Source: Glycera tridactyla (Eukaryota). Taken from it: 64,000 nt of DNA. The notes beneath the pieces were generated by a model. The model worked only from the letters and a program-made list of their open reading frames with translations, was not told the origin of the DNA and did no database searches. Made by a program: the position numbers and the translations under genes. Shown piece after piece: positions 1 through 64,000 of this stretch. Where the stretch lies: positions 55,924,001-55,988,000 of the forward strand of contig OZ286476.1 in assembly GCA_965644265.1 (NCBI GenBank), given 5' to 3'. Positions within the stretch are counted from its first letter, which is position 1; each line of letters starts with the position of its first letter.

Positions 1-867
1 TATTGTAAAGACGAGGAGGCTTCGCGAGCATGCCTTGGTGGATAATGAAGACCATGATATTCAGCAGGGTTGGCCTCTGCTAATTAAGCTACAAGTGGCT
101 TGCCTAGGCCAGGCTGACACATTCCATCTACTCCCTGCCATTGTCTTCTGCAGTCTCAAAACTTATCTTACTGATTCTATAACATCTACAAGATTATTGA
201 ATCTAGTGTGACTAACATTCTATGATGAATATATCCTCACTTCAACTGGGCTTTTCTTCTAAAAAAACTCTAAGCTTGGCTATTGATTCTGGCTCAATTT
301 TCTTGTTTTGATGAAATTTATCATCACCTACTTCCATACAGATATTCTTATCTCAATGTCTTCCCCATTTACCTATCATAATCATACCCATGAATATTGA
401 TCTCTCAATCTCATTATACCATTCCTGCATGGAAAATGCGGCACAAGAGGGTCCAAATTCACCAATAAAACACAAGAGTTTGTAGTCATAAACCACCAGC
501 CATCCCAAACTGACCAATTATGTAATATAATTGTAAAGCTACTATTCAAAAATGAAAGGTTTGCCTCTTGTCTCAAATCAGGTTTATCAGACAGAATCTC
601 ATGTGAGAAAACAAAGCTTTGCTTGTGACTGTAATACATTTATATGCTGCTGTCTGCACACATGATGAAGAAATAAATCAATCTGACAGTGCCTGTATTT
701 TCATCTGGTGGTGGGGGCTAGATCATGATGAAAATACATCCATTTCTTTACCAAATTATTGTTTGTATAGAATGTTCCATGAACTAATTGCAATACTTGC
801 ATGATCAGTAAATCCATGTTTGTATCGACACTCCCTCACGCACATGTTGAAATGATTCTTTTCAAAG

Positions 868-987
868 GGTAAATCTATGAAAAATGCCAAAAAGAGCGGT
901 GGTAAAAAATCGAAATCTAAAAAGAAGAAGCAGAACATCTTGAAAGATGCGGGTGCCGATGACGACGATGAGGAGGAAGAAGAGGAG
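868..987 (+). CDS. Exon GKSMKNAKKSGGKKSKSKKKK...DDDDEEEEEE (basic then acidic), phase 0-0
   Basis: tcttttcaaag acceptor, GAG|gtaacc donor, 120 bp. Confidence 0.85.
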
Positions 988-3900
988 GTAACCATGACGA
1001 TATTTGTCATGCATGCAACCTGTAATCATCACTGTCTCACTTTCCTTTTACTAACCTTTTAACTCTTTGGACCTTTAGTACCATTTAATCATTCTTTTCC
1101 AGTCTACAGGTCTCTACATTTTCCAAATCATCCAGGAATATTTCTGGAATCATATTATATGCACGTTTGTCTGTCCATCCTTTGGTTACATCAAATGGTC
1201 TTTGTATATAGGTGGCCATTAAAAAGAGGTCATTCACTGTAGAAAAAACAATCATAGTCACAGCTCCTGATGGCTTTTGTCGATGTTGGGGGGTGGTCTT
1301 TGTATAGAGGTGGTCTATTGAGTACTTTCAACTAATTTTCAAATCTTTGGATGCAACTGGCTCTTGAATTCCATTTTCTGATAGCCTGGGAAGAAATTGG
1401 GGATCTCCTAGCTTCATACAGGTAGCAGTTCAGAGCTCTTACTTGCTTTACAACCAATGAGCACAGTTGGTTTACCTCCATTCATGACAATGTTCATACT
1501 CAGATATTGAATGGCCTGCAACAACGAAAATATCTCTGTGAGACACCAGTTTTGCAGCACATATAGGGCTCTACGTTGGCTAGGATTTCCTGTCAGTCAA
1601 ATCCCTTGAGCCAAATCTAAATTTGAGTAGCCAGTCAGTGGTGAATCAAATTGAGTGTTCAGGGGCCAGCTGGCTCCTAACTTTGAATTTTTAGTAGGTA
1701 TGGTTGAAATCGGTAGCATCTGGCTACCCAATGGTAGCAACTTGGAGCCCTAATACATACACCTTCAGGCTAGAACACCCTAAAAGAAAATCCTATCTTT
1801 TCAATGTTAAATTGGTCAAATTCCCTCCCCCATACCAGCACCCCAAAAGAAATTTGAGATGTCTCCATACTACCTTGCTATGGTACTATGTTTCCTCTAT
1901 TTCCACTCAAAAATTCAACATAGCATCACCTGCTCGTTTTTGAGATAACTGGATTTGAAGTTAGGGTGTTGGGGATTTCTCTCACCTACCCATGGAGGAT
2001 ACCCCTATGGGCCTGGTTACTCACAGGAGAGAACCTGCCCCATAGGCGCATGAATACATGTTCTCAATACAAGTTTCTACTCATTGTTGTAAACAAATAA
2101 ACATGTACTTCTATTTAAAATACAGAATGGGTTTCATTCCACATAGTCATTAGAGTCATAGAGCTCTAACTATGATTTCCCATTATAGTTCTTGGTCTAC
2201 CAAGCGCCTATTGGCCGACGACAGTGCTGCCGTGACCTCTTTTAGGGTCATCTAGCCTGAATAGAAACTGATATTTGGGATTTTCATTCCATAGCTCTCA
2301 GGAAATATTCTTTGGGTCATAGTCAATATACTTGGTAAATATAAGCTAAATGCATTGACTATTCACAACAATATGGGCAAAGCCGTTGAGGGTGTCATGT
2401 CCCGGAAATGGCTGATTTTCCCTCATGCATATACCATGGATATTCAGGCCGATTCCTAACTGTCCTTGTTGCCATGGCAACCATGATTGATGCATTTCAT
2501 TCAAAATTATCTATCACATACAATGTACAATCTCTGCAGCAAATATTCATGTGCTGCTCACTGGATTCACATGGCTATTAACTGCCCTGATGGCCGTTGA
2601 TAATCTCTCCACATGGTGTTGGGGAGGGGGGGGGGTGGCATATCGGCAGGTCAGGAAACAGCCCTGAAAAGGCATGAAATTCCAGATTTCACCCTCTCTC
2701 TGGAAAAACAGAAGTCCATGACATCATATTTTTTTTACTTGAATAAATCAGTATCAACTCCCCTTCAATTTGGTACCAGAAAATCCAAGATCCCTCTGAA
2801 AGTCTTCAGATGTCGGATCAATTCCCCATCAGACTACTGATACAGCTTCTTCCTGTGTGAATAGAAACTGATATTTGGGATTTTCATTCCATAACTCTCA
2901 GGAAATATTCTTTGGGTCATAGTCAATATACTTGGTAAATATAAGCCAAATGCATTGACTATTCACTACAATATGGGCAAAGCCGTTGAGGGTGTCATGT
3001 CCCGGAAATGGCTGATTTTCCCTCATGCATATACCATGGATATTCAGGCCGATTCCTAACTGTCCTTGTTGCCATGGCAACCATGATTGATGCATTTCAT
3101 TCAAAATTATCTATCACATACAATGTACAATCTCTGCAGCAAATATTCATGTGCTGCTCACTGGATTCACATGGCTATTAACTGCCCTGATGGCCGTTGA
3201 TAATCTCTCCACATGGTGTTGGGGAGGGGGGGGGGGGTGGCATATCGGCAGGTCAGGAAACAGCCCTGAAAAGGCATGAAATTCCAGATTTCACCCTCTC
3301 TCTGGAAAAACAGAAGTCCATGACATCATATTTTTTTTACTTGAATAAATCAGTATCAACTCCCCTTCAATTTGGTACCAGAAAATCCAAGATCCCTCTG
3401 AAAGTCTTCAGATGTCGGATCAATTCCCCATCAGACTACTGATACAGCTTCTTCCTGTGTTAAGGCTAGAACACCCTAAAAGAAAATCCTATCTTTTCAA
3501 TGTTAAATTGGTCAAATTCCCTCCCCCATACCAGCACCCCAAAAGAAATTTGAGATGTCTCCATACTACCTTGCTATGGTACTATGTTTCCTCTATTTCC
3601 ACTCAAAAATTCAACATAGCATCACCTGCTCGTTTTTGAGATAACTGGATTTGAAGTTAGGGTGTTGGGGATTTCTCTCACCTACCCATGGAGGATACCC
3701 CTATGGGCCTGGTTACTCACAGGAGAGAACCTGCCCCATAGGCGCATGAATACATGTTCTCAATACAAGTTTCTACTCATTGTTGTAAACAAATAAACAT
3801 GTACTTCTATTTAAAATACAGAATGGGTTTCATTCCACATAGTCATTAGAGTCATAGAGCTCTAACTATGATTTCCCATTATAGTTCTTGGTCTACCAAG

Positions 3901-6900
3901 CGCCTATTGGCCGACGACAGTGCTGCCGTGACCTCTTTTAGGGTCATCTAGCCTTCAGGTTGATACATGCCATTAAACCCAGACCGACCAATCAATCAAT
4001 TACCTTTTTGGAGGGACCATGAGGTCAAGATGCGGGTATGCTACTTTTTGAAGGGAGACCTGAGAGCCATTTCATGTAATGTTACTTCTTTTTTTTGATG
4101 AAGTTTGATACAGATACCACCCCATGGGATCTCAACTGCTTCTCCCACTGGTATTACTTGTGTGTTACTTACCCAGCTGGTGTTTACCCTCTCATGGAAT
4201 GATTCACTATCTATCTCATCAACTTCACTCATGAACATCACTGTTTGTTTTGTTTTTATCACACCTATATTGATATCACCATCCTCCTATGTTAACATTT
4301 CACAGTCTGATGACACCGGCATCGAGAATGAGTCGACATTCCTGTCATCTGCAAGTGAAAATGTGTCAAGTGTTGAACAGGAAATTAGTGAGAATGAGGA
4401 TGGCCGTTCATCAGTTAACACACATTTCACACAGTCCCGCTCCGAGATCAACACTCAGATGAGCCAAGTTGGGATTATCTTTTATTTCTGCATATTGTAT
4501 ATATGTTGTTTATTTTACATTGGCTAGCTAGATACAGTGGAACCTGCCACAAGAGACACCCCAATATTTCACTAAAATGCAGTCTCTCAAAAGAGGTGGT
4601 CTCTCATCAGAAGTAGATTTGACTACATCAAATACAAAAAAAGGCCCTGAAAAAGTGGTCTCCCATCAGAGATGGTCTTTCTCCAGGAGGTCTTTCGTCA
4701 CAGGTTTCACTGTATGCACCAGGTGCCAGCAACTGATGTTTTTTTTTGAAGATATATGAAAAGAGACTCACAATGCTAATAGTGATGCTAATTGATATCA
4801 CTATCAGTACCAAATAGATATTTGACATAAAATGTTGGGAGAGATGTGTCTGAACTGATAACTGCTTTGGTTTGCCATGGTGGTTAAAGATATGCTTGCC
4901 TGACTACTCAGACATACCAACAGGCTCCAATCAATCAATCAATCAATCAATCAATTACTCAATCAATCAATCAATGCAGTACTTGCAGAATCTATGGATG
5001 AGTAGTAGATCTCATGTGTTACGAAGATCGTTATATGATATGCTACATCCCTGGCACCTGGTATTTTCTACCATTGCAGCTGCTTCAATCATGAAATCTT
5101 TTTTCTCATCTGTCATTCAATATGCTTATAGATCAGACAGCACTGCTGCAGCATTTCATCTTGAAACCACATGCCGAGATCTAAACATGCACAGATATTT
5201 TATTTCTAGGATGACTACATGCAGAAGCTACGGTATATGTATTCACTTAATGCTTGTCAGTGGATACATACACACAAGTAACATGCACTCAAACTGGAAA
5301 TCATGGATCTTCTAAATTGCGCATGGTGGCCAGCTGCTTATGATGGTATTCTATGGCCGTCCGTCCACCCTGTCTGTAGTGCATTGCTTCATGATGAGCC
5401 TGATGATGAGGTAGTCATGGTTATATTAGCACCAATATCTCCTGTAGCAAATTTGGCTAAAGCACCCAAATCATTCATGCCTTAGCCTGGAACATTATGA
5501 GGTGACAAAACTTTGGCATTATTCATAATCTCAAACTAGCAAATCACACTCCACTTATGGGAAATCAATTTTCCAGCCTCCACATCATACGTAAAACACC
5601 AGTTTATCATGTCTACATGCACAGTATGAGATGTGTAATCACTGCCTTCATCTACTGAAAACCAACTTATTTTGGCCAGTTTCGCTAGTCTTGTAAATTT
5701 CTGTAGCCAGATGAGAAAAGTATCCTTTTCTGGAACCAATGTTTTGTGGCCATCGACTTGGGCCAGCACCCATCATCTGCATAGAATGCCTCATTGCTTT
5801 CTTAGTGAGGATCACAAAAATTTCATGGACTATCCATTCTAATTTTGAGGAATACTTGCCAAGCAAGAAACCTGTATTTTTTTTGGTGCTAGCTTCCTTG
5901 ATGTTCATGTCCATTATTTGCAGGAAGGTCATTGTTACACCACCTCATTTCAGTTTTAACTGAGAGTCTTATTGATATTGAAACGCCATATCAAATTTCC
6001 TGACTTGATTGTACCTGTCTTGATAATCAACAATCTGGCATGAGGTGGATCATATTCTTCCACTGATTGCATCTAGATTTCATCTGACTTCATTTCAGGG
6101 TCTTTTGATCACATCATCACACCAAGTTTTGATTCCAACTTAACCTCAGCTTCTGGCCACTGCAGTACATATGTTTGGATGCAATAGTTTCATTTTCATC
6201 CAGCAGATGACCATTATTGACTGAATCAGGCCTTGCAGAGATTCTGGACACAGATAGATGTCACTGTTGTTTGTCACAATCCCACTCTCAATACTCATCA
6301 GGGCTCTATGTTGGACAAAATATCCAGGTGCCGTCTGGCTCTTGAGTTGATATCTTTGGTAGCCAGTGTTAAATGTTGCTAGGCATTAGATACATTGTCA
6401 ATTACAACCTCTTAGAATTTTAGTGACGGCTGGCTCCTAACTCTCAAACTATGGTAGCCAGATGATAAATTTGGTAACCAGTAGCATTGTAATGCCGTGT
6501 TCTGGCTGTACTAAGGAGGAAGTATTGTGACTTCGGAATTCCTGAGTAAGAGGTACCTTATCAGATTGACTGATGACCTGTCCGACTCTGTCTCAGCTGT
6601 TCATGGTGTTGCTGTGTCAGTCATGAGTGGGATGTGTTGGCGAAATCATCTTAATTGATAATCGACCTTGGTCTTGACCATGGTTTCTCACTTAAGCAGT
6701 ATAGCGATTGTATTAATTCAGTCAAACCTATTCTAATCAGCCTTCCTTCAGGAAGGCATGAAAGCGGCCACTTAGGGCAGGTGAATCATTGTGAAAAAAC
6801 CTTTGGTGGGAAATTCAAAAGTGGCTGCTTGAAAGGCAGGTGGCCGCTTAGGACAGTTTGTTTGTTTGTCAAACTTTTACTTTGTTTAATCCACCCTGTC

Positions 6901-9900
6901 ATGTCACTTCTAATGGAGATCCGTGATCTTCCCAGGTCACTGTATTTTGGTAGGCATCCCATTGTCTTTCAGGTTTTGTATCCAAATACTTCAATCTGAA
7001 CTTCTCGCTGCCACATTTTTCTAATGAGGTTACCTTGTTTTCCAATAGAATACTTCACTTTTGCAACCTGTAGGGAGAGGTTTGGGTATGGGTACCCAAG
7101 AATTAGATTTGTCCGCACAATTGCTGTGTTTGCTGCACCAAATGAGATTTAGCATGAAATGCCCTGCATATTCAAGTTAATGTTAGTTTATCTGATCTCC
7201 TATTGTTCTGCCTTCATGATGTGTGCATAAACCAGAAATATAGACGCTTGAAATGTTTTGCGGCCTGGAATGGTTCGACAGAATTTGGTATTCTGACTTA
7301 CTCTACAAAAGCCACTCATCAGGGTGCCATACTGAAGGTAAAGTGACTTACTTAGCAGGAAATGAACATTAGACAATTGTGTTTTTGACACACCCTTAGC
7401 AATATCCTAGAGTGATTCCCTGAGTTTGAAGCATACAACCATGAAATGATGCATGAGAGGCACATGCACTTCAACACACTCCAGTTGAATTACATGGTTT
7501 GGAACACATAGACATGCCAAATGGCACCTGGAGATGGCATCAATGTGCCAATAAGGCCATTCCTTCTGCCTTGTCCAGACATCCCAGCACCCATATCCCC
7601 ACATTGATCACTTACTCATCACTAGCATTCATTCAAATTCAGAAACCGACAACTTCTGCTGTATTCATGAATTTTGCTAAAAAAGGATTCTGGGTCTATG
7701 GAATTGCAAACCAGAAAATGTTGGTTGTGTTGTTGGAGGCATATTGGTGTGAATGTCCAAGTGAAAGATTCGCTGACAGTTGCTGGGTTGTTAAGCAGAA
7801 CAGATTGCTCTCCACAACAAGAATCTTTATCAGAAGAATTATTTTTAGAAAATATTGGTTTACTCAAGCTTTGGGAGTTATCAGGTATGATATCTGTCAT
7901 CATCATTCCTAATAGTCATCTTGAATCCTGAGAATATCCTTGATGCAATGGACTCCATGTTCTGTAAGGGGGGTACATGAGGACAGCACGAGCGCAATAT
8001 TTCCTGTAGCAAATCTGACTAAAGCCGTCATAACATTTACTCATGTTTTAGCCAAATGTATAGTGAGATGACTTCACTTGTGCATTCACTATCTATTCAA
8101 ATTCGTGTATTGAGTTTCAGACATGAGAGATCTGTTTTGCAGCCTTCTGATATCATAAAATACAGATCTCACATGACTGTGAGTTTATACATGTCGTCTC
8201 TCTGTCTTCATCAATTTCAGTCTAATTGTTCATCCAGTTTGGCTAAAGGATTCTCAATTTCTTAGCTAGATAAAAAAATCACTAGCCCCTGGCTGATTGG
8301 CTATAATGGCCAGCACAATCACAGATGATATACCGAGAGGGCACATGTAATCTGGTATCCTTCTTAATAGGATGGCATAATTGTGGTCACCTAAAAGTGC
8401 AAATTAACACTTGAGAACTACCTTGTACATGTATATCAATGTAGCCAAAATTCCTATACATTTTCCCTAGTTAGGATATGACTCAAAGATGGATTTACAT
8501 GAGCCATTGTTATGGTGGGAATGTGACTGGTTGTTCATGTGTGTCTACATGGATATGTTTGCACTAGTATAGTCTGGCTTAGTTATACTGCAGCATCTCA
8601 CAGTCCAAACAGTCACATGGCATATAAACATACAGTGATGGACTGATCAACTATTCGCCTCAAATAAGACTGTTTCTGTGTGTGAAATTGGGTATTTCTA
8701 TTGTATCCTGTTAAGATCAATATCAACCTCAAATGATCTTACTCAAACAAACATTGATATTGTTATTCTGAAGTATGAATCGAGAAAAAATTGTGTCACA
8801 AAAAAGGCGAATCAACTGTAGATATACTGCAGCAGGACCAGAGTGAAGCATTTGGCCGTTACTGGTATCCTGGTATCCTGTGATAGAGAGATTTGCTATA
8901 TCCTATTTTCTGCTTAATCAGTATTAGACTCGTCATATTATAGCTAGCCAAATGTACATCAACAGTTAACTTGATGCTACTGTTCTTTCCATGTGGATTT
9001 CACTCTGCAACAAATAAAATGCATTCTTGGTTGAGACATCAGAATACTCATGTAATTGATACTTTTTGACAGTCCCATGAGTTAAGGAACAAGAGCCAAG
9101 TATTGGAGACCAGATGATCGCATCTACCAATGAGTTGACATGAATTCCATAATCAATGAATTATACCATGAAAGGCATGTAAACTGTGAGGTTTGGTTGA
9201 ACTGGTGCCAAGCAGCCACCCTTATCTGGAGTTCAAAATGGCTGCTGGAGACAGATGCTCTTTCATCACTGGTGAATCAAACAAATTGATGGAAAATGTC
9301 AAAAGTGGTAGTGGTTGCTCAGGACAGATGTGCTTTTGATATGTGCAGAGGTCAAGCAGAGAAACGAGTCAAATGATATTTGAGTGGTCAAAGCAGATGT
9401 CACTGAAGAGCACTAGTAATGTATGTATATGCTGTGAATCTAATTATGTGCTTGGTAAGCCATAGTATATGCATACAGAGCCTGGGATGTGAACACTGCT
9501 AGTCCTGATATGTGCAACAAACATCTTCTATCTTAGATCTATGAAATATAAGCCTTTGATGTGTGCAGTATGAACCCATTATGTGTGCAGTGCCAGCCCT
9601 TGATATTTGCATTACATGCCCTTGATGTGTGCTTTACAAGCACTTGATGTGAGCTTTACAAGCACTACCTATGTGCATTAATGTATTTAGGTGTTGGATC
9701 CCTGCACCACATGCTTTAGGTGTGCACAGTATGCACCAGTGATGTGTTGTGCTTGGCATCTTGACTGTGGAATGAATGAATTTACAGACAAACCATGCAA
9801 CCTTTTGGGTCTCCCATCATCTTGTGTTAAGGGTTTGTGTGAGTGATGCCTGCAGGGGACCATTCATTGACCAGAACACATGGCACTCTTGATTTCCCAG

Positions 9901-12900
9901 GTTGATACATGCCATTTAACATCAATCAATCAATCATTTGACAAAAGCCATCCTGGTATATCTGAAAAGTCTCCCATAGAAAGTTGGTCTATAGGGTGAA
10001 TAAAATCTTTGCAATCATCATTTGATAGATGTATGATGGAAGTCTGAGACTGTGCATGTTTTCTGTGCAAAAAAGAATCCATATCATGTCATTTCAGGGA
10101 GGGGCTGATTTCAATGTCCAACATAGAATGAAGGTGAAATTCCATGAGCATTTGGTCAATTATCCTGAATAAATTATCTAGTGCAATCAAGGATGATTTG
10201 CTTGTCTCTGTCAGTTGAAATTGTGTGGCTTGATTCTGTGTTTGATTTAGGGCTCTCCATATTAAACTAGCAATCAACACATGAAGCTTGAAACTGATTG
10301 ATTATTCAGTCTTTGTAGTATGTAAGCCTTATACATGCCATACATAAGACTAGCAGCCAAAATCTATAAATCAGAACTGGTATATCCTGGAAATATAATT
10401 GGTTGCCAGAAATGTGTCTCCATTGAAGACAATGGAATATGTAAAATATACTAGGTTTCCACAGTCAAATGAAAACATTTTGTGATAGGGACAAAATGCA
10501 CCAAAATAGTCTCATGTTCACTTTGGTATAGGGAAACTTTATTTGGGAGACTGGTAACAATTGGTGAGGTCAGAGTCAAGCCTTTTTACCAGTGATATAA
10601 CACTCAAACTGCTGTAATGATGATTATGGAATTCAAAGATATCCCAGTTTTAAAGAGTGATATCTGTGTTTTCTGTTTAGGTTGCAATTTCACCGATTGG
10701 ATTTGAAGATGAAGTTGAGGAGATTCCTGATAATGTGCTGCAAAGAGAAGAGGCTGGTAGCGCCCTCTCTACTACACGATCACCATCACCGAAAAAGCCC
10801 GAATTTCAATTCAAAGGTGAGTAGGGGGAGAATATTTTTTAGCCTGAATCTCAAACTTTTTGAATATGTTTGTCAGCTCTTGCGGGAGGGTGGATGTCAA
10901 AGTTTTTCATGAACACTTTATTCCCAATTCATGTGTTATGGGCATCAAAATGAAACGGTCGGACTTTCACTAGCTGACAGTATTGGAACAAGCACACAAC
11001 TTCCAATTTTCTAATCAGAAGTGCTTGTAGAGCTGTTAAGTGTGAATTCAAAATCCTTCCCACCCCAACACATTCCAAGATTTTTCATTATCAATGATAC
11101 AATCAGTGAAGACAGAGGGTTGGAAGATTTTAAGGGCAGGTGGTCTTTATAGAGAGGTTATTTACTGTTGAAAATACTACCACGGTCGCATCTCAGGTGG
11201 TCTTCATGGAGAGGTGGTCTTTAGAGCAGGTTTGACTGTACATGTATAGGTAGTGGCTCTCAAGATTTGGCCTGGCCTTATGATCCCCGATCCTCAGTCT
11301 TCATGACAAGAGTGAAGGTTTTATGCTGACTAGTATGTTCCCATTCTCTTTCTTCATTATATTCCACCTAGAACCTATCTGTTGGGGGATGATTGCTGGG
11401 CAATATCATCCCCACCAGCAACACTTGGGCTATATTGTGACAACTGGTCCAATGTGTTGCTCTGTGGAATTTGATTTGATTGAGTATATTTGATGAGAGT
11501 TTGAGGTTTCAGTAGGAGGAGCCATGAAAAGGTTGCTCAGATGTGACAGATCCCCATCTCAGTCTCCAAACTTTGCCACTCTCTCGAATCCCAGGTAGAG
11601 TACATTGGACCCTGGGAGAGTGGAAAAACCAGGCTCACTCTTCTGATGGAGTTTAGATTTTTCAGATGATAGAAAAGTGATGGATTTACTGTGGAGACAG
11701 GGCATCACAATTGTGTCTCCACCAACAACAGTCACTATTCCCTATGTGATGGCTTTGCATGTGCCTGTACAGTCTGAAGTACAAACCTCAAGAAAACATA
11801 GATTGGTTGTCACTCAGATGAATGAGATAAGTTGTTCCCAATAACGTGCCCGCAGGATAAACTAGCTTTTGTTGCTCTCCTTATTGAACTTACAGAAATT
11901 CGGGAGAGTGATTTGATCTTTGGGAGAGTGATTCTTCAAACTGCTCTCCCAATGGCAGAGTGGCTGAAAATGTTTTCTGTGAAGACTGCTATCTTGGTAC
12001 AAACACAAGACATGGAGCTAATTTTGATTCTGCGATTTGACTTTTGAGTAGAGACGACTCCACCACCCCAGCCTCTGCCTAGGGTGGCAACTGGATCAAT
12101 GCGAAAACCTCTATCCTCACGACCATCCATCCTTCTTAAAAGTATTCCAAAAACTAATATCGGTCAGTGGCCAGCGATCCCGATGACAGAAAGACGCAGG
12201 TCTGACCTGGAAGGTAAAACAGTGTGTACGCCATGACCTTGGAACTAAAACTCTCACACGACCTCAAGCTAGTGTTTATTTGAGTGATGGCCATCGCAAT
12301 CCTTCTTCATGATGTGAAACTAACATCTAGAATCAGCTTATTATAACTTTACAGAAAACTCCAGGGTGTACCAAGAATTATGAAACCCACTAGTCCGATC
12401 GGACGCGTGGTTTAGGAAACTTGCTTGTCCAAAACATCCCACTAGTCCAATCATGGGGCCACCAGTGGAACCGGTATTGAGCAACCACTGTAAACTGTAT
12501 GATCTATAGTATTATTCACTTCAATTCACCTGTATTCAGCAACCACTTTTTGGCTTCCCAATGGTGGCTGCTGAATACAGGTTCTTCTGTAATCTTTAGT
12601 TAGAATAACTGTAATACAGTATATGGATAAGTCATGATACCACCACCACCACCACCATTGTGGTGATGTTTTGTGACTATTTCACAGAAACAGATACGAA
12701 ATTTGTGCTAGTTCTCAATTTATTCGCAAGATGGCATGATGTCCTACAAATATAAGCAGTGCTCTTGTCTTGTAATGACTAGTAAAAGAAATATTAGCTT
12801 CGACATCTAAGGGTTGGTCCGGGAACCATAGTGAGCCGCATTTGCGATAGATTTCAGTAGGCCCGAAAAGTGATCGGAGTGCTCACTCTTTGTAGAAACA

Positions 12901-15900
12901 ATCAGACAAACCAGCGTAAAGAAAATTGTGGACACTCGCAACTCCCTACGAAAGTTGTCTTTTTCGACGAACAAAACAATGATTATGAGTCAAAATGATG
13001 CAAATCTTTGATATTCGATGGTGAAGTCGCTTTGTCTGATGGACTGATGCTAACACTGGTTTGCTAGCCCGACCAACTGCCGAACACGTCCCGAATGTCG
13101 GACTATAGGTTTTGTCGCTTGCTGTAGGATGTGTAACATTTTCAACGTCTATAACTAACTCTTCCACCTTTACTTTGAAAGTCAAGGGGTTCTTTTCGAC
13201 TGCTTTGGAGGACTTCAGTAACTAAGCAATCGCAACCTTCCTTTGATTTTTGTCACTGGGCTTTCAAATTTGACATAGCTTGCAATCACATTCCGCTCCC
13301 ACCTTTCTATACACTGTTTTATTAGCTTGGATTCATTCTAACCTCACCTGCTTGGGTTGATTTTTGTTCATGCTGTGCAGATGGTGATGACGGTAGGTAG
13401 ACACTCACTGATGATATGATTTATCAGAATTTCAGTCAAAGTGATTCAATGATTTGTGGTAGCTGAAGCAAGACTCAACATCAGACTTGAGCAAATAATA
13501 CCCCAGACATCTTCACATCCATGAGACATGGATTCCTGGATGATGTGGTCAGGTGTAATTCTCTGAGATACACTTGCTCAGGTTTTGCCACAGCTCACAC
13601 CCTATTCATTAGAAATTCTCTCAGGATTGTGAATATTTAGAAATAGAAATCAATAACAAAACCTGCTATGGATCCAGAAGACTTATTTGGCTAATCAGAC
13701 CCAGAAAGTTTGCAGACCTCCAGATTGCAGGGCAGGGGAATGTTTCCTGTGACCCATGAACTCGTGATATCATGAACCATGGGCCGCAGGGATATTCCTG
13801 CAGTGAGATTTTGGGAGAATGCCAAATTCTCAAAAGTCCCATGAGTCTGAGTGTACAGCATGACTAGTCAGAGGTCAAATATAGATGCCAGAAATTCATT
13901 TACTTCTTTGTGAACTTCGGAAGGTATGTCCCTAATACTATTGTCTGTTCTCTGTGATAAAACCTTATTCCGAGGTTTTTCTATCAGTGTGCAGACAGTA
14001 CTATAAAACATGTATTTCGTTCCTGATGAGTGAGAAATTATCTCAAGCCCAGAATCATCCCATTGGTTTTAGGTCATGTTGGACATTTGTCTCATTCACC
14101 GCTTTACTCAGGAATATTCCTGGGGCCATCTCCCTTTTTTTCATCAGTGGTCAATAGTGACTAAAAAGCTGGGCCTGGTGACACAGATGGCAAAAATGTG
14201 GTCAAAGGCCCACCATCAGCCTGAAACTCTGAGATGGTATGCACAGATTTGCAAGGAGAATGGTGGCCATTGACTCTTATACAAGTAAATCTTGGCTCCA
14301 TTTTACTTTTTGTGAGCACCATGTTTCCCCACTATTTTCGAAGAAAGCTGCATCTTTTCTCACTTCATTGGCACTTTTACATGAGAAGGGTAGCCCATAT
14401 TTATTCAGCAAAAAGGGCCGAGGTGGTCCCTTGTCTTGAAATGTTTTATGCAGCTCTGCATGTGCTAGAAACAGAATGTTACTTTTTTCCCTGAATTGGA
14501 AGTGATCACACTTATGTTTCAGACATTTAGGAGATTGAATACTCGTTTACCTGCTGTGTCTACTCTTACATGCTCTGCTGAATGTTTTATATATAGATGA
14601 GCCCTCTAGGTTGATTTTACTCAAGTATCAGTTCAACAAGTTTATTGAATGCATGATGAATTGCATGATGTATCATCTTCATTACATATTACTGTTAAGC
14701 ATACCTAGGATAGGTGTGATTCTTGGTGAAGATTTCATATTCCATATTGCATGATCCAGTATGTACTGTGTATGAATGTTGGTGCTGAGATAAGGTAATT
14801 TGGATACATGCAGTGCTTCTGTGAAGTACAATATGTACAGAACGAATTCTCAATGTTTGTTTCGACGGAAATATAGATGATCAGCAAAACCAGGTACTAA
14901 TAGCTTGAACCAATGAACAACTGCAAAGATAATAGTAATGGCATCAGATATGATATGAATGACTAGGATCTACGTGTATATAAATTGTCATTATTTCAAT
15001 TTAGTGGTCAGACTGTCTGATGCACCAAGTGAGGATGATATCAACGTTGTCTCTATGATAGGGCGAATATGGTAAATACCACAGATAGCCAAACTGAATC
15101 TGTCTCTGTTTTCTCTTTAGACAAGATTGGCAGTAGGAAGTCCACAAAAGTTGATATGGTACTTGGGAGTGGAAAAGGTCGTAAGAAGGAACAGAAAAGA
15201 GTTTCCATACAGCAGGTAGGTGTGATGATGTGTGGCTATGCAACAATGTGAGAGTTTCCATACAGCAGGTAGGTGTGATGATGTGTGGCTATGCAACAAT
15301 GTGAGAGTTTCCATACAGCAGGTAGGTGTGATGATGTGTGGCCATGCAACAATGTGATAGAGCTGGCAGATTGATGTTCACCCTAATCCATTGTTTGTTT
15401 ACAGATAACATAGATGATTTCATATCTTTGACATACAGGGGATCTTGTTATGAGATGCCCCTGAAAAGAGACCACCTTCTCATGGGAGACCACTCTCTAC
15501 GGACAGTTTTTCGATAGTCAAATATACTTCACACTGATGGATTATCTCAAAACCATGAGATACTGATCAATATAAAGTGATACCTGTGAAGGGAGATCAA
15601 CCTGAATGAAGTCTCTGTATTCTATTCAGTGGCTGGATGCAATGGTGCTAGTGCCACATATTCAATAGCAAATAGAGCTAAGATCATGGCTTTGTGTTTA
15701 GCCAGAAAAATGGATTTTGTTCATTGGTATGATACAGTGCAACCTGTAACATGAAAATAGTCTCAACATCACCAAAAAGTGTCCACGTCAACTCCGTCCT
15801 CCAGTGTGATTCTCACCTGTCCATGCCATTTTCACCTGCCCCCTGCCTATACCGGTAATCATAGACTACAAGAACATACTGGTAATGGTTAGGTACCTGC

Positions 15901-18900
15901 CCATCGTGTGTACAGACTGTAAATTCACCTCCTCTAACAACAAATCTGCCTGCCTGCTTGCTTCAGAAAAGTGTTCTCTCCAAACAAGTAGTCTCTTGTC
16001 AAGGGTCGAATAAGCAAGAAAATGAAGGCAATGCATCCAACAGAATGTCCCTTCCTTTTTTCATATTAAACTGCAATAACTCCAGAATCGATGGACAAAG
16101 TTTTGTAATTTGTCTTGATTTCAGGATGAGCCAGCAGCGCACCCATTACTACAGAAGATCGTGAAGGAACCATGGTTTCCACGCGGTAACTCGCCAACTC
16201 TTGCCTCCATTACAGCTGCATTCCTCGGCATTCTTGATCTGGTGCCAAGCAACGTCCACACCAGCATCTGTCAGCACATCGTCAAAATCAACAAGTGAGC
16301 TGTTACAGTCAAACCTGCCCACAGTCGCATTAGAAAAGTGGTCTATCTATCCAGACCGCCTTTTGTAGACACTAGCAGGTCGTTTACTGTAGAAAATATT
16401 GTCACAGTCATGGTCCAGGATGGCCTTTGTAGAGTTTGTTTACTCTGAAAAATATCTCCCCAGTCACGGACAAGGGTGGCCATTTTAGGCAGGTGGTCTC
16501 TAAAGCAGGCTTAACTACATATCTAATGATGATGATATTAATCAAAAAATCCTCAAAATCCTTTTGAAGAATAATTCTATAATATAGGGTTTACTATAGT
16601 CAACACCAGTCATGTGAAAGGCAGCTTTTGTTGGGGCAAGAATTCACTCTCTCATCATGCATTCCATCATATGCAGTGGGTTGATTGCATAGTACTAATA
16701 TGGGAATTCTCTTTTTTGCTCTGAGAATGTATACTTTTTACTCGTGTCAGAAATGGGTGGCTGTTTGGGGAATCAATCAACCGGGATCTATTGGGATTGG
16801 TAAACAATTTTGATCACTGTTTAATCAACATGTGAAGATAGATTTGTTGCATGGGGGATGGTTACCAACATGTATCAGACGTGGGAAGGTATGAGTACAT
16901 CTGTGAAAAGGAGTCACAAGATGCTGGAGAGTGGAAAATAGACAAATATATTTGATGAATAGGGTGTGTTTGCTCTAGAACAAATACATTTAGTTATGCA
17001 TTCTGTCATGATGAAAATGAAAGGCAAAGACATCAATCAGTAAAATCAAAACCCAACTCGATCAATTAGACCGATTTCTGAGCGAAACTTTTCAACACTA
17101 ATCATCACAACTATATTACAGAAGTATCTCTGCTGTATGTGGAATTGGGGTAAGGGTGGTCTCTGTACAGAGGTCTCCATGAATAGTGAGGTCTTTAGAG
17201 AGAGCATCTAATCAAACAATGGGTTTAGTTTTGCATCAAGTTGATGATTTCCGTCTCTTCAAGATGATGCCAGATAAGAAATCTGCTGACAACATTCATT
17301 GGTGAGTAATATTCAAAACTGAAGTAGGATGACCAATCTACATTGGAATAAAACTATTGAAATGTACAGATCACAATCTAGATTATAATTCTGTCTATTT
17401 GATTCGTCATAGTTACAGATGCTTCTGTATTTCAGTGATATTGGGTTCACTGGAGACCAACAAGACAAGATCGTCAACAAACTGCTCCCTCACCTGCAGG
17501 ACCAAGACTCTGTCAAGCGTGAGAATACGGTACGAACCCTCGGTGAGCTGGGCGTGAACAATGATACCGTCATCATGGGTGTCCTCCCAACACTCGTAGA
17601 TAAAGAGGTAAGTACGTCAGTAATACCCTCCAAGCTACCATCATAAATTTGATTGTTAAATTTGATCGAATCATCAATCAATTGACTTTCATTTCATTCC
17701 ATTTCAGCCCAGTGACAATTTCAAACCCCGGAGAACTCTGATCGTTCAGTGCTACTCCTGAAACTTTTTTTTCATGTGAGGAGCCTATTTGTGTTAGGAC
17801 TGTATGTTGTTTGTTTGTTTGATTGACGTTCAGTCAACACTTGAAGAATACCAATTTAGTGGATGGTGACGCTAGTGCCTTCAGAGATGGGGAGCATGAG
17901 TTCATCAAAAGTCACAAGTATTGAAGAGCAAAAGATAGCCAAATGTATTGAAGTATATGATGATAGGAATATGTTTGTTTGAGTCCAATTTTGATCAGTT
18001 TCATCAATTGCCAAGTCAATTTTCTCCTCACTAGTATGTGTATGTGTACAGGAGAATTTTACATGAGTTTAATATACAGTGTGATTATCTTGGAAGTCAT
18101 GCATGTGGGAAGTAATCAGAACCAGTTTAAAATTCAATTACTAAGCTAGCCCTAGTCATATACTAATGCTCTTGATATTGTTCCTTGTTTATTAGCCAAA
18201 TTGGCTAGAATGTAGGGGCATTCTTACTGCTCCCTTGTTAGATGGAGATATGTTATGGGAGCATGATAGATCTTCACAGCACAAAAAATCATACTTCAAG
18301 CACCAATCCAAAATGTCCAAAAACAAAGTTTGAAAATCTTCAGATAAATCAGTGAAAACAACTGGCAAGGGCCACCAGCCAAATGCTTGCAATTTTCCAG
18401 ACAGGCCATTGAATAGTGAAATCAGTTTTCCCACATTGCAGATTGAAATTCATCAGCTTTGCAGATATATAGTATTGGGCAAGTAGTTGTGGTACAGTGG
18501 ATTTTGATGTGGGCTGGTAGACACCACAAGTTACCAGCCATTATGGCCAGTGGTCTGCCACTATTATTCCAGAAGATTTTTAATCTGCTGGTGAAACTAG
18601 ATTAGAATTCTGTCTGATGGCTTTCACTCAATACAAAACCAAGTATTTTTTTTCTTTCGCAGCAGTACAGAATTTAGTTGAGTGCATTGCTGTTCTGTGA
18701 TGACATAAAAGATAAGATAAAACAAGGATAATGTCAGGGTGAGAGATTGCAGTCAGATATGATTGCCCTGGATTTGAAAAATGAAGCTTTGCAGGTAATT
18801 TGTCTTGTCTGTATGTTAAATTGATAATCGAGGAAATAAATTTGTGTGGGTTTGATGATCATGATAACTGACCAATTTAAAGGGCGATGGTGAGGCTGGA

Positions 18901-21900
18901 AGTGATGAAGAAGATGAGAAACCTGCAGAAGAGGATGCTAATAACAATGAGACAAAAGATGCTGAGAATGCGGAGGTACACGGAGGCATGAGAGCCAACG
19001 CTCACTTTCTGCCCATCACTCTCACTCATTTCTCAATCACTAACAATTAATTCTCACCTGATTAATATGCATGATTCCTGTATGAAATTAATGTTTTATA
19101 ATGTGGCTCACCTCAGGGTTTGATGGCGCAGTAGGCTGAGAGGAATGATTGATTGGTTAGAGTTTAACAACATGCGTCAAAGGATTATCTACGCTGCCAG
19201 GAGGAATCTCTACATTGTTATCACGTCATTGGACCAGATTGCTACCTTTGCCTACCCACCACATCACAAATCTGTCCATGCATGCTAACCAAATTATTAA
19301 TTTTGATGTTCATTCCTGAACTTTTGAAAGTTTCCCAGATCTACCAATACTGACTACCTCCCCTAGTCAATAATAGGTTCTTGAAATGATTTTCAAGAGT
19401 CAGTCTTGATCTTGGATGTTTTGTGTGAGCAGCCTCCGAATCAATCCACTGAATTCTGTTTAATTCATCAGATAAAATATCAGAATTTGCACAAACTATG
19501 GTTTGAAATGACTGGATGACTTCCACAATGTCAGGAGTTTGCATCAAATCGAATAACTTTATCTGTTGGATCAGACTTAAGCCTGACTTTCCATTGTAAC
19601 AGGAGTGCTTGTTTCTTCACAAGGTTACATTTTTTCACCAAGAAAAGTGTAACCATAACATTCACCAGTAATATATTTTTTCAAAGTCGAAATACTGTCT
19701 AGACAATCAACCTACTCTTTCAGTCTGATGTAATCACTCAATCAATTAACTGCAAGTCATCAGTTTCTGGTATGAGTAAGGCCAGATGAATGAGAATCAA
19801 ACAGAATAGTAAATGCCGATCCTGGAATAACCTGCTGCACCATCAACATTGTCAGATCAGACCTAATAAAGCAGAATGATTAGAATGTTGCACAGTTGGC
19901 TTGATTCTGACCTCTTGAACCTGATGTTGGCTCCTTCAAATATTGGCCTCCTATGTGTATGGCCTGAGAATCCTCTAGGTGCTCATGCTTGTGAAGGACC
20001 ACCTTCTCATCCAGTAATTGAAGAGGAAGTTCCCTGACAATGGTGGCCCTTCTTTATCTTGCTTTCTAACAATGCGTTTTGAACACTCAGTCAAAAATAC
20101 TTCAAATGAGAGACCACCTCTTGAGAGACTGCTTTTTCATGACATTTAGGGGTGGTCTCTCATCACAGGTTTCACTGTACTGGTTTTCAGGTATGGTGAG
20201 CACAATTCCAAATAGCAAAACTCCAGCTGCGGTGTTCCAGGAGAATTGGGTCAAATGTTCACTCACTGTCACTAATTCCTCAACTAACATTCATTTACTT
20301 TCAGCTCTGGTTGATAGGAATGTGCTTCCTCACCTCTAGTTGCTTTTGATCTTATCTCACATCCTCCTGAACTAACACTTTGAGTGTCTGTAATTTTCAT
20401 ATAATCTCACCTTCTTTCGGCACACAGGAATCTTGAATGATCGCATCCATGCCAATGACCAACAATTTCATGAACTCATTATTTCATAGACTGTTTACAA
20501 TAATTTTCTCTAGTGTCCAATTCACATACAATATCAATATTTCTTTGTTCCTGTGGTTTTGAAATATTGCTCACCCCGATCATTGAATCGAATCTTCATC
20601 GAACTATAGATATGATATTTTTCAGCCATTTCTGTGATGATCATGATCAGGTATCCTCTCCATACTACATGTGTGAGGGAGATACAAGAGACTGTCTTGT
20701 AGAAAATAATACCTGTCACTAGAATTAGCCTCAAGTGTATGCATATCTCAATTTTAGGCAGCTTTATCATTTATTTCTAGTGTGATGGATGTTTCTTGGC
20801 ATTCTTTTTTTTTTTTTTTTTAGATGATTGACCATCATGTTGTTTCATGTACTTTTTTCCGATATCATTCCCTTAGAAAAATAGGTATTCCACTGAGCAA
20901 GATGTAACACTTTCGTAATCCACTCAGAGGTTGATCAGTGGTTGCAGATTGGTCCATATACTCAACTTGCGTGTTTGATGGTTATTCCATGGAATGTACA
21001 TTATCTGTCATGAACATTATAAAATCACCCACCTGATATCAGTATGTGAAGCCATGGCATCCAGATCGCCAGATCCTGAATAAAATGATGGAAATATTGA
21101 GAATGGTGCCCCAACATGCATGTTTCAGTCAACCTAGAACTTCAAATATTGTGAGATTTCACCTTATAGATCATTCATGGACAGCGAGCTGTCAGCAATA
21201 TGCAGGGTGAGGTGTGACTTGACTTCTTGTGACAACTGCAAACATGTAGAGGTTGTAATACACCTGATTTCAACTAAATCACTACTTCTCAAGGCAAATA
21301 TGAGATAACTTGAAATGAGTGCTGTAATTAAACAAAGTTTAATGTCAAAAATGTGGTATTTTATTGAGTGAGCTGTTGTATAACTTATGTTTGATATTAA
21401 TGAGGAGGTGGTTTATTTGATAGGGTGGTATCAAGTTGGAGGCAGCAAAAGCCCTGCGGAAGTTGGCGGGTGTATATGACAAGACCCAACTACTTTCATT
21501 GATGGAGCAAATGGGGACGTTTACTCGATATGACAGCCGAACAGATGAGGTGAGTGGGAAAATTTCTGTCACATCCCGATTCGAGAATAACTTGTAAATA
21601 GGGTGGGGCAATGCACATAATAATTGATGATAGGTCTATCACTTCAAATATCCTATCTTTCCTACCTTGAATACCATGAATTTGTACTGTTTGAGGAATC
21701 AATTTTCTAGTATGAAAGCTTCAAAATCCAACGACAATCACTGATTTCAAATGTTCAAAATATTAAGGTACATGCCTAAAGCTGTTGTGAAAATGGAGCA
21801 TATTTGTAAGATTCACTTGTGAAAATTGAGGATGTTTGTAAGATTCAGATTGAAGTTTCAAGCTTGTGCTCAAAATAGCTGTAGTTTACGAGCTGTTTTG

Positions 21901-24900
21901 CCCTAGTATCAAATCCAAATGTGGCATGTGCATTTCACAACCTCTCTGTCAATTATAATTCAATCGTACTTGGGATGGTATGACTGCTGGATTGTGTAGA
22001 ATCTTCCCTCATCAAACCTCATTCTAGATGGTCTGCATGTTCATGAAAAGTATTCAACTTGATTTCATTGCATTTATATTCTGATATTTTTGCTTGTGTG
22101 TCATGCATGAAAGTGATAGGAATATGGAAACCATGGCCACTGTGAAAAACCGTGTGAAATAGACATATATGGGTTGCTTGATCTGATATGCAGGCTAACC
22201 TCAGGATCACACTTCTAGTCATTGGATATGAGAACAAAGCCCATCAGTTTGACCTCAAATGGATCTTGATAGAGAACAGGTTAGAGGAAAATCTACCTGT
22301 CAAATTCAGATGTGACGGATATGAGATATGCTCTTCATGAGTGATCCCAGAAGGCTTGCAGGATCTGGATACGTGTATCCAGTTTTGTCACCTCATGATC
22401 TCCTGCATCTCTTCTGTTACACTGCAAATGATTATATGATTTGTTGCACATCTTTTCAATCTAAGGATGATCATGAAAGACTGATTAAATAAGTTATCCT
22501 CTGAATATGCTGCCTACAAGAATACTTGACTGTAAAGTTCACCACAATTAGCATAATAATCCAGTGTAGGCACCTATATTTTATTTCTATGTTCCATCTT
22601 TCCTTAAGTAGTCACCACACATTCTTTATGCTTATCAAGATTCCTGATGACTGGACTGCGGTAATTATAACACTGTAATATGTGGATGCACTGACACATT
22701 TTATCCATAATCAACTTTCACCACTACTAGAGTAGATGTGCGTGTAAGATGTATAGATTTATTGTTGGTTGGTTTGAGAGAGAATTTGTATCCAGAAGGG
22801 GACGGCTGGTCATTGGCTAGGAGCTGAGCTTTTTTAGTCTGACTGAAGAAATTCATTATTTCAAATGTTAAGGGCTGAACAACACGGATGTTTCATTTCT
22901 GGGATTTCAATCATCAGTTCAGAATTAAACAGATGGCTAAATTCAAATCATCCTATGATATTATATTTCGAGCTCTCTGCAATCCCTAGTCCCTTCCGCT
23001 ATCTATTATCAAAATGCAGTGAAGCCTATGAACAAGAGACCACTTTTGAGATCTAATGGCAGAGGCGATCTCTAGTTTGATTTCTCATCATGCACTGAGA
23101 TCCTCAGTTAGTTAGTCTGGGGGAGGATGTAGACCATGATAATGAGGTAATGTTTGAAAGGCCTACTTGGGTTGATTAGTCCTTTGGCTCATGTAAACTG
23201 GATCAATATGCCAAGAAGGGCCATATATTTTCCATAGTCAAAAAAACCCTGCTCAAAAGTGTTTGAGAGGAGATCAAACAAGAACACTGTTGGACAAGCT
23301 TTCAGCAGTGTTCAATGCCTGGGATAGTAACGAAACATCAATTAGTTAAGCCTCAATCAATGAATGATTATGAACACATCACGAGACTCAGCTCTGAATG
23401 CTAGATATGCACATATTACATAGTTGGCATCTTGCCTGCATCCCACACACAGTTTGCATCAACCCTGCTACCCTCCCCTCACAGCATTTACCATTACAAG
23501 CTTTCACAAATACAGTGAGACATGCTATCAGAGACCTCTCACATTATCACCAAAATATGGTCTCTTAAAAAGGATGGTCTCTAGTCAAAGGTATGCCTAA
23601 TCATATGATAGAAAAGCTGCACAGGAAATGTGGTCTATCATCGAGGGTCATTCAGCACAGATTTCACTTCATCATTCGGCTTTGCTTGTTTCTGCATGGT
23701 GCTTCCAGTTGTTTGGCGCTGTGATAATTACTACATTATGACGAGCATATTATCTTTGGGAGGAAATTATGCAGAGTGGTTAGTCGACACCCCAATGAGT
23801 CTTGAGTAAATAATAAGTCCAAACTGGTGATGGTAACATACAATTTCAATATTGGACCGTTTTATCAGGGCAGCTTTTGTCTTTGACATTTGTTGATTAT
23901 ACTTCTGATGAGAAAACACCACTTTTGAGTCTGCTTCATGGTGATATCCAAGGCTGTCTCTATAGTGAGTATGATATGTGTTGAGATTTTTCCTCACATG
24001 GGCATATCATTCCTTTTTGCGTTGAATTTGTGTGAAAATTATCATGCATCCACAGTCTTCGGCCCAAACCTGAGACCTGAAATATCCTGAGACAGAATTG
24101 GCACAAATGTTCATCTATCCATCTGACACTGTATGATCTACAAACCTATACAACAGATAGTAAAAGAAAGTAGGTAGTTGGCTACAAAATCTCTTCTGAT
24201 CAAAGTATTTCACTTCGAAGGAGGAGAATTCGTATAATCCATGGACAACAATTCAGTATTAATCCAGATCATATTTGGAAATCTGTTTCTTTGATCAATT
24301 TCTAGTCTCATCAGTTTCCAACAAAGCTTGAGAGTGCCATCATAAGTTGAGGGATGAAATATGTGTGCACCAGGTCTAGATAACCAGCTGAGCTCTAATG
24401 CTACCTTTTCACCAAGGCGGTCTGAGGCAGATTGGCTACTGTCTTTCATGTAAAATCGACTCAGTGTATGAGCAAACTCGCGGACATGGTTTGGAGAAGG
24501 AAAACCTTCTTATTTCACACTGGCTGGTAGCTGTGTACTACAATGTCCACCACCACCCGCCACCACCACCACTTCCATTCTGTATGCAAACCTTATCAAT
24601 CTGTTTTTCAATCTCATGCAACATGTGCCAGTCTGTATCATTCTGTGTCGGACCATGACAAATCCGCGTCCAATCTGCCTTCATCTGTATCATTCTGTGT
24701 CATTACGTTTCTAATCCTCCTTCAACTGTTGTGAAAACTATGGCTAAACTGCTGTAGATTTATCACAGAAAGAGGCATAACGCAGCAGGTTTAGCACACA
24801 TTCGGCATGGTTGGGAGACAGACAACATTTCCTTGGCTCAGATATTAAGACCCCCCTAAATTCTTAGGACCAGAGAAAAAGGCAGTCACGGTGTGTGGCA

Positions 24901-27900
24901 GAATGAAGCAGAATGGTCTGTAATGACAGGTTCTACTGTAATGGCAAGACCAGACTGTGTTTGTCTGTGTTATACATAAAGAAGGCTGGGAAATGTAAGC
25001 AGAAATTCATCGGATGTTATCACATAGCTCTGGTACTCTCTGTAATTCCAACTGAAATTGATTGCGATACATTTTGTCATGGATTGTATTGAATGATGCA
25101 GTTGTCTGATAAGTGAAATTCACTGAAACTCAGTGAGGTATTACCTCAAGATGTGACTGGACATGGTGATGGAATATCTCAGTCAATGAGCCATATGAGA
25201 CACTTCAAATGTATCACATAGTGGTTTCAGCATAAACGTTCTATTAGATGGAACTTCGGAAGTTGATAAATTATCTGCTCTTTTCTGTTCTTACAGGATG
25301 ACGTGTTACGGCATCTAGAAGAAAACTTGCTTCCGGATGCCGTACCAGAAGAAGTGGAACAGCGAATAGCAGATTGGATGGAGCAGACTCCACCAGAAGG
25401 AGGAATTGTACCAGAGGTCTTTATTCATTTCCTATTTGAACCATCTCTTCACTTTCCTAATTGTACAGAAGAATCAAACCTTCAAGACAAGGGTTGTCGG
25501 ATTTCCAGCAACACCATGATGAGTTGGCATCGATCAACGTTAATGCATTGCGATCAATTAGAGAGCAGTTCCAGTAAATCTGTCATATTTATTTCAATCT
25601 GTAACTCAGTCCAAGTGAAGTCTCAATTCCTTTTAATTTCATCCAATACCTAACTGTGGTAAGAAATTTTAAGTATGAAAAACCTACAAGCTATGGTCAT
25701 ATGTAATTTCTGAAGTTGTCACTTCAGTTGCATATCTTTCTTTCTTATACCTTTCTTCCTTCTGTATCACCAATCCTGCTTGAGAGACCACTTCTACCAA
25801 GCCCTCCTGCTGAGACCAGGCTGAGTGGTGACCACGATAGTATTCTGTACAGTAAATGACCTCTCTATACAACCTGCCCATCTACTAAGATCACTTTTTG
25901 GTGCAACCAGAAGTGGGCAGGTCTGACTGTATTATGCCACAGATTGAAAGACTGCATATTAAGTTGAGGCAGATGACAGTAATAGAGGGAAATAGACTGA
26001 CACAAGTCAACCAGCCAAAGTCAAGCATTGTCTCAGGAGGGTTAGGGAATCGCAAGTTTTATCAGCCCACATAAAAGGTAGAATTTTCCAGGAATGTAGA
26101 TATCGTGTACATGTATTGGGTCAATATCTCTGGTACAGGGGATTTTGATATGGGCTGCTACATTTCAAAAGTTACCTATCCGCATTGGTCAGTGCAAGGT
26201 CAATGTTATCAATGATTTTGAAGAGGATATTCAATAATTCTGGGATAAGGTTGTCAAAATTCCGATCTTAATTCTGATAGTTATCAGAATCCTAATGAAA
26301 GTGAATGCACCTCATTAGTTTCTTAATCAGTTTTTCCCAGCCTGAACCTGCATCTGTCACCTTCATCTGAATCACTGATGTCCGTTTTTCAGCATCTGAC
26401 TCTGTCAAAATTGCTCGCAGTTTTAATGATTTGGGTATAGCTTTGAATATGGACAAGTGTGTTCGGCTTTGGTTCAAACATACTTGTGTGATTCTTTCTG
26501 ATGGCAATCAAAATTCAGACAAGAAGTGACAGTTGTGATTGTTGATTAATGGGCTATATTCTTTTTCACACAGGAAGATAAGATTCTTGCTGTTTCCCGC
26601 CGTAGCTCAATGGCGAGTCATGCATCGCTGGCACTAGAGGTCGCTGCGTCACTGTCGCGGGCGGCATCAGCTGCTGCTGCTCAGCGTACAGCATCACAGC
26701 AATCAGGCATTCAGGATGATGTGGTGACAGCTGGATCACGTGAGTAACTCTTTAATGATATATTTATATGAGAAAGAGGGAGTATAACATCAGTGACTTG
26801 CTGAGTGTAAAAGAAAGAACATGGGCAGTTAAGGATATGGATCCGAATTGATGCAAGGGGCTCCATTGAATATGTGAAAAGATCAATGAAGAAAAATGTT
26901 GCCAACACATCCCACTCACGACTGACTCAGCAATGCCAGGAACAGCGGAGGCAGAATTGGACAGCCTGGTATTTCACTGACCTGTCCTACTCTGCCTCAG
27001 CTGTTCCTGGTGCCACTGAGTCAGTCATGAGTGGGGTGTTTTGGCAACATTTTTCTTTTTAATCTTAAAATATATTTTCATGCTTTCTGGTGCTCTGCCT
27101 TCCCGGGATCTGCAGTGAATACAGCTGTCTTGTGATTGTATCCATACAATGCACAGTTTATGTAGACTGCAAAGACGGTTCTTGGTCACATGAGAAAAGG
27201 CCTTTATAGACAGGTGGTTTTTGTAAAGAGCTTGTATACTCATGAAGTAGTACTACTGAGGTAACCACCTCAGTGGTCTTTACAGGCAGGCTTTGATGGC
27301 TTTCCTGCGAGAGGTGTGTGATAGCACTTGCCAGTATTACATCACCAGTATGATAATTCATGTGATTTAACCTTAATGTATGCACTGCAATTTCAAATAC
27401 AATTATGAGCAGGAGTCAGACTCAAGCAGGTTGAACTATAATCTGACAGGTAGTATGGACTCCGTGAAACGAGCACTGATGGTTTATTGAAGCAAGAACC
27501 CATAACTATAGGATAAACTTCTCATGAGGTGGGATTGCATGGGCTTAAAGGCCACAATGATCCCCATGGCAGTTCCTTTCGGTTGAGTGCCAGCTTCTGG
27601 TAAGTTTCATACATATATTGCTGCAGATGGATTTATCTGGTCTTCCATATTTTGGACAGTGGTAATTCAACAGGGTCTGCATCCAGAGGTGGCCTATAGG
27701 GCATTTCATACATATTGTTGAGTGGTTGCCCTTTTCAGTTTACACGTATTAAGGGGCCACAATGTCTCCTGTATCAGCAGAAGGATTGCACCTAATCCAT
27801 GTTGAGTGAACTCATTTTTCTCTGGATAGAACCCTGATGTAAGGAGAGCATAGATCCACCCCCTATCCCCTTGACAGTGGTGTGTAGAGAGTAAACATTT

Positions 27901-30900
27901 TGACTGCTGTTTTTATTGGCAGCTGAGGCAGCTGAAGGCCAGGATGAGGAGGATAAAACAGGCAAGCAGATTCACTCTCACATATGATGTGACTCATCCC
28001 TCATTTGGTTCTGACCATTCCACCAATGGTGACTCACTTTTATGTTGTGCATGTGTGGAAAGAACATTCTTCCTGCTCCGTTCTTCAGAACCTTCTATCA
28101 GTTGCCTCGTAGGTCTCCAAGTCAATTCCACGTGACCCCTAATTTCATCTGAAAACTTCATTTTATAAATGATGCAAACATTTGACAAGGAATGTAAACA
28201 TCACTGCATATTTTATGATTCGGAAGGATAATTTATTCAAAATGAAATGGAAATTCCAATATGATAGTCCCATTCTTACTTCTCAACCTGCAACTGTTGG
28301 TCTTAAACATAATGCCAAATTCATGCATGAATAGCTTCCAAGTTTCTGCATGAACAGTGCCCTAAATACCCAGTCTTAAGTTTGCCTGACTGCATCTTGG
28401 TGATCTGTTGCTTATTGCATTTGAGCTGAAATCTCTTCATGAATTTTACATTCAGTTTTCTTGATTTGCATGAAATGTGAAGCGTGAGCAGTTGGCTCCC
28501 AATCATCCAGTTACCCCGTCTGGTCAGCCTGACAGTCAGTCAGTCAGTCAGTCAGTCAGTCAGTCAGTCAGTCAGTCAGTCTTCATGCACTATCATTCAC
28601 AATCAGTGGTGTTGATTGTGAAAGGCTAAAAACTTAAGTGATCAAATATGCATCTGATATGATGATAACAGTGATGATTATCAAGACTTCTTCATCCATG
28701 TATCACAGAGTTTGTTCAACCCTTTCAAACCTCAGCTGCAGCGTAGCCACTGTGACAAGACACCAGCTTCGTTTTCAGATGAGAATGAACCACAAAAACA
28801 TACATCTGAATACACCAAGGCTTGCTGGCTGCCACAAATCCATTTTGCTACTATGCTTCAGGAAACATGAAATGATTCTAACTATATCAAGATTCATGTT
28901 GATGAATATAACAGTTCTAATTATGTAATGATTTATGTTCGAATATTTATAGATAGCTTACCATTCAAATGAATAACAAACTTCATATAATATGTTTTCC
29001 TGCCATACAATTCGACAGCCCTCTGAAAAAGTGCCTGTATTAGGTTTGTGGTCTTGAGTTGATTTAACTGCCTATCAACTTAATATTGATTAATGAGATT
29101 ACTTGTTACATAAATTAAGCCAAAAAGATATTTACTCATATATTAGTCCCCTTCAGTTTGCTTGTATTTCTGTTGCAATGCATGTAATTATTTTGATGGG
29201 AAAATATGTTTTATTGTGGATATCTACCAGAAGATAACAAGGATGACGCAGACACAGGATTGAAGGAGAAAGTGGTGAAAAATCCACCACCAGCGCCGCC
29301 ACAGAAGTTGCTACGACACCCAACTATCATCCTAGCAGTGGAACTAGCAAGCGATATAGAGGATGAGGGATCACAACTTGATGGTGGGAAGACTAACAAG
29401 GATGAGAGTGAAGTGGGTGTTACTAATGACAATGACACTGGGAATTCCCATGATCAGAATGAGGCTGGGGCTTCTCTGGATCAAATGGAGACAGAGGAAG
29501 CCCCCGAGCAGGAAGCTGAGGCATCCTCCACACAGAATGATGCAGCTGACATTGAAGAAAAACCTGACCTTGATGACAAGGCTGACCTTGAAGAGAAGCC
29601 TGACATTGATGACAAGGCAGATGATGAGGATATAGACCAGATGGAAACTAGTGGTGCTGTGAATGTGGACAGTGATGCAAATGAGGAGGTGGAGGAGGTT
29701 GCTATTGAAAAGAATGCAGCCAGTGATGGAGATGCAGAGTGTGGTGACTAACTTACTAACCTTTTTCTGTTGACACCAGTCACCATCATCCTTCTCTGTA
29801 CAGAATCCCAGCTACCTAATTGTTTACCATTAGAAGTGGGAAAATGATTGTGAACATCATAGCCGGTGATGAATAATCCTGTGACGCATTATTCCAGGAT
29901 ATTTTCCATCATTTCTTTTGCAAAAATACTCCCAACCAACAAGGTCATGAGAAACTAGATTTCAGTAACATGAGTTGCTCATATAATTTCCTTCTTGGTG
30001 TTAGACTTTGCCGTTCAGGAATAATTTTATAATCCACCCAAAGTTAATACATGTAGATCAGAAAATGAAGTACAGCAAAGTTTGCTCTTGTCTCACAGCC
30101 AGGGAATGTTTCTTTCCTGTTCCCTCTCAGCAATCAAAGGTGCTGTGATGAGGACTGGCTGACATTGGTAGCTCAAACATTAGTAAGAACATTTACCCAG
30201 GTTGAAAAACATAGTGAATTTCAATGTATGAAAGAAACTAATGAGCTTTCTTCACATTAAGTTGAAATATGAGTAACACCATGCAGAAGCTCAGTTCTCC
30301 AATCAAATGTTGTTTTGTAGATCTACCGTAATTGTTGATGGATAAAATTGGTAGCTACATGCAGTAAGGTGTGATGTATAGTTACAGAGGAGGATGAATC
30401 ATGTACTGTAGAGTGAAGTACTCACAATATCACATTGTGTTTGAATTTGTGATGCATAACTAACAGAACACATTATTGTGAAGTAGTTTTGTCACGGGAG
30501 AAGGATGGAGCTTGGGCTGGTACAACCAGATAACTTCAGATGGTTATTTGGATCGTGCATACCGAAACAGCACATGTGGATTTCGGTAATGCAACACAGT
30601 ATGTGATGTCGAGAAACTGCACAACTTCATGGCATTTGTGTAGTACGCCCACGTGACGTAGCACCCCGCTGCTTCTCAGAGAGCCTGGAACACATCATAT
30701 AGCTGAGTAGGATCACAGTCAAGCTTGCTTGCAGATGTTGATTGCAACTTGAGGCAGCATTTAGCTGTAAACATGTGTGCGTGGATATTAGAAACATGAT
30801 TCACATCTCCTTCAACTGCTCCCACATCCTGTCTCACTTCTCTTGTTTCTCTTCTACTCTCTGTACCCTGTTGATATTTGCCATCTTGCAGCAGATTGTT

Positions 30901-33900
30901 GTGTTAATGGATGATGACTCAAAACTTATTCTCTGTTCATGGTGACTTTCATCGTGACTTTCATGTTTCAACTTTTCTCATTTTCTGATGAATTTCATGA
31001 TGGATGTTTTCATCTTTGTTCAGAGGTCTCAGTGAACTAAAAGACAGACTGTTGAATTGAATTTTTTGGCTGGTTACAGAAGTCATCAGTCAAGCAGCCA
31101 TAGGCCCAAGCTTTGCAGAATGATCAGTCATTTTCCTGGGTATCATTTTGTGAACTATGGGTTAACCAATACATAATGAATCTATACTTGAAACCTTATT
31201 TTGTTACACACTTCAGATGTCCTGAATTCTAGTATACCCATGGATATGTCTATGGAATGTTGAAGAATGTAATTTTGCTTTAGAGGAGGAGATGGTTCTT
31301 CAAATAAATGTAAATTGAGCAATTCATCAAACAGAAATCAGTTCATTAATTCTCTCATTTGGTGGTTAGTTTTTTTGGTTGGTTCTTTCAGTCATCCATT
31401 TATCCAAACACATCACCTATTCCTTCAGCAAGTGATACTTGGGATAGAATTCAGATTAATTTCCAATTCAGGCAGTACTTTCCAATCCCAGATAATCACT
31501 TATCTTCTAGCACAATAGTTGTGTTGATGTTAATATAGATGGACTATAGTCTTCTCACAAGGCACGAGCGATACGAGTTTGGCTTGGCTCCTTATTAAGT
31601 TGGACTCATGCTAGGCATCAAGTTACTAACCATGTCCTACAGCTAACAGCAGAAAAAGTCGGCCAAAGCAGTGGACCATGTTTTGAATGTCGTCATAATC
31701 GATAACTTATGCAGTCAAAGCCATCTCAATAAACTGCTCTTTGCCGAACTTACCTCTATAAATAAGGAGTGTCAGTACTAAATTAGTTCATGACATGTAA
31801 TACTATCGCAGCCATCTTTTGGGACTGGATTTTGTAAGCATTTAAACTGTCAGCTACCTCCACTTGACAAACTTTCAGGTTCCCCATCATATGGTGTTCA
31901 GGGTGGTGTAAGTGATGCATGCAGCAGACAGAACATCTAGCTTTCACTGACCATTAAATTCTGCTATGAAGCTAGTACAATTTGGACACTTATCTGCCAG
32001 GTTGTGGTATGTGTATTTCAAATGGAGATTATAGTCATCCAACTGTGGTAGCTTCCTGTAACTTCACGTAGCTGTGGCCTGCACCTTAGTTGACTGTGAA
32101 TTGTAAAACCATCAATTTTTGTAGCATTTGTCAATTCCATATGAGTTTTCACCATCTATCATGAAATCAGTTATAAAGAATACTGGCAGTGATAGAAAAT
32201 GTGGTCGAAATGTTGATAGTAATAATATTGATGGGTATGTGCTAGTAGTATATGTAGCGATAAATGTGACAATATTCACAAGATGATTGCCCAACACATA
32301 ATCATTACATCAGTTCCAATATTTTTCAAGTGTTTTCCAGTAGGGTGCAGATAAAAAAGAAATATGGATGTCAAACAGAATAGGGGGCAATGGAATGTGA
32401 TTTGGCCAGGCAGACACAGTGATAGATGTTTTGAATTGCACAAGGGGTAGGTAAATAACGTGCCTCCTCAGAAAAACTTCCATTTAGTACATGATAAAAT
32501 TTTAGGTAGCAGACCATCAGATTGGTGGACAGGTGGGTGGGTCTTTGTAGCCCATGAATATGGATATCATGGGCCACATATCAAAATGATACGCTTTTCT
32601 CTAAGTGAATATCATAACAAAAATGTGCCTGCTGACCATAAGTCAGTGATTTTGGTGACTGTAAAAGGCAAAAAGGGGTTCACCAAAATCGGAAGATCAT
32701 TTGAGAATTCTCTGATGTCCATGACAGGAGCTAGGAATCAGAAAAGAACTCCAGGTTTCAGTGACTCTAGCAGCCACATGAATAAAGTTGACTTTTGTAA
32801 TAGGCTGGAATATGCTCAGGTAATTATGATAATGCTTCTAGTAGAAGGTCTCAAAAGTACAAAAGTAAGAGTTTGTTCATTATGGAAGCAGTGATTCTGT
32901 TATACTCTTCTTGAGCTTTTGATATTCGGTGAGATGATTTCTGCAATTCTTATAACCTACAAGTTTGTTTCAGGCAGTCATTTCGGAGCATGATGGATGT
33001 AGCAGGAAATGTACATGATTGGCTTGCTGAGATTGACTAGTAACATAATGTCAAATAACCTTTCTAGTCATCAAAATGGACATCGGAACCACTGTGCAGT
33101 TCTCCTCACAAGGTGTCAGGGTTGTTGTGAGGGGCTCAACCTGTTTGTCTAGTTGCAATATCAGCATGGGAGTTCATTTTTGATAACTTCATTCTACAGG
33201 TCGAGGATCACGAGCAAGCTTTGGATCAAGAATGGGCGTCAACTCTGTGGCCTCAACAGAACTACCTGGGTAGGTATCACATCAAGGTACAAGGTTGCAT
33301 CCAGAGCGGGGCATTGGGGCATTTCACTCATTCTGATGAGCATGGACCCCATTTCAAGGCAAATTGGGCCACTTTGCCTCGAAATCAGCAAGTTAGTCTA
33401 CACGGTGTGAACTCATTTTGAAAGACTTTGTGGTGAGATGCACCCTTTAAGTACCCTTTAATCAAACTCTAGTCGGCAAATGCCCCCCAATTCTGGATTG
33501 ATTGATTGATTGTTTGAGGTTTAACGGCATGTATCAACCCACAGGATTATTTATGCCGTGTGTTCCTGCTTAATGAAAGCTAGATGTTCTCTCCCCTGCA
33601 GACATCACTCTCACAAACCCTGAACACAAGATGATGGGGAACCTGAAAGGTTGTCAAGTGGAAGTAGCTGACAGTTCAAACACACCTCTACCTAATCTGA
33701 ACCTATACACAATAAACCTAGGATGGCATATCTAACTATATAGCTGGCTGGAAGCTGTCACTCAAGCCTGATAGCAATGCTTTTTTTCTGTGCAAAGCGC
33801 AGCACTTGACACATGGAAAAGCATTAGGTTAGGAGAATACTCAACCTAAGTGTTCAATTACAAACTGCCAACTTCAAACCAGCTTTACAATATTTTTTTG

Positions 33901-36900
33901 CCCTATACTCGCAGTACGATGCCATCACACATCCTAGTAACCTAGTCATCAGCCCTAGTAACCCAGAACTGGTGTGCTTGGTACCCGCTTTTTGCATAGT
34001 GACAATATCTGCAACAGGCAAACCGTCAGCTCCCCAATTCTGGAAATCAAGATCACATCAATCAAAGTCCTTACAAAGATTGGCCATGAGTTAATTGAGT
34101 TACATCTCAGACGTTTAATTCTTTCTGAGCTTGTAGTATAAATTAATTTTTGGAATTGTGGACAGCTGGATGATGAGNNNNNNNNNNNNNNNNNNNNNNN
34201 NNNNNNNNNNNNNNNNNNNNNNNNNNNNNNNNNNNNNNNNNNNNNNNNNNNNNNNNNNNNNNNNNNNNNNNNNNNNNNNNNNNNNNNNNNNNNNNNNNNN
34301 NNNNNNNNNNNNNNNNNNNNNNNNNNNNNNNNNNNNNNNNNNNNNNNNNNNNNNNNNNNNNNNNNNNGTCTGTCTATCTTCATGTCTGTCTTTCTCCACC
34401 GACCAGCATCATTCATGTGTGCGTGCGTGCATGCATGTTGGGGATAGAAGGTCATGTTATGAATTTTTGCCACTGACTTTCACAATCCTAATTCCTCTTC
34501 CAGATCTCCTGATGTCACAGAAGTGGTTAAAGCACCATCGTAAGTAAACCTTTCAGTAGACAGAGCAGTACATTTATTTGCCATGAGATTGCCTTTATGA
34601 TGTATTCTACATATTTTGATAATACATGTATACGAAACCTGTTTCATGGTATAAATGAGGAATTGGGTTCTTGGAGGTTTTTTTCATGTACAGTCAAACT
34701 TGTCCTAAGCATGAAGCCAAGAGATGTGATAGAACTGTGAGCTTAGAGCAAGTTCATGCTTAGTACTGGTCAATTATATTGAAAAATACTCTGGTGGGAT
34801 GAACAGAACATGTTGCTTGGGGCAAGTTCTTGCTTAGGCAAGTCTTGCTTAGGAGGAGTTTGACTGTATTTGAAAACCTTTTCTCCAATATGATTTAAGT
34901 AATAGTACTAAAGCAATTACGTGGTAATGTACATTGAAACCTGTGATGAGGAACCACCCAGAATGTCACTGAAAATTGTTTCAAAAGAGGTATTCTCTAT
35001 ATCTGGCTTTAGTTTGGGGTGGCCTAATTGGTGGCTCTCATGTAACAGGTTTCACTTTCATCATGCATATTTCTTTTTTTCCCCTCTGAATGATGTCAAG
35101 TGGATATATGATGGTGCTAATTAGATATTTTTCTTATCTCGATCATGCAATAGGCATATTTCAATTAGAAACTCACCATAATCCCCAAGAAAGATGAAGA
35201 TATCCTCAGTGGCTGAGAACCTGCTTAATATTTCACACTTGTCCAGCGTCTTGCGGTGGCCACATGTTCAAAAGCCCTTGTTATATTGTTTGATAAGGTG
35301 ATGATCAACATCCTACAGAAAATATCCACAGAACTCAATTCCCATCCCCTCAAAGAAAGTTTCATAGCATCTTGCAAGTACAATTTGGTCCACTTTTGCC
35401 AGTAGCAGGGGCACAGGAACTTTTTTCATACTCTGCCATTTTGATTTTCCGTGTTGTGTGACATCGGAGTGGCATTATGTTTTCGAATCGACTCTGGTGT
35501 AGGTGGGTAGGTGGGTGAATGATGAGTTCTGAAAGATATCTCAAAAACGCTCAAGGCTAGCCCTCTCAAACTTGATCTATGAACTCTCCTACTCTATGGC
35601 AAGACACCTATTGATTTTGGCGTGGCCATCTTGAATTTCAAGGTCACTGAGTGCAAATAGGTCAAAACGCTTAACAGACAATAACTTCAGCAGTTTCAAG
35701 GGTAGCCCTCTCAAGCTTGGTGTACAGAGGCATCTAAAGATTTTGGGGTGGCCATATTGACTTCCAAGGTGTGAACATGTATTAGTTTTGTTCATATATT
35801 TCACTTCTCTTATTTGCGCTTCCTGTGACAAGCATGCACTCAGCATGGCATTTGCACTCACTGAGTGCATCCAGTTTATGTCAGGTCAGCCCTTACTTTC
35901 CCAGCAGTCAGACCAAGTTGGCCCCTCATCTTGAGAGGCTGGATGCAGCTCTGTAGGCTCACCCAATTCCTCTTATGTCAGATGTCTTTATTTGATTTTG
36001 AGATTGCTGAAGAGGTACATTCTGTTTGCAAAGTATGTAGCCCACCCAATATTTCAATGTTAGTTCGATTTGCTCACAGGTTCATTGAAGTTGCATTAAA
36101 TTTGACTGAATAACAACAAACTTGAACTGACATAGCCAGGAAAGTCAAGTGACACACATATTGCAAAATAGATAATACTCTGCCAACAAAATGAATGTTA
36201 ATGTCATGGTTGTGAAAGACAGGTTAATATACTGACCAGGGATCACAACCCATTACCCATTACTTATCAGTCTTTTCATTGATTGTGATATTCAGCACTT
36301 ATATTGCGTGAATGAAGTGATGGTCCTTATTTTGGAGTGATTGTTTTGAGGGAGTTAGTCACAACTTTCCATTGAATATACGACACAAAATTCAGTGGGT
36401 GATATCTCACTGAAATTGATGCATTTGAGGTATGCTTTCAATACCTGGATAGCTGAGGTCAATGATGATTCACTATGTATTGTGATACAGGAGACGGATG
36501 ATGGCAGTAAGTCTGGGGTCATTCAGACCAGAATCAAGGTCGGCAAGGTCAGACTGGTCAGATAGGTCAAACATCACTCTTCCTATGACCCTAGATACCA
36601 TGAGTCTCTCCCGACAGTCATCAAGGGCGTTCTCCATGCGCTCGATTGCTTCCTACTCACCGAGGTCGTTCACGGCTACAACAATCGATACACCAAGGTC
36701 ACTGCGTTCTTGGCGCACTGAGTCAATAACCTCTGCAATTTCTCGAGCTCGTGCACCAAGAATCCTCAAAGCTCTTGGTCCTCATTTAAGTTCAGCTTCC
36801 CGGCCTCGATTTGTCATTTCATCACCCAAATCAAGTGCAGGCTCGTCACGAAGAACCTTGTCTCCATTCAAAGTTCCTCGCATTCTGGTGGAGGAGTAAG

Positions 36901-39900
36901 TCGTGTTAGTTGCGAGTGATCCATGTCCACTAATTACTGACTTGTTTTTCCTCACTCTACTGCATACTACTCCCTGATTCTCTTGATGTTGGTGAATGAT
37001 GATAGAATTGAGTTTATGTTTGTCCATCGGTTGAATACTCAAAGGCTGAAGCAGGCATATGATTATTCCATCTATTTGCTGATTTCCGTGTTTTGATCAC
37101 ATAAGAATTGAGCAATACATAGGCCAGGAAAGAGCATTTCATGCTGATTATTCTGGATTTCAGATCGTGAGCATCAGATCAGAATTGGTCAAAATGGATC
37201 TCAATTTTTTTTTTAATTGAGTCATACTAGCTATGAGTTAGCATTTGCCGCGAACCTTGGAACATCAAATCTTTGTGAGTAGTGCTGCCTACACGATTTT
37301 CAGGGTTTTTGTCTGTGGGCCAATCACATCCCTGGACTGAGGCTTCGATCTTATGGCTAGAAGATATTTCAAGGGTTATTGCTCCAGCATACTCATTGCT
37401 AACTTGTGACGTCATGAGTATGTCATGATTTTGGAGGTATCAAGCTCTGAATGCAGTCAAACCTGTCCTGAGCATGCAGCGAAGAGAAGACACAAAAGTG
37501 CATGCTTAGAGAAGGTGCATGCTTAGTAGAGGGGAATTAAAGTGGAAATACTCTGGTTAAAATCAGGGTGGTGATTCAAGGAAGGTCCTCTCTCATAAAG
37601 TGTATGCTTAGGATAGGCTCTGTACTGTGATAAATGTGTTTATGAGAAAGAAGTGAATCGATTTCCACTGTGAGTGTCCCTTTGCTGCTGAAGATTAGAC
37701 ATTAGTTTTAGCAAAATCTGCTATGAGGGACTTTGCTCTTGCACAGTGACGTTATTCATCTTGTTGAGATGAGGTTCACGGTAACCACTGTTGGTTGAGA
37801 AAGTTGGATCTTTCAGAATCCATCCAAACTCTTTCATCAGTTAGTGGCTTCTGTGATGAGTTGCTAGGTTTTTCATATGCATTCAACAGACCTAACATAT
37901 GTATAAAGCTAAATGCCAAGGTCATCCAACTGCTATACTCCTTCTCATCCTTCATTCCCATCGTTATCAGTGTCATGGCAATGAATGTTGATGATGGTAG
38001 CTGTACCAGCATCATTAGTTTCAGCATCTTCTGGAATTGAAAAGTGGCTGTAGGTGGGTGGTCTTTAGAGATTGTTTACTGCAGGTGTTGTTACTTTGAG
38101 GTGATTCCCCATACAATTGGCATAGTAGAGATCTCCCTTTCAATCCCCTTCACAAGTTGAAATGATATGAAAATCACAGACACTCAGTGTCATTCAGTTT
38201 CAGGGAAAATGAAGCAGGCCATTCCGATGACATATGAGAGCATATCATGCTGATTATTGAGGTGCTTAGATGATTCAACATGTCAGCCATCCTGCATACT
38301 ATTAGTTGGCAATCATGAGGGTTCGCATTGTCTTTGAGAACCTTTTTGAAACACCACCTTCAAGCAATTTCCAGGATTTGGGGTTAAGGGATGTGAATGT
38401 TCTTGCTTACAAATGCAGCATACCATGCATAGGTCAGAAAGAGAGCATTTTATGCTGATAATTTCAGCTTTTGGATAATGAAAATTGGACCAGTATCAGT
38501 GGAGATGGAGCACAGGGTTTGTATTGAGTTATAGTCGTCATCACTTTGCTATTGTTAGGGTTTGTTGATCCAAAATGTCTTGGTGAGCGGTAACTTTGGG
38601 CAGGTTTTCGTTGTTATGGGGTTGTGAGCCATTCACATCCTCAGGGATTAGAAGCCCTCATATTCCATTTGGAAAATCTTGAGAAAATTGGCTCAAGTTG
38701 GAAATCATCACACCATTCTTATGTGCTACTCCAAGATGGATAATCAGCCAGTTTCTTGCCATCTGCTGTTGATGATAACCACAGGTAGCTTTTGCATCTG
38801 TTTTCTGGAAAATAACTTTTTTTTCTGTGAGAATCTCATCTGCTCATTTCAGCTTCATAATTCCACCCTCTGCACCTTATGAATGTCAACTTCTCTAGCA
38901 CTTGTTTGATCTCAATGATATATTAACAGAGATTGCTCTTCATGTTTTTCCTATGCTTTCATTGTGCATTTTGGCCCCTATTGTAAGTATACTTGATACC
39001 ATCCATCTGTACAATTGCATTAGGTTTACCATTTTCTGATACAAATGCACAATAATGATGTCACCACTCTGACTCACATCTAATTCATCCATTTTATATG
39101 GTCAGCCCAGGGACATGAGAGTAAATGTGAGACTGGGATAAATATGCCCTTATAAGCTGTCATCAATTGAATTGTGTGAATGGGAACTGTTCAATACATT
39201 GTCAGTTTCATAGGCTCATTATCCATGTTTTAGATACATGTAGTGGATAAACTTGAAAGGTTGATTTGAACGATGATTTAATAAAACTAAATATCCTGCT
39301 GTATATCAATGTTTTCCAGGGACTTTGTAGTCATTTCAATTCTATTAGGCAATGTTGATTGAGTAATGTTTGAATTCTATTCAATCCAGCTTGATTACAT
39401 AAGACTGAAAATTGTAGGAGACAATGGTCTGGTCTTTTATACAATGACAGAAATTTTGAAAATATTGGAATCATATTTTAAAATGGATAATAACAAGATG
39501 GGTTTACAGGTGAATGGAAGGTTCATTGCTTTCTAGGAAAGTGTGTACGGTGTGGGATGGGATAAACATATCTGTCGATACAAATCACAACTTGAGTGAT
39601 GATTTCTCATATGATTTTAGGCGTAAAATCATCCCAACCAATGCTGCCTTGTACAACATCTACAGTGAAGCAGGCAGCAGTCAGGGTGACCGGGAGACAA
39701 GGATCTCAGGCATTCTTGATGAAGAGTTGCCTCCAAGTACTACCACACAAGAAAATGCAGGAGGTAAATCATTTACCTTTCTCAATGAGTGGGTGGTTGT
39801 CATGCATATTTCATCAATCTGAAATGATTTTTGTGGTACCTGTATCCAGTCTGATGTGTCAAATAATACAACCCATTTTGGAAATTGAGAAAATGGGCAA

Positions 39901-42900
39901 TTAGATCAATTCAATCGACTTATCATCTCATTTTGGTTGCTGATTACCCAACAATGCAGCTTTTTCAAACCGTTTCATGGCTCATATGAAATAGTCCCCT
40001 CATGTTTTAAGGATTAGGATCTTGTGAAATCACATGACAGGATCATCAAGTGGAACATGGTTCATTTTATTCAATCCCCATGTGTTTTTGCTGAGTGAAA
40101 ATAATGCCCTCAGTGGGTGTATGAATACAAAAACTACTAATGTTATGCTCCTCCTCCAAGTAAACTGACACAACCCAGTAAATCTAGATGTGGAGTTATC
40201 CAATGAGAGAGAGACAGAGCAGTTTGATTGTGAACATCAAATGTAGTATGCTGGGTGCAAATGCAAGCGTCAATTCTCCAACATGTGTCTTGGCGCTCTT
40301 TCATCACAGGTTTTACTGTACAAACCTGCTTACTTGATTGTGATGTTCTGCGGCCACAGTTGTTACATTTGCATACCTGTGTACATGGAAGACATTCATG
40401 GTTCTTCATATACATGTATCACAGGAAGAAAACTGAGTACAGGTAAATCATTCATAGATTAACTCTACCAAGTGGTTTCTTGAGACAGGTGGTTGCTAAA
40501 CACAGTGGTTGTTTGATACAGGTAATATATACCACGAATAGCGCTAGCTACGGTTGAATATAAGGGTGTTGAATATAACTCGTCAGGACCACTGGTGCAC
40601 GCACCTACGTCACTGCATAGTCACGTGACTCGCTATTGTCTTCTCTACCATGGACACATTCCATGCAGCGCGATACGCAGGCGGCTAAACTGTCTGTAAA
40701 ATGATTCATAGTTCACTCATTTTTTCATTGCATGTCACGAATCTGAGTCCAACAAACACACAAAATATATTGTTTGATTCCGCATGATCTGCCCTGTTCA
40801 ACAAGACAACTTTCAGATCCCTAGCTCATTTGGAGTGAAATTCTACCTATAGTGTATTCAGGATGAGTTGGCAGCTGGCAGGAGGGGCTCCATATGTACG
40901 AATGAGCTGCCAACTCATCCTGAATACACAGTATTTGTTCATGTTTTTTATTCATTGTAACTTCCGTATGGTTCATACAAGGGGTTCTTGATTGGATAAA
41001 TGGAATCAACAAATAGACTGAATTCCATTCAGATGAACTTACAGCCATCAATTACCATGATGAATCGGAGTATATTGTCAGTATAATCCACTCGGCCTTC
41101 GGCCTCGTGAATTATACTGACAATACACACCTCGTGGTGTATAACTTGTCAGGACAACACCCCATGATTTCTTGCTATAGAAGCAGACAGTGTAGATTAT
41201 TTTAATTTCTGTGATTAGCAGATGAAAAATCAGAGGAGGAGACAAAGAGTATGGCTGGCGTGGCGAGTGTGCCAGATACAGGCATGGGTACGGACATCGA
41301 GTCGGAGGCTTCACGTACTGGCTCCATACAGGTAAGACATATACAGGGAAACCTGCCACCAGAGACCACCCTGAATGTCACCAACAAATGGTGTCTCATC
41401 AGTGGTATATATGACTATGTCAAATAGAAAAGCTGCCTTAAAAAAAGTGGTCTCCCTTCAGAGGTGGTCTCTGGTCGGGGGTCTGATGTTGCAGGTTTCA
41501 CTGAATTCACCATTCACTAGACCTTTTCAAATCTATCTCATTACAATTTCAGCCCCTTCCACATCTGCATTCAGTTTTCTTTTATCTTGGAGGACATAGA
41601 TGATGAGCAGAATATATCCAGAGTTGGTGATTGTTTCACTATCCCCTGCTGCCCATGGAGTGATATAGCAAGAAGTACCAGCCGCAGGCCAAGAGACTGC
41701 CAACGGCCGGAGTCGCACCAAGTGGGGAAAAACAAGCCAATCATGCCCAGCTGGTGCTTCTTGCTTTTCTCTCACGACTATATTGACATAAAACATTATA
41801 AGGAAATGGAAAGCAAATACTTTCCTGTTTACCAGCATTCAACCAGTGTTGAGTGCTGAATTTGCTGGTTATGTAGGGTAACTTCACCATAGCAATGATT
41901 GTTTCAGTGACGTCACAATGCACGGAACACAGCAGGGAATGATCGCTGCGATCACACACTCCCCGATCATTCCCTGCAAATGGCACTGAGAGAAAGCCTT
42001 TTCTCGTCTGTCGGGAATTTTCCATTCTGATAGAACTTCCGGGAGTATCTCCTGAGTAGTTCATGTTTCAAGTGTATAGACTTGCCTGTCTGAAAAATTC
42101 TTCTGCATCCAAGAATTTGATTAGGTTATCCCAAAGCATGGATGTGACAAGTCAGCGAGTTATGATTCTGGTCTGAGTATAGCGACATTTCAAATATTTC
42201 AAGTACCGAGCCGTCACAGTTTTGTTGCAAAGGTTTTCTTGGTCATCACAGGAGAATCCCATAGTGAAATATGATACAGGAAGATGAAGCCAGATGTTAA
42301 ATGTGAAATGGTACGTCGATTACAATGGTGTTGATTGAAAGATATAGTTTAAAGAGGGAAATAGAGAAAATTCTTCCTGAAAATGGCCAGCTTCTTTGCA
42401 GATGATTACTCTTCACATGTTTCAATGTATCAGTATCAATACTACTAGAAGTGTATTGATATTTCTTTGATCGACACACAAGTCATCAGATATTGTTTTA
42501 CATTTATCTCACAAGGAAATAATGGTGGATAAACATAAAAACACTGTCTGGAATGGAGGGGGTTGGTAGCTTTGTATTTGTCAATGCTCTGATGTATTTG
42601 ACAGAAACTCTACTGTCTTTTTCTCTGGGGTTTTTTTCAATACAGGGCTGTACTTCTCCAATAAGGCCTCATCCACCCATGTACAGGAGATATGTATGTT
42701 TTGAACTGTCGAAGATTATGTTACTAACAGTTTTGGCTGGGAGGTTTTAGCTATCTAGCTGTTGGGAATTACGTCATCTGTGATATCTTTGTTGTTATCT
42801 GTTAAGCGGAAAAAGACAGTAGTTATAAAGGAGGAAGCGGAGGAGATGATCATTGAAGAGATGTATGGAGATGAGGAGCAAGGAGATAATGTAAGGTGGC

Positions 42901-45900
42901 CCACTTGCCATACGCATGCATGCCTGCATGATGCTTTCTATGCTGCCGCTTCTCACTAGTAATACATGTATCAGAGGAGGGGGAAATAGACAGGACATGC
43001 CAGGATCATTAGGGGCTCTTCATGGAGCAGAGTGTCCCTGAAACTGGAGTGACCTCATTCTCATCCAGGGAATGGATGACAAAGTGCTGCATCTTATTCT
43101 GAGAGGATGTAAAGGAGCCTCTGAAGTAACTGGTATGGTCCCTTGGAGCTAGTTTGACTGTGCTTACAAGATGACCGAATCCATTCATGGATTGCCATAT
43201 CTCTGCACGAGGCTGATCCTGATTTGTCCTGTGCAGCCAACTCCTTATTATTTCTTACTCTTCAGCTTTTTCACTGCCAGGTTATTGACGGTCAATGAAC
43301 CATGAAGGTCTGAATATTGTAGTACAGGGATGGGATTGTTCCGCTGATCCGCAAACTTCCACATTTTTTGACTGCAAATGCAGTGATCTATGTACATGGC
43401 AGAAAAGTGCATTTTCTACTGATTATTTTGAATGTTAGAAGATGACATTAGGACCAGGATGAGTGCAGATAGAGCACAGAGTTAGTATGGAGTGATTGTA
43501 GCCATTAGGTAATACTTGTTGGGGTGTCCTCATCCACAAAACATTGGTGGTGAAAATGCCCCATCAGGTTTTCAGGCTATTTGCTTGTTAGCCAATCATA
43601 TCCCTGTGTGAAATGAGTCCATTATGTGGGGGGGGGTAAAAGCTGTATTGCAGCAAGTATTGTGTTTTGATTCCATGAAGACAAGGGTCTTGTAATACCC
43701 ACACAAATTTGGCTTGAGTTTTATATAAAACATGCTATCTATAGAAATAGTTTCCATACCACCTGTCAATCAATACCAGTGTTCACTATACATGTGTAAT
43801 TCTTCACACACTGTAAATAATCTTGCAAGTAATATCAGATTCTGTCGGTCCCAGGTATTTCCTATATTTCCTACATGTGTATCCAGCTATATAGTGGAGT
43901 ATATAATCTGTTATTTGGGCAAACACATCTCAGTTTGTGTGACTGAAAAAATGCTGAAACCCAGTGCATGCTGACTGGGTATTAAAAGCCAGACATGCGT
44001 ATGGAAGACTACACTTATAAGCATATAGCAAGACATCATGGGGTGTTGTCCTGACAAGTTATACACCACGAGGTGTGTATTGTCAGTATAATTCACGAGG
44101 CCGAAGGCCGAGTGGATTATACTGACAATACACTCCGAGTGGTGTATAACTTGTCAGGACAACACCCCATGATGTCTTGCTTATATACCACGATTTATCA
44201 TGTGAATTGATGGCTGTAAGTTCATCTGAATGGAATTCAGTCTATTTGTCGATCCCATTTATCCAGTCATGAACCCCTTGTATGAAACCTACGAGAGTCA
44301 CAATATATAGCAAACATGAACAAATAAGCAGAATTCCACTCAAAATGAGATAGGGATATGAAAGTAGTCTCGTTGAACAGGGCAGATCACGGGAAATTCA
44401 TCAATATATTTTGTGTGTGTGTAGAATCTGAATTCATATCATGCACTCAAGAATTGAATGGAGTTAGAATCAGTTAACAGGCATTTGAGCTGCCTGCCGA
44501 TCACGTCGCATGGAACGTTCCCGCTGTGGGAAAGACAATGGGAAGTCACGTGACTATGCATTGTGACGTAGGTGCGTGTACCAGTGGTCCTGACAAGTTA
44601 TATTCAACACCCCTATATTCAACCGTAGCTCGTGCTAATCGTGGTATATTGTAAAAGAATCACTGCTTTTCTTTGCAAAGATTGTGGAATTGCCCCAGTT
44701 TTTCAGTCCAATATGAGCTGGGTAGGTTGAAAGGAGATTAAACTAAAACAGTGTACAATTGTGTGGATGATTGTATTGTGCAGCTGATGATATCATTAGT
44801 GCCCCAGATTTCTGCAGCTGATTATTTCATTTTTGATTCATGTGCTCTTGGCTGATACAGACTCGCCTCACTGCTTATACGTGTCATAATGATGTGCACC
44901 GGCAGCTTCTTACACTCTATGAAGTCTCACTATTCTAGTCCGTGCTATCTCCATTTCAGGTGTCTGATTTATCTACATTTGTTTTTTTGATAAATCTTAA
45001 GATATGGGTATAGCATAGTCATAATGTTCAGAAGAGATTCCGAAGCAAACTGGATAATGAGGTGAGAGGAGTGCGGCTACTAGCTGTGAGGTTTCATCCC
45101 GTCCAGGCTTTAACAGCTCTTTCTTGCATAGAAAGACCACACTTCATCATGACGAAATGTCCTCTGCTATAAAGATATGTATACATCTTTGAGAGTGGCC
45201 TTTGAAAGAAGGTAGCCTCCATAATGAGGTGGTCATTGTAGCCAATTCTACCGCTGTACTACTGAGGCTGCATCGGACACCATTACCAAGTAGAAACTAG
45301 AAACCTTCTGTTTTATTCTATTCTGATCCATTCTACATCTTGGATAGGTCCTTCAGATGACATCATATCCATGACTACAATGTCTACATTCAATGAAGGG
45401 GAGAATATTTTGAGACATCATTTATGATAATGTTTTGGTGTATGTCTTCTTTTTTCTTACACATTCCACTTTTGTATAGGATGCGTTTTTCAAAAATATG
45501 CGCTGTCATGCTCTGCTCTGTCTTTTTTCACAAGGTGGGGAAGAACAGCGTGAAAAGTGGAACTGCAAATATTGAAAAGAAGTTGCAAAAACCAAATGTA
45601 AATTGAGCTGTTGTTACACGAGCAGTATAGTTTTGGTTTGAGTCGTAGTACTTGAGCTTGAAGTTAGTGAATAGTTGATGTGAACACACACCCTTTCAGG
45701 CAATACATGAATGGAATCCATCATGAAGATTGGGTTTTAAGTGAGACAGTCACTTTTCTTCAACTTCTGATTGGAAGACAGAATCTCTGTGGATGATTCC
45801 AACATATTTGAGTCTGAAAGGGTGATGAAAGTAGAATGATATAGACATAAAGTAACCCCTCTGGATATTACTTTATGCTGTAGGCTTCTAAGACAGATTC

Positions 45901-48900
45901 AGTTGAGTCTAAGTCCAACAATGTGTGCATTTCAAACCATGATGCAGGAAGATTTGCTTTCATGAATATTATTTCAAGAATGAGATCATCGTCAGATGGG
46001 AAATCTACTGATGAATGATTGATTGGATTCGGCATCGAGTGATGATGATCAAATAATGGGAGCTGGTACACAACTATAAGCTTGTTGAGCCTGCCATCTA
46101 AATTCATCACACTGGTTGAAATTGTGTATCTTCCTCCTTGCTACTTGCTTCTGTTTATTGCCCCCCCCCCCCCCACTCACACACACACTTCTTGCCTGTG
46201 AAGTTTACCAATGTCAAAATTGCTGTACATTTGGTAAAAGACGATCTTGCATATGTCTCTTGATCTAGGCTCATATGTCAGGGGATAAAAATTAACTTGT
46301 ATGCTACAAATCCAATTACTGTCTGAATAACCCTCTTTGGTTCAGCATATTGCTGATCATTATCACCCTACCAGAATTTATCTTCTCCATAAAGACCCTT
46401 CCTGTTTCCATCTCACTCAGAATGTATGCTATGTTTGAAATGCACATGTTGGAGGGTTTTGATGATCAGTTAGAATACATCCAGTAGTCAGAATTAGCAG
46501 CACTTGTAGACGAAAAGTGCTGACTCTCACATGTTTGGATCAACATATGCATTTCACTGTCAAACATGTATGACCTTTTGATGATGGATAGGTTGTGTGG
46601 GTGGTGGCTGTTCTGGACACAATTCATAGTTTTTGAGTTATGTTGAGGTTCAGAGCATTGCATGAATGCTAGTTAACATGTGGGAATCTATGTGGGAGGA
46701 TTGTCTAAAGGGATCTACTACACTTGAGCTGTCTTTCAGGAAGGTGAAGTGGGTTTTTACCTGCCCCCACCCCAAATATATTCACCTGACCAAGTCAGAT
46801 ATACCTCAAATCACAGACGACCTTCTCATGAGGACTGATGTTATTTGTGGTGGCTGTCCTCACAGTCTTCACTGTTGCCACTCATGGCATAAGCAGTGAT
46901 CTCCTCGGCTGATGCCACAGCAATTCTCAGGGATTGACAGGGGTAGGAATGATCACCCAAATCATTCTCTGCATGTTGTGATTAATCCCTGCCGCTGCTC
47001 TTCTTTGATCTCTCACCGCTTTGAAGATGCCCGATATGCAAATCAGTCACACACAAATCTGTTTCCTGGAGGAAATGATATTCGCAGGATTCTATTAGCA
47101 GTGAATAATGAGTGAAAAATGAAAAAACATTATGTTCTCAATATCGCAGTTTTTTAAGCCTCAGCTTGAGTAATCAGTGAAATATCAATGTTAGTGAGTA
47201 ATATTGAGAATACAATTCAGATCAAAGAGAAATGGATGATCCGGACGCAAAGTGTATGGGTACCATCAAATCATGCTATGCATATTGCCAAATCCATCAA
47301 CGATGATGGTTTTGAAACATCTGATGGATTGGTCTGATAATCATATAGTAATCATCATTCTGTGATAAGTAATACCTAATTGTTATCTATGAAATCTGCA
47401 CTTCCCACTAAAGTTGCTCAATATCTCATGAGGCAGATATTTTTGTGAAATACTCCGGTGATCTTTGATTTCAGCCAGTGGTGATGGCATCTGTTTGTAT
47501 CATGAAATTGTGATAATATTCTGATCAAAAGTCATAGCTGCAGAGTCAGCAAACTAGACAACATGCATTGCAATCAGAATCGGTCATCTGGTGAATCATA
47601 GCTGCAGAGTCAGCAAACTAGACAACATGCATTGCAATCAGAATCAGTCATCTGGTAAATTTCTAATCAGTAAACGTTTCTCTGGGTACCACTTTTTCAA
47701 GCCGATTGAGTTTTTGCAGTAAAAGCACCGTCATTGCAACCAGGGTTTGTGTCCAGGGATCCCAGTCTGAACTTTCTTGAGATATTGAAGCAAGGGGCCT
47801 AATTGCTCCAGCAAAATATCTTGTTTTGGCTAGATGGTGTGAGTAGAATGGTGGTAAGCCAAGTAAGCGGGAGGGTCCATTTACTTATACCCATATTACT
47901 GTCAATTCCACTTTTGTAGCTCCTGGACTTGCAAATCATGATATGTGTATGTATGATATTCTCGCTAGTTTATGAATAACTTAGATATAAATTGGAAGGC
48001 AAAAATCAGCGAATGCTACACTCACTTTCTCCTCGTCATCCCACCATGGATTAGTGCCAGTACAAGAGTTAACTTGAGCCAAAACCCTCATCAATCCACT
48101 TCAGTTTTGCAATAAAATTCCACAGCTTTGATCATCATACATCTGTTATGGCTTTCCATATTTGAAGTTCAAAAATCAGGGAATTTTGTTTATTCAATAA
48201 GCCTTGAGAACAGCAGCCTATAACAATTTGGATAATTGTATTGGCACTCATTTTCACGTTATTGATTTATCTACTTTAAGTCTTTATAGGGAGGTGGTCT
48301 TTATAGGGAGGTGGTCTTTAGAGGAGGTTCGACTGTATATATAAACATATATTTGCATTCACTTTTCTGAAGTATTAGTCTGAGCTGATTGGTACATAGA
48401 TACAAATAACCTTTTTATGAGACTGTGGAGAGCTTGAGCACAGTTGAGATTAAAGTGACATTGACAGTAAATGGGATTTTTTTTGCTGATCACCAACTTG
48501 TAGGGTTAGTCGCATATGTCGATCTGACAATGTATTCATGCATGGAGACACGCTAAATGATTCTTCCATGCCTGTGGTGTTGGAGAATTCTGATAATGTC
48601 AAATATGATAGCTGTTTCTCATATATGCAAGTCTTCATTGTTGCTATATGATGCTTCACATCATTAAGTCCTTGACACANNNNNNNNNNNNNNNNNNNNN
48701 NNNNNNNNNNNNNNNNNNNNNNNNNNNNNNNNNNNNNNNNNNNNNNNNNNNNNNNNNNNNNNNNNNNNNNNNNNNNNNNNNNNNNNNNNNNNNNNNNNNN
48801 NNNNNNNNNNNNNNNNNNNNNNNNNNNNNNNNNNNNNNNNNNNNNNNNNNNNNNNNNNNNNNNNNNNNNNACTTTTTTCATCAATTTTATGTCAGTGACA

Positions 48901-51900
48901 AGATGTACAGGCAAGTGTGTGTGCGTGTGCATGTTTGCTAGCCTCATAGCTGCTCTTTGAGCTTCCCTTGTTGTGGGATGACTCAGTGAGGCAGTGGTTG
49001 GGAATGCTGGCAGTGTGCTGCTGGTGATGAGTGTCTTACCCAGAGGATGTATGAATTCCTAAAATTGGTCCTAGGCATTTGACCTGTTGCTTGTGCATTA
49101 TGTCACTGACATGAAATTATTCAAAAAAAGGTGTGCAGCATGTGTGCGTTATCCACTTTGTACAAGTGTCATTATAATCAAGATTGATATTAATTCAGAA
49201 GAATATGTCATCAAGTTGGCTTTATATAACTGTTGATAACAAACTATTCATCAATGCAGAGAAATAAATTACCAGATGTCTGTATTTTGGGGCATTTGTC
49301 TTGAGGCCAATGCTTACTCAGAACTGTGATACCCATTTTTAACATTATTTTCTTATGTGGATGTTTTCCCTGCAGCCCAAAAAGTCAGCTCTAGATGGTA
49401 AAAGGAAGATTGATCCAAATGCTGAACCCAAAAAGAAGATTATCAAAGATACTGATAGTAAGAAGGTGGAAAAGAAAAAGCCAGATGAGGCAAAAGTTGC
49501 TACGAAGAAAGTGGATAAAGCAAAACCGGTGAAGCAGAAGAAGGCAGCAGAAAAACCTGCAGCAAAAGGAAGGCATCAGTCTGTGACAAATGCAGGTGCT
49601 GCACCAAAAGTCAAGAATACTGACGGTGCTAAAAAAAATAAAACAAAGACAGAAAAGGAGGGAAAAGTTACGTCTCAGGTTACTGAGGAAACAGGAGAGG
49701 CTGTAGTGGGTGAAAATGATGAGGAAGAGGAGATGGAAGATGAGGAGGAGGGATTTGAGGAAGATGATGAAGATGAGGAGGAGAAGGCGGAAGGAGAGGA
49801 AGATGAGGAGGAGGAGGAGGAAGATGGGGAGGAGGAGGAAGAGGAAGAGCAGCCAGAAGGAGAGAATATTGAGGCAAATATCACCAGTGTTCCAGCTGAT
49901 ATTGATACATCACAAAATGTCACTGATGATACAGTGGAAAATAAACAGGAAGAACAGAAACAAGAGGAGGCACCTAATGTGATGGCAGAACCACAGAAAG
50001 AAGTCATAGTTGAGACAAAATCTGAGATGGAAAATCTGGCAGAAAATAAAGATACGAATGCTACAGATCCATCACCCACTCCATCCTTTGTTTTACCTGC
50101 AATCTCTGTCACTGATGCTCCGACAGATCCCAGCCAATCAGATCATCCGAAACTACCAGCCAATCAAATGCCTGATCACATGGATGCTATGGCCAATCAG
50201 CACCGCAACAGTCTAACGCTGGACGTTGGCCCATTAATTGTGACAGAGAAAATGCCACCAATTGTAAGAACTTGTTCATTCTGGATGCCTGCTTCACTGT
50301 GTAGTAGTCCAGTCACATCTACAATCTTTGAAGGTCACTGTACATGATGAGTGATGCACAGGTCATTTGTATATAATGGATGGCAATGGCATCAAGATGT
50401 GGACAGTTAACTGTTGTTGTACTTGCTGTTGTTTACAATGGACGCATTCACCTCAGCATGGATTTATATTGTGTACTTGGTTTCATTTTTTCCCCTCTGG
50501 TCATTGTGGAGTTTGGGACCAAAGATTTGGTTTAAGTAGAATTTAAAAAGGACCTGATTTCGATCCTGCACTAGGGTTGGCCATCCAGTGAAGCTGGGGT
50601 ACATTTCCATATGAATCATGCTCCATTAGGTCACTTTATACTCCCAGGGCACAAGTGCAGAGTTGAGGGATATCCCCACTTACCATGGTGGCTGGTAGAT
50701 TCTCAAACTACACACCTCTCTTTTTATTATGTCAGAATTTTGATATCTCTCCAAAACTTCTTGAGAGTGAACTGACCTTGTCGATTTTCAAGGAGTTTCT
50801 CCCTCTTGAAAACTGCATCCAACATCCTTGTCCAAGTCAGTAGTCCCTGTTGATTGGCATCTAAATCAATCAAAATCACAAGCAGTTTGAATGATAAGGA
50901 TGTGGTTTTGGTCGCAAAATCAGATTCGGACAGGTGTGTTTGGAATTGGTCCAAACATAAGAAAGTGATTTTTCTGATGGTTGTCAGAATTCTGGTTTGA
51001 ATTCTGATGGCAAGAGAACTGATGTGTGTGTTTGGGGATTTCATCATTGGCAATGATTGACATTGAGCTATTCCCTTCAAAAGGCCACCATTGGCCTCTG
51101 TATCAAATACCACTGCAGTCATCTCTTGTGGTAGGCTCTATAGGCAGGTGGCCTCTATATACAGGTAGACTCTTGAGTAGGTCTGACTGTGAATATCTTT
51201 CTTACAAGACAGAATCCTTCAATCTGGAACGAGCCATGGAAACATTATAGGAAGGATCTAGTTGATCCGTAATATTGTTTCACAACTGGTTGTCCTTGAA
51301 CAAAGACCAATGAAATCGTAACAGTATGGGGTTCCCTTATCATGGAAAGTTGGATGCATGTTGATACTNNNNNNNNNNNNNNNNNNNNNNNNNNNNNNNN
51401 NNNNNNNNNNNNNNNNNNNNNNNNNNNNNNNNNNNNNNNNNNNNNNNNNNNNNNNNNNNNNNNNNNNNNNNNNNNNNNNNNNNNNNNNNNNNNNNNNNNN
51501 NNNNNNNNNNNNNNNNNNNNNNNNNNNNNNNNNNNNNNNNNNNNNNNNNNNNNNNNNNNNGTTGGAAGCTGGATGTCCCTGGTGGAGACACTGACGTCCA
51601 GTTAGGTCAAGTGAGCATCTTGGTGTCAGATACAGTGTACCTCTCAAGGGAAATAGAAAGTTGCTGCATGTTACATTCCCATCAGATTGAATTCACGAAC
51701 TGACCACCTCCGTGTATACATGTTGTAAACTCAGGAGAGAGACATTGATGTAAGCTGCATGTGTGTCATTTAGGGTCCAATGTCAGGAATCACATCATCA
51801 CATTTGTAGAATTAATCAGTCAATCAAATTGTCCATTGATTAATTTATCAAATTGGATGATACCAACCCAACTACCCTATCGACCCACCCACCCACCAAA

Positions 51901-51908
51901 CTACCCAT

Positions 51909-51969
<61 letters not shown>

Positions 51970-54900
51970 CACACACACACGCACTGTATTTCATGATTTT
52001 GCTATCAAATTTCAAATAATCTGTCATTTTTGTACATTATGAAAGAATGAAACTTCTACTCATTGTTGGAACATCCCTATATGTTGTGCTAACGCAAATG
52101 GAAAAAATGATATTGGGTTAGAAGTTGACTCCATAAAATTGGAATTACAGTTGAAGCNNNNNNNNNNNNNNNNNNNNNNNNNNNNNNNNNNNNNNNNNNN
52201 NNNNNNNNNNNNNNNNNNNNNNNNNNNNNNNNNNNNNNNNNNNNNNNNNNNNNNNNNNNNNNNNNNNNNNNNNNNNNNNNNNNNNNNNNNNNNNNNNNNN
52301 NNNNNNNNNNNNNNNNNNNNNNNNNNNNNNNNNNNNNNNNNNNNNNNNNNNNNACTAATTCGCATTCTCAGTTGAAAACCTGCATCAGTGCTGAGGCAGA
52401 ATATCTTATCCAGAATTGACTGAAATTATTTCAGCTTTAAACAAAGATGAGTGGCTTTAGCCAACAACTCTTTTTTTCCAAATTGACCAATGACTTTCTC
52501 ACGGAAACTTCCAAGCAAGATTATGAAGCAGGAAAGCTCCAGAATTATTATCAAACCTGATTGGAGATGCCTGATTTCCATGAGAAAGGTAGGATGTGAC
52601 GGTGCAGTGCCTGCCTCCGGACATGTGCAGTCATTGTTTGATAATTGGTATGTTATTTTATTTTCATTATTATAAGATGAGCAGTAAGAACCTAACAGTG
52701 ACTGTTCCCGGTCTACATACGGACGCGAGCCGGATGAGCACACCCGACAACGACGAGCTTGTAAGACTGGCTTCAGTATACACACCTAGAGCTCTTATCT
52801 TCTCAACCTACCCAGGGGTGCGTCTTGTTTGAGTACCAAGTGACTCCTGTGTAACTGCGCAACTCTCTCAGTCAGCCCATATTAGCAACAGTTTTGAATG
52901 TATTCACACAACTGGCTTCATTTTGATTCAATTCCATCTGCTTTAATATATTGTTGAAATGGACCGACTTGTAAACAAATAATGGGCAATGTATAAAATT
53001 TTATAAATTCTTGTATCCCTCATGGCTTTTCCTCACTTTCCTATCAAACACCTTGTGTGTAGGTGAATTTCTCAAGAAAAGAAAATCATTACCTCAATTT
53101 TTATTTGAATCCATTGGTGTTGATAGTTCATTATTTTTTACCATGAGTCTACTGCAGATTCTGTATTTTTGCATAAATATGATCTTCATTCAGGACATTA
53201 TTACTGCAAATAAGTAATTCTAATTCTTGAAATGAGCTTGAATTATTGATAAATGTCTGACGTCATGAATTGTGATACATTATGTTGGTAGATATGCAGT
53301 TTCAATGTATCGGTACCAAATGAGAGTCACCAGCTAGTTTGGAAGGTTGAGGAATGTATACTTACGCCTGTGACACTTATGGCTTGAGATTAGGAACTAA
53401 CTAGTTCTACTAGATGACAACTTAGTGCATCTTTCACCACACACTTGCAGCTATTTTGTCCTGCCAGTCATGCATGGATGGAAGTTGTTTGTATTGAGAA
53501 ATACTGGATCATTGAGGTGGTAGACATCCTTATCAAGATAACACCTCAACTGAAGCATGAAGTGGCTTGACTCCACTTTTCAAAACATACCACAGCCAGT
53601 TTGTGTCATAGTATGCTTTCAATGTCAGATTTGCGGATTTGCATGGTTTACAGAACCTCAGTGAAAATAGGCCTTTGTTTGGGGCCGATCATATCTCAAA
53701 TATGTTCACCACTCCAGTGATTGCATACACACTCTAGCTATCTGCTGAACATCTCATATTTGAGAGATTTACACATGATGGGAGATGGTGAGAAAGAAAC
53801 TACGGGTATGTTCCAAAATTCACTATCCATATATACAAATTACGTTCTCAGAAATCATCCGATTTCTTGTGAAGATCCAGGTTCAGATCCGCAAGAAATT
53901 GGAGGATTTCTAAGAATGTAATTTGTAGCGTAGTTTCATTCTAACAGGTCTGTATCTCTGTGGTATAATGGAGCAATCCATTGAGGCTTGTAGACTCTGT
54001 GCACAACACATTTGTCACAGACTGTAGCTGTAGCTGACATCTTACAAACTTCATAAATCATACCTGATCATAGCTATGTTCACAATAGTGAATATGACAT
54101 TTATTTTTTTTATGTACATATATCCGTATGTGCATGCCTGTATAGGCGTATATATAATCTTTATATATATATATATATACATTCACACAATAGTTACTAG
54201 ACCCTTGCTGTCACTGCATTGATGTCTGATGTAAGAATATGTTTTACATTGATAGCTGTCAGTTTTAATTGAGTGTCAGTTTCAAGCCAGTTACATAGTT
54301 GGATGTACCATTGTTGGCATCGCTCTGTTCATGTTAGATAGGTAGAGATGTGTCTGAACTGTAAGGTACTTCCACTTGACAAGCTTTCAGATCAACGGGA
54401 GGTGGGGGTGGGCCAAGTCCAACATGTGCATGTATCTGGCAGAATATTGTATGTCATATTTGCCTATGCTGGAGTGACAAATCTTTTTATTCCTTGCATG
54501 ATCTGATGTATTAGTAGGAATACAGATGAAAAAGGGAAAATTGTTTTTGTGATGGAAATATTGATCTATGGTTGTGCATATAATCAATGTCTGAGTGTTG
54601 CAGGCTATGCTGACTAGAGCAGATTAGTCTTCAGCAAACTCACATAAACCATTGCCCCCAAATAGGAGGTTCCAGCTAGAGCTATGCCAATCTTTTTTAA
54701 CAGTCAACCTAGACCATTTCAATGGATATTTCATGATTTCAAATGTTCAAGAACTGTATCTGAGACATAATTTTGGGGCTATCAAGCACCAGCATCATTA
54801 TGCATCAAGATGAGATTTTTCTTACCAAAGGAGCAAAAATATGAATGTAGGATAATGCTCAAGATGATGCCTCAGTCAATATAACTGACTGCCTGGTGAA

Positions 54901-57900
54901 TGGCTGGCCTGGCCCCAGCCAGATGATACATTCCTAGTCTTCTTGCCTATATTTGTAATGTATTTCATGATTTATCACTTTTATGAAAATTGTGTCAGGA
55001 GGTGGGAGCATCCCCGACAGAGCATCTCCTGTCTCCGGAGCATGCAGGGCAGCAGGAAACAGAGGGACACGCTACACCACAAGAACCAAATGTTACAATT
55101 GTAAGAGCCAGATTCTGTGTTACTCTTCACAGGATGCGCTCACCTCGTCACCATTGGTTCCACTTTGTTTGTGACCTAAGGTTGTTGGATATTTTTCTTG
55201 CTGAAATTCCCCTTTCGATATTTCTCCTGATGGAAAATATGATTCATTATCACAACAGTCTATATGTATTTACCAATGATGAATGAATAGGAAGTGATCG
55301 TATGATGGACTTCAGAACAACAGACTGTACTGACTAACTGTTGTGCTATAATATTCAAACAACCATGCTGATGATAGCCATGTGACTGCTGGTTACAGCA
55401 TAGAATATTGAGAACACTCATCATCAACACATGAACAATTCAACCAAGGCCGGGAACTCTACAAACATAAGAATTCATGATCACTCATCCATGGCAGATG
55501 GGTGTATTTTCAGTGACTATGAATTCTCTTGTGGCCTGTGAATGTTTTGTGTTTCTCGTTACATTTTCTGTGAGAAATGTGTGAGAAACTGAGGTCACAA
55601 GAAAAGTGGAACCAACTGTAGAGATGATTTTTTGCCAGAGCAGTTAGCCTTCACCATATGGGCACCTTGATATGTTAGTTGTAGTGGTGTGAATCAGTTC
55701 TTTTTTACCTGACTGTTAAGCACATTGTCCTCGAATGTGTCAATTTTAAGTAAATGAGATCACAATATCACAATGTAGGAAATATGAAGGAGCTGTTTGA
55801 ATTGATTGAATCAAGAAATATCATTGGATATCCAAGGCTGCAGGCCATGTGAGTTAGTGTCTATGTTGCCTGCATGTAAAAACATCCATCCTATCATTTT
55901 GCAAAAGAGGAGGGAAAGTTCCCCGGGAAGAGTGCTCGATTCTTCAGCCAATAGCTGGTTTTTTCACATAGAAAATTTGAAAAACAAATGAAGTACAAAA
56001 TACTTCTTTCGTTCCAGTTATTGCCAAGACAATAATCCTGCCAAGGTTGTTGAGATATTAAGCCTCACTCAATCAAGCAATCAAGCAATCAAGCAATCGA
56101 GCAATCATTTTTCCCTGATGGTTTCTGATTGACCCACCCCAAGCGATGATTATATGATATTGGTTTCGATCTTTTTGTACTTGATTCAGCTAATTGCAGC
56201 CATGATGTAGTTCAGAAAAATAAAACCTATGGATGTGTGATAAAGCTGGCCCAGAAAGTTCTCATCATTATTTTTAATAAGTTTACTTATGGTGATCATA
56301 CCTTTTCATTAGATTCCCGTATTTTCAGTTGAAAATTATAATCTACATGATGAGCTTACTGTTCCAGGATAAGAACTGTTACTTTATGGAGAATTCAACT
56401 GCTTAGAGATTGAGAATCAAATATGGAACGTGGTGGCCAGGGATAACTGACCTACAGAAATAACAGCTCATGAATCAATCCCATGTTCCCAGGGTAACAC
56501 TGTGGTCAACATTGAGTGCCTGTGAACCCCATGAATTCTCATCTTCCATTGGGGACCTGGGAGGAGCAGTCTTGAATGATCCTATCCATGCCCATTGCAT
56601 GGGAGTCACAGTATAGCAAATTTGGTGCTGATGTGATGTTAAACAGAACCAACCAACCATAATCGAATGGCCAAATACCTGTAAGCAATCCTCTCTATAT
56701 GATGTACTATACATGATTTGACCTTTCAGGTATGATTATATTATTCACAGCTTAGTTCCTGTTCAGTCGATTGTTGGATCAAGAATACTTGATCAAAGCA
56801 GAGGTGTCTTGCTATTCTTGCCCCCCCCCCCCCCTCACAACATTGAGATTGTTGTGCTATACTATTCAAACAACGATGCTGATGATAGCCATGTGACTGC
56901 TGGTTACAGCATAGAATATTGAGAACACTCATCATCAACACATGAACAATTCAACCAAGGCCGGGAACTCTACAAACATAAGAATTCATGATCACTCATC
57001 CATGGCAGATGGGTCTATTTTCAGTGACTATAAATTCTCTTGTGGCCTGTGAACGTTTTGTGTTTCTTGTTACATTTTCTGTGAGAAATGTGTGAGAAAC
57101 TGAGGTCACAAGAAATGAATTCTCTTGATTGTTGGATCAAGAATACTTGATCAAAGCAGAGGTGTCTTGCTATTCTTGCCTACCCCCCCCCCCCCCTCAC
57201 AACATTGAGATTGGTTTGGAGATAGTGACAGAGACAGAGAGATTGCATATTGTCATTCTTGTGAGTTCATCAGTATCTGTGGAGTAAAAGCAAGAACACA
57301 CTACTCGGCAGGAGAGCAATCAGTGAAATCATGCAAAATAATTTATGTTGAAAGGGGGACGTTTCTTGGGATCTCCCAACTTCTTGTTGCATGAAACTTG
57401 ATGTTTGATAGAAGAAATATTTGTTTTCACTTGCTGAAGGTCAGCCTGACTGAGGACGGTCATTCTCTCTACCGAACTAGCCCGAGTAATCAGTCAGTCA
57501 CGTCACTTCAATCACAAGAGAAGCCGACTGTACTCATAGTAAGCAGTGCCTGGTGTTTTATAAATGACTGGAACTAACTGATCTTGTGGTGGTGTGCCTC
57601 AACTGTGATTCTAACATAACACTCACTTAACATGGTCACTCACCTTTCTTGGCTTTGCTGAGGATGCATCCAGGGAGGGGGTATTTCACTCATTTTCTTG
57701 ATTTCAAAAGCAATCAGGGGGCCATGAGACTAACCCTTCTAAATGAGAAAAAAAAGATTTTTCTATTTAATTCCCTGTGACCAACTTGCCTCTTTTTCTC
57801 AAATCTTGGGGGCCGAAAGCCTAGACTTTTAAATCCTGGATGCATACCTGCATTACATCAGCACTTGAGTTTTTTCTGTTGGATTATACATTGGTTATGG

Positions 57901-60900
57901 TGCAGTACATGTGGGGTGGGTTGCAGATTTGTAGATGCAAATAAGTGCAGGATAGTGGACCTTGAGCTGCTCGTGAAAACTAATCGTGTGGTCACAAGGT
58001 AGTACATGTACATGTGTGTTGTGCTGGTTTGCTGGTGTGTTTCAACTCACAACAAGCCTTGCAGTTTTCCATTGACATGCATCGAGGGAGGAGAAGGGGG
58101 CATGCAATTGACAGATACAAGTCCATCTTGGTCCAATTCTAGCAGTTGCAGGACTCAATATTTTGGCATATTCCCAAGTGGAGCTGCATTTTTCTTACGA
58201 TCTTTTTCCATAGCATATTGATCATTACTTAATCATGAGAAGGGCCAAATTGGTGGCATATCTTGAAAAGATTGAGGCATTTCTGCTTGCAGCTGCTCTT
58301 GATAATTAATTTGTACTTGAAGTTGTACAAAGCTGTTATAATTGTTGCTTCCACATCATTTGTAACAGCCTTGAGTTATATCTTGATGCTAAGCTGAGGA
58401 GATTGCCCATGACTAGGTGCTACTCGGAACCCACACATCAATTGCACCAGCATCATGTCCCTTGCAGGCACTGCTACATGCAGTTTTGATAACCTTCCTT
58501 CATCAAACATATCTATGGACAATCGTTCTGATAGGAGAGAATAATTAAAAGTTCACATGTCTTTCATCCTCCATATTCCTGATCCCATAGTTATAGCAAA
58601 ATATGATTGTATTATATATTCTATATCGAGAATAAATGGAATTGCTTATTGAATGGCTTCTACGTGGAAACTTGAAGAGGATTTTAGTAGTGTGGCACTG
58701 TGAAATGTGTATACCATGAAAAAAATAAGATGCTGGCAAATCTATCTCTCAAACATGTATTATATTTCTTTATGATGACAGTACATTGAAAGAATGCGTC
58801 ATTGGTACATTCTTCTCCTGTCCACATATCATTCAGACAGTATTTGACATAGTCAAATATACCTCCAATGAGAAACCACTTGTCTTGAGAGACCGTTTGT
58901 GTTTGGCATCTTGACCGGTCTCCCAAGAGAGGTTTTACTGTACATGTACTTCATTTCCTAAACTCTCATATAATATAGTTGGGGTTTGATTTTTCGCTGT
59001 TATCCCCTGAACTTTAATGCTTACACTAGCTTTTATCCATTTGATGTTGATTCAGTCACACTAGGAAAAGAGTTGGGGCTTCTTGTCACTATAAAGTCAA
59101 ACTTGTCATAAGCATGAGGCCAGGGGACTGTATGAAACTGTGTGCTTTAGAGCCAGTTCATGCTTAGTATGGGTGAATTGAAGTGAAAAATACTCTGGTG
59201 GGATGAAGTCCTGTTGCTTGGTGTAAGTTCTTGCTGAGTTTGATTATATTTGATTCTGCCTGATATGTTATTATCGCAGTCCTTGATACAACATCTACCT
59301 TGATACAACATCTACAGGATAGCAGAGAATGCAGATCTGACTCTGTTTGGTTTCTTTCATTTGACAGGCATTGATTGGCCGAGACAGACGCAGCATAGCA
59401 GATTCTGGGCTGGGACATTCTGATGATGCATCCAGCGNNNNNNNNNNNNNNNNNNNNNNNNNNNNNNNNNNNNNNNNNNNNNNNNNNNNNNNNNNNNNNN
59501 NNNNNNNNNNNNNNNNNNNNNNNNNNNNNNNNNNNNNNNNNNNNNNNNNNNNNNNNNNNNNNNNNNNNNNNNNAGAAAGGGTGAACAGGTGCAAAGATTG
59601 TACTATGAAGGAATCTGATCCTTCCACAGATATGACCGTCACTGTTTTTGAGAGAAAATGGAGTATCCAAAGAAGCATTTTATGCTGATCATTTTGAAAA
59701 TTGGACTGGGTTTGAATGTAGATTGGGCATGAAATATGCTGGTGACTTGATATACAGTTGAATCTGTCTATATAGACTTCAGTCGTATCCAAAAGTGGCT
59801 GTATAGACAGGTTCAATTGTACTATTGATTCCCACCACTGAAGGACATGTACACCAATTTTGGGGCTTGTTGCAAATGTCAACAATGTGGACTGGGGCAC
59901 TCATTTGACAGGGTTTTTGGTTTGATTTGCTTAGAATTTAAGATAAACTCTAAGAATTATTGATGCCAACATTGCACATTATATGAGGATGAGTAAATTG
60001 TTGGTGATTTTGATTTTGAAGGTACGACTGTGCCAGCAATTACTGGACGTGTTCAACATTTGAAACCGATCAAGTCAACCCACGAACCAGTTCAGCAGCC
60101 AGTCGGTGAGTTCTTGCAATTTGCCAGAAATGTGATTGTTCCGCAGATCTGCAGATTTCAGCGTATGTTATTGAAGATAAGAGAATTTTATGCTGATTAG
60201 CTTTTTCTGAGGGAATCCTCTCACCACATCTGACCTAGATGAAAGTTGTAAAGCACCAGTGTATTTATCAGAGTATGTCTTTCACAGATGAGAGCTGGCG
60301 TGAGTTGTTCCAGAGTCGTCCAGAGCCAGAAGCAGAAGTCCAGCAGGTGGCGACGTTACCGCCGATACGTTACCTCACCGAGGATCAACCAATGATGCCT
60401 GGCGATGCTGGAGTTCGCCTCCTACAGTCTGTTACTGTCACACCCAAGGTAGCTTCTCATTTTGCCTCCAGGCATTTGATTGTTCTGCATATCCCAGAAT
60501 TTCCAAGTTTTTTAGGGCTAATGTAAACCATCCCAGTCTTCGAATTAAGCTACTCTCTCGAATCCCAGGGAGAGTGAATTGGATAACAGGAGAGTGGGAA
60601 GACCAAGTCATTCTCCCAAGTGGAGAGTGTAGATTTTCCAGTTGATGTATTTACAGTGAAGACAGAACACAACAATTTTTGCAGTTTTTTTAGATGTTCA
60701 AAAACTTGATAATAGGCACTATGTTGAATTTCAGGTTCCTTTTGTTGTAAGCCAATCACATCCCTGGGCTTTAAAGTGGGTTTTGGGGGAATTACATATG
60801 AACATGCCCCAGACATAAACAGTACCTTCCTCAGGCATCGATGCTGTATAGATCCTGCTGGAGTGTTCTCACTTTAATCTATCTGTCTGTATGTTGCAGA

Positions 60901-63325
60901 TGTTCTAAGCATGCAATTTTGCATCTTCCCAAGACAGGTGTGAATTTGTATAAGTCAAATTCAGAATATTCTCTCAATCTTCAACTGATTTTAAATTCTG
61001 TTTGTGTTAAAACCTGGAGTAAACTTTTGAGGACTCCCAGTTAACTGCAAGTGAGAAAAGAGCTGAATTGCCTGAGCTCATTCCTCTTTTCTCTCTAAAT
61101 GTTTAAACTAGAGAATTTTGGTAAATTATGTGCATCTTCGGATGTCTGGCAAAATGCACACAAAACCTCCTCATTATATTAAGAATCCTAACTTTTCACA
61201 AACATTGGACATAACATTGTCATTCCGATTTGGAAATACATTAAAACCTACAAACGTCACCTGGAGCAGTGACTATGACTGTATTCTGTACCATTGATGT
61301 AAAAATTTACTGCCCTACATGAGTGGGTCAGATATGATAATTCACAGGAGATATGCTTTTCTGTCTCATCCATCGGACGGATCAAAGTCTTGTGAAAGAT
61401 GTGAATCTTGGACATGTTCATCACTGTGTATGTTAATGTCTATGCGGTGCACATGTGAAAGATGTGAATCTTGGACATGTTCATAACTGTGTATGTTAAT
61501 GTCTATGCAGCGCACATGTGAACGTTCCACCCTAGGAGTTTTTATCAGCAAGAAAAACAGATAATTGTAGCCATGCAGGACATGAGTAATGTGTCATTTT
61601 TCACAGTCCTAGTATTGTCTAAGCATGGTTCGCACAGTCTTGAAAAGTGCTTGAAAATCATTGTGAGTCCATGAAAGTGCTTGAATTTGATTGCTGTCTT
61701 GAAAAATGTGAAAAATCATGGAAAAGTACTTGATTTCTGTACAGAGTGCTTAAAGTTCAACAAATATGACCAGGAAATCCCAGATTTGTCATAAATTGTG
61801 CTGACCAAAAATTACTCGCAAGCAGTTGGATCTCACGACTATTGCAATATTGAAGGCTAGAATTGTGCATATATTCATTAGAACAAGAGGTCGTTAAGAT
61901 TTGCAGTCCATCAATTCTCTTATTACATGGTTAATATTAATTTAGGTCAATGTAGGTAATAAAATTTCTCAGAGCCAACATGTGTGTAGTGGTGATAATC
62001 AAATGATATATGAATCAACAATATTATCAGTTTTGAGTTACTGTGATAGTGTGTTCCACGTCCTCACTAATCGTGATTGTTACCATTTGCAACAAGTCCA
62101 GAACAAGGCACTTAGGGTTATTACGCTTCGCAGTAGATGGGCGAGTACTGACGAAATGCACGAGGATACGAATCTTCTGCGATTGCATCAGCTTAGAAAA
62201 CTTCATCTACTGCAAGTGATGCATAAATGTACCTGCAACAGAGTTCCAATCTACATTGAGGATCTACTGGTGCCCTTGAATAATGTTCACAATTGCAATA
62301 CCAGAGCAGCTGAACAAGGTGATTTTCTGTTGCCTTCAAGAAGAACAGTTGCAGGTCAGAGGGCCTTCAGCTACCAGGGGCCACTCAGTTGGAATGCACT
62401 TCCTCAGGATCTTAAGTCTAAGAGGACACTGGGTGCCCATTCATTTAATGATCATTTGAGAAAATGGATAAAAAACACCTAAGCAGTGTGGTAATAATGT
62501 CATTTGGTCTATAATCATTCTCGTAATAATTTGTGATCATTCAGGTCTGTCTATTTCTGGAAAACTGTCATGATACTTGTGGTTAATATGTAGTCAGAAC
62601 CTGCGGTACGCAGGTCTTCGGAAACATGGCAATGACAACCACAATTAGTTCTGTATTACTCATTGATACCTGCATCATAATGTACCTGCATTGAGAGAAA
62701 GATTGAATGTATAATTGTCAAAATCAAAGTATCAGCAATATCTGTATCCACACCTCAGGCTCTAAGCCACATAAGTATACTATGTGTATGTTGAATAGTA
62801 ATCATAGCATGCCACTGGAGCGTAACACCTATATTGTGTTCGCTATTCTATCACCTTTCATGTTTGAATTTCAATCTATGGTATTTCAATTGTATTTCAT
62901 CACACGTTGTATCAGAAAATCCCGTACCATTTATTTGTTGTACATGATGATAAATACGTGTTTGATAAATAAAAGTTTTTGAATTTGAATTTGAATAATC
63001 AGAACTGAGGATGGTTTTGAGCAGATTGATGCATGAAAAATTATTTCTGAGCCATGGGCAGAGAGCTTGAAAAACTAGGTGAGTCCTTAAAAAGTCCTTG
63101 AAAAGTGCTGGAATTCTCTCTCAGGATTTCTGTATGAACCATGCTAAGAGATATGCTTGAGAACTAACCCATTTCATCAGTCATATATAATCCTGGAGGG
63201 ACATTAAACATTAATTAATCAGCTGATCATTTTATTATTTCCTAGCATGATGGTTCAGTTGGATCACCAAAGAAGCATCGCGTTGATTCCGTGCCTGGGA
63301 AGTTAGGTGTCCATACCACTAATGC
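868..63325 (+). CDS. Large multi-exon gene, partial at both ends: HEAT-repeat-like core inside long disordered acidic/Lys/Ser-Arg-rich regions (about 1,420 codons in window)
   Basis: 24 exons with AG acceptors and GT donors (one GC donor) chain with matching phases and no stop; one exon runs into an N-gap. WDR87/WDR97-like is only an impression from memory, so no symbol is given. Confidence 0.85.
1564..1752. mobile_element. hAT-like MITE; related partial copy at about 6300-6485
   Basis: Ends TAGGGCTCTA...TGGAGCCCTA (9/10 inverted match); TSD not clean. Confidence 0.55.
1768..3953. mobile_element. Non-autonomous composite DNA transposon, KolobokP-like (LTDR-INT-INT-LTDR)
   Basis: 490-bp direct repeats at 1768-2257 and 3464-3953, each with 20-bp TIRs (18/20) starting GGCTAGA; TTCA duplicated at 1764-1767 and 3954-3957; two about 600-bp internal units; no transposase ORF. 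Confidence 0.8.
4306..4467 (+). CDS. Exon SDDTGIENES...TQMSQ, phase 0-0
   Basis: tttcacag acceptor, weak CAA|gttggg donor, 162 bp open, fits both neighbours. Confidence 0.75.
4535..4712. mobile_element. TA-flanked Tc1/mariner-pogo-type MITE (CAGTGRAACCTG...CAGGTTTCACTG), representative copy
   Basis: TIRs plus TA on both sides and GAGACCAC/GTGGTCTC subterminal repeats; other full or partial copies near 1200-1320, 11137-11238, 15434-15600, 16306-16517, 20106-20177, 23513-23668, 25855-25932, 27170-27290, 34932-35057, 41344-41503, 48286-48335, 51085-51190, 58868-58940, 59750-59822. Confidence 0.85.
4929..4974. repeat. (TCAA)n microsatellite, interrupted
   Basis: Direct reading. Confidence 0.9.
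9479..9750. repeat. Degenerate 22-bp minisatellite (GCCCTTGATGTGTGCTTTACAA-like)
   Basis: Several recognisable units in register, clearest at about 9550-9685. Confidence 0.7.
10681..10816 (+). CDS. Exon VAISPIGFEDEVEE...KPEFQFK, phase 0-1
   Basis: ttctgtttag acceptor, AAG|gtgagt donor. Confidence 0.9.
12052..12213 (+). CDS. Exon ETTPPPQPLPR...ERRRSDLE, phase 1-1
   Basis: cttttgagtag acceptor (tandem GAGTAG), AAG|gtaaaa donor. Confidence 0.85.
15121..15215 (+). CDS. Exon DKIGSRKSTK...KRVSIQQ, phase 1-0
   Basis: ttttctctttag acceptor, CAG|gtaggt donor. Confidence 0.9.
15199..15357. repeat. 53-bp tandem repeat x3 spanning an exon-intron junction
   Basis: Units start at 15199, 15252 and 15305; one substitution among them. 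Confidence 0.95.
16125..16294 (+). CDS. Exon DEPAAHPLLQKIVKEPWFPRG...QHIVKIN, start of folded helical region, phase 0-2
   Basis: ttgatttcag acceptor, AA|gtgagc donor. Confidence 0.9.
17436..17607 (+). CDS. HEAT-like exon DIGFTGDQQDKIVNKLLPHLQDQDSVKRENTVRTLGELG...LPTLVDKE, phase 2-0
   Basis: tgtatttcag acceptor, GAG|gtaagt donor; L-x-D-x-D-x-x-x-R-x-x-x-x-x-x-L-G-x-L-G pattern typical of HEAT repeats. Confidence 0.92.
21424..21549 (+). CDS. HEAT-like exon GGIKLEAAKALRKLAGVYDK...SRTDE, phase 0-0
   Basis: tttatttgatag acceptor, GAG|gtgagt donor; completes the HEAT repeat LVDKE|GGIKLEAAKALRKL; not in the ORF track. Confidence 0.9.
25297..25416 (+). CDS. Exon DDVLRHLEENLL...RIADWMEQTPPEGGIVPE, phase 0-0
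   Basis: Strong ttctgttcttacag acceptor; donor GAG|gtcttt is weak, so the 3' end is uncertain. Confidence 0.8.
26574..26739 (+). CDS. Exon EDKILAVSRRSSMASH...DVVTAGS, phase 0-1
   Basis: ctttttcacacag acceptor, AC|gtgagt donor. Confidence 0.9.
26889..27057. mobile_element. Fold-back (hairpin) MITE; partial second copy at 6574-6651
   Basis: About 75-bp imperfect inverted arms around a short loop; right arm recurs at 6574-6651. Confidence 0.7.
27923..27961 (+). CDS. 39-bp exon PEAAEGQDEEDKT with GC donor, phase 1-1
   Basis: tttttattggcag acceptor, CAG|gcaagc donor; symmetric so it can be skipped. Confidence 0.6.
28533..28581. repeat. (CAGT)n microsatellite, about 12 units
   Basis: Direct reading. 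Confidence 0.95.
29231..29743 (+). CDS. Acidic exon EDNKDDADTG...SDGDAEC, phase 1-1, with a 2 x 12-aa repeat (ADIEEKPDLDDK, 29545-29616)
   Basis: Inside the 181-aa ORF; atctaccag acceptor, G|gtgact donor. Confidence 0.8.
33200..33269 (+). CDS. Exon GRGSRASFGSRMGVNSVASTELPG, phase 1-2
   Basis: cttcattctacag acceptor, GG|gtaggt donor; bridges phase 1 to phase 2 exactly as the chain needs. Confidence 0.85.
33496..33785 (-). mobile_element. SINE-like retroposon with (CAAT)n tail; related pieces at 3956-4000, 9815-9936, 31841-31950, 54255-54385
   Basis: Shared body AACTGTCAGCTAC..TTCCACTTGACAA and 3' end GTTGATACATGCCRTTAAAC+(CAAT)n; no tRNA-derived head identified. Confidence 0.6.
34691..34866. 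mobile_element. Second TA-flanked MITE subfamily (CAGTCAAAC...GTTTGACTG with GCTTAG repeats); copies at 37454-37627 and 59094-59249
   Basis: TIRs, TA flanks, shared AAATACTCTGGT core in all three copies. Confidence 0.8.
35462..35876 (+). mobile_element. Helentron-associated (DINE-1/HINE-like) non-autonomous element
   Basis: TTATGTTTTC start followed by (GGTA/GGTG) microrepeat, internal repeat of TAGCCCTCTCAA.CTTG, 3' hairpin TGCACTCAG...CTGAGTGCA then TCCAGTT; family assigned from recalled architecture. Confidence 0.55.
36491..36895 (+). CDS. Ser/Arg-rich exon RRMMAVSLGSFRPESRS...PRILVEE, phase 2-2
   Basis: gtgatacag acceptor, GA|gtaagt donor; the other two frames contain stops. Confidence 0.9.
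39621..39763 (+). CDS. Exon RKIIPTNAALYNIYSEAG...QENAG, phase 2-1
   Basis: atgattttag acceptor, GAG|gtaaat donor. Confidence 0.88.
40525..41179 (-). mobile_element. Hairpin-bearing non-autonomous element, copy 1 (about 55-bp internal deletion), opposite orientation to copy 2
   Basis: Reverse-complement match to 44024-44650 along its length. Confidence 0.8.
41219..41331 (+). CDS. Exon ADEKSEEETKSMAG...RTGSIQ, phase 1-0
   Basis: Tandem TAGCAG acceptor (start 41219 or 41222), CAG|gtaaga donor. Confidence 0.88.
41593..41721 (+). CDS. Possible cassette exon DIDDEQNISR...RPESHQ, phase 0-0 (not counted in the 24-exon chain)
   Basis: Open 129 bp, but rare GAG acceptor and weak CAA|gtgggg donor. 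Confidence 0.3.
41880..42230. promoter_or_regulatory. Putative intronic promoter/enhancer
   Basis: CpG-retaining patch with GTGACGTCAC (CRE, 41907-41916), ACTTCCGG (ETS, 42035-42042) and X-box-like CACCATAGCAAT; motif evidence only. Confidence 0.35.
42807..42890 (+). CDS. Exon RKKTVVIKEEAEEMIIEEMYGDEEQGDN, phase 0-0
   Basis: ttatctgttaag acceptor, AAT|gtaagg donor. Confidence 0.8.
44024..44650 (+). mobile_element. Hairpin-bearing non-autonomous element, copy 2 (possibly Crypton-like; strand label arbitrary)
   Basis: About 70-bp inverted arms around GAGGCCGAAGGCCGA (44024-44187) followed by a TIR-bounded module; TATA at both ends; family name is inference. Confidence 0.75.
47532..47659. repeat. 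64-bp tandem duplication x2
   Basis: Units start at 47532 and 47596. Confidence 0.9.
49376..50263 (+). CDS. 888-bp exon: Lys-rich block, poly-Glu/Asp block, then Pro/Thr-rich tail, phase 0-0
   Basis: Inside the 330-aa ORF; ttttccctgcag acceptor, ATT|gtaaga donor. Confidence 0.9.
51911..51980. repeat. (CA)n microsatellite
   Basis: Direct reading. Confidence 0.95.
52677..52760 (+). CDS. Exon MSSKNLTVTVPGLHTDASRMSTPDNDEL, phase 0-0
   Basis: ttcattattataag acceptor, CTT|gtaaga donor. Confidence 0.78.
54999..55100 (+). CDS. Exon EVGASPTEHLLSPEH...QEPNVTI, phase 0-0
   Basis: ttgtgtcag acceptor, ATT|gtaaga donor. Confidence 0.78.
55339..57213. repeat. Complex local duplication X...Y-X'-filler-Y'
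   Basis: X 55339-55604 matches X' 56850-57115 (about 6 differences); Y 56769-56850 matches Y' 57127-57213. Confidence 0.9.
59368..59437 (+). CDS. Exon ALIGRDRRSIADSGLGHSDDASS, running into an N-gap
   Basis: tttctttcatttgacag acceptor, phase 0 start; donor not visible; must end in phase 1 to join 60022. Confidence 0.65.
60022..60105 (+). CDS. Exon GTTVPAITGRVQHLKPIKSTHEPVQQPV, phase 1-1
   Basis: tgattttgaag acceptor, TCG|gtgagt donor. Confidence 0.82.
60288..60448 (+). CDS. Exon DESWRELFQSRPEP...VRLLQSVTVTPK, phase 1-0
   Basis: gtctttcacag acceptor, AAG|gtagct donor. Confidence 0.88.
61391..61522. repeat. 63-bp tandem duplication x2
   Basis: Units start at 61391 and 61454. Confidence 0.9.
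61624..63143. mobile_element. Non-autonomous DNA transposon (about 520 bp once the LINE is removed) with apparent 5-bp TSD CTAAG
   Basis: TIR CATGGTTCGCACAG / CTGTATGAACCATG (12/14); CTAAG at 61619-61623 and 63144-63148; internal CTTGAAAAGTGCT repeats. Confidence 0.7.
62002..62994 (+). mobile_element. 5'-truncated non-LTR retrotransposon (CR1/L2-group, Crack/Daphne-like): ORF2 C-terminus plus 3' UTR
   Basis: ORF YESTILSVLSYCD...LQQVQNKALRVI...RAFSYQGPLSWNALP, stop at 62480-62482; AATAAA at 62968-62973; (TTTGAA)n tail; 7-bp TSD ATAATCA at 61995-62001 and 62995-63001. Confidence 0.9.
63246..63325 (+). CDS. Exon HDGSVGSPKKHRVDSVPGKLGVHTTN, phase 0-2; gene continues beyond the window
   Basis: ttattatttcctag acceptor, GC|gtgagt donor. 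Confidence 0.8.
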
Positions 63326-64000
63326 GTGAGTACTGATTCAACCAATTACATGATGCCTTTCATTTTCTTGCCAGGGCTAGATGTATACTTTATTCATTTA
63401 TTTATAAACAATTCTTTCAACACAATGTAGGAATCAGAATTGGATTCTGATTTCCAGTCAGTTCGTGCCTGGTGAAAATCAGAATAATTTTCACTCCTTT
63501 GTCAAGGGTTAGCTGGTTAGTGAAATAAAGGCCTGGCTGGGACAATACCATGCTGTGGCCAGAATAAGATATACTGGTAAATTTCATTTTCTTGCAAAGG
63601 CTAGATAGGTACTGTAATCGCTCTGGAGATGAGTACTTGATTGTATTCAACTGAGTGGGTGAATCCTGAGAATTTCCCTTCAGGCTCAGTGGTATTTCAC
63701 ATTATACTACCACCCACACTTCGGCAAGACTGTTATGGCCGAGATGCTTGTATTTCAGAATAAAACTTCAGCTTCAGTTTTGCATTCAGCGAGAGAAAAC
63801 CTGCTTTTTGAAAGTGATACAAACAAATCCAATATTTAGGTACTCCCGCAGAATAAAAGATGAACTTGCACTCTTATCTGTTTCTCTTCAACCCCGTCTG
63901 ATTATGTACTTTACTATTGGCCCTGATGACAACATAGTGGTCTGTCCCAGCAAAAACCTTATTGGATAATTTAGAAAAGCTGAAACTTGTACAATTATGC

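What the first reader, a model, noticed from the sequence alone, without database searches (positions are those of the whole stretch)
1764..3957. Composite DNA transposon with long terminal direct repeats (KolobokP-like), non-autonomous
Seen: two apparently identical 490-bp direct repeats, each with its own 20-bp TIR (GGCTAGAACACCCTAAAAGA / TCTTTTAGGGTCATCTAGCC). The whole unit is flanked by a TTCA duplication and the inner repeat ends abut TGAA and TTAA, so all four ends sit on TTAA-like tetramers. Known: GG termini with TTAA targets mark the Kolobok superfamily, and its KolobokP lineage has LTDR-INT-LTDR architecture with LTDRs of roughly 450 or 660 bp. Inference: this is a young non-autonomous member that moved as one composite, since only the outermost tetramers match. 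Its internal region shows no transposase or His-Me nuclease ORF.
Basis: partly seen in the sequence, partly recalled or inferred. Interest (0 to 1): 0.8.

Follow-up and report, generated by a model that had tools for sequence, protein, structure and literature searches.

The report
Non-autonomous KolobokP-type composite DNA transposon
A 2.2-kb piece of mobile DNA, built from two identical 490-bp end repeats around a doubled 600-bp non-coding core, matches in every testable detail a known but unusual animal transposon lineage (KolobokP), so it is a fresh example of a described kind, not a new kind.

Summary
Window 1768-2257 and 3464-3953 are 490-bp direct repeats, 100% identical. Each has its own 20-nt terminal inverted repeat (18/20 complementary), starts with GG and ends with CC. 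TTCA flanks the whole unit on both sides.

The interior is not one internal region. It is two tandem copies of a ~600-bp non-coding unit (2258-2857 and 2858-3459, differing by 3 substitutions and a 2-bp G-run indel), followed by TTAA.

This layout, LTDR-(INT)2-LTDR with a single tetramer at the INT-INT joint, is a class already described for KolobokP by Kojima & Bao 2022. They explain it by excision of the middle repeat from a dimer. The repeat length, GG..CC ends, 4-bp duplication and TIR length all fit or nearly fit that lineage.

No ORF in the element has a Pfam domain, so it is non-autonomous. Probes from this element are absent from the published consensus set, so it looks like an undescribed family.

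I could not reach other genomic copies, the autonomous partner or the host species. Superfamily membership therefore rests on architecture alone. An 8-bp duplication (CCTTCAGG) cannot be formally excluded.

The parts
1764..1767 (.). Left target-site duplication TTCA
   Evidence: Matches 3954-3957. With the neighbouring CC and GG the direct repeat reaches 8 bp (CCTTCAGG).
1768..2257 (+). Left long terminal direct repeat (LTDR-1, 'A1'), 490 bp, GG...CC
   Evidence: 100% identical to 3464-3953. No Pfam domain in its ORFs.
1768..1787 (+). 5' TIR of LTDR-1 (GGCTAGAACACCCTAAAAGA)
   Evidence: Pairs at 18/20 positions with 2238-2257. The pattern occurs only 4 times in the window, 0.06 expected.
2238..2257 (-). 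3' TIR of LTDR-1
2258..2857 (+). Internal region copy 1 (INT-1, 'B1'), 600 bp, begins with the tetramer TGAA, non-coding
   Evidence: Tandem with 2858-3459. ORFs are at most 78 aa and have no Pfam hit.
2858..3463 (+). Internal region copy 2 (INT-2, 'B2'), 602 bp plus the terminal tetramer TTAA (3460-3463)
   Evidence: Differs from B1 by 3 substitutions and a 2-bp G-run indel. The INT-INT joint ...CCTGTG|TGAATAG carries a single tetramer.
3464..3953 (+). Right long terminal direct repeat (LTDR-2, 'A2'), 490 bp
   Evidence: Identical to A1.
3464..3483 (+). 5' TIR of LTDR-2
3934..3953 (-). 3' TIR of LTDR-2
3954..3957 (.). Right target-site duplication TTCA

Best explanation
This is a young, non-autonomous composite DNA transposon of the KolobokP type, in the form LTDR-(INT)2-LTDR. 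Each 490-bp LTDR is a miniature transposon with its own TIRs. A transposase supplied in trans by an autonomous relative (not seen here) can pair the outermost TIRs and move the whole unit, or pair the two TIRs of one LTDR and move or excise that LTDR alone. Shown by the sequence: one integration event, marked by matching TTCA on the two outer sides only; identical LTDRs; a doubled INT whose unit boundaries coincide with the LTDR edges; and no coding capacity. Inferred: a monomer (LTDR-TGAA..TTAA-LTDR, about 1.59 kb) inserted at TTCA. It became a dimer (LTDR-INT-LTDR-INT-LTDR) by unequal crossover between LTDRs, or by integration of an LTDR-INT circle. The middle LTDR was then cut out together with one adjacent tetramer (494 bp in all), leaving INT-INT with the single tetramer TGAA. 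Alternatively the (INT)2 form already existed in the donor and moved as such.
For: Anatomy: 490-bp direct repeats at 100% identity, 18/20 TIRs at all four ends, and matching outer TTCA. The inner tetramers do not pair up as duplications of single LTDRs (TTCA/TGAA around A1, TTAA/TTCA around A2). Two independent insertions are therefore unlikely, and one composite insertion is favoured. The tandem unit starts at the first base after A1 and ends 4 bp before A2. A random tandem duplication would not hit both LTDR edges. Kojima & Bao 2022 (PMC9587614) describe LTDR-INT-LTDR elements with 11-18-bp (in Table S1 up to 25-bp) TIRs and 5'-RR..YY-3' ends. The ~450-bp LTDR class in their data has 4-bp duplications. 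[quoted passage not shown] Published LTDR ends seen in their supplements nearly all start GG and end CC. Several start GGCCAGA or GGCTATAGA, close to GGCTAGA here. TTCA appears as a duplication in KolobokP-5_GiAe. All three independent tetramers lie within one mismatch of TTAA, the canonical Kolobok target (p about 1.3e-4 by chance). No Pfam domain was found in any ORF of the element.
Against: No transposase, His-Me nuclease, second copy or solo LTDR could be examined, so the link to the Kolobok superfamily is architectural only. At 490 bp the LTDR is slightly above the published ~450 class, whose listed maximum is 483 apart from one 515. Eleven k-mer probes from the LTDR and INT are absent from the 228 published consensus sequences, so there is no sequence homology beyond a short TIR motif. 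The INT end tetramers differ (TGAA vs TTAA), whereas in the published examples seen they are identical. The outer flanks share 8 bp, so an 8-bp duplication with CTAG..CTAG termini is formally possible.
Confidence: 0.75

Rival explanations
1. The element is a composite ('macrotransposon') built from a 490-bp MITE of another superfamily, for example one making 8-bp duplications such as hAT. It would then be unrelated to Kolobok, with CTAG..CTAG termini and the duplication CCTTCAGG.
For: The outer flanks share 8 bp, not just 4. No transposase is available to fix the superfamily. There is no sequence homology to published KolobokP consensus sequences.
Against: GG and CC adjoin CTAG at all four LTDR ends, including the two inner ones that do not touch the target site, so GG..CC belongs to the repeat. 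CCTTCAGG does not fit the hAT target consensus nTnnnnAn, and CTAGA does not fit the usual hAT end YARNG (own knowledge). Long direct terminal repeats with their own TIRs, and INT-INT joints with one tetramer, have so far been described only for KolobokP.
Confidence: 0.1
2. Two independent insertions of a 490-bp MITE happen to bracket a host tandem duplication. Nothing moved as a composite.
For: Each A is a complete MITE-like unit with both TIRs.
Against: Neither A has matching tetramers on its own two sides, although both copies are 100% identical and so very recent. Only the outermost pair matches. The B array fills the space between the two A copies exactly, to within 0 and 4 bp. The sequence outside the A copies is unrelated to B.
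Confidence: 0.05
3. It is a non-autonomous LTR retrotransposon (TRIM-like) with 490-bp LTRs and a duplicated internal region.
For: It has direct terminal repeats that are identical, as expected right after reverse transcription, and a short flanking duplication. Tandem TRIM arrays are known.
Against: The repeats do not start TG or end CA. They carry an 18/20 TIR of 20 nt, far longer than LTR termini. There is no TGG-type primer-binding site next to either repeat in either orientation, and no purine tract upstream of the 3' repeat (direct reading). A precise loss of one repeat plus one tetramer is a transposase-type footprint.
Confidence: 0.03
4. The A-B-B-A order, or the second B copy, is an assembly artefact, for example two alleles of one INT laid in tandem.
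For: B1 and B2 differ only by 3 SNP-like changes and a homopolymer length. No reads are available.
Against: The joint between the B copies sits exactly at the INT boundary with a single tetramer, which is the biologically documented pattern and not what a mis-join would produce. No N run lies near the element.
Confidence: 0.04

Closest known systems
KolobokP, LTDR-(INT)n-LTDR insertions of non-autonomous families (Kojima & Bao 2022, Mob DNA 13:24; e.g. KolobokP-1_MeMe, KolobokP-7_MeMe, and small N families such as KolobokP-N1_CorFlu 1463 bp and KolobokP-N6_BF 1461 bp)
   Same: Direct terminal repeats with their own TIRs, GG..CC ends, a 4-bp duplication, a short non-coding INT, and abutted INT copies sharing one tetramer. 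The TIR start GGCTAGA resembles GGCCAGA and GGCTATAGA of published LTDRs.
   Different: The LTDR is 490 bp, against 415-483 in the ~450 class. The INT end tetramers differ by one base (TGAA/TTAA). There is no k-mer match to any of the 228 published consensus sequences. The host is unknown and no autonomous partner was seen.
Bacterial composite transposons (two IS copies bracketing a cargo)
   Same: Two complete mobile units in direct orientation bracket a passenger segment. Either the outer ends or the ends of a single unit can be used.
   Different: Here the end units encode nothing, and the transposase of the lineage sits in the INT of autonomous relatives. This element is eukaryotic, and the end-unit length appears constrained.
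TRIM / LTR retrotransposons
   Same: An LTR-like layout, solo repeats and tandem arrays by unequal crossover.
   Different: No TG..CA ends, no primer-binding site, no polypurine tract, and a long TIR within each repeat.
Canonical Kolobok elements (Kapitonov & Jurka)
   Same: 5'-RR..YY-3' termini and a 4-bp duplication at a TTAA-like site.
   Different: Canonical Kolobok elements have simple TIRs and strict TTAA. Here there are long direct repeats and TTCA.

Membership tests
KolobokP | Long terminal direct repeats at both ends of the element | tested here: met
   490-bp repeats at 1768-2257 and 3464-3953, in the same orientation and 100% identical.
KolobokP | Each LTDR carries its own short TIR (published range about 11-25 bp) | tested here: met
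   A 20-nt TIR, 18/20 complementary, at both ends of both repeats (range).
KolobokP | Termini 5'-RR ... YY-3' | tested here: met
   GG...CC at all four LTDR ends (rule).
KolobokP | LTDR length about 450 bp or about 660 bp | tested here: inconclusive
   490 bp. The published ~450 class spans 415-483 with one 515. This is close to but just outside the usual range.
KolobokP | Flanking duplication of 3-5 bp (4 bp for the ~450 class) | tested here: met
   TTCA on both outer sides. Caveat: the shared string extends to 8 bp because the flanks happen to read CC and GG.
KolobokP | Abutted INT copies share a single 3-4-bp tip (footprint of LTDR excision) | tested here: met
   The joint ...CCTGTG|TGAA|TAG has one tetramer where TTAA+TGAA would be expected. 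The pattern is described and visible.
KolobokP | Autonomous relatives encode a Kolobok DDD/E transposase and an I-PpoI-like His-Me nuclease in the INT | not testable with these tools
   This copy has no ORF with a Pfam domain. No other copy could be reached in the window, metagenome, genome or viral collections, and the ORF word search found nothing.
KolobokP | Solo LTDRs, monomers and multimers co-exist in the genome | not testable with these tools
   The host genome is not available, and the window contains only this locus.
KolobokP | Sequence similarity to a described KolobokP family | tested here: not met
   Eleven 12-14-mers from the LTDR and INT are absent from Data S1. Only a short TIR motif (GGCYAGA..C.CTA) is shared. 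This is not a defining feature of the lineage, whose families differ widely, but it means the family is not one of those published.
LTR retrotransposon / TRIM | TG..CA repeat ends, a primer-binding site after the 5' repeat, and a purine tract before the 3' repeat | tested here: not met
   The ends are GG..CC. The sequences next to the repeats are TGAATAGAAACTG and CTTCTTCCTGTGTTAA, with no TGG start or purine run in either orientation.
hAT-type element | 8-bp duplication fitting nTnnnnAn, and ends of the YARNG type | tested here: not met
   An 8-bp repeat exists (CCTTCAGG) but does not fit the target consensus, and the ends would read CTAGA. The consensus rules are from my own knowledge.

The most novel reading that the evidence does not exclude
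The element may not be a Kolobok at all. It could be the first sign of a second DNA-transposon superfamily that has independently adopted the LTDR (paired mini-transposon) architecture, with CTAG..CTAG ends and an 8-bp duplication. A milder version: it is a KolobokP family in a host group outside the seven phyla reported. In that case its identical LTDRs next to a patchily diverged INT pair would reflect ongoing nuclease-driven homogenisation of the repeats.
Probability: 0.1. Interest if true: 0.6.

Novelty: new member of a known kind. Interest (0 to 1): 0.3.

Why it matters
KolobokP is the only eukaryotic DNA-transposon lineage known to be built like a bacterial composite transposon. Its proposed life cycle (transposition, solo-LTDR excision, nuclease-induced unequal crossover) still awaits experimental test. 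A copy with perfectly identical LTDRs and an intact excision footprint suggests a family that was active very recently in its host. Such a host could be a useful place to look for a live autonomous partner and for polymorphic insertions. Beyond that, the locus adds an example and no new principle.

Tried and rejected
I tried several routes to other copies and to the host identity.

- **Blastn of A and B against the window** found only the locus itself.
- **Metagenome scan with the degenerate TIR** gave four loci. They share only the 20-mer, have no partner TIR about 490 bp away and no other similarity. Four hits is at chance level for 18 fixed bases, so I rejected them.
- **Two scans of bacterial/archaeal genomes and one of viral contigs** gave nothing.
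- **Protein word searches** all found nothing. The queries were an ORF spanning the INT-LTDR joint, a retrotransposon-like ORF and a dispersed-repeat ORF. The host genome seems not to be represented, and the host stays unidentified.
- **Pfam on 26 ORFs** gave only a weak HEAT-repeat hit in a probable host exon.
- **Rfam and tRNA scans** gave nothing, in the window or in the element.
- **K-mer probes against the published KolobokP consensus file** found no family match.

I did not use the large representative protein search. The only open proteins are ORFs of at most 83 aa in a non-coding repeat, and the claim does not rest on them. I considered and rejected the LTR/TRIM, hAT, independent-insertion and assembly-artefact readings (see rivals).
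Full report
**What is there.** Reading 1500-4300 and the repeat search show a four-part layout, A-B-B-A.
- A1 (1768-2257) and A2 (3464-3953) are 490 bp each and identical at every base.
- Each A begins GGCTAGAACACCCTAAAAGA and ends TCTTTTAGGGTCATCTAGCC. These two ends pair at 18 of 20 positions; only positions 8-9 differ.
- With those two positions left free, the pattern occurs four times in the 64-kb window, exactly at the four A ends, against 0.06 expected from shuffles.
- Between the A copies lie two tandem copies of a ~600-bp unit: B1 2258-2857 (600 bp) and B2 2858-3459 (602 bp). They differ by three substitutions and a 2-bp difference in a G run. TTAA follows at 3460-3463.
- The tetramers next to the four A ends are TTCA|A1|TGAA and TTAA|A2|TTCA.
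- The outer flanks share at most 8 bp (CCTTCAGG), because the host bases next to TTCA are CC on the left and GG on the right, the same as the element's own end dinucleotides.

The one addition is that the interior is doubled.

**Coding capacity.** The longest ORFs in the element are 75-96 codons, and none has a Pfam match even at E = 1. Rfam finds nothing in the element at E = 1. The element is non-coding, so if it is mobile it is non-autonomous.

**One insertion or two?** A1 and A2 are identical and hence recent. Yet neither has the same tetramer on both of its own sides; only the outermost pair matches. The B array also fills the gap between the A copies exactly: it starts at the first base after A1 and stops 4 bp before A2. 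The DNA outside the A copies is unrelated to B. Two independent MITE insertions around a host duplication would not give this pattern. One integration of a composite unit does.

**The doubled interior.** If one INT is TGAA + core + TTAA, two INTs separated by an LTDR would read ...TTAA-LTDR-TGAA.... The observed joint is ...CCTGTG|TGAA|TAG..., so exactly 494 bp are missing: the LTDR plus one tetramer.

Kojima & Bao (Mob DNA 2022, PMC9587614) describe just this. They list insertions of the form LTDR-(INT)n-LTDR and note that 3-4 bp are almost always missing at the joint of two abutted INTs. Their example is a single TATA where two would be expected. They attribute it to excision of a solo LTDR from a multimer, which removes 1-5 flanking bases on one side. 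Their supplementary figures show such joints for KolobokP-1_MeMe and KolobokP-7_MeMe.

A random tandem duplication inside a ~1.6-kb element would not land on both LTDR edges. I therefore take the joint as a footprint of LTDR excision. This step is inferred, not shown.

**Comparison with the family definition.** KolobokP elements have long terminal direct repeats with their own TIRs and 5'-RR..YY-3' ends.
- In Table S1 the ~450-bp LTDR class (415-483 bp, with one 515) goes with 4-bp duplications, and the ~660-bp class mostly with 3-bp duplications.
- TIRs run up to 25 bp.
- Non-autonomous families are as short as 1421-1479 bp.
- Here the LTDR is 490 bp, the TIR is 20 nt, the ends are GG..CC, the duplication is TTCA, and the inferred monomer is about 1.59 kb.
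- Of the 12 published LTDR starts that I saw, 11 begin GG. Several begin GGCCAGA, GGCTATAGA or GGCTCTCAGAACAC, close to GGCTAGAACAC here, and the visible 3' ends finish in CC.
- TTCA occurs as a duplication in KolobokP-5_GiAe.
Even so, the three independent tetramers are each within one mismatch of TTAA (chance about 1.3e-4), which fits a Kolobok-type preference.

**What does not fit, or could not be tested.**
- Eleven 12-14-mers taken from both TIRs, the LTDR body and the INT are absent from the 228 published consensus sequences. The family is not one of those described. Apart from the short TIR motif, there is no sequence homology to lean on.
- The LTDR is 7 bp longer than the longest regular member of the ~450 class.
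- The INT tips differ by one base (TGAA/TTAA), whereas in the examples I saw they are identical.
- I could not reach any other copy, a solo LTDR or an autonomous partner. The window has none.
- The metagenome scan returned four loci that share only the 20-mer and lack a partner TIR. That is chance level for 18 fixed bases.
- The genome and viral scans were empty, and the three protein word searches found nothing.
- The host species remains unknown. The window looks eukaryotic, with a probable HEAT-repeat gene, no tRNA or Rfam hits, and about 40% G+C.

**Rivals.**
- *An 8-bp duplication with CTAG..CTAG ends (hAT-like or other).* This is formally allowed by the outer flanks. It does not explain why GG and CC also adjoin CTAG at the two inner ends, which never touched the target. 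The string also does not fit hAT target or end consensus (own knowledge).
- *A TRIM-like LTR element.* This fails on TG..CA ends, primer-binding site and purine tract in both orientations, and it has an untypically long TIR.
- *An assembly artefact.* This cannot be excluded without reads, but it would not be expected to produce the documented one-tetramer joint.

A literature search for long terminal direct repeats in transposons returned no DNA-transposon lineage other than KolobokP. A 2026 review still treats the proposed KolobokP mechanism as unconfirmed.

**Age and history.** There are zero differences in 490 bp of LTDR against three in 600 bp of INT. This is not a significant contrast (P about 0.09). 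All three INT differences fall in the first 110 bp (P about 0.006 if substitutions were spread evenly). That could be chance, or a conversion tract, or two INTs of different origin. I leave it unexplained.

**Verdict.** The best reading (confidence 0.75) is a recently active, non-autonomous KolobokP-type element in the known LTDR-(INT)2-LTDR form, belonging to a family not among those published. It is a new member of a known kind, and interest is modest (0.3). No contig was taken for human, and the N runs were left untouched.

Noticed in passing
window 2468-2481 and 3068-3081: Each INT copy holds a perfect 14-bp palindrome, GTTGCCATGGCAAC. The window has about five other independent 14-bp palindromes in 64 kb, so the chance of one in 600 bp is about 0.05. 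It could be a protein-binding site; KolobokP nucleases are thought to bind semi-palindromes. It could also be chance.
   Followed up: partly
window 2258-2367 versus 2858-2967: All three substitutions between the two INT copies lie in the first 110 of 600 bp. The probability is about 0.006 if they were spread evenly. This may be a conversion tract or a mixed origin of the two INTs.
   Followed up: partly
window 40514-41179 and 44024-44662: Inverted repeat arms of about 650 bp (76-98% complementary in blocks) enclose about 2.85 kb. This could be a long-TIR or foldback-type element, or two inverted copies of a repeat.
   Followed up: no
window 55339-55604, 56762-57218: A 266-bp segment is repeated at 98% identity 1.5 kb apart. 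The second copy sits inside a ~360-bp unit repeated about 1.3 times, with a C-run. Its nature is unknown.
   Followed up: no
window 34178-34367, 48680-48870, 51369-51560, 52158-52353, 59438-59573: There are five N runs of 136-196 bp. Some neighbouring sequence is repeated between these places, for example 34671-34837 and 59073-59238. The runs were left as they are.
   Followed up: no
window 61946-62479 (+): A 178-codon open frame looks by eye like the C-terminal tail of a non-LTR retrotransposon ORF2. It has no significant Pfam match and no word-search hit.
   Followed up: partly
window 17413-17643, 25270-25650, 29197-29748, 36486-36896, 49355-50347 (+): These are probable exons of a host gene on the + strand. 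One has a weak HEAT-repeat match (E 6e-4, below Pfam's cut-off). Another is a 330-codon lysine- and glutamate-rich frame. The gene was not identified.
   Followed up: partly
window 4532-4721, 41341-41512, 20089-20179; also 1196-1316, 48280-48328: A short dispersed repeat (69-81% identity) contains a GGTGGTCTTTRTAKAGAGGTGG-like motif, which also forms a 17-bp tandem array at 48280-48328. It is probably a SINE- or MITE-like family of the host.
   Followed up: no
L001 and L003 (metagenome Ga0081606): Two of the four chance-level TIR matches come from the same metagenome, on contigs of 37-40% G+C that look eukaryotic. Neither has a partner TIR or any further similarity to the element.
   Followed up: yes
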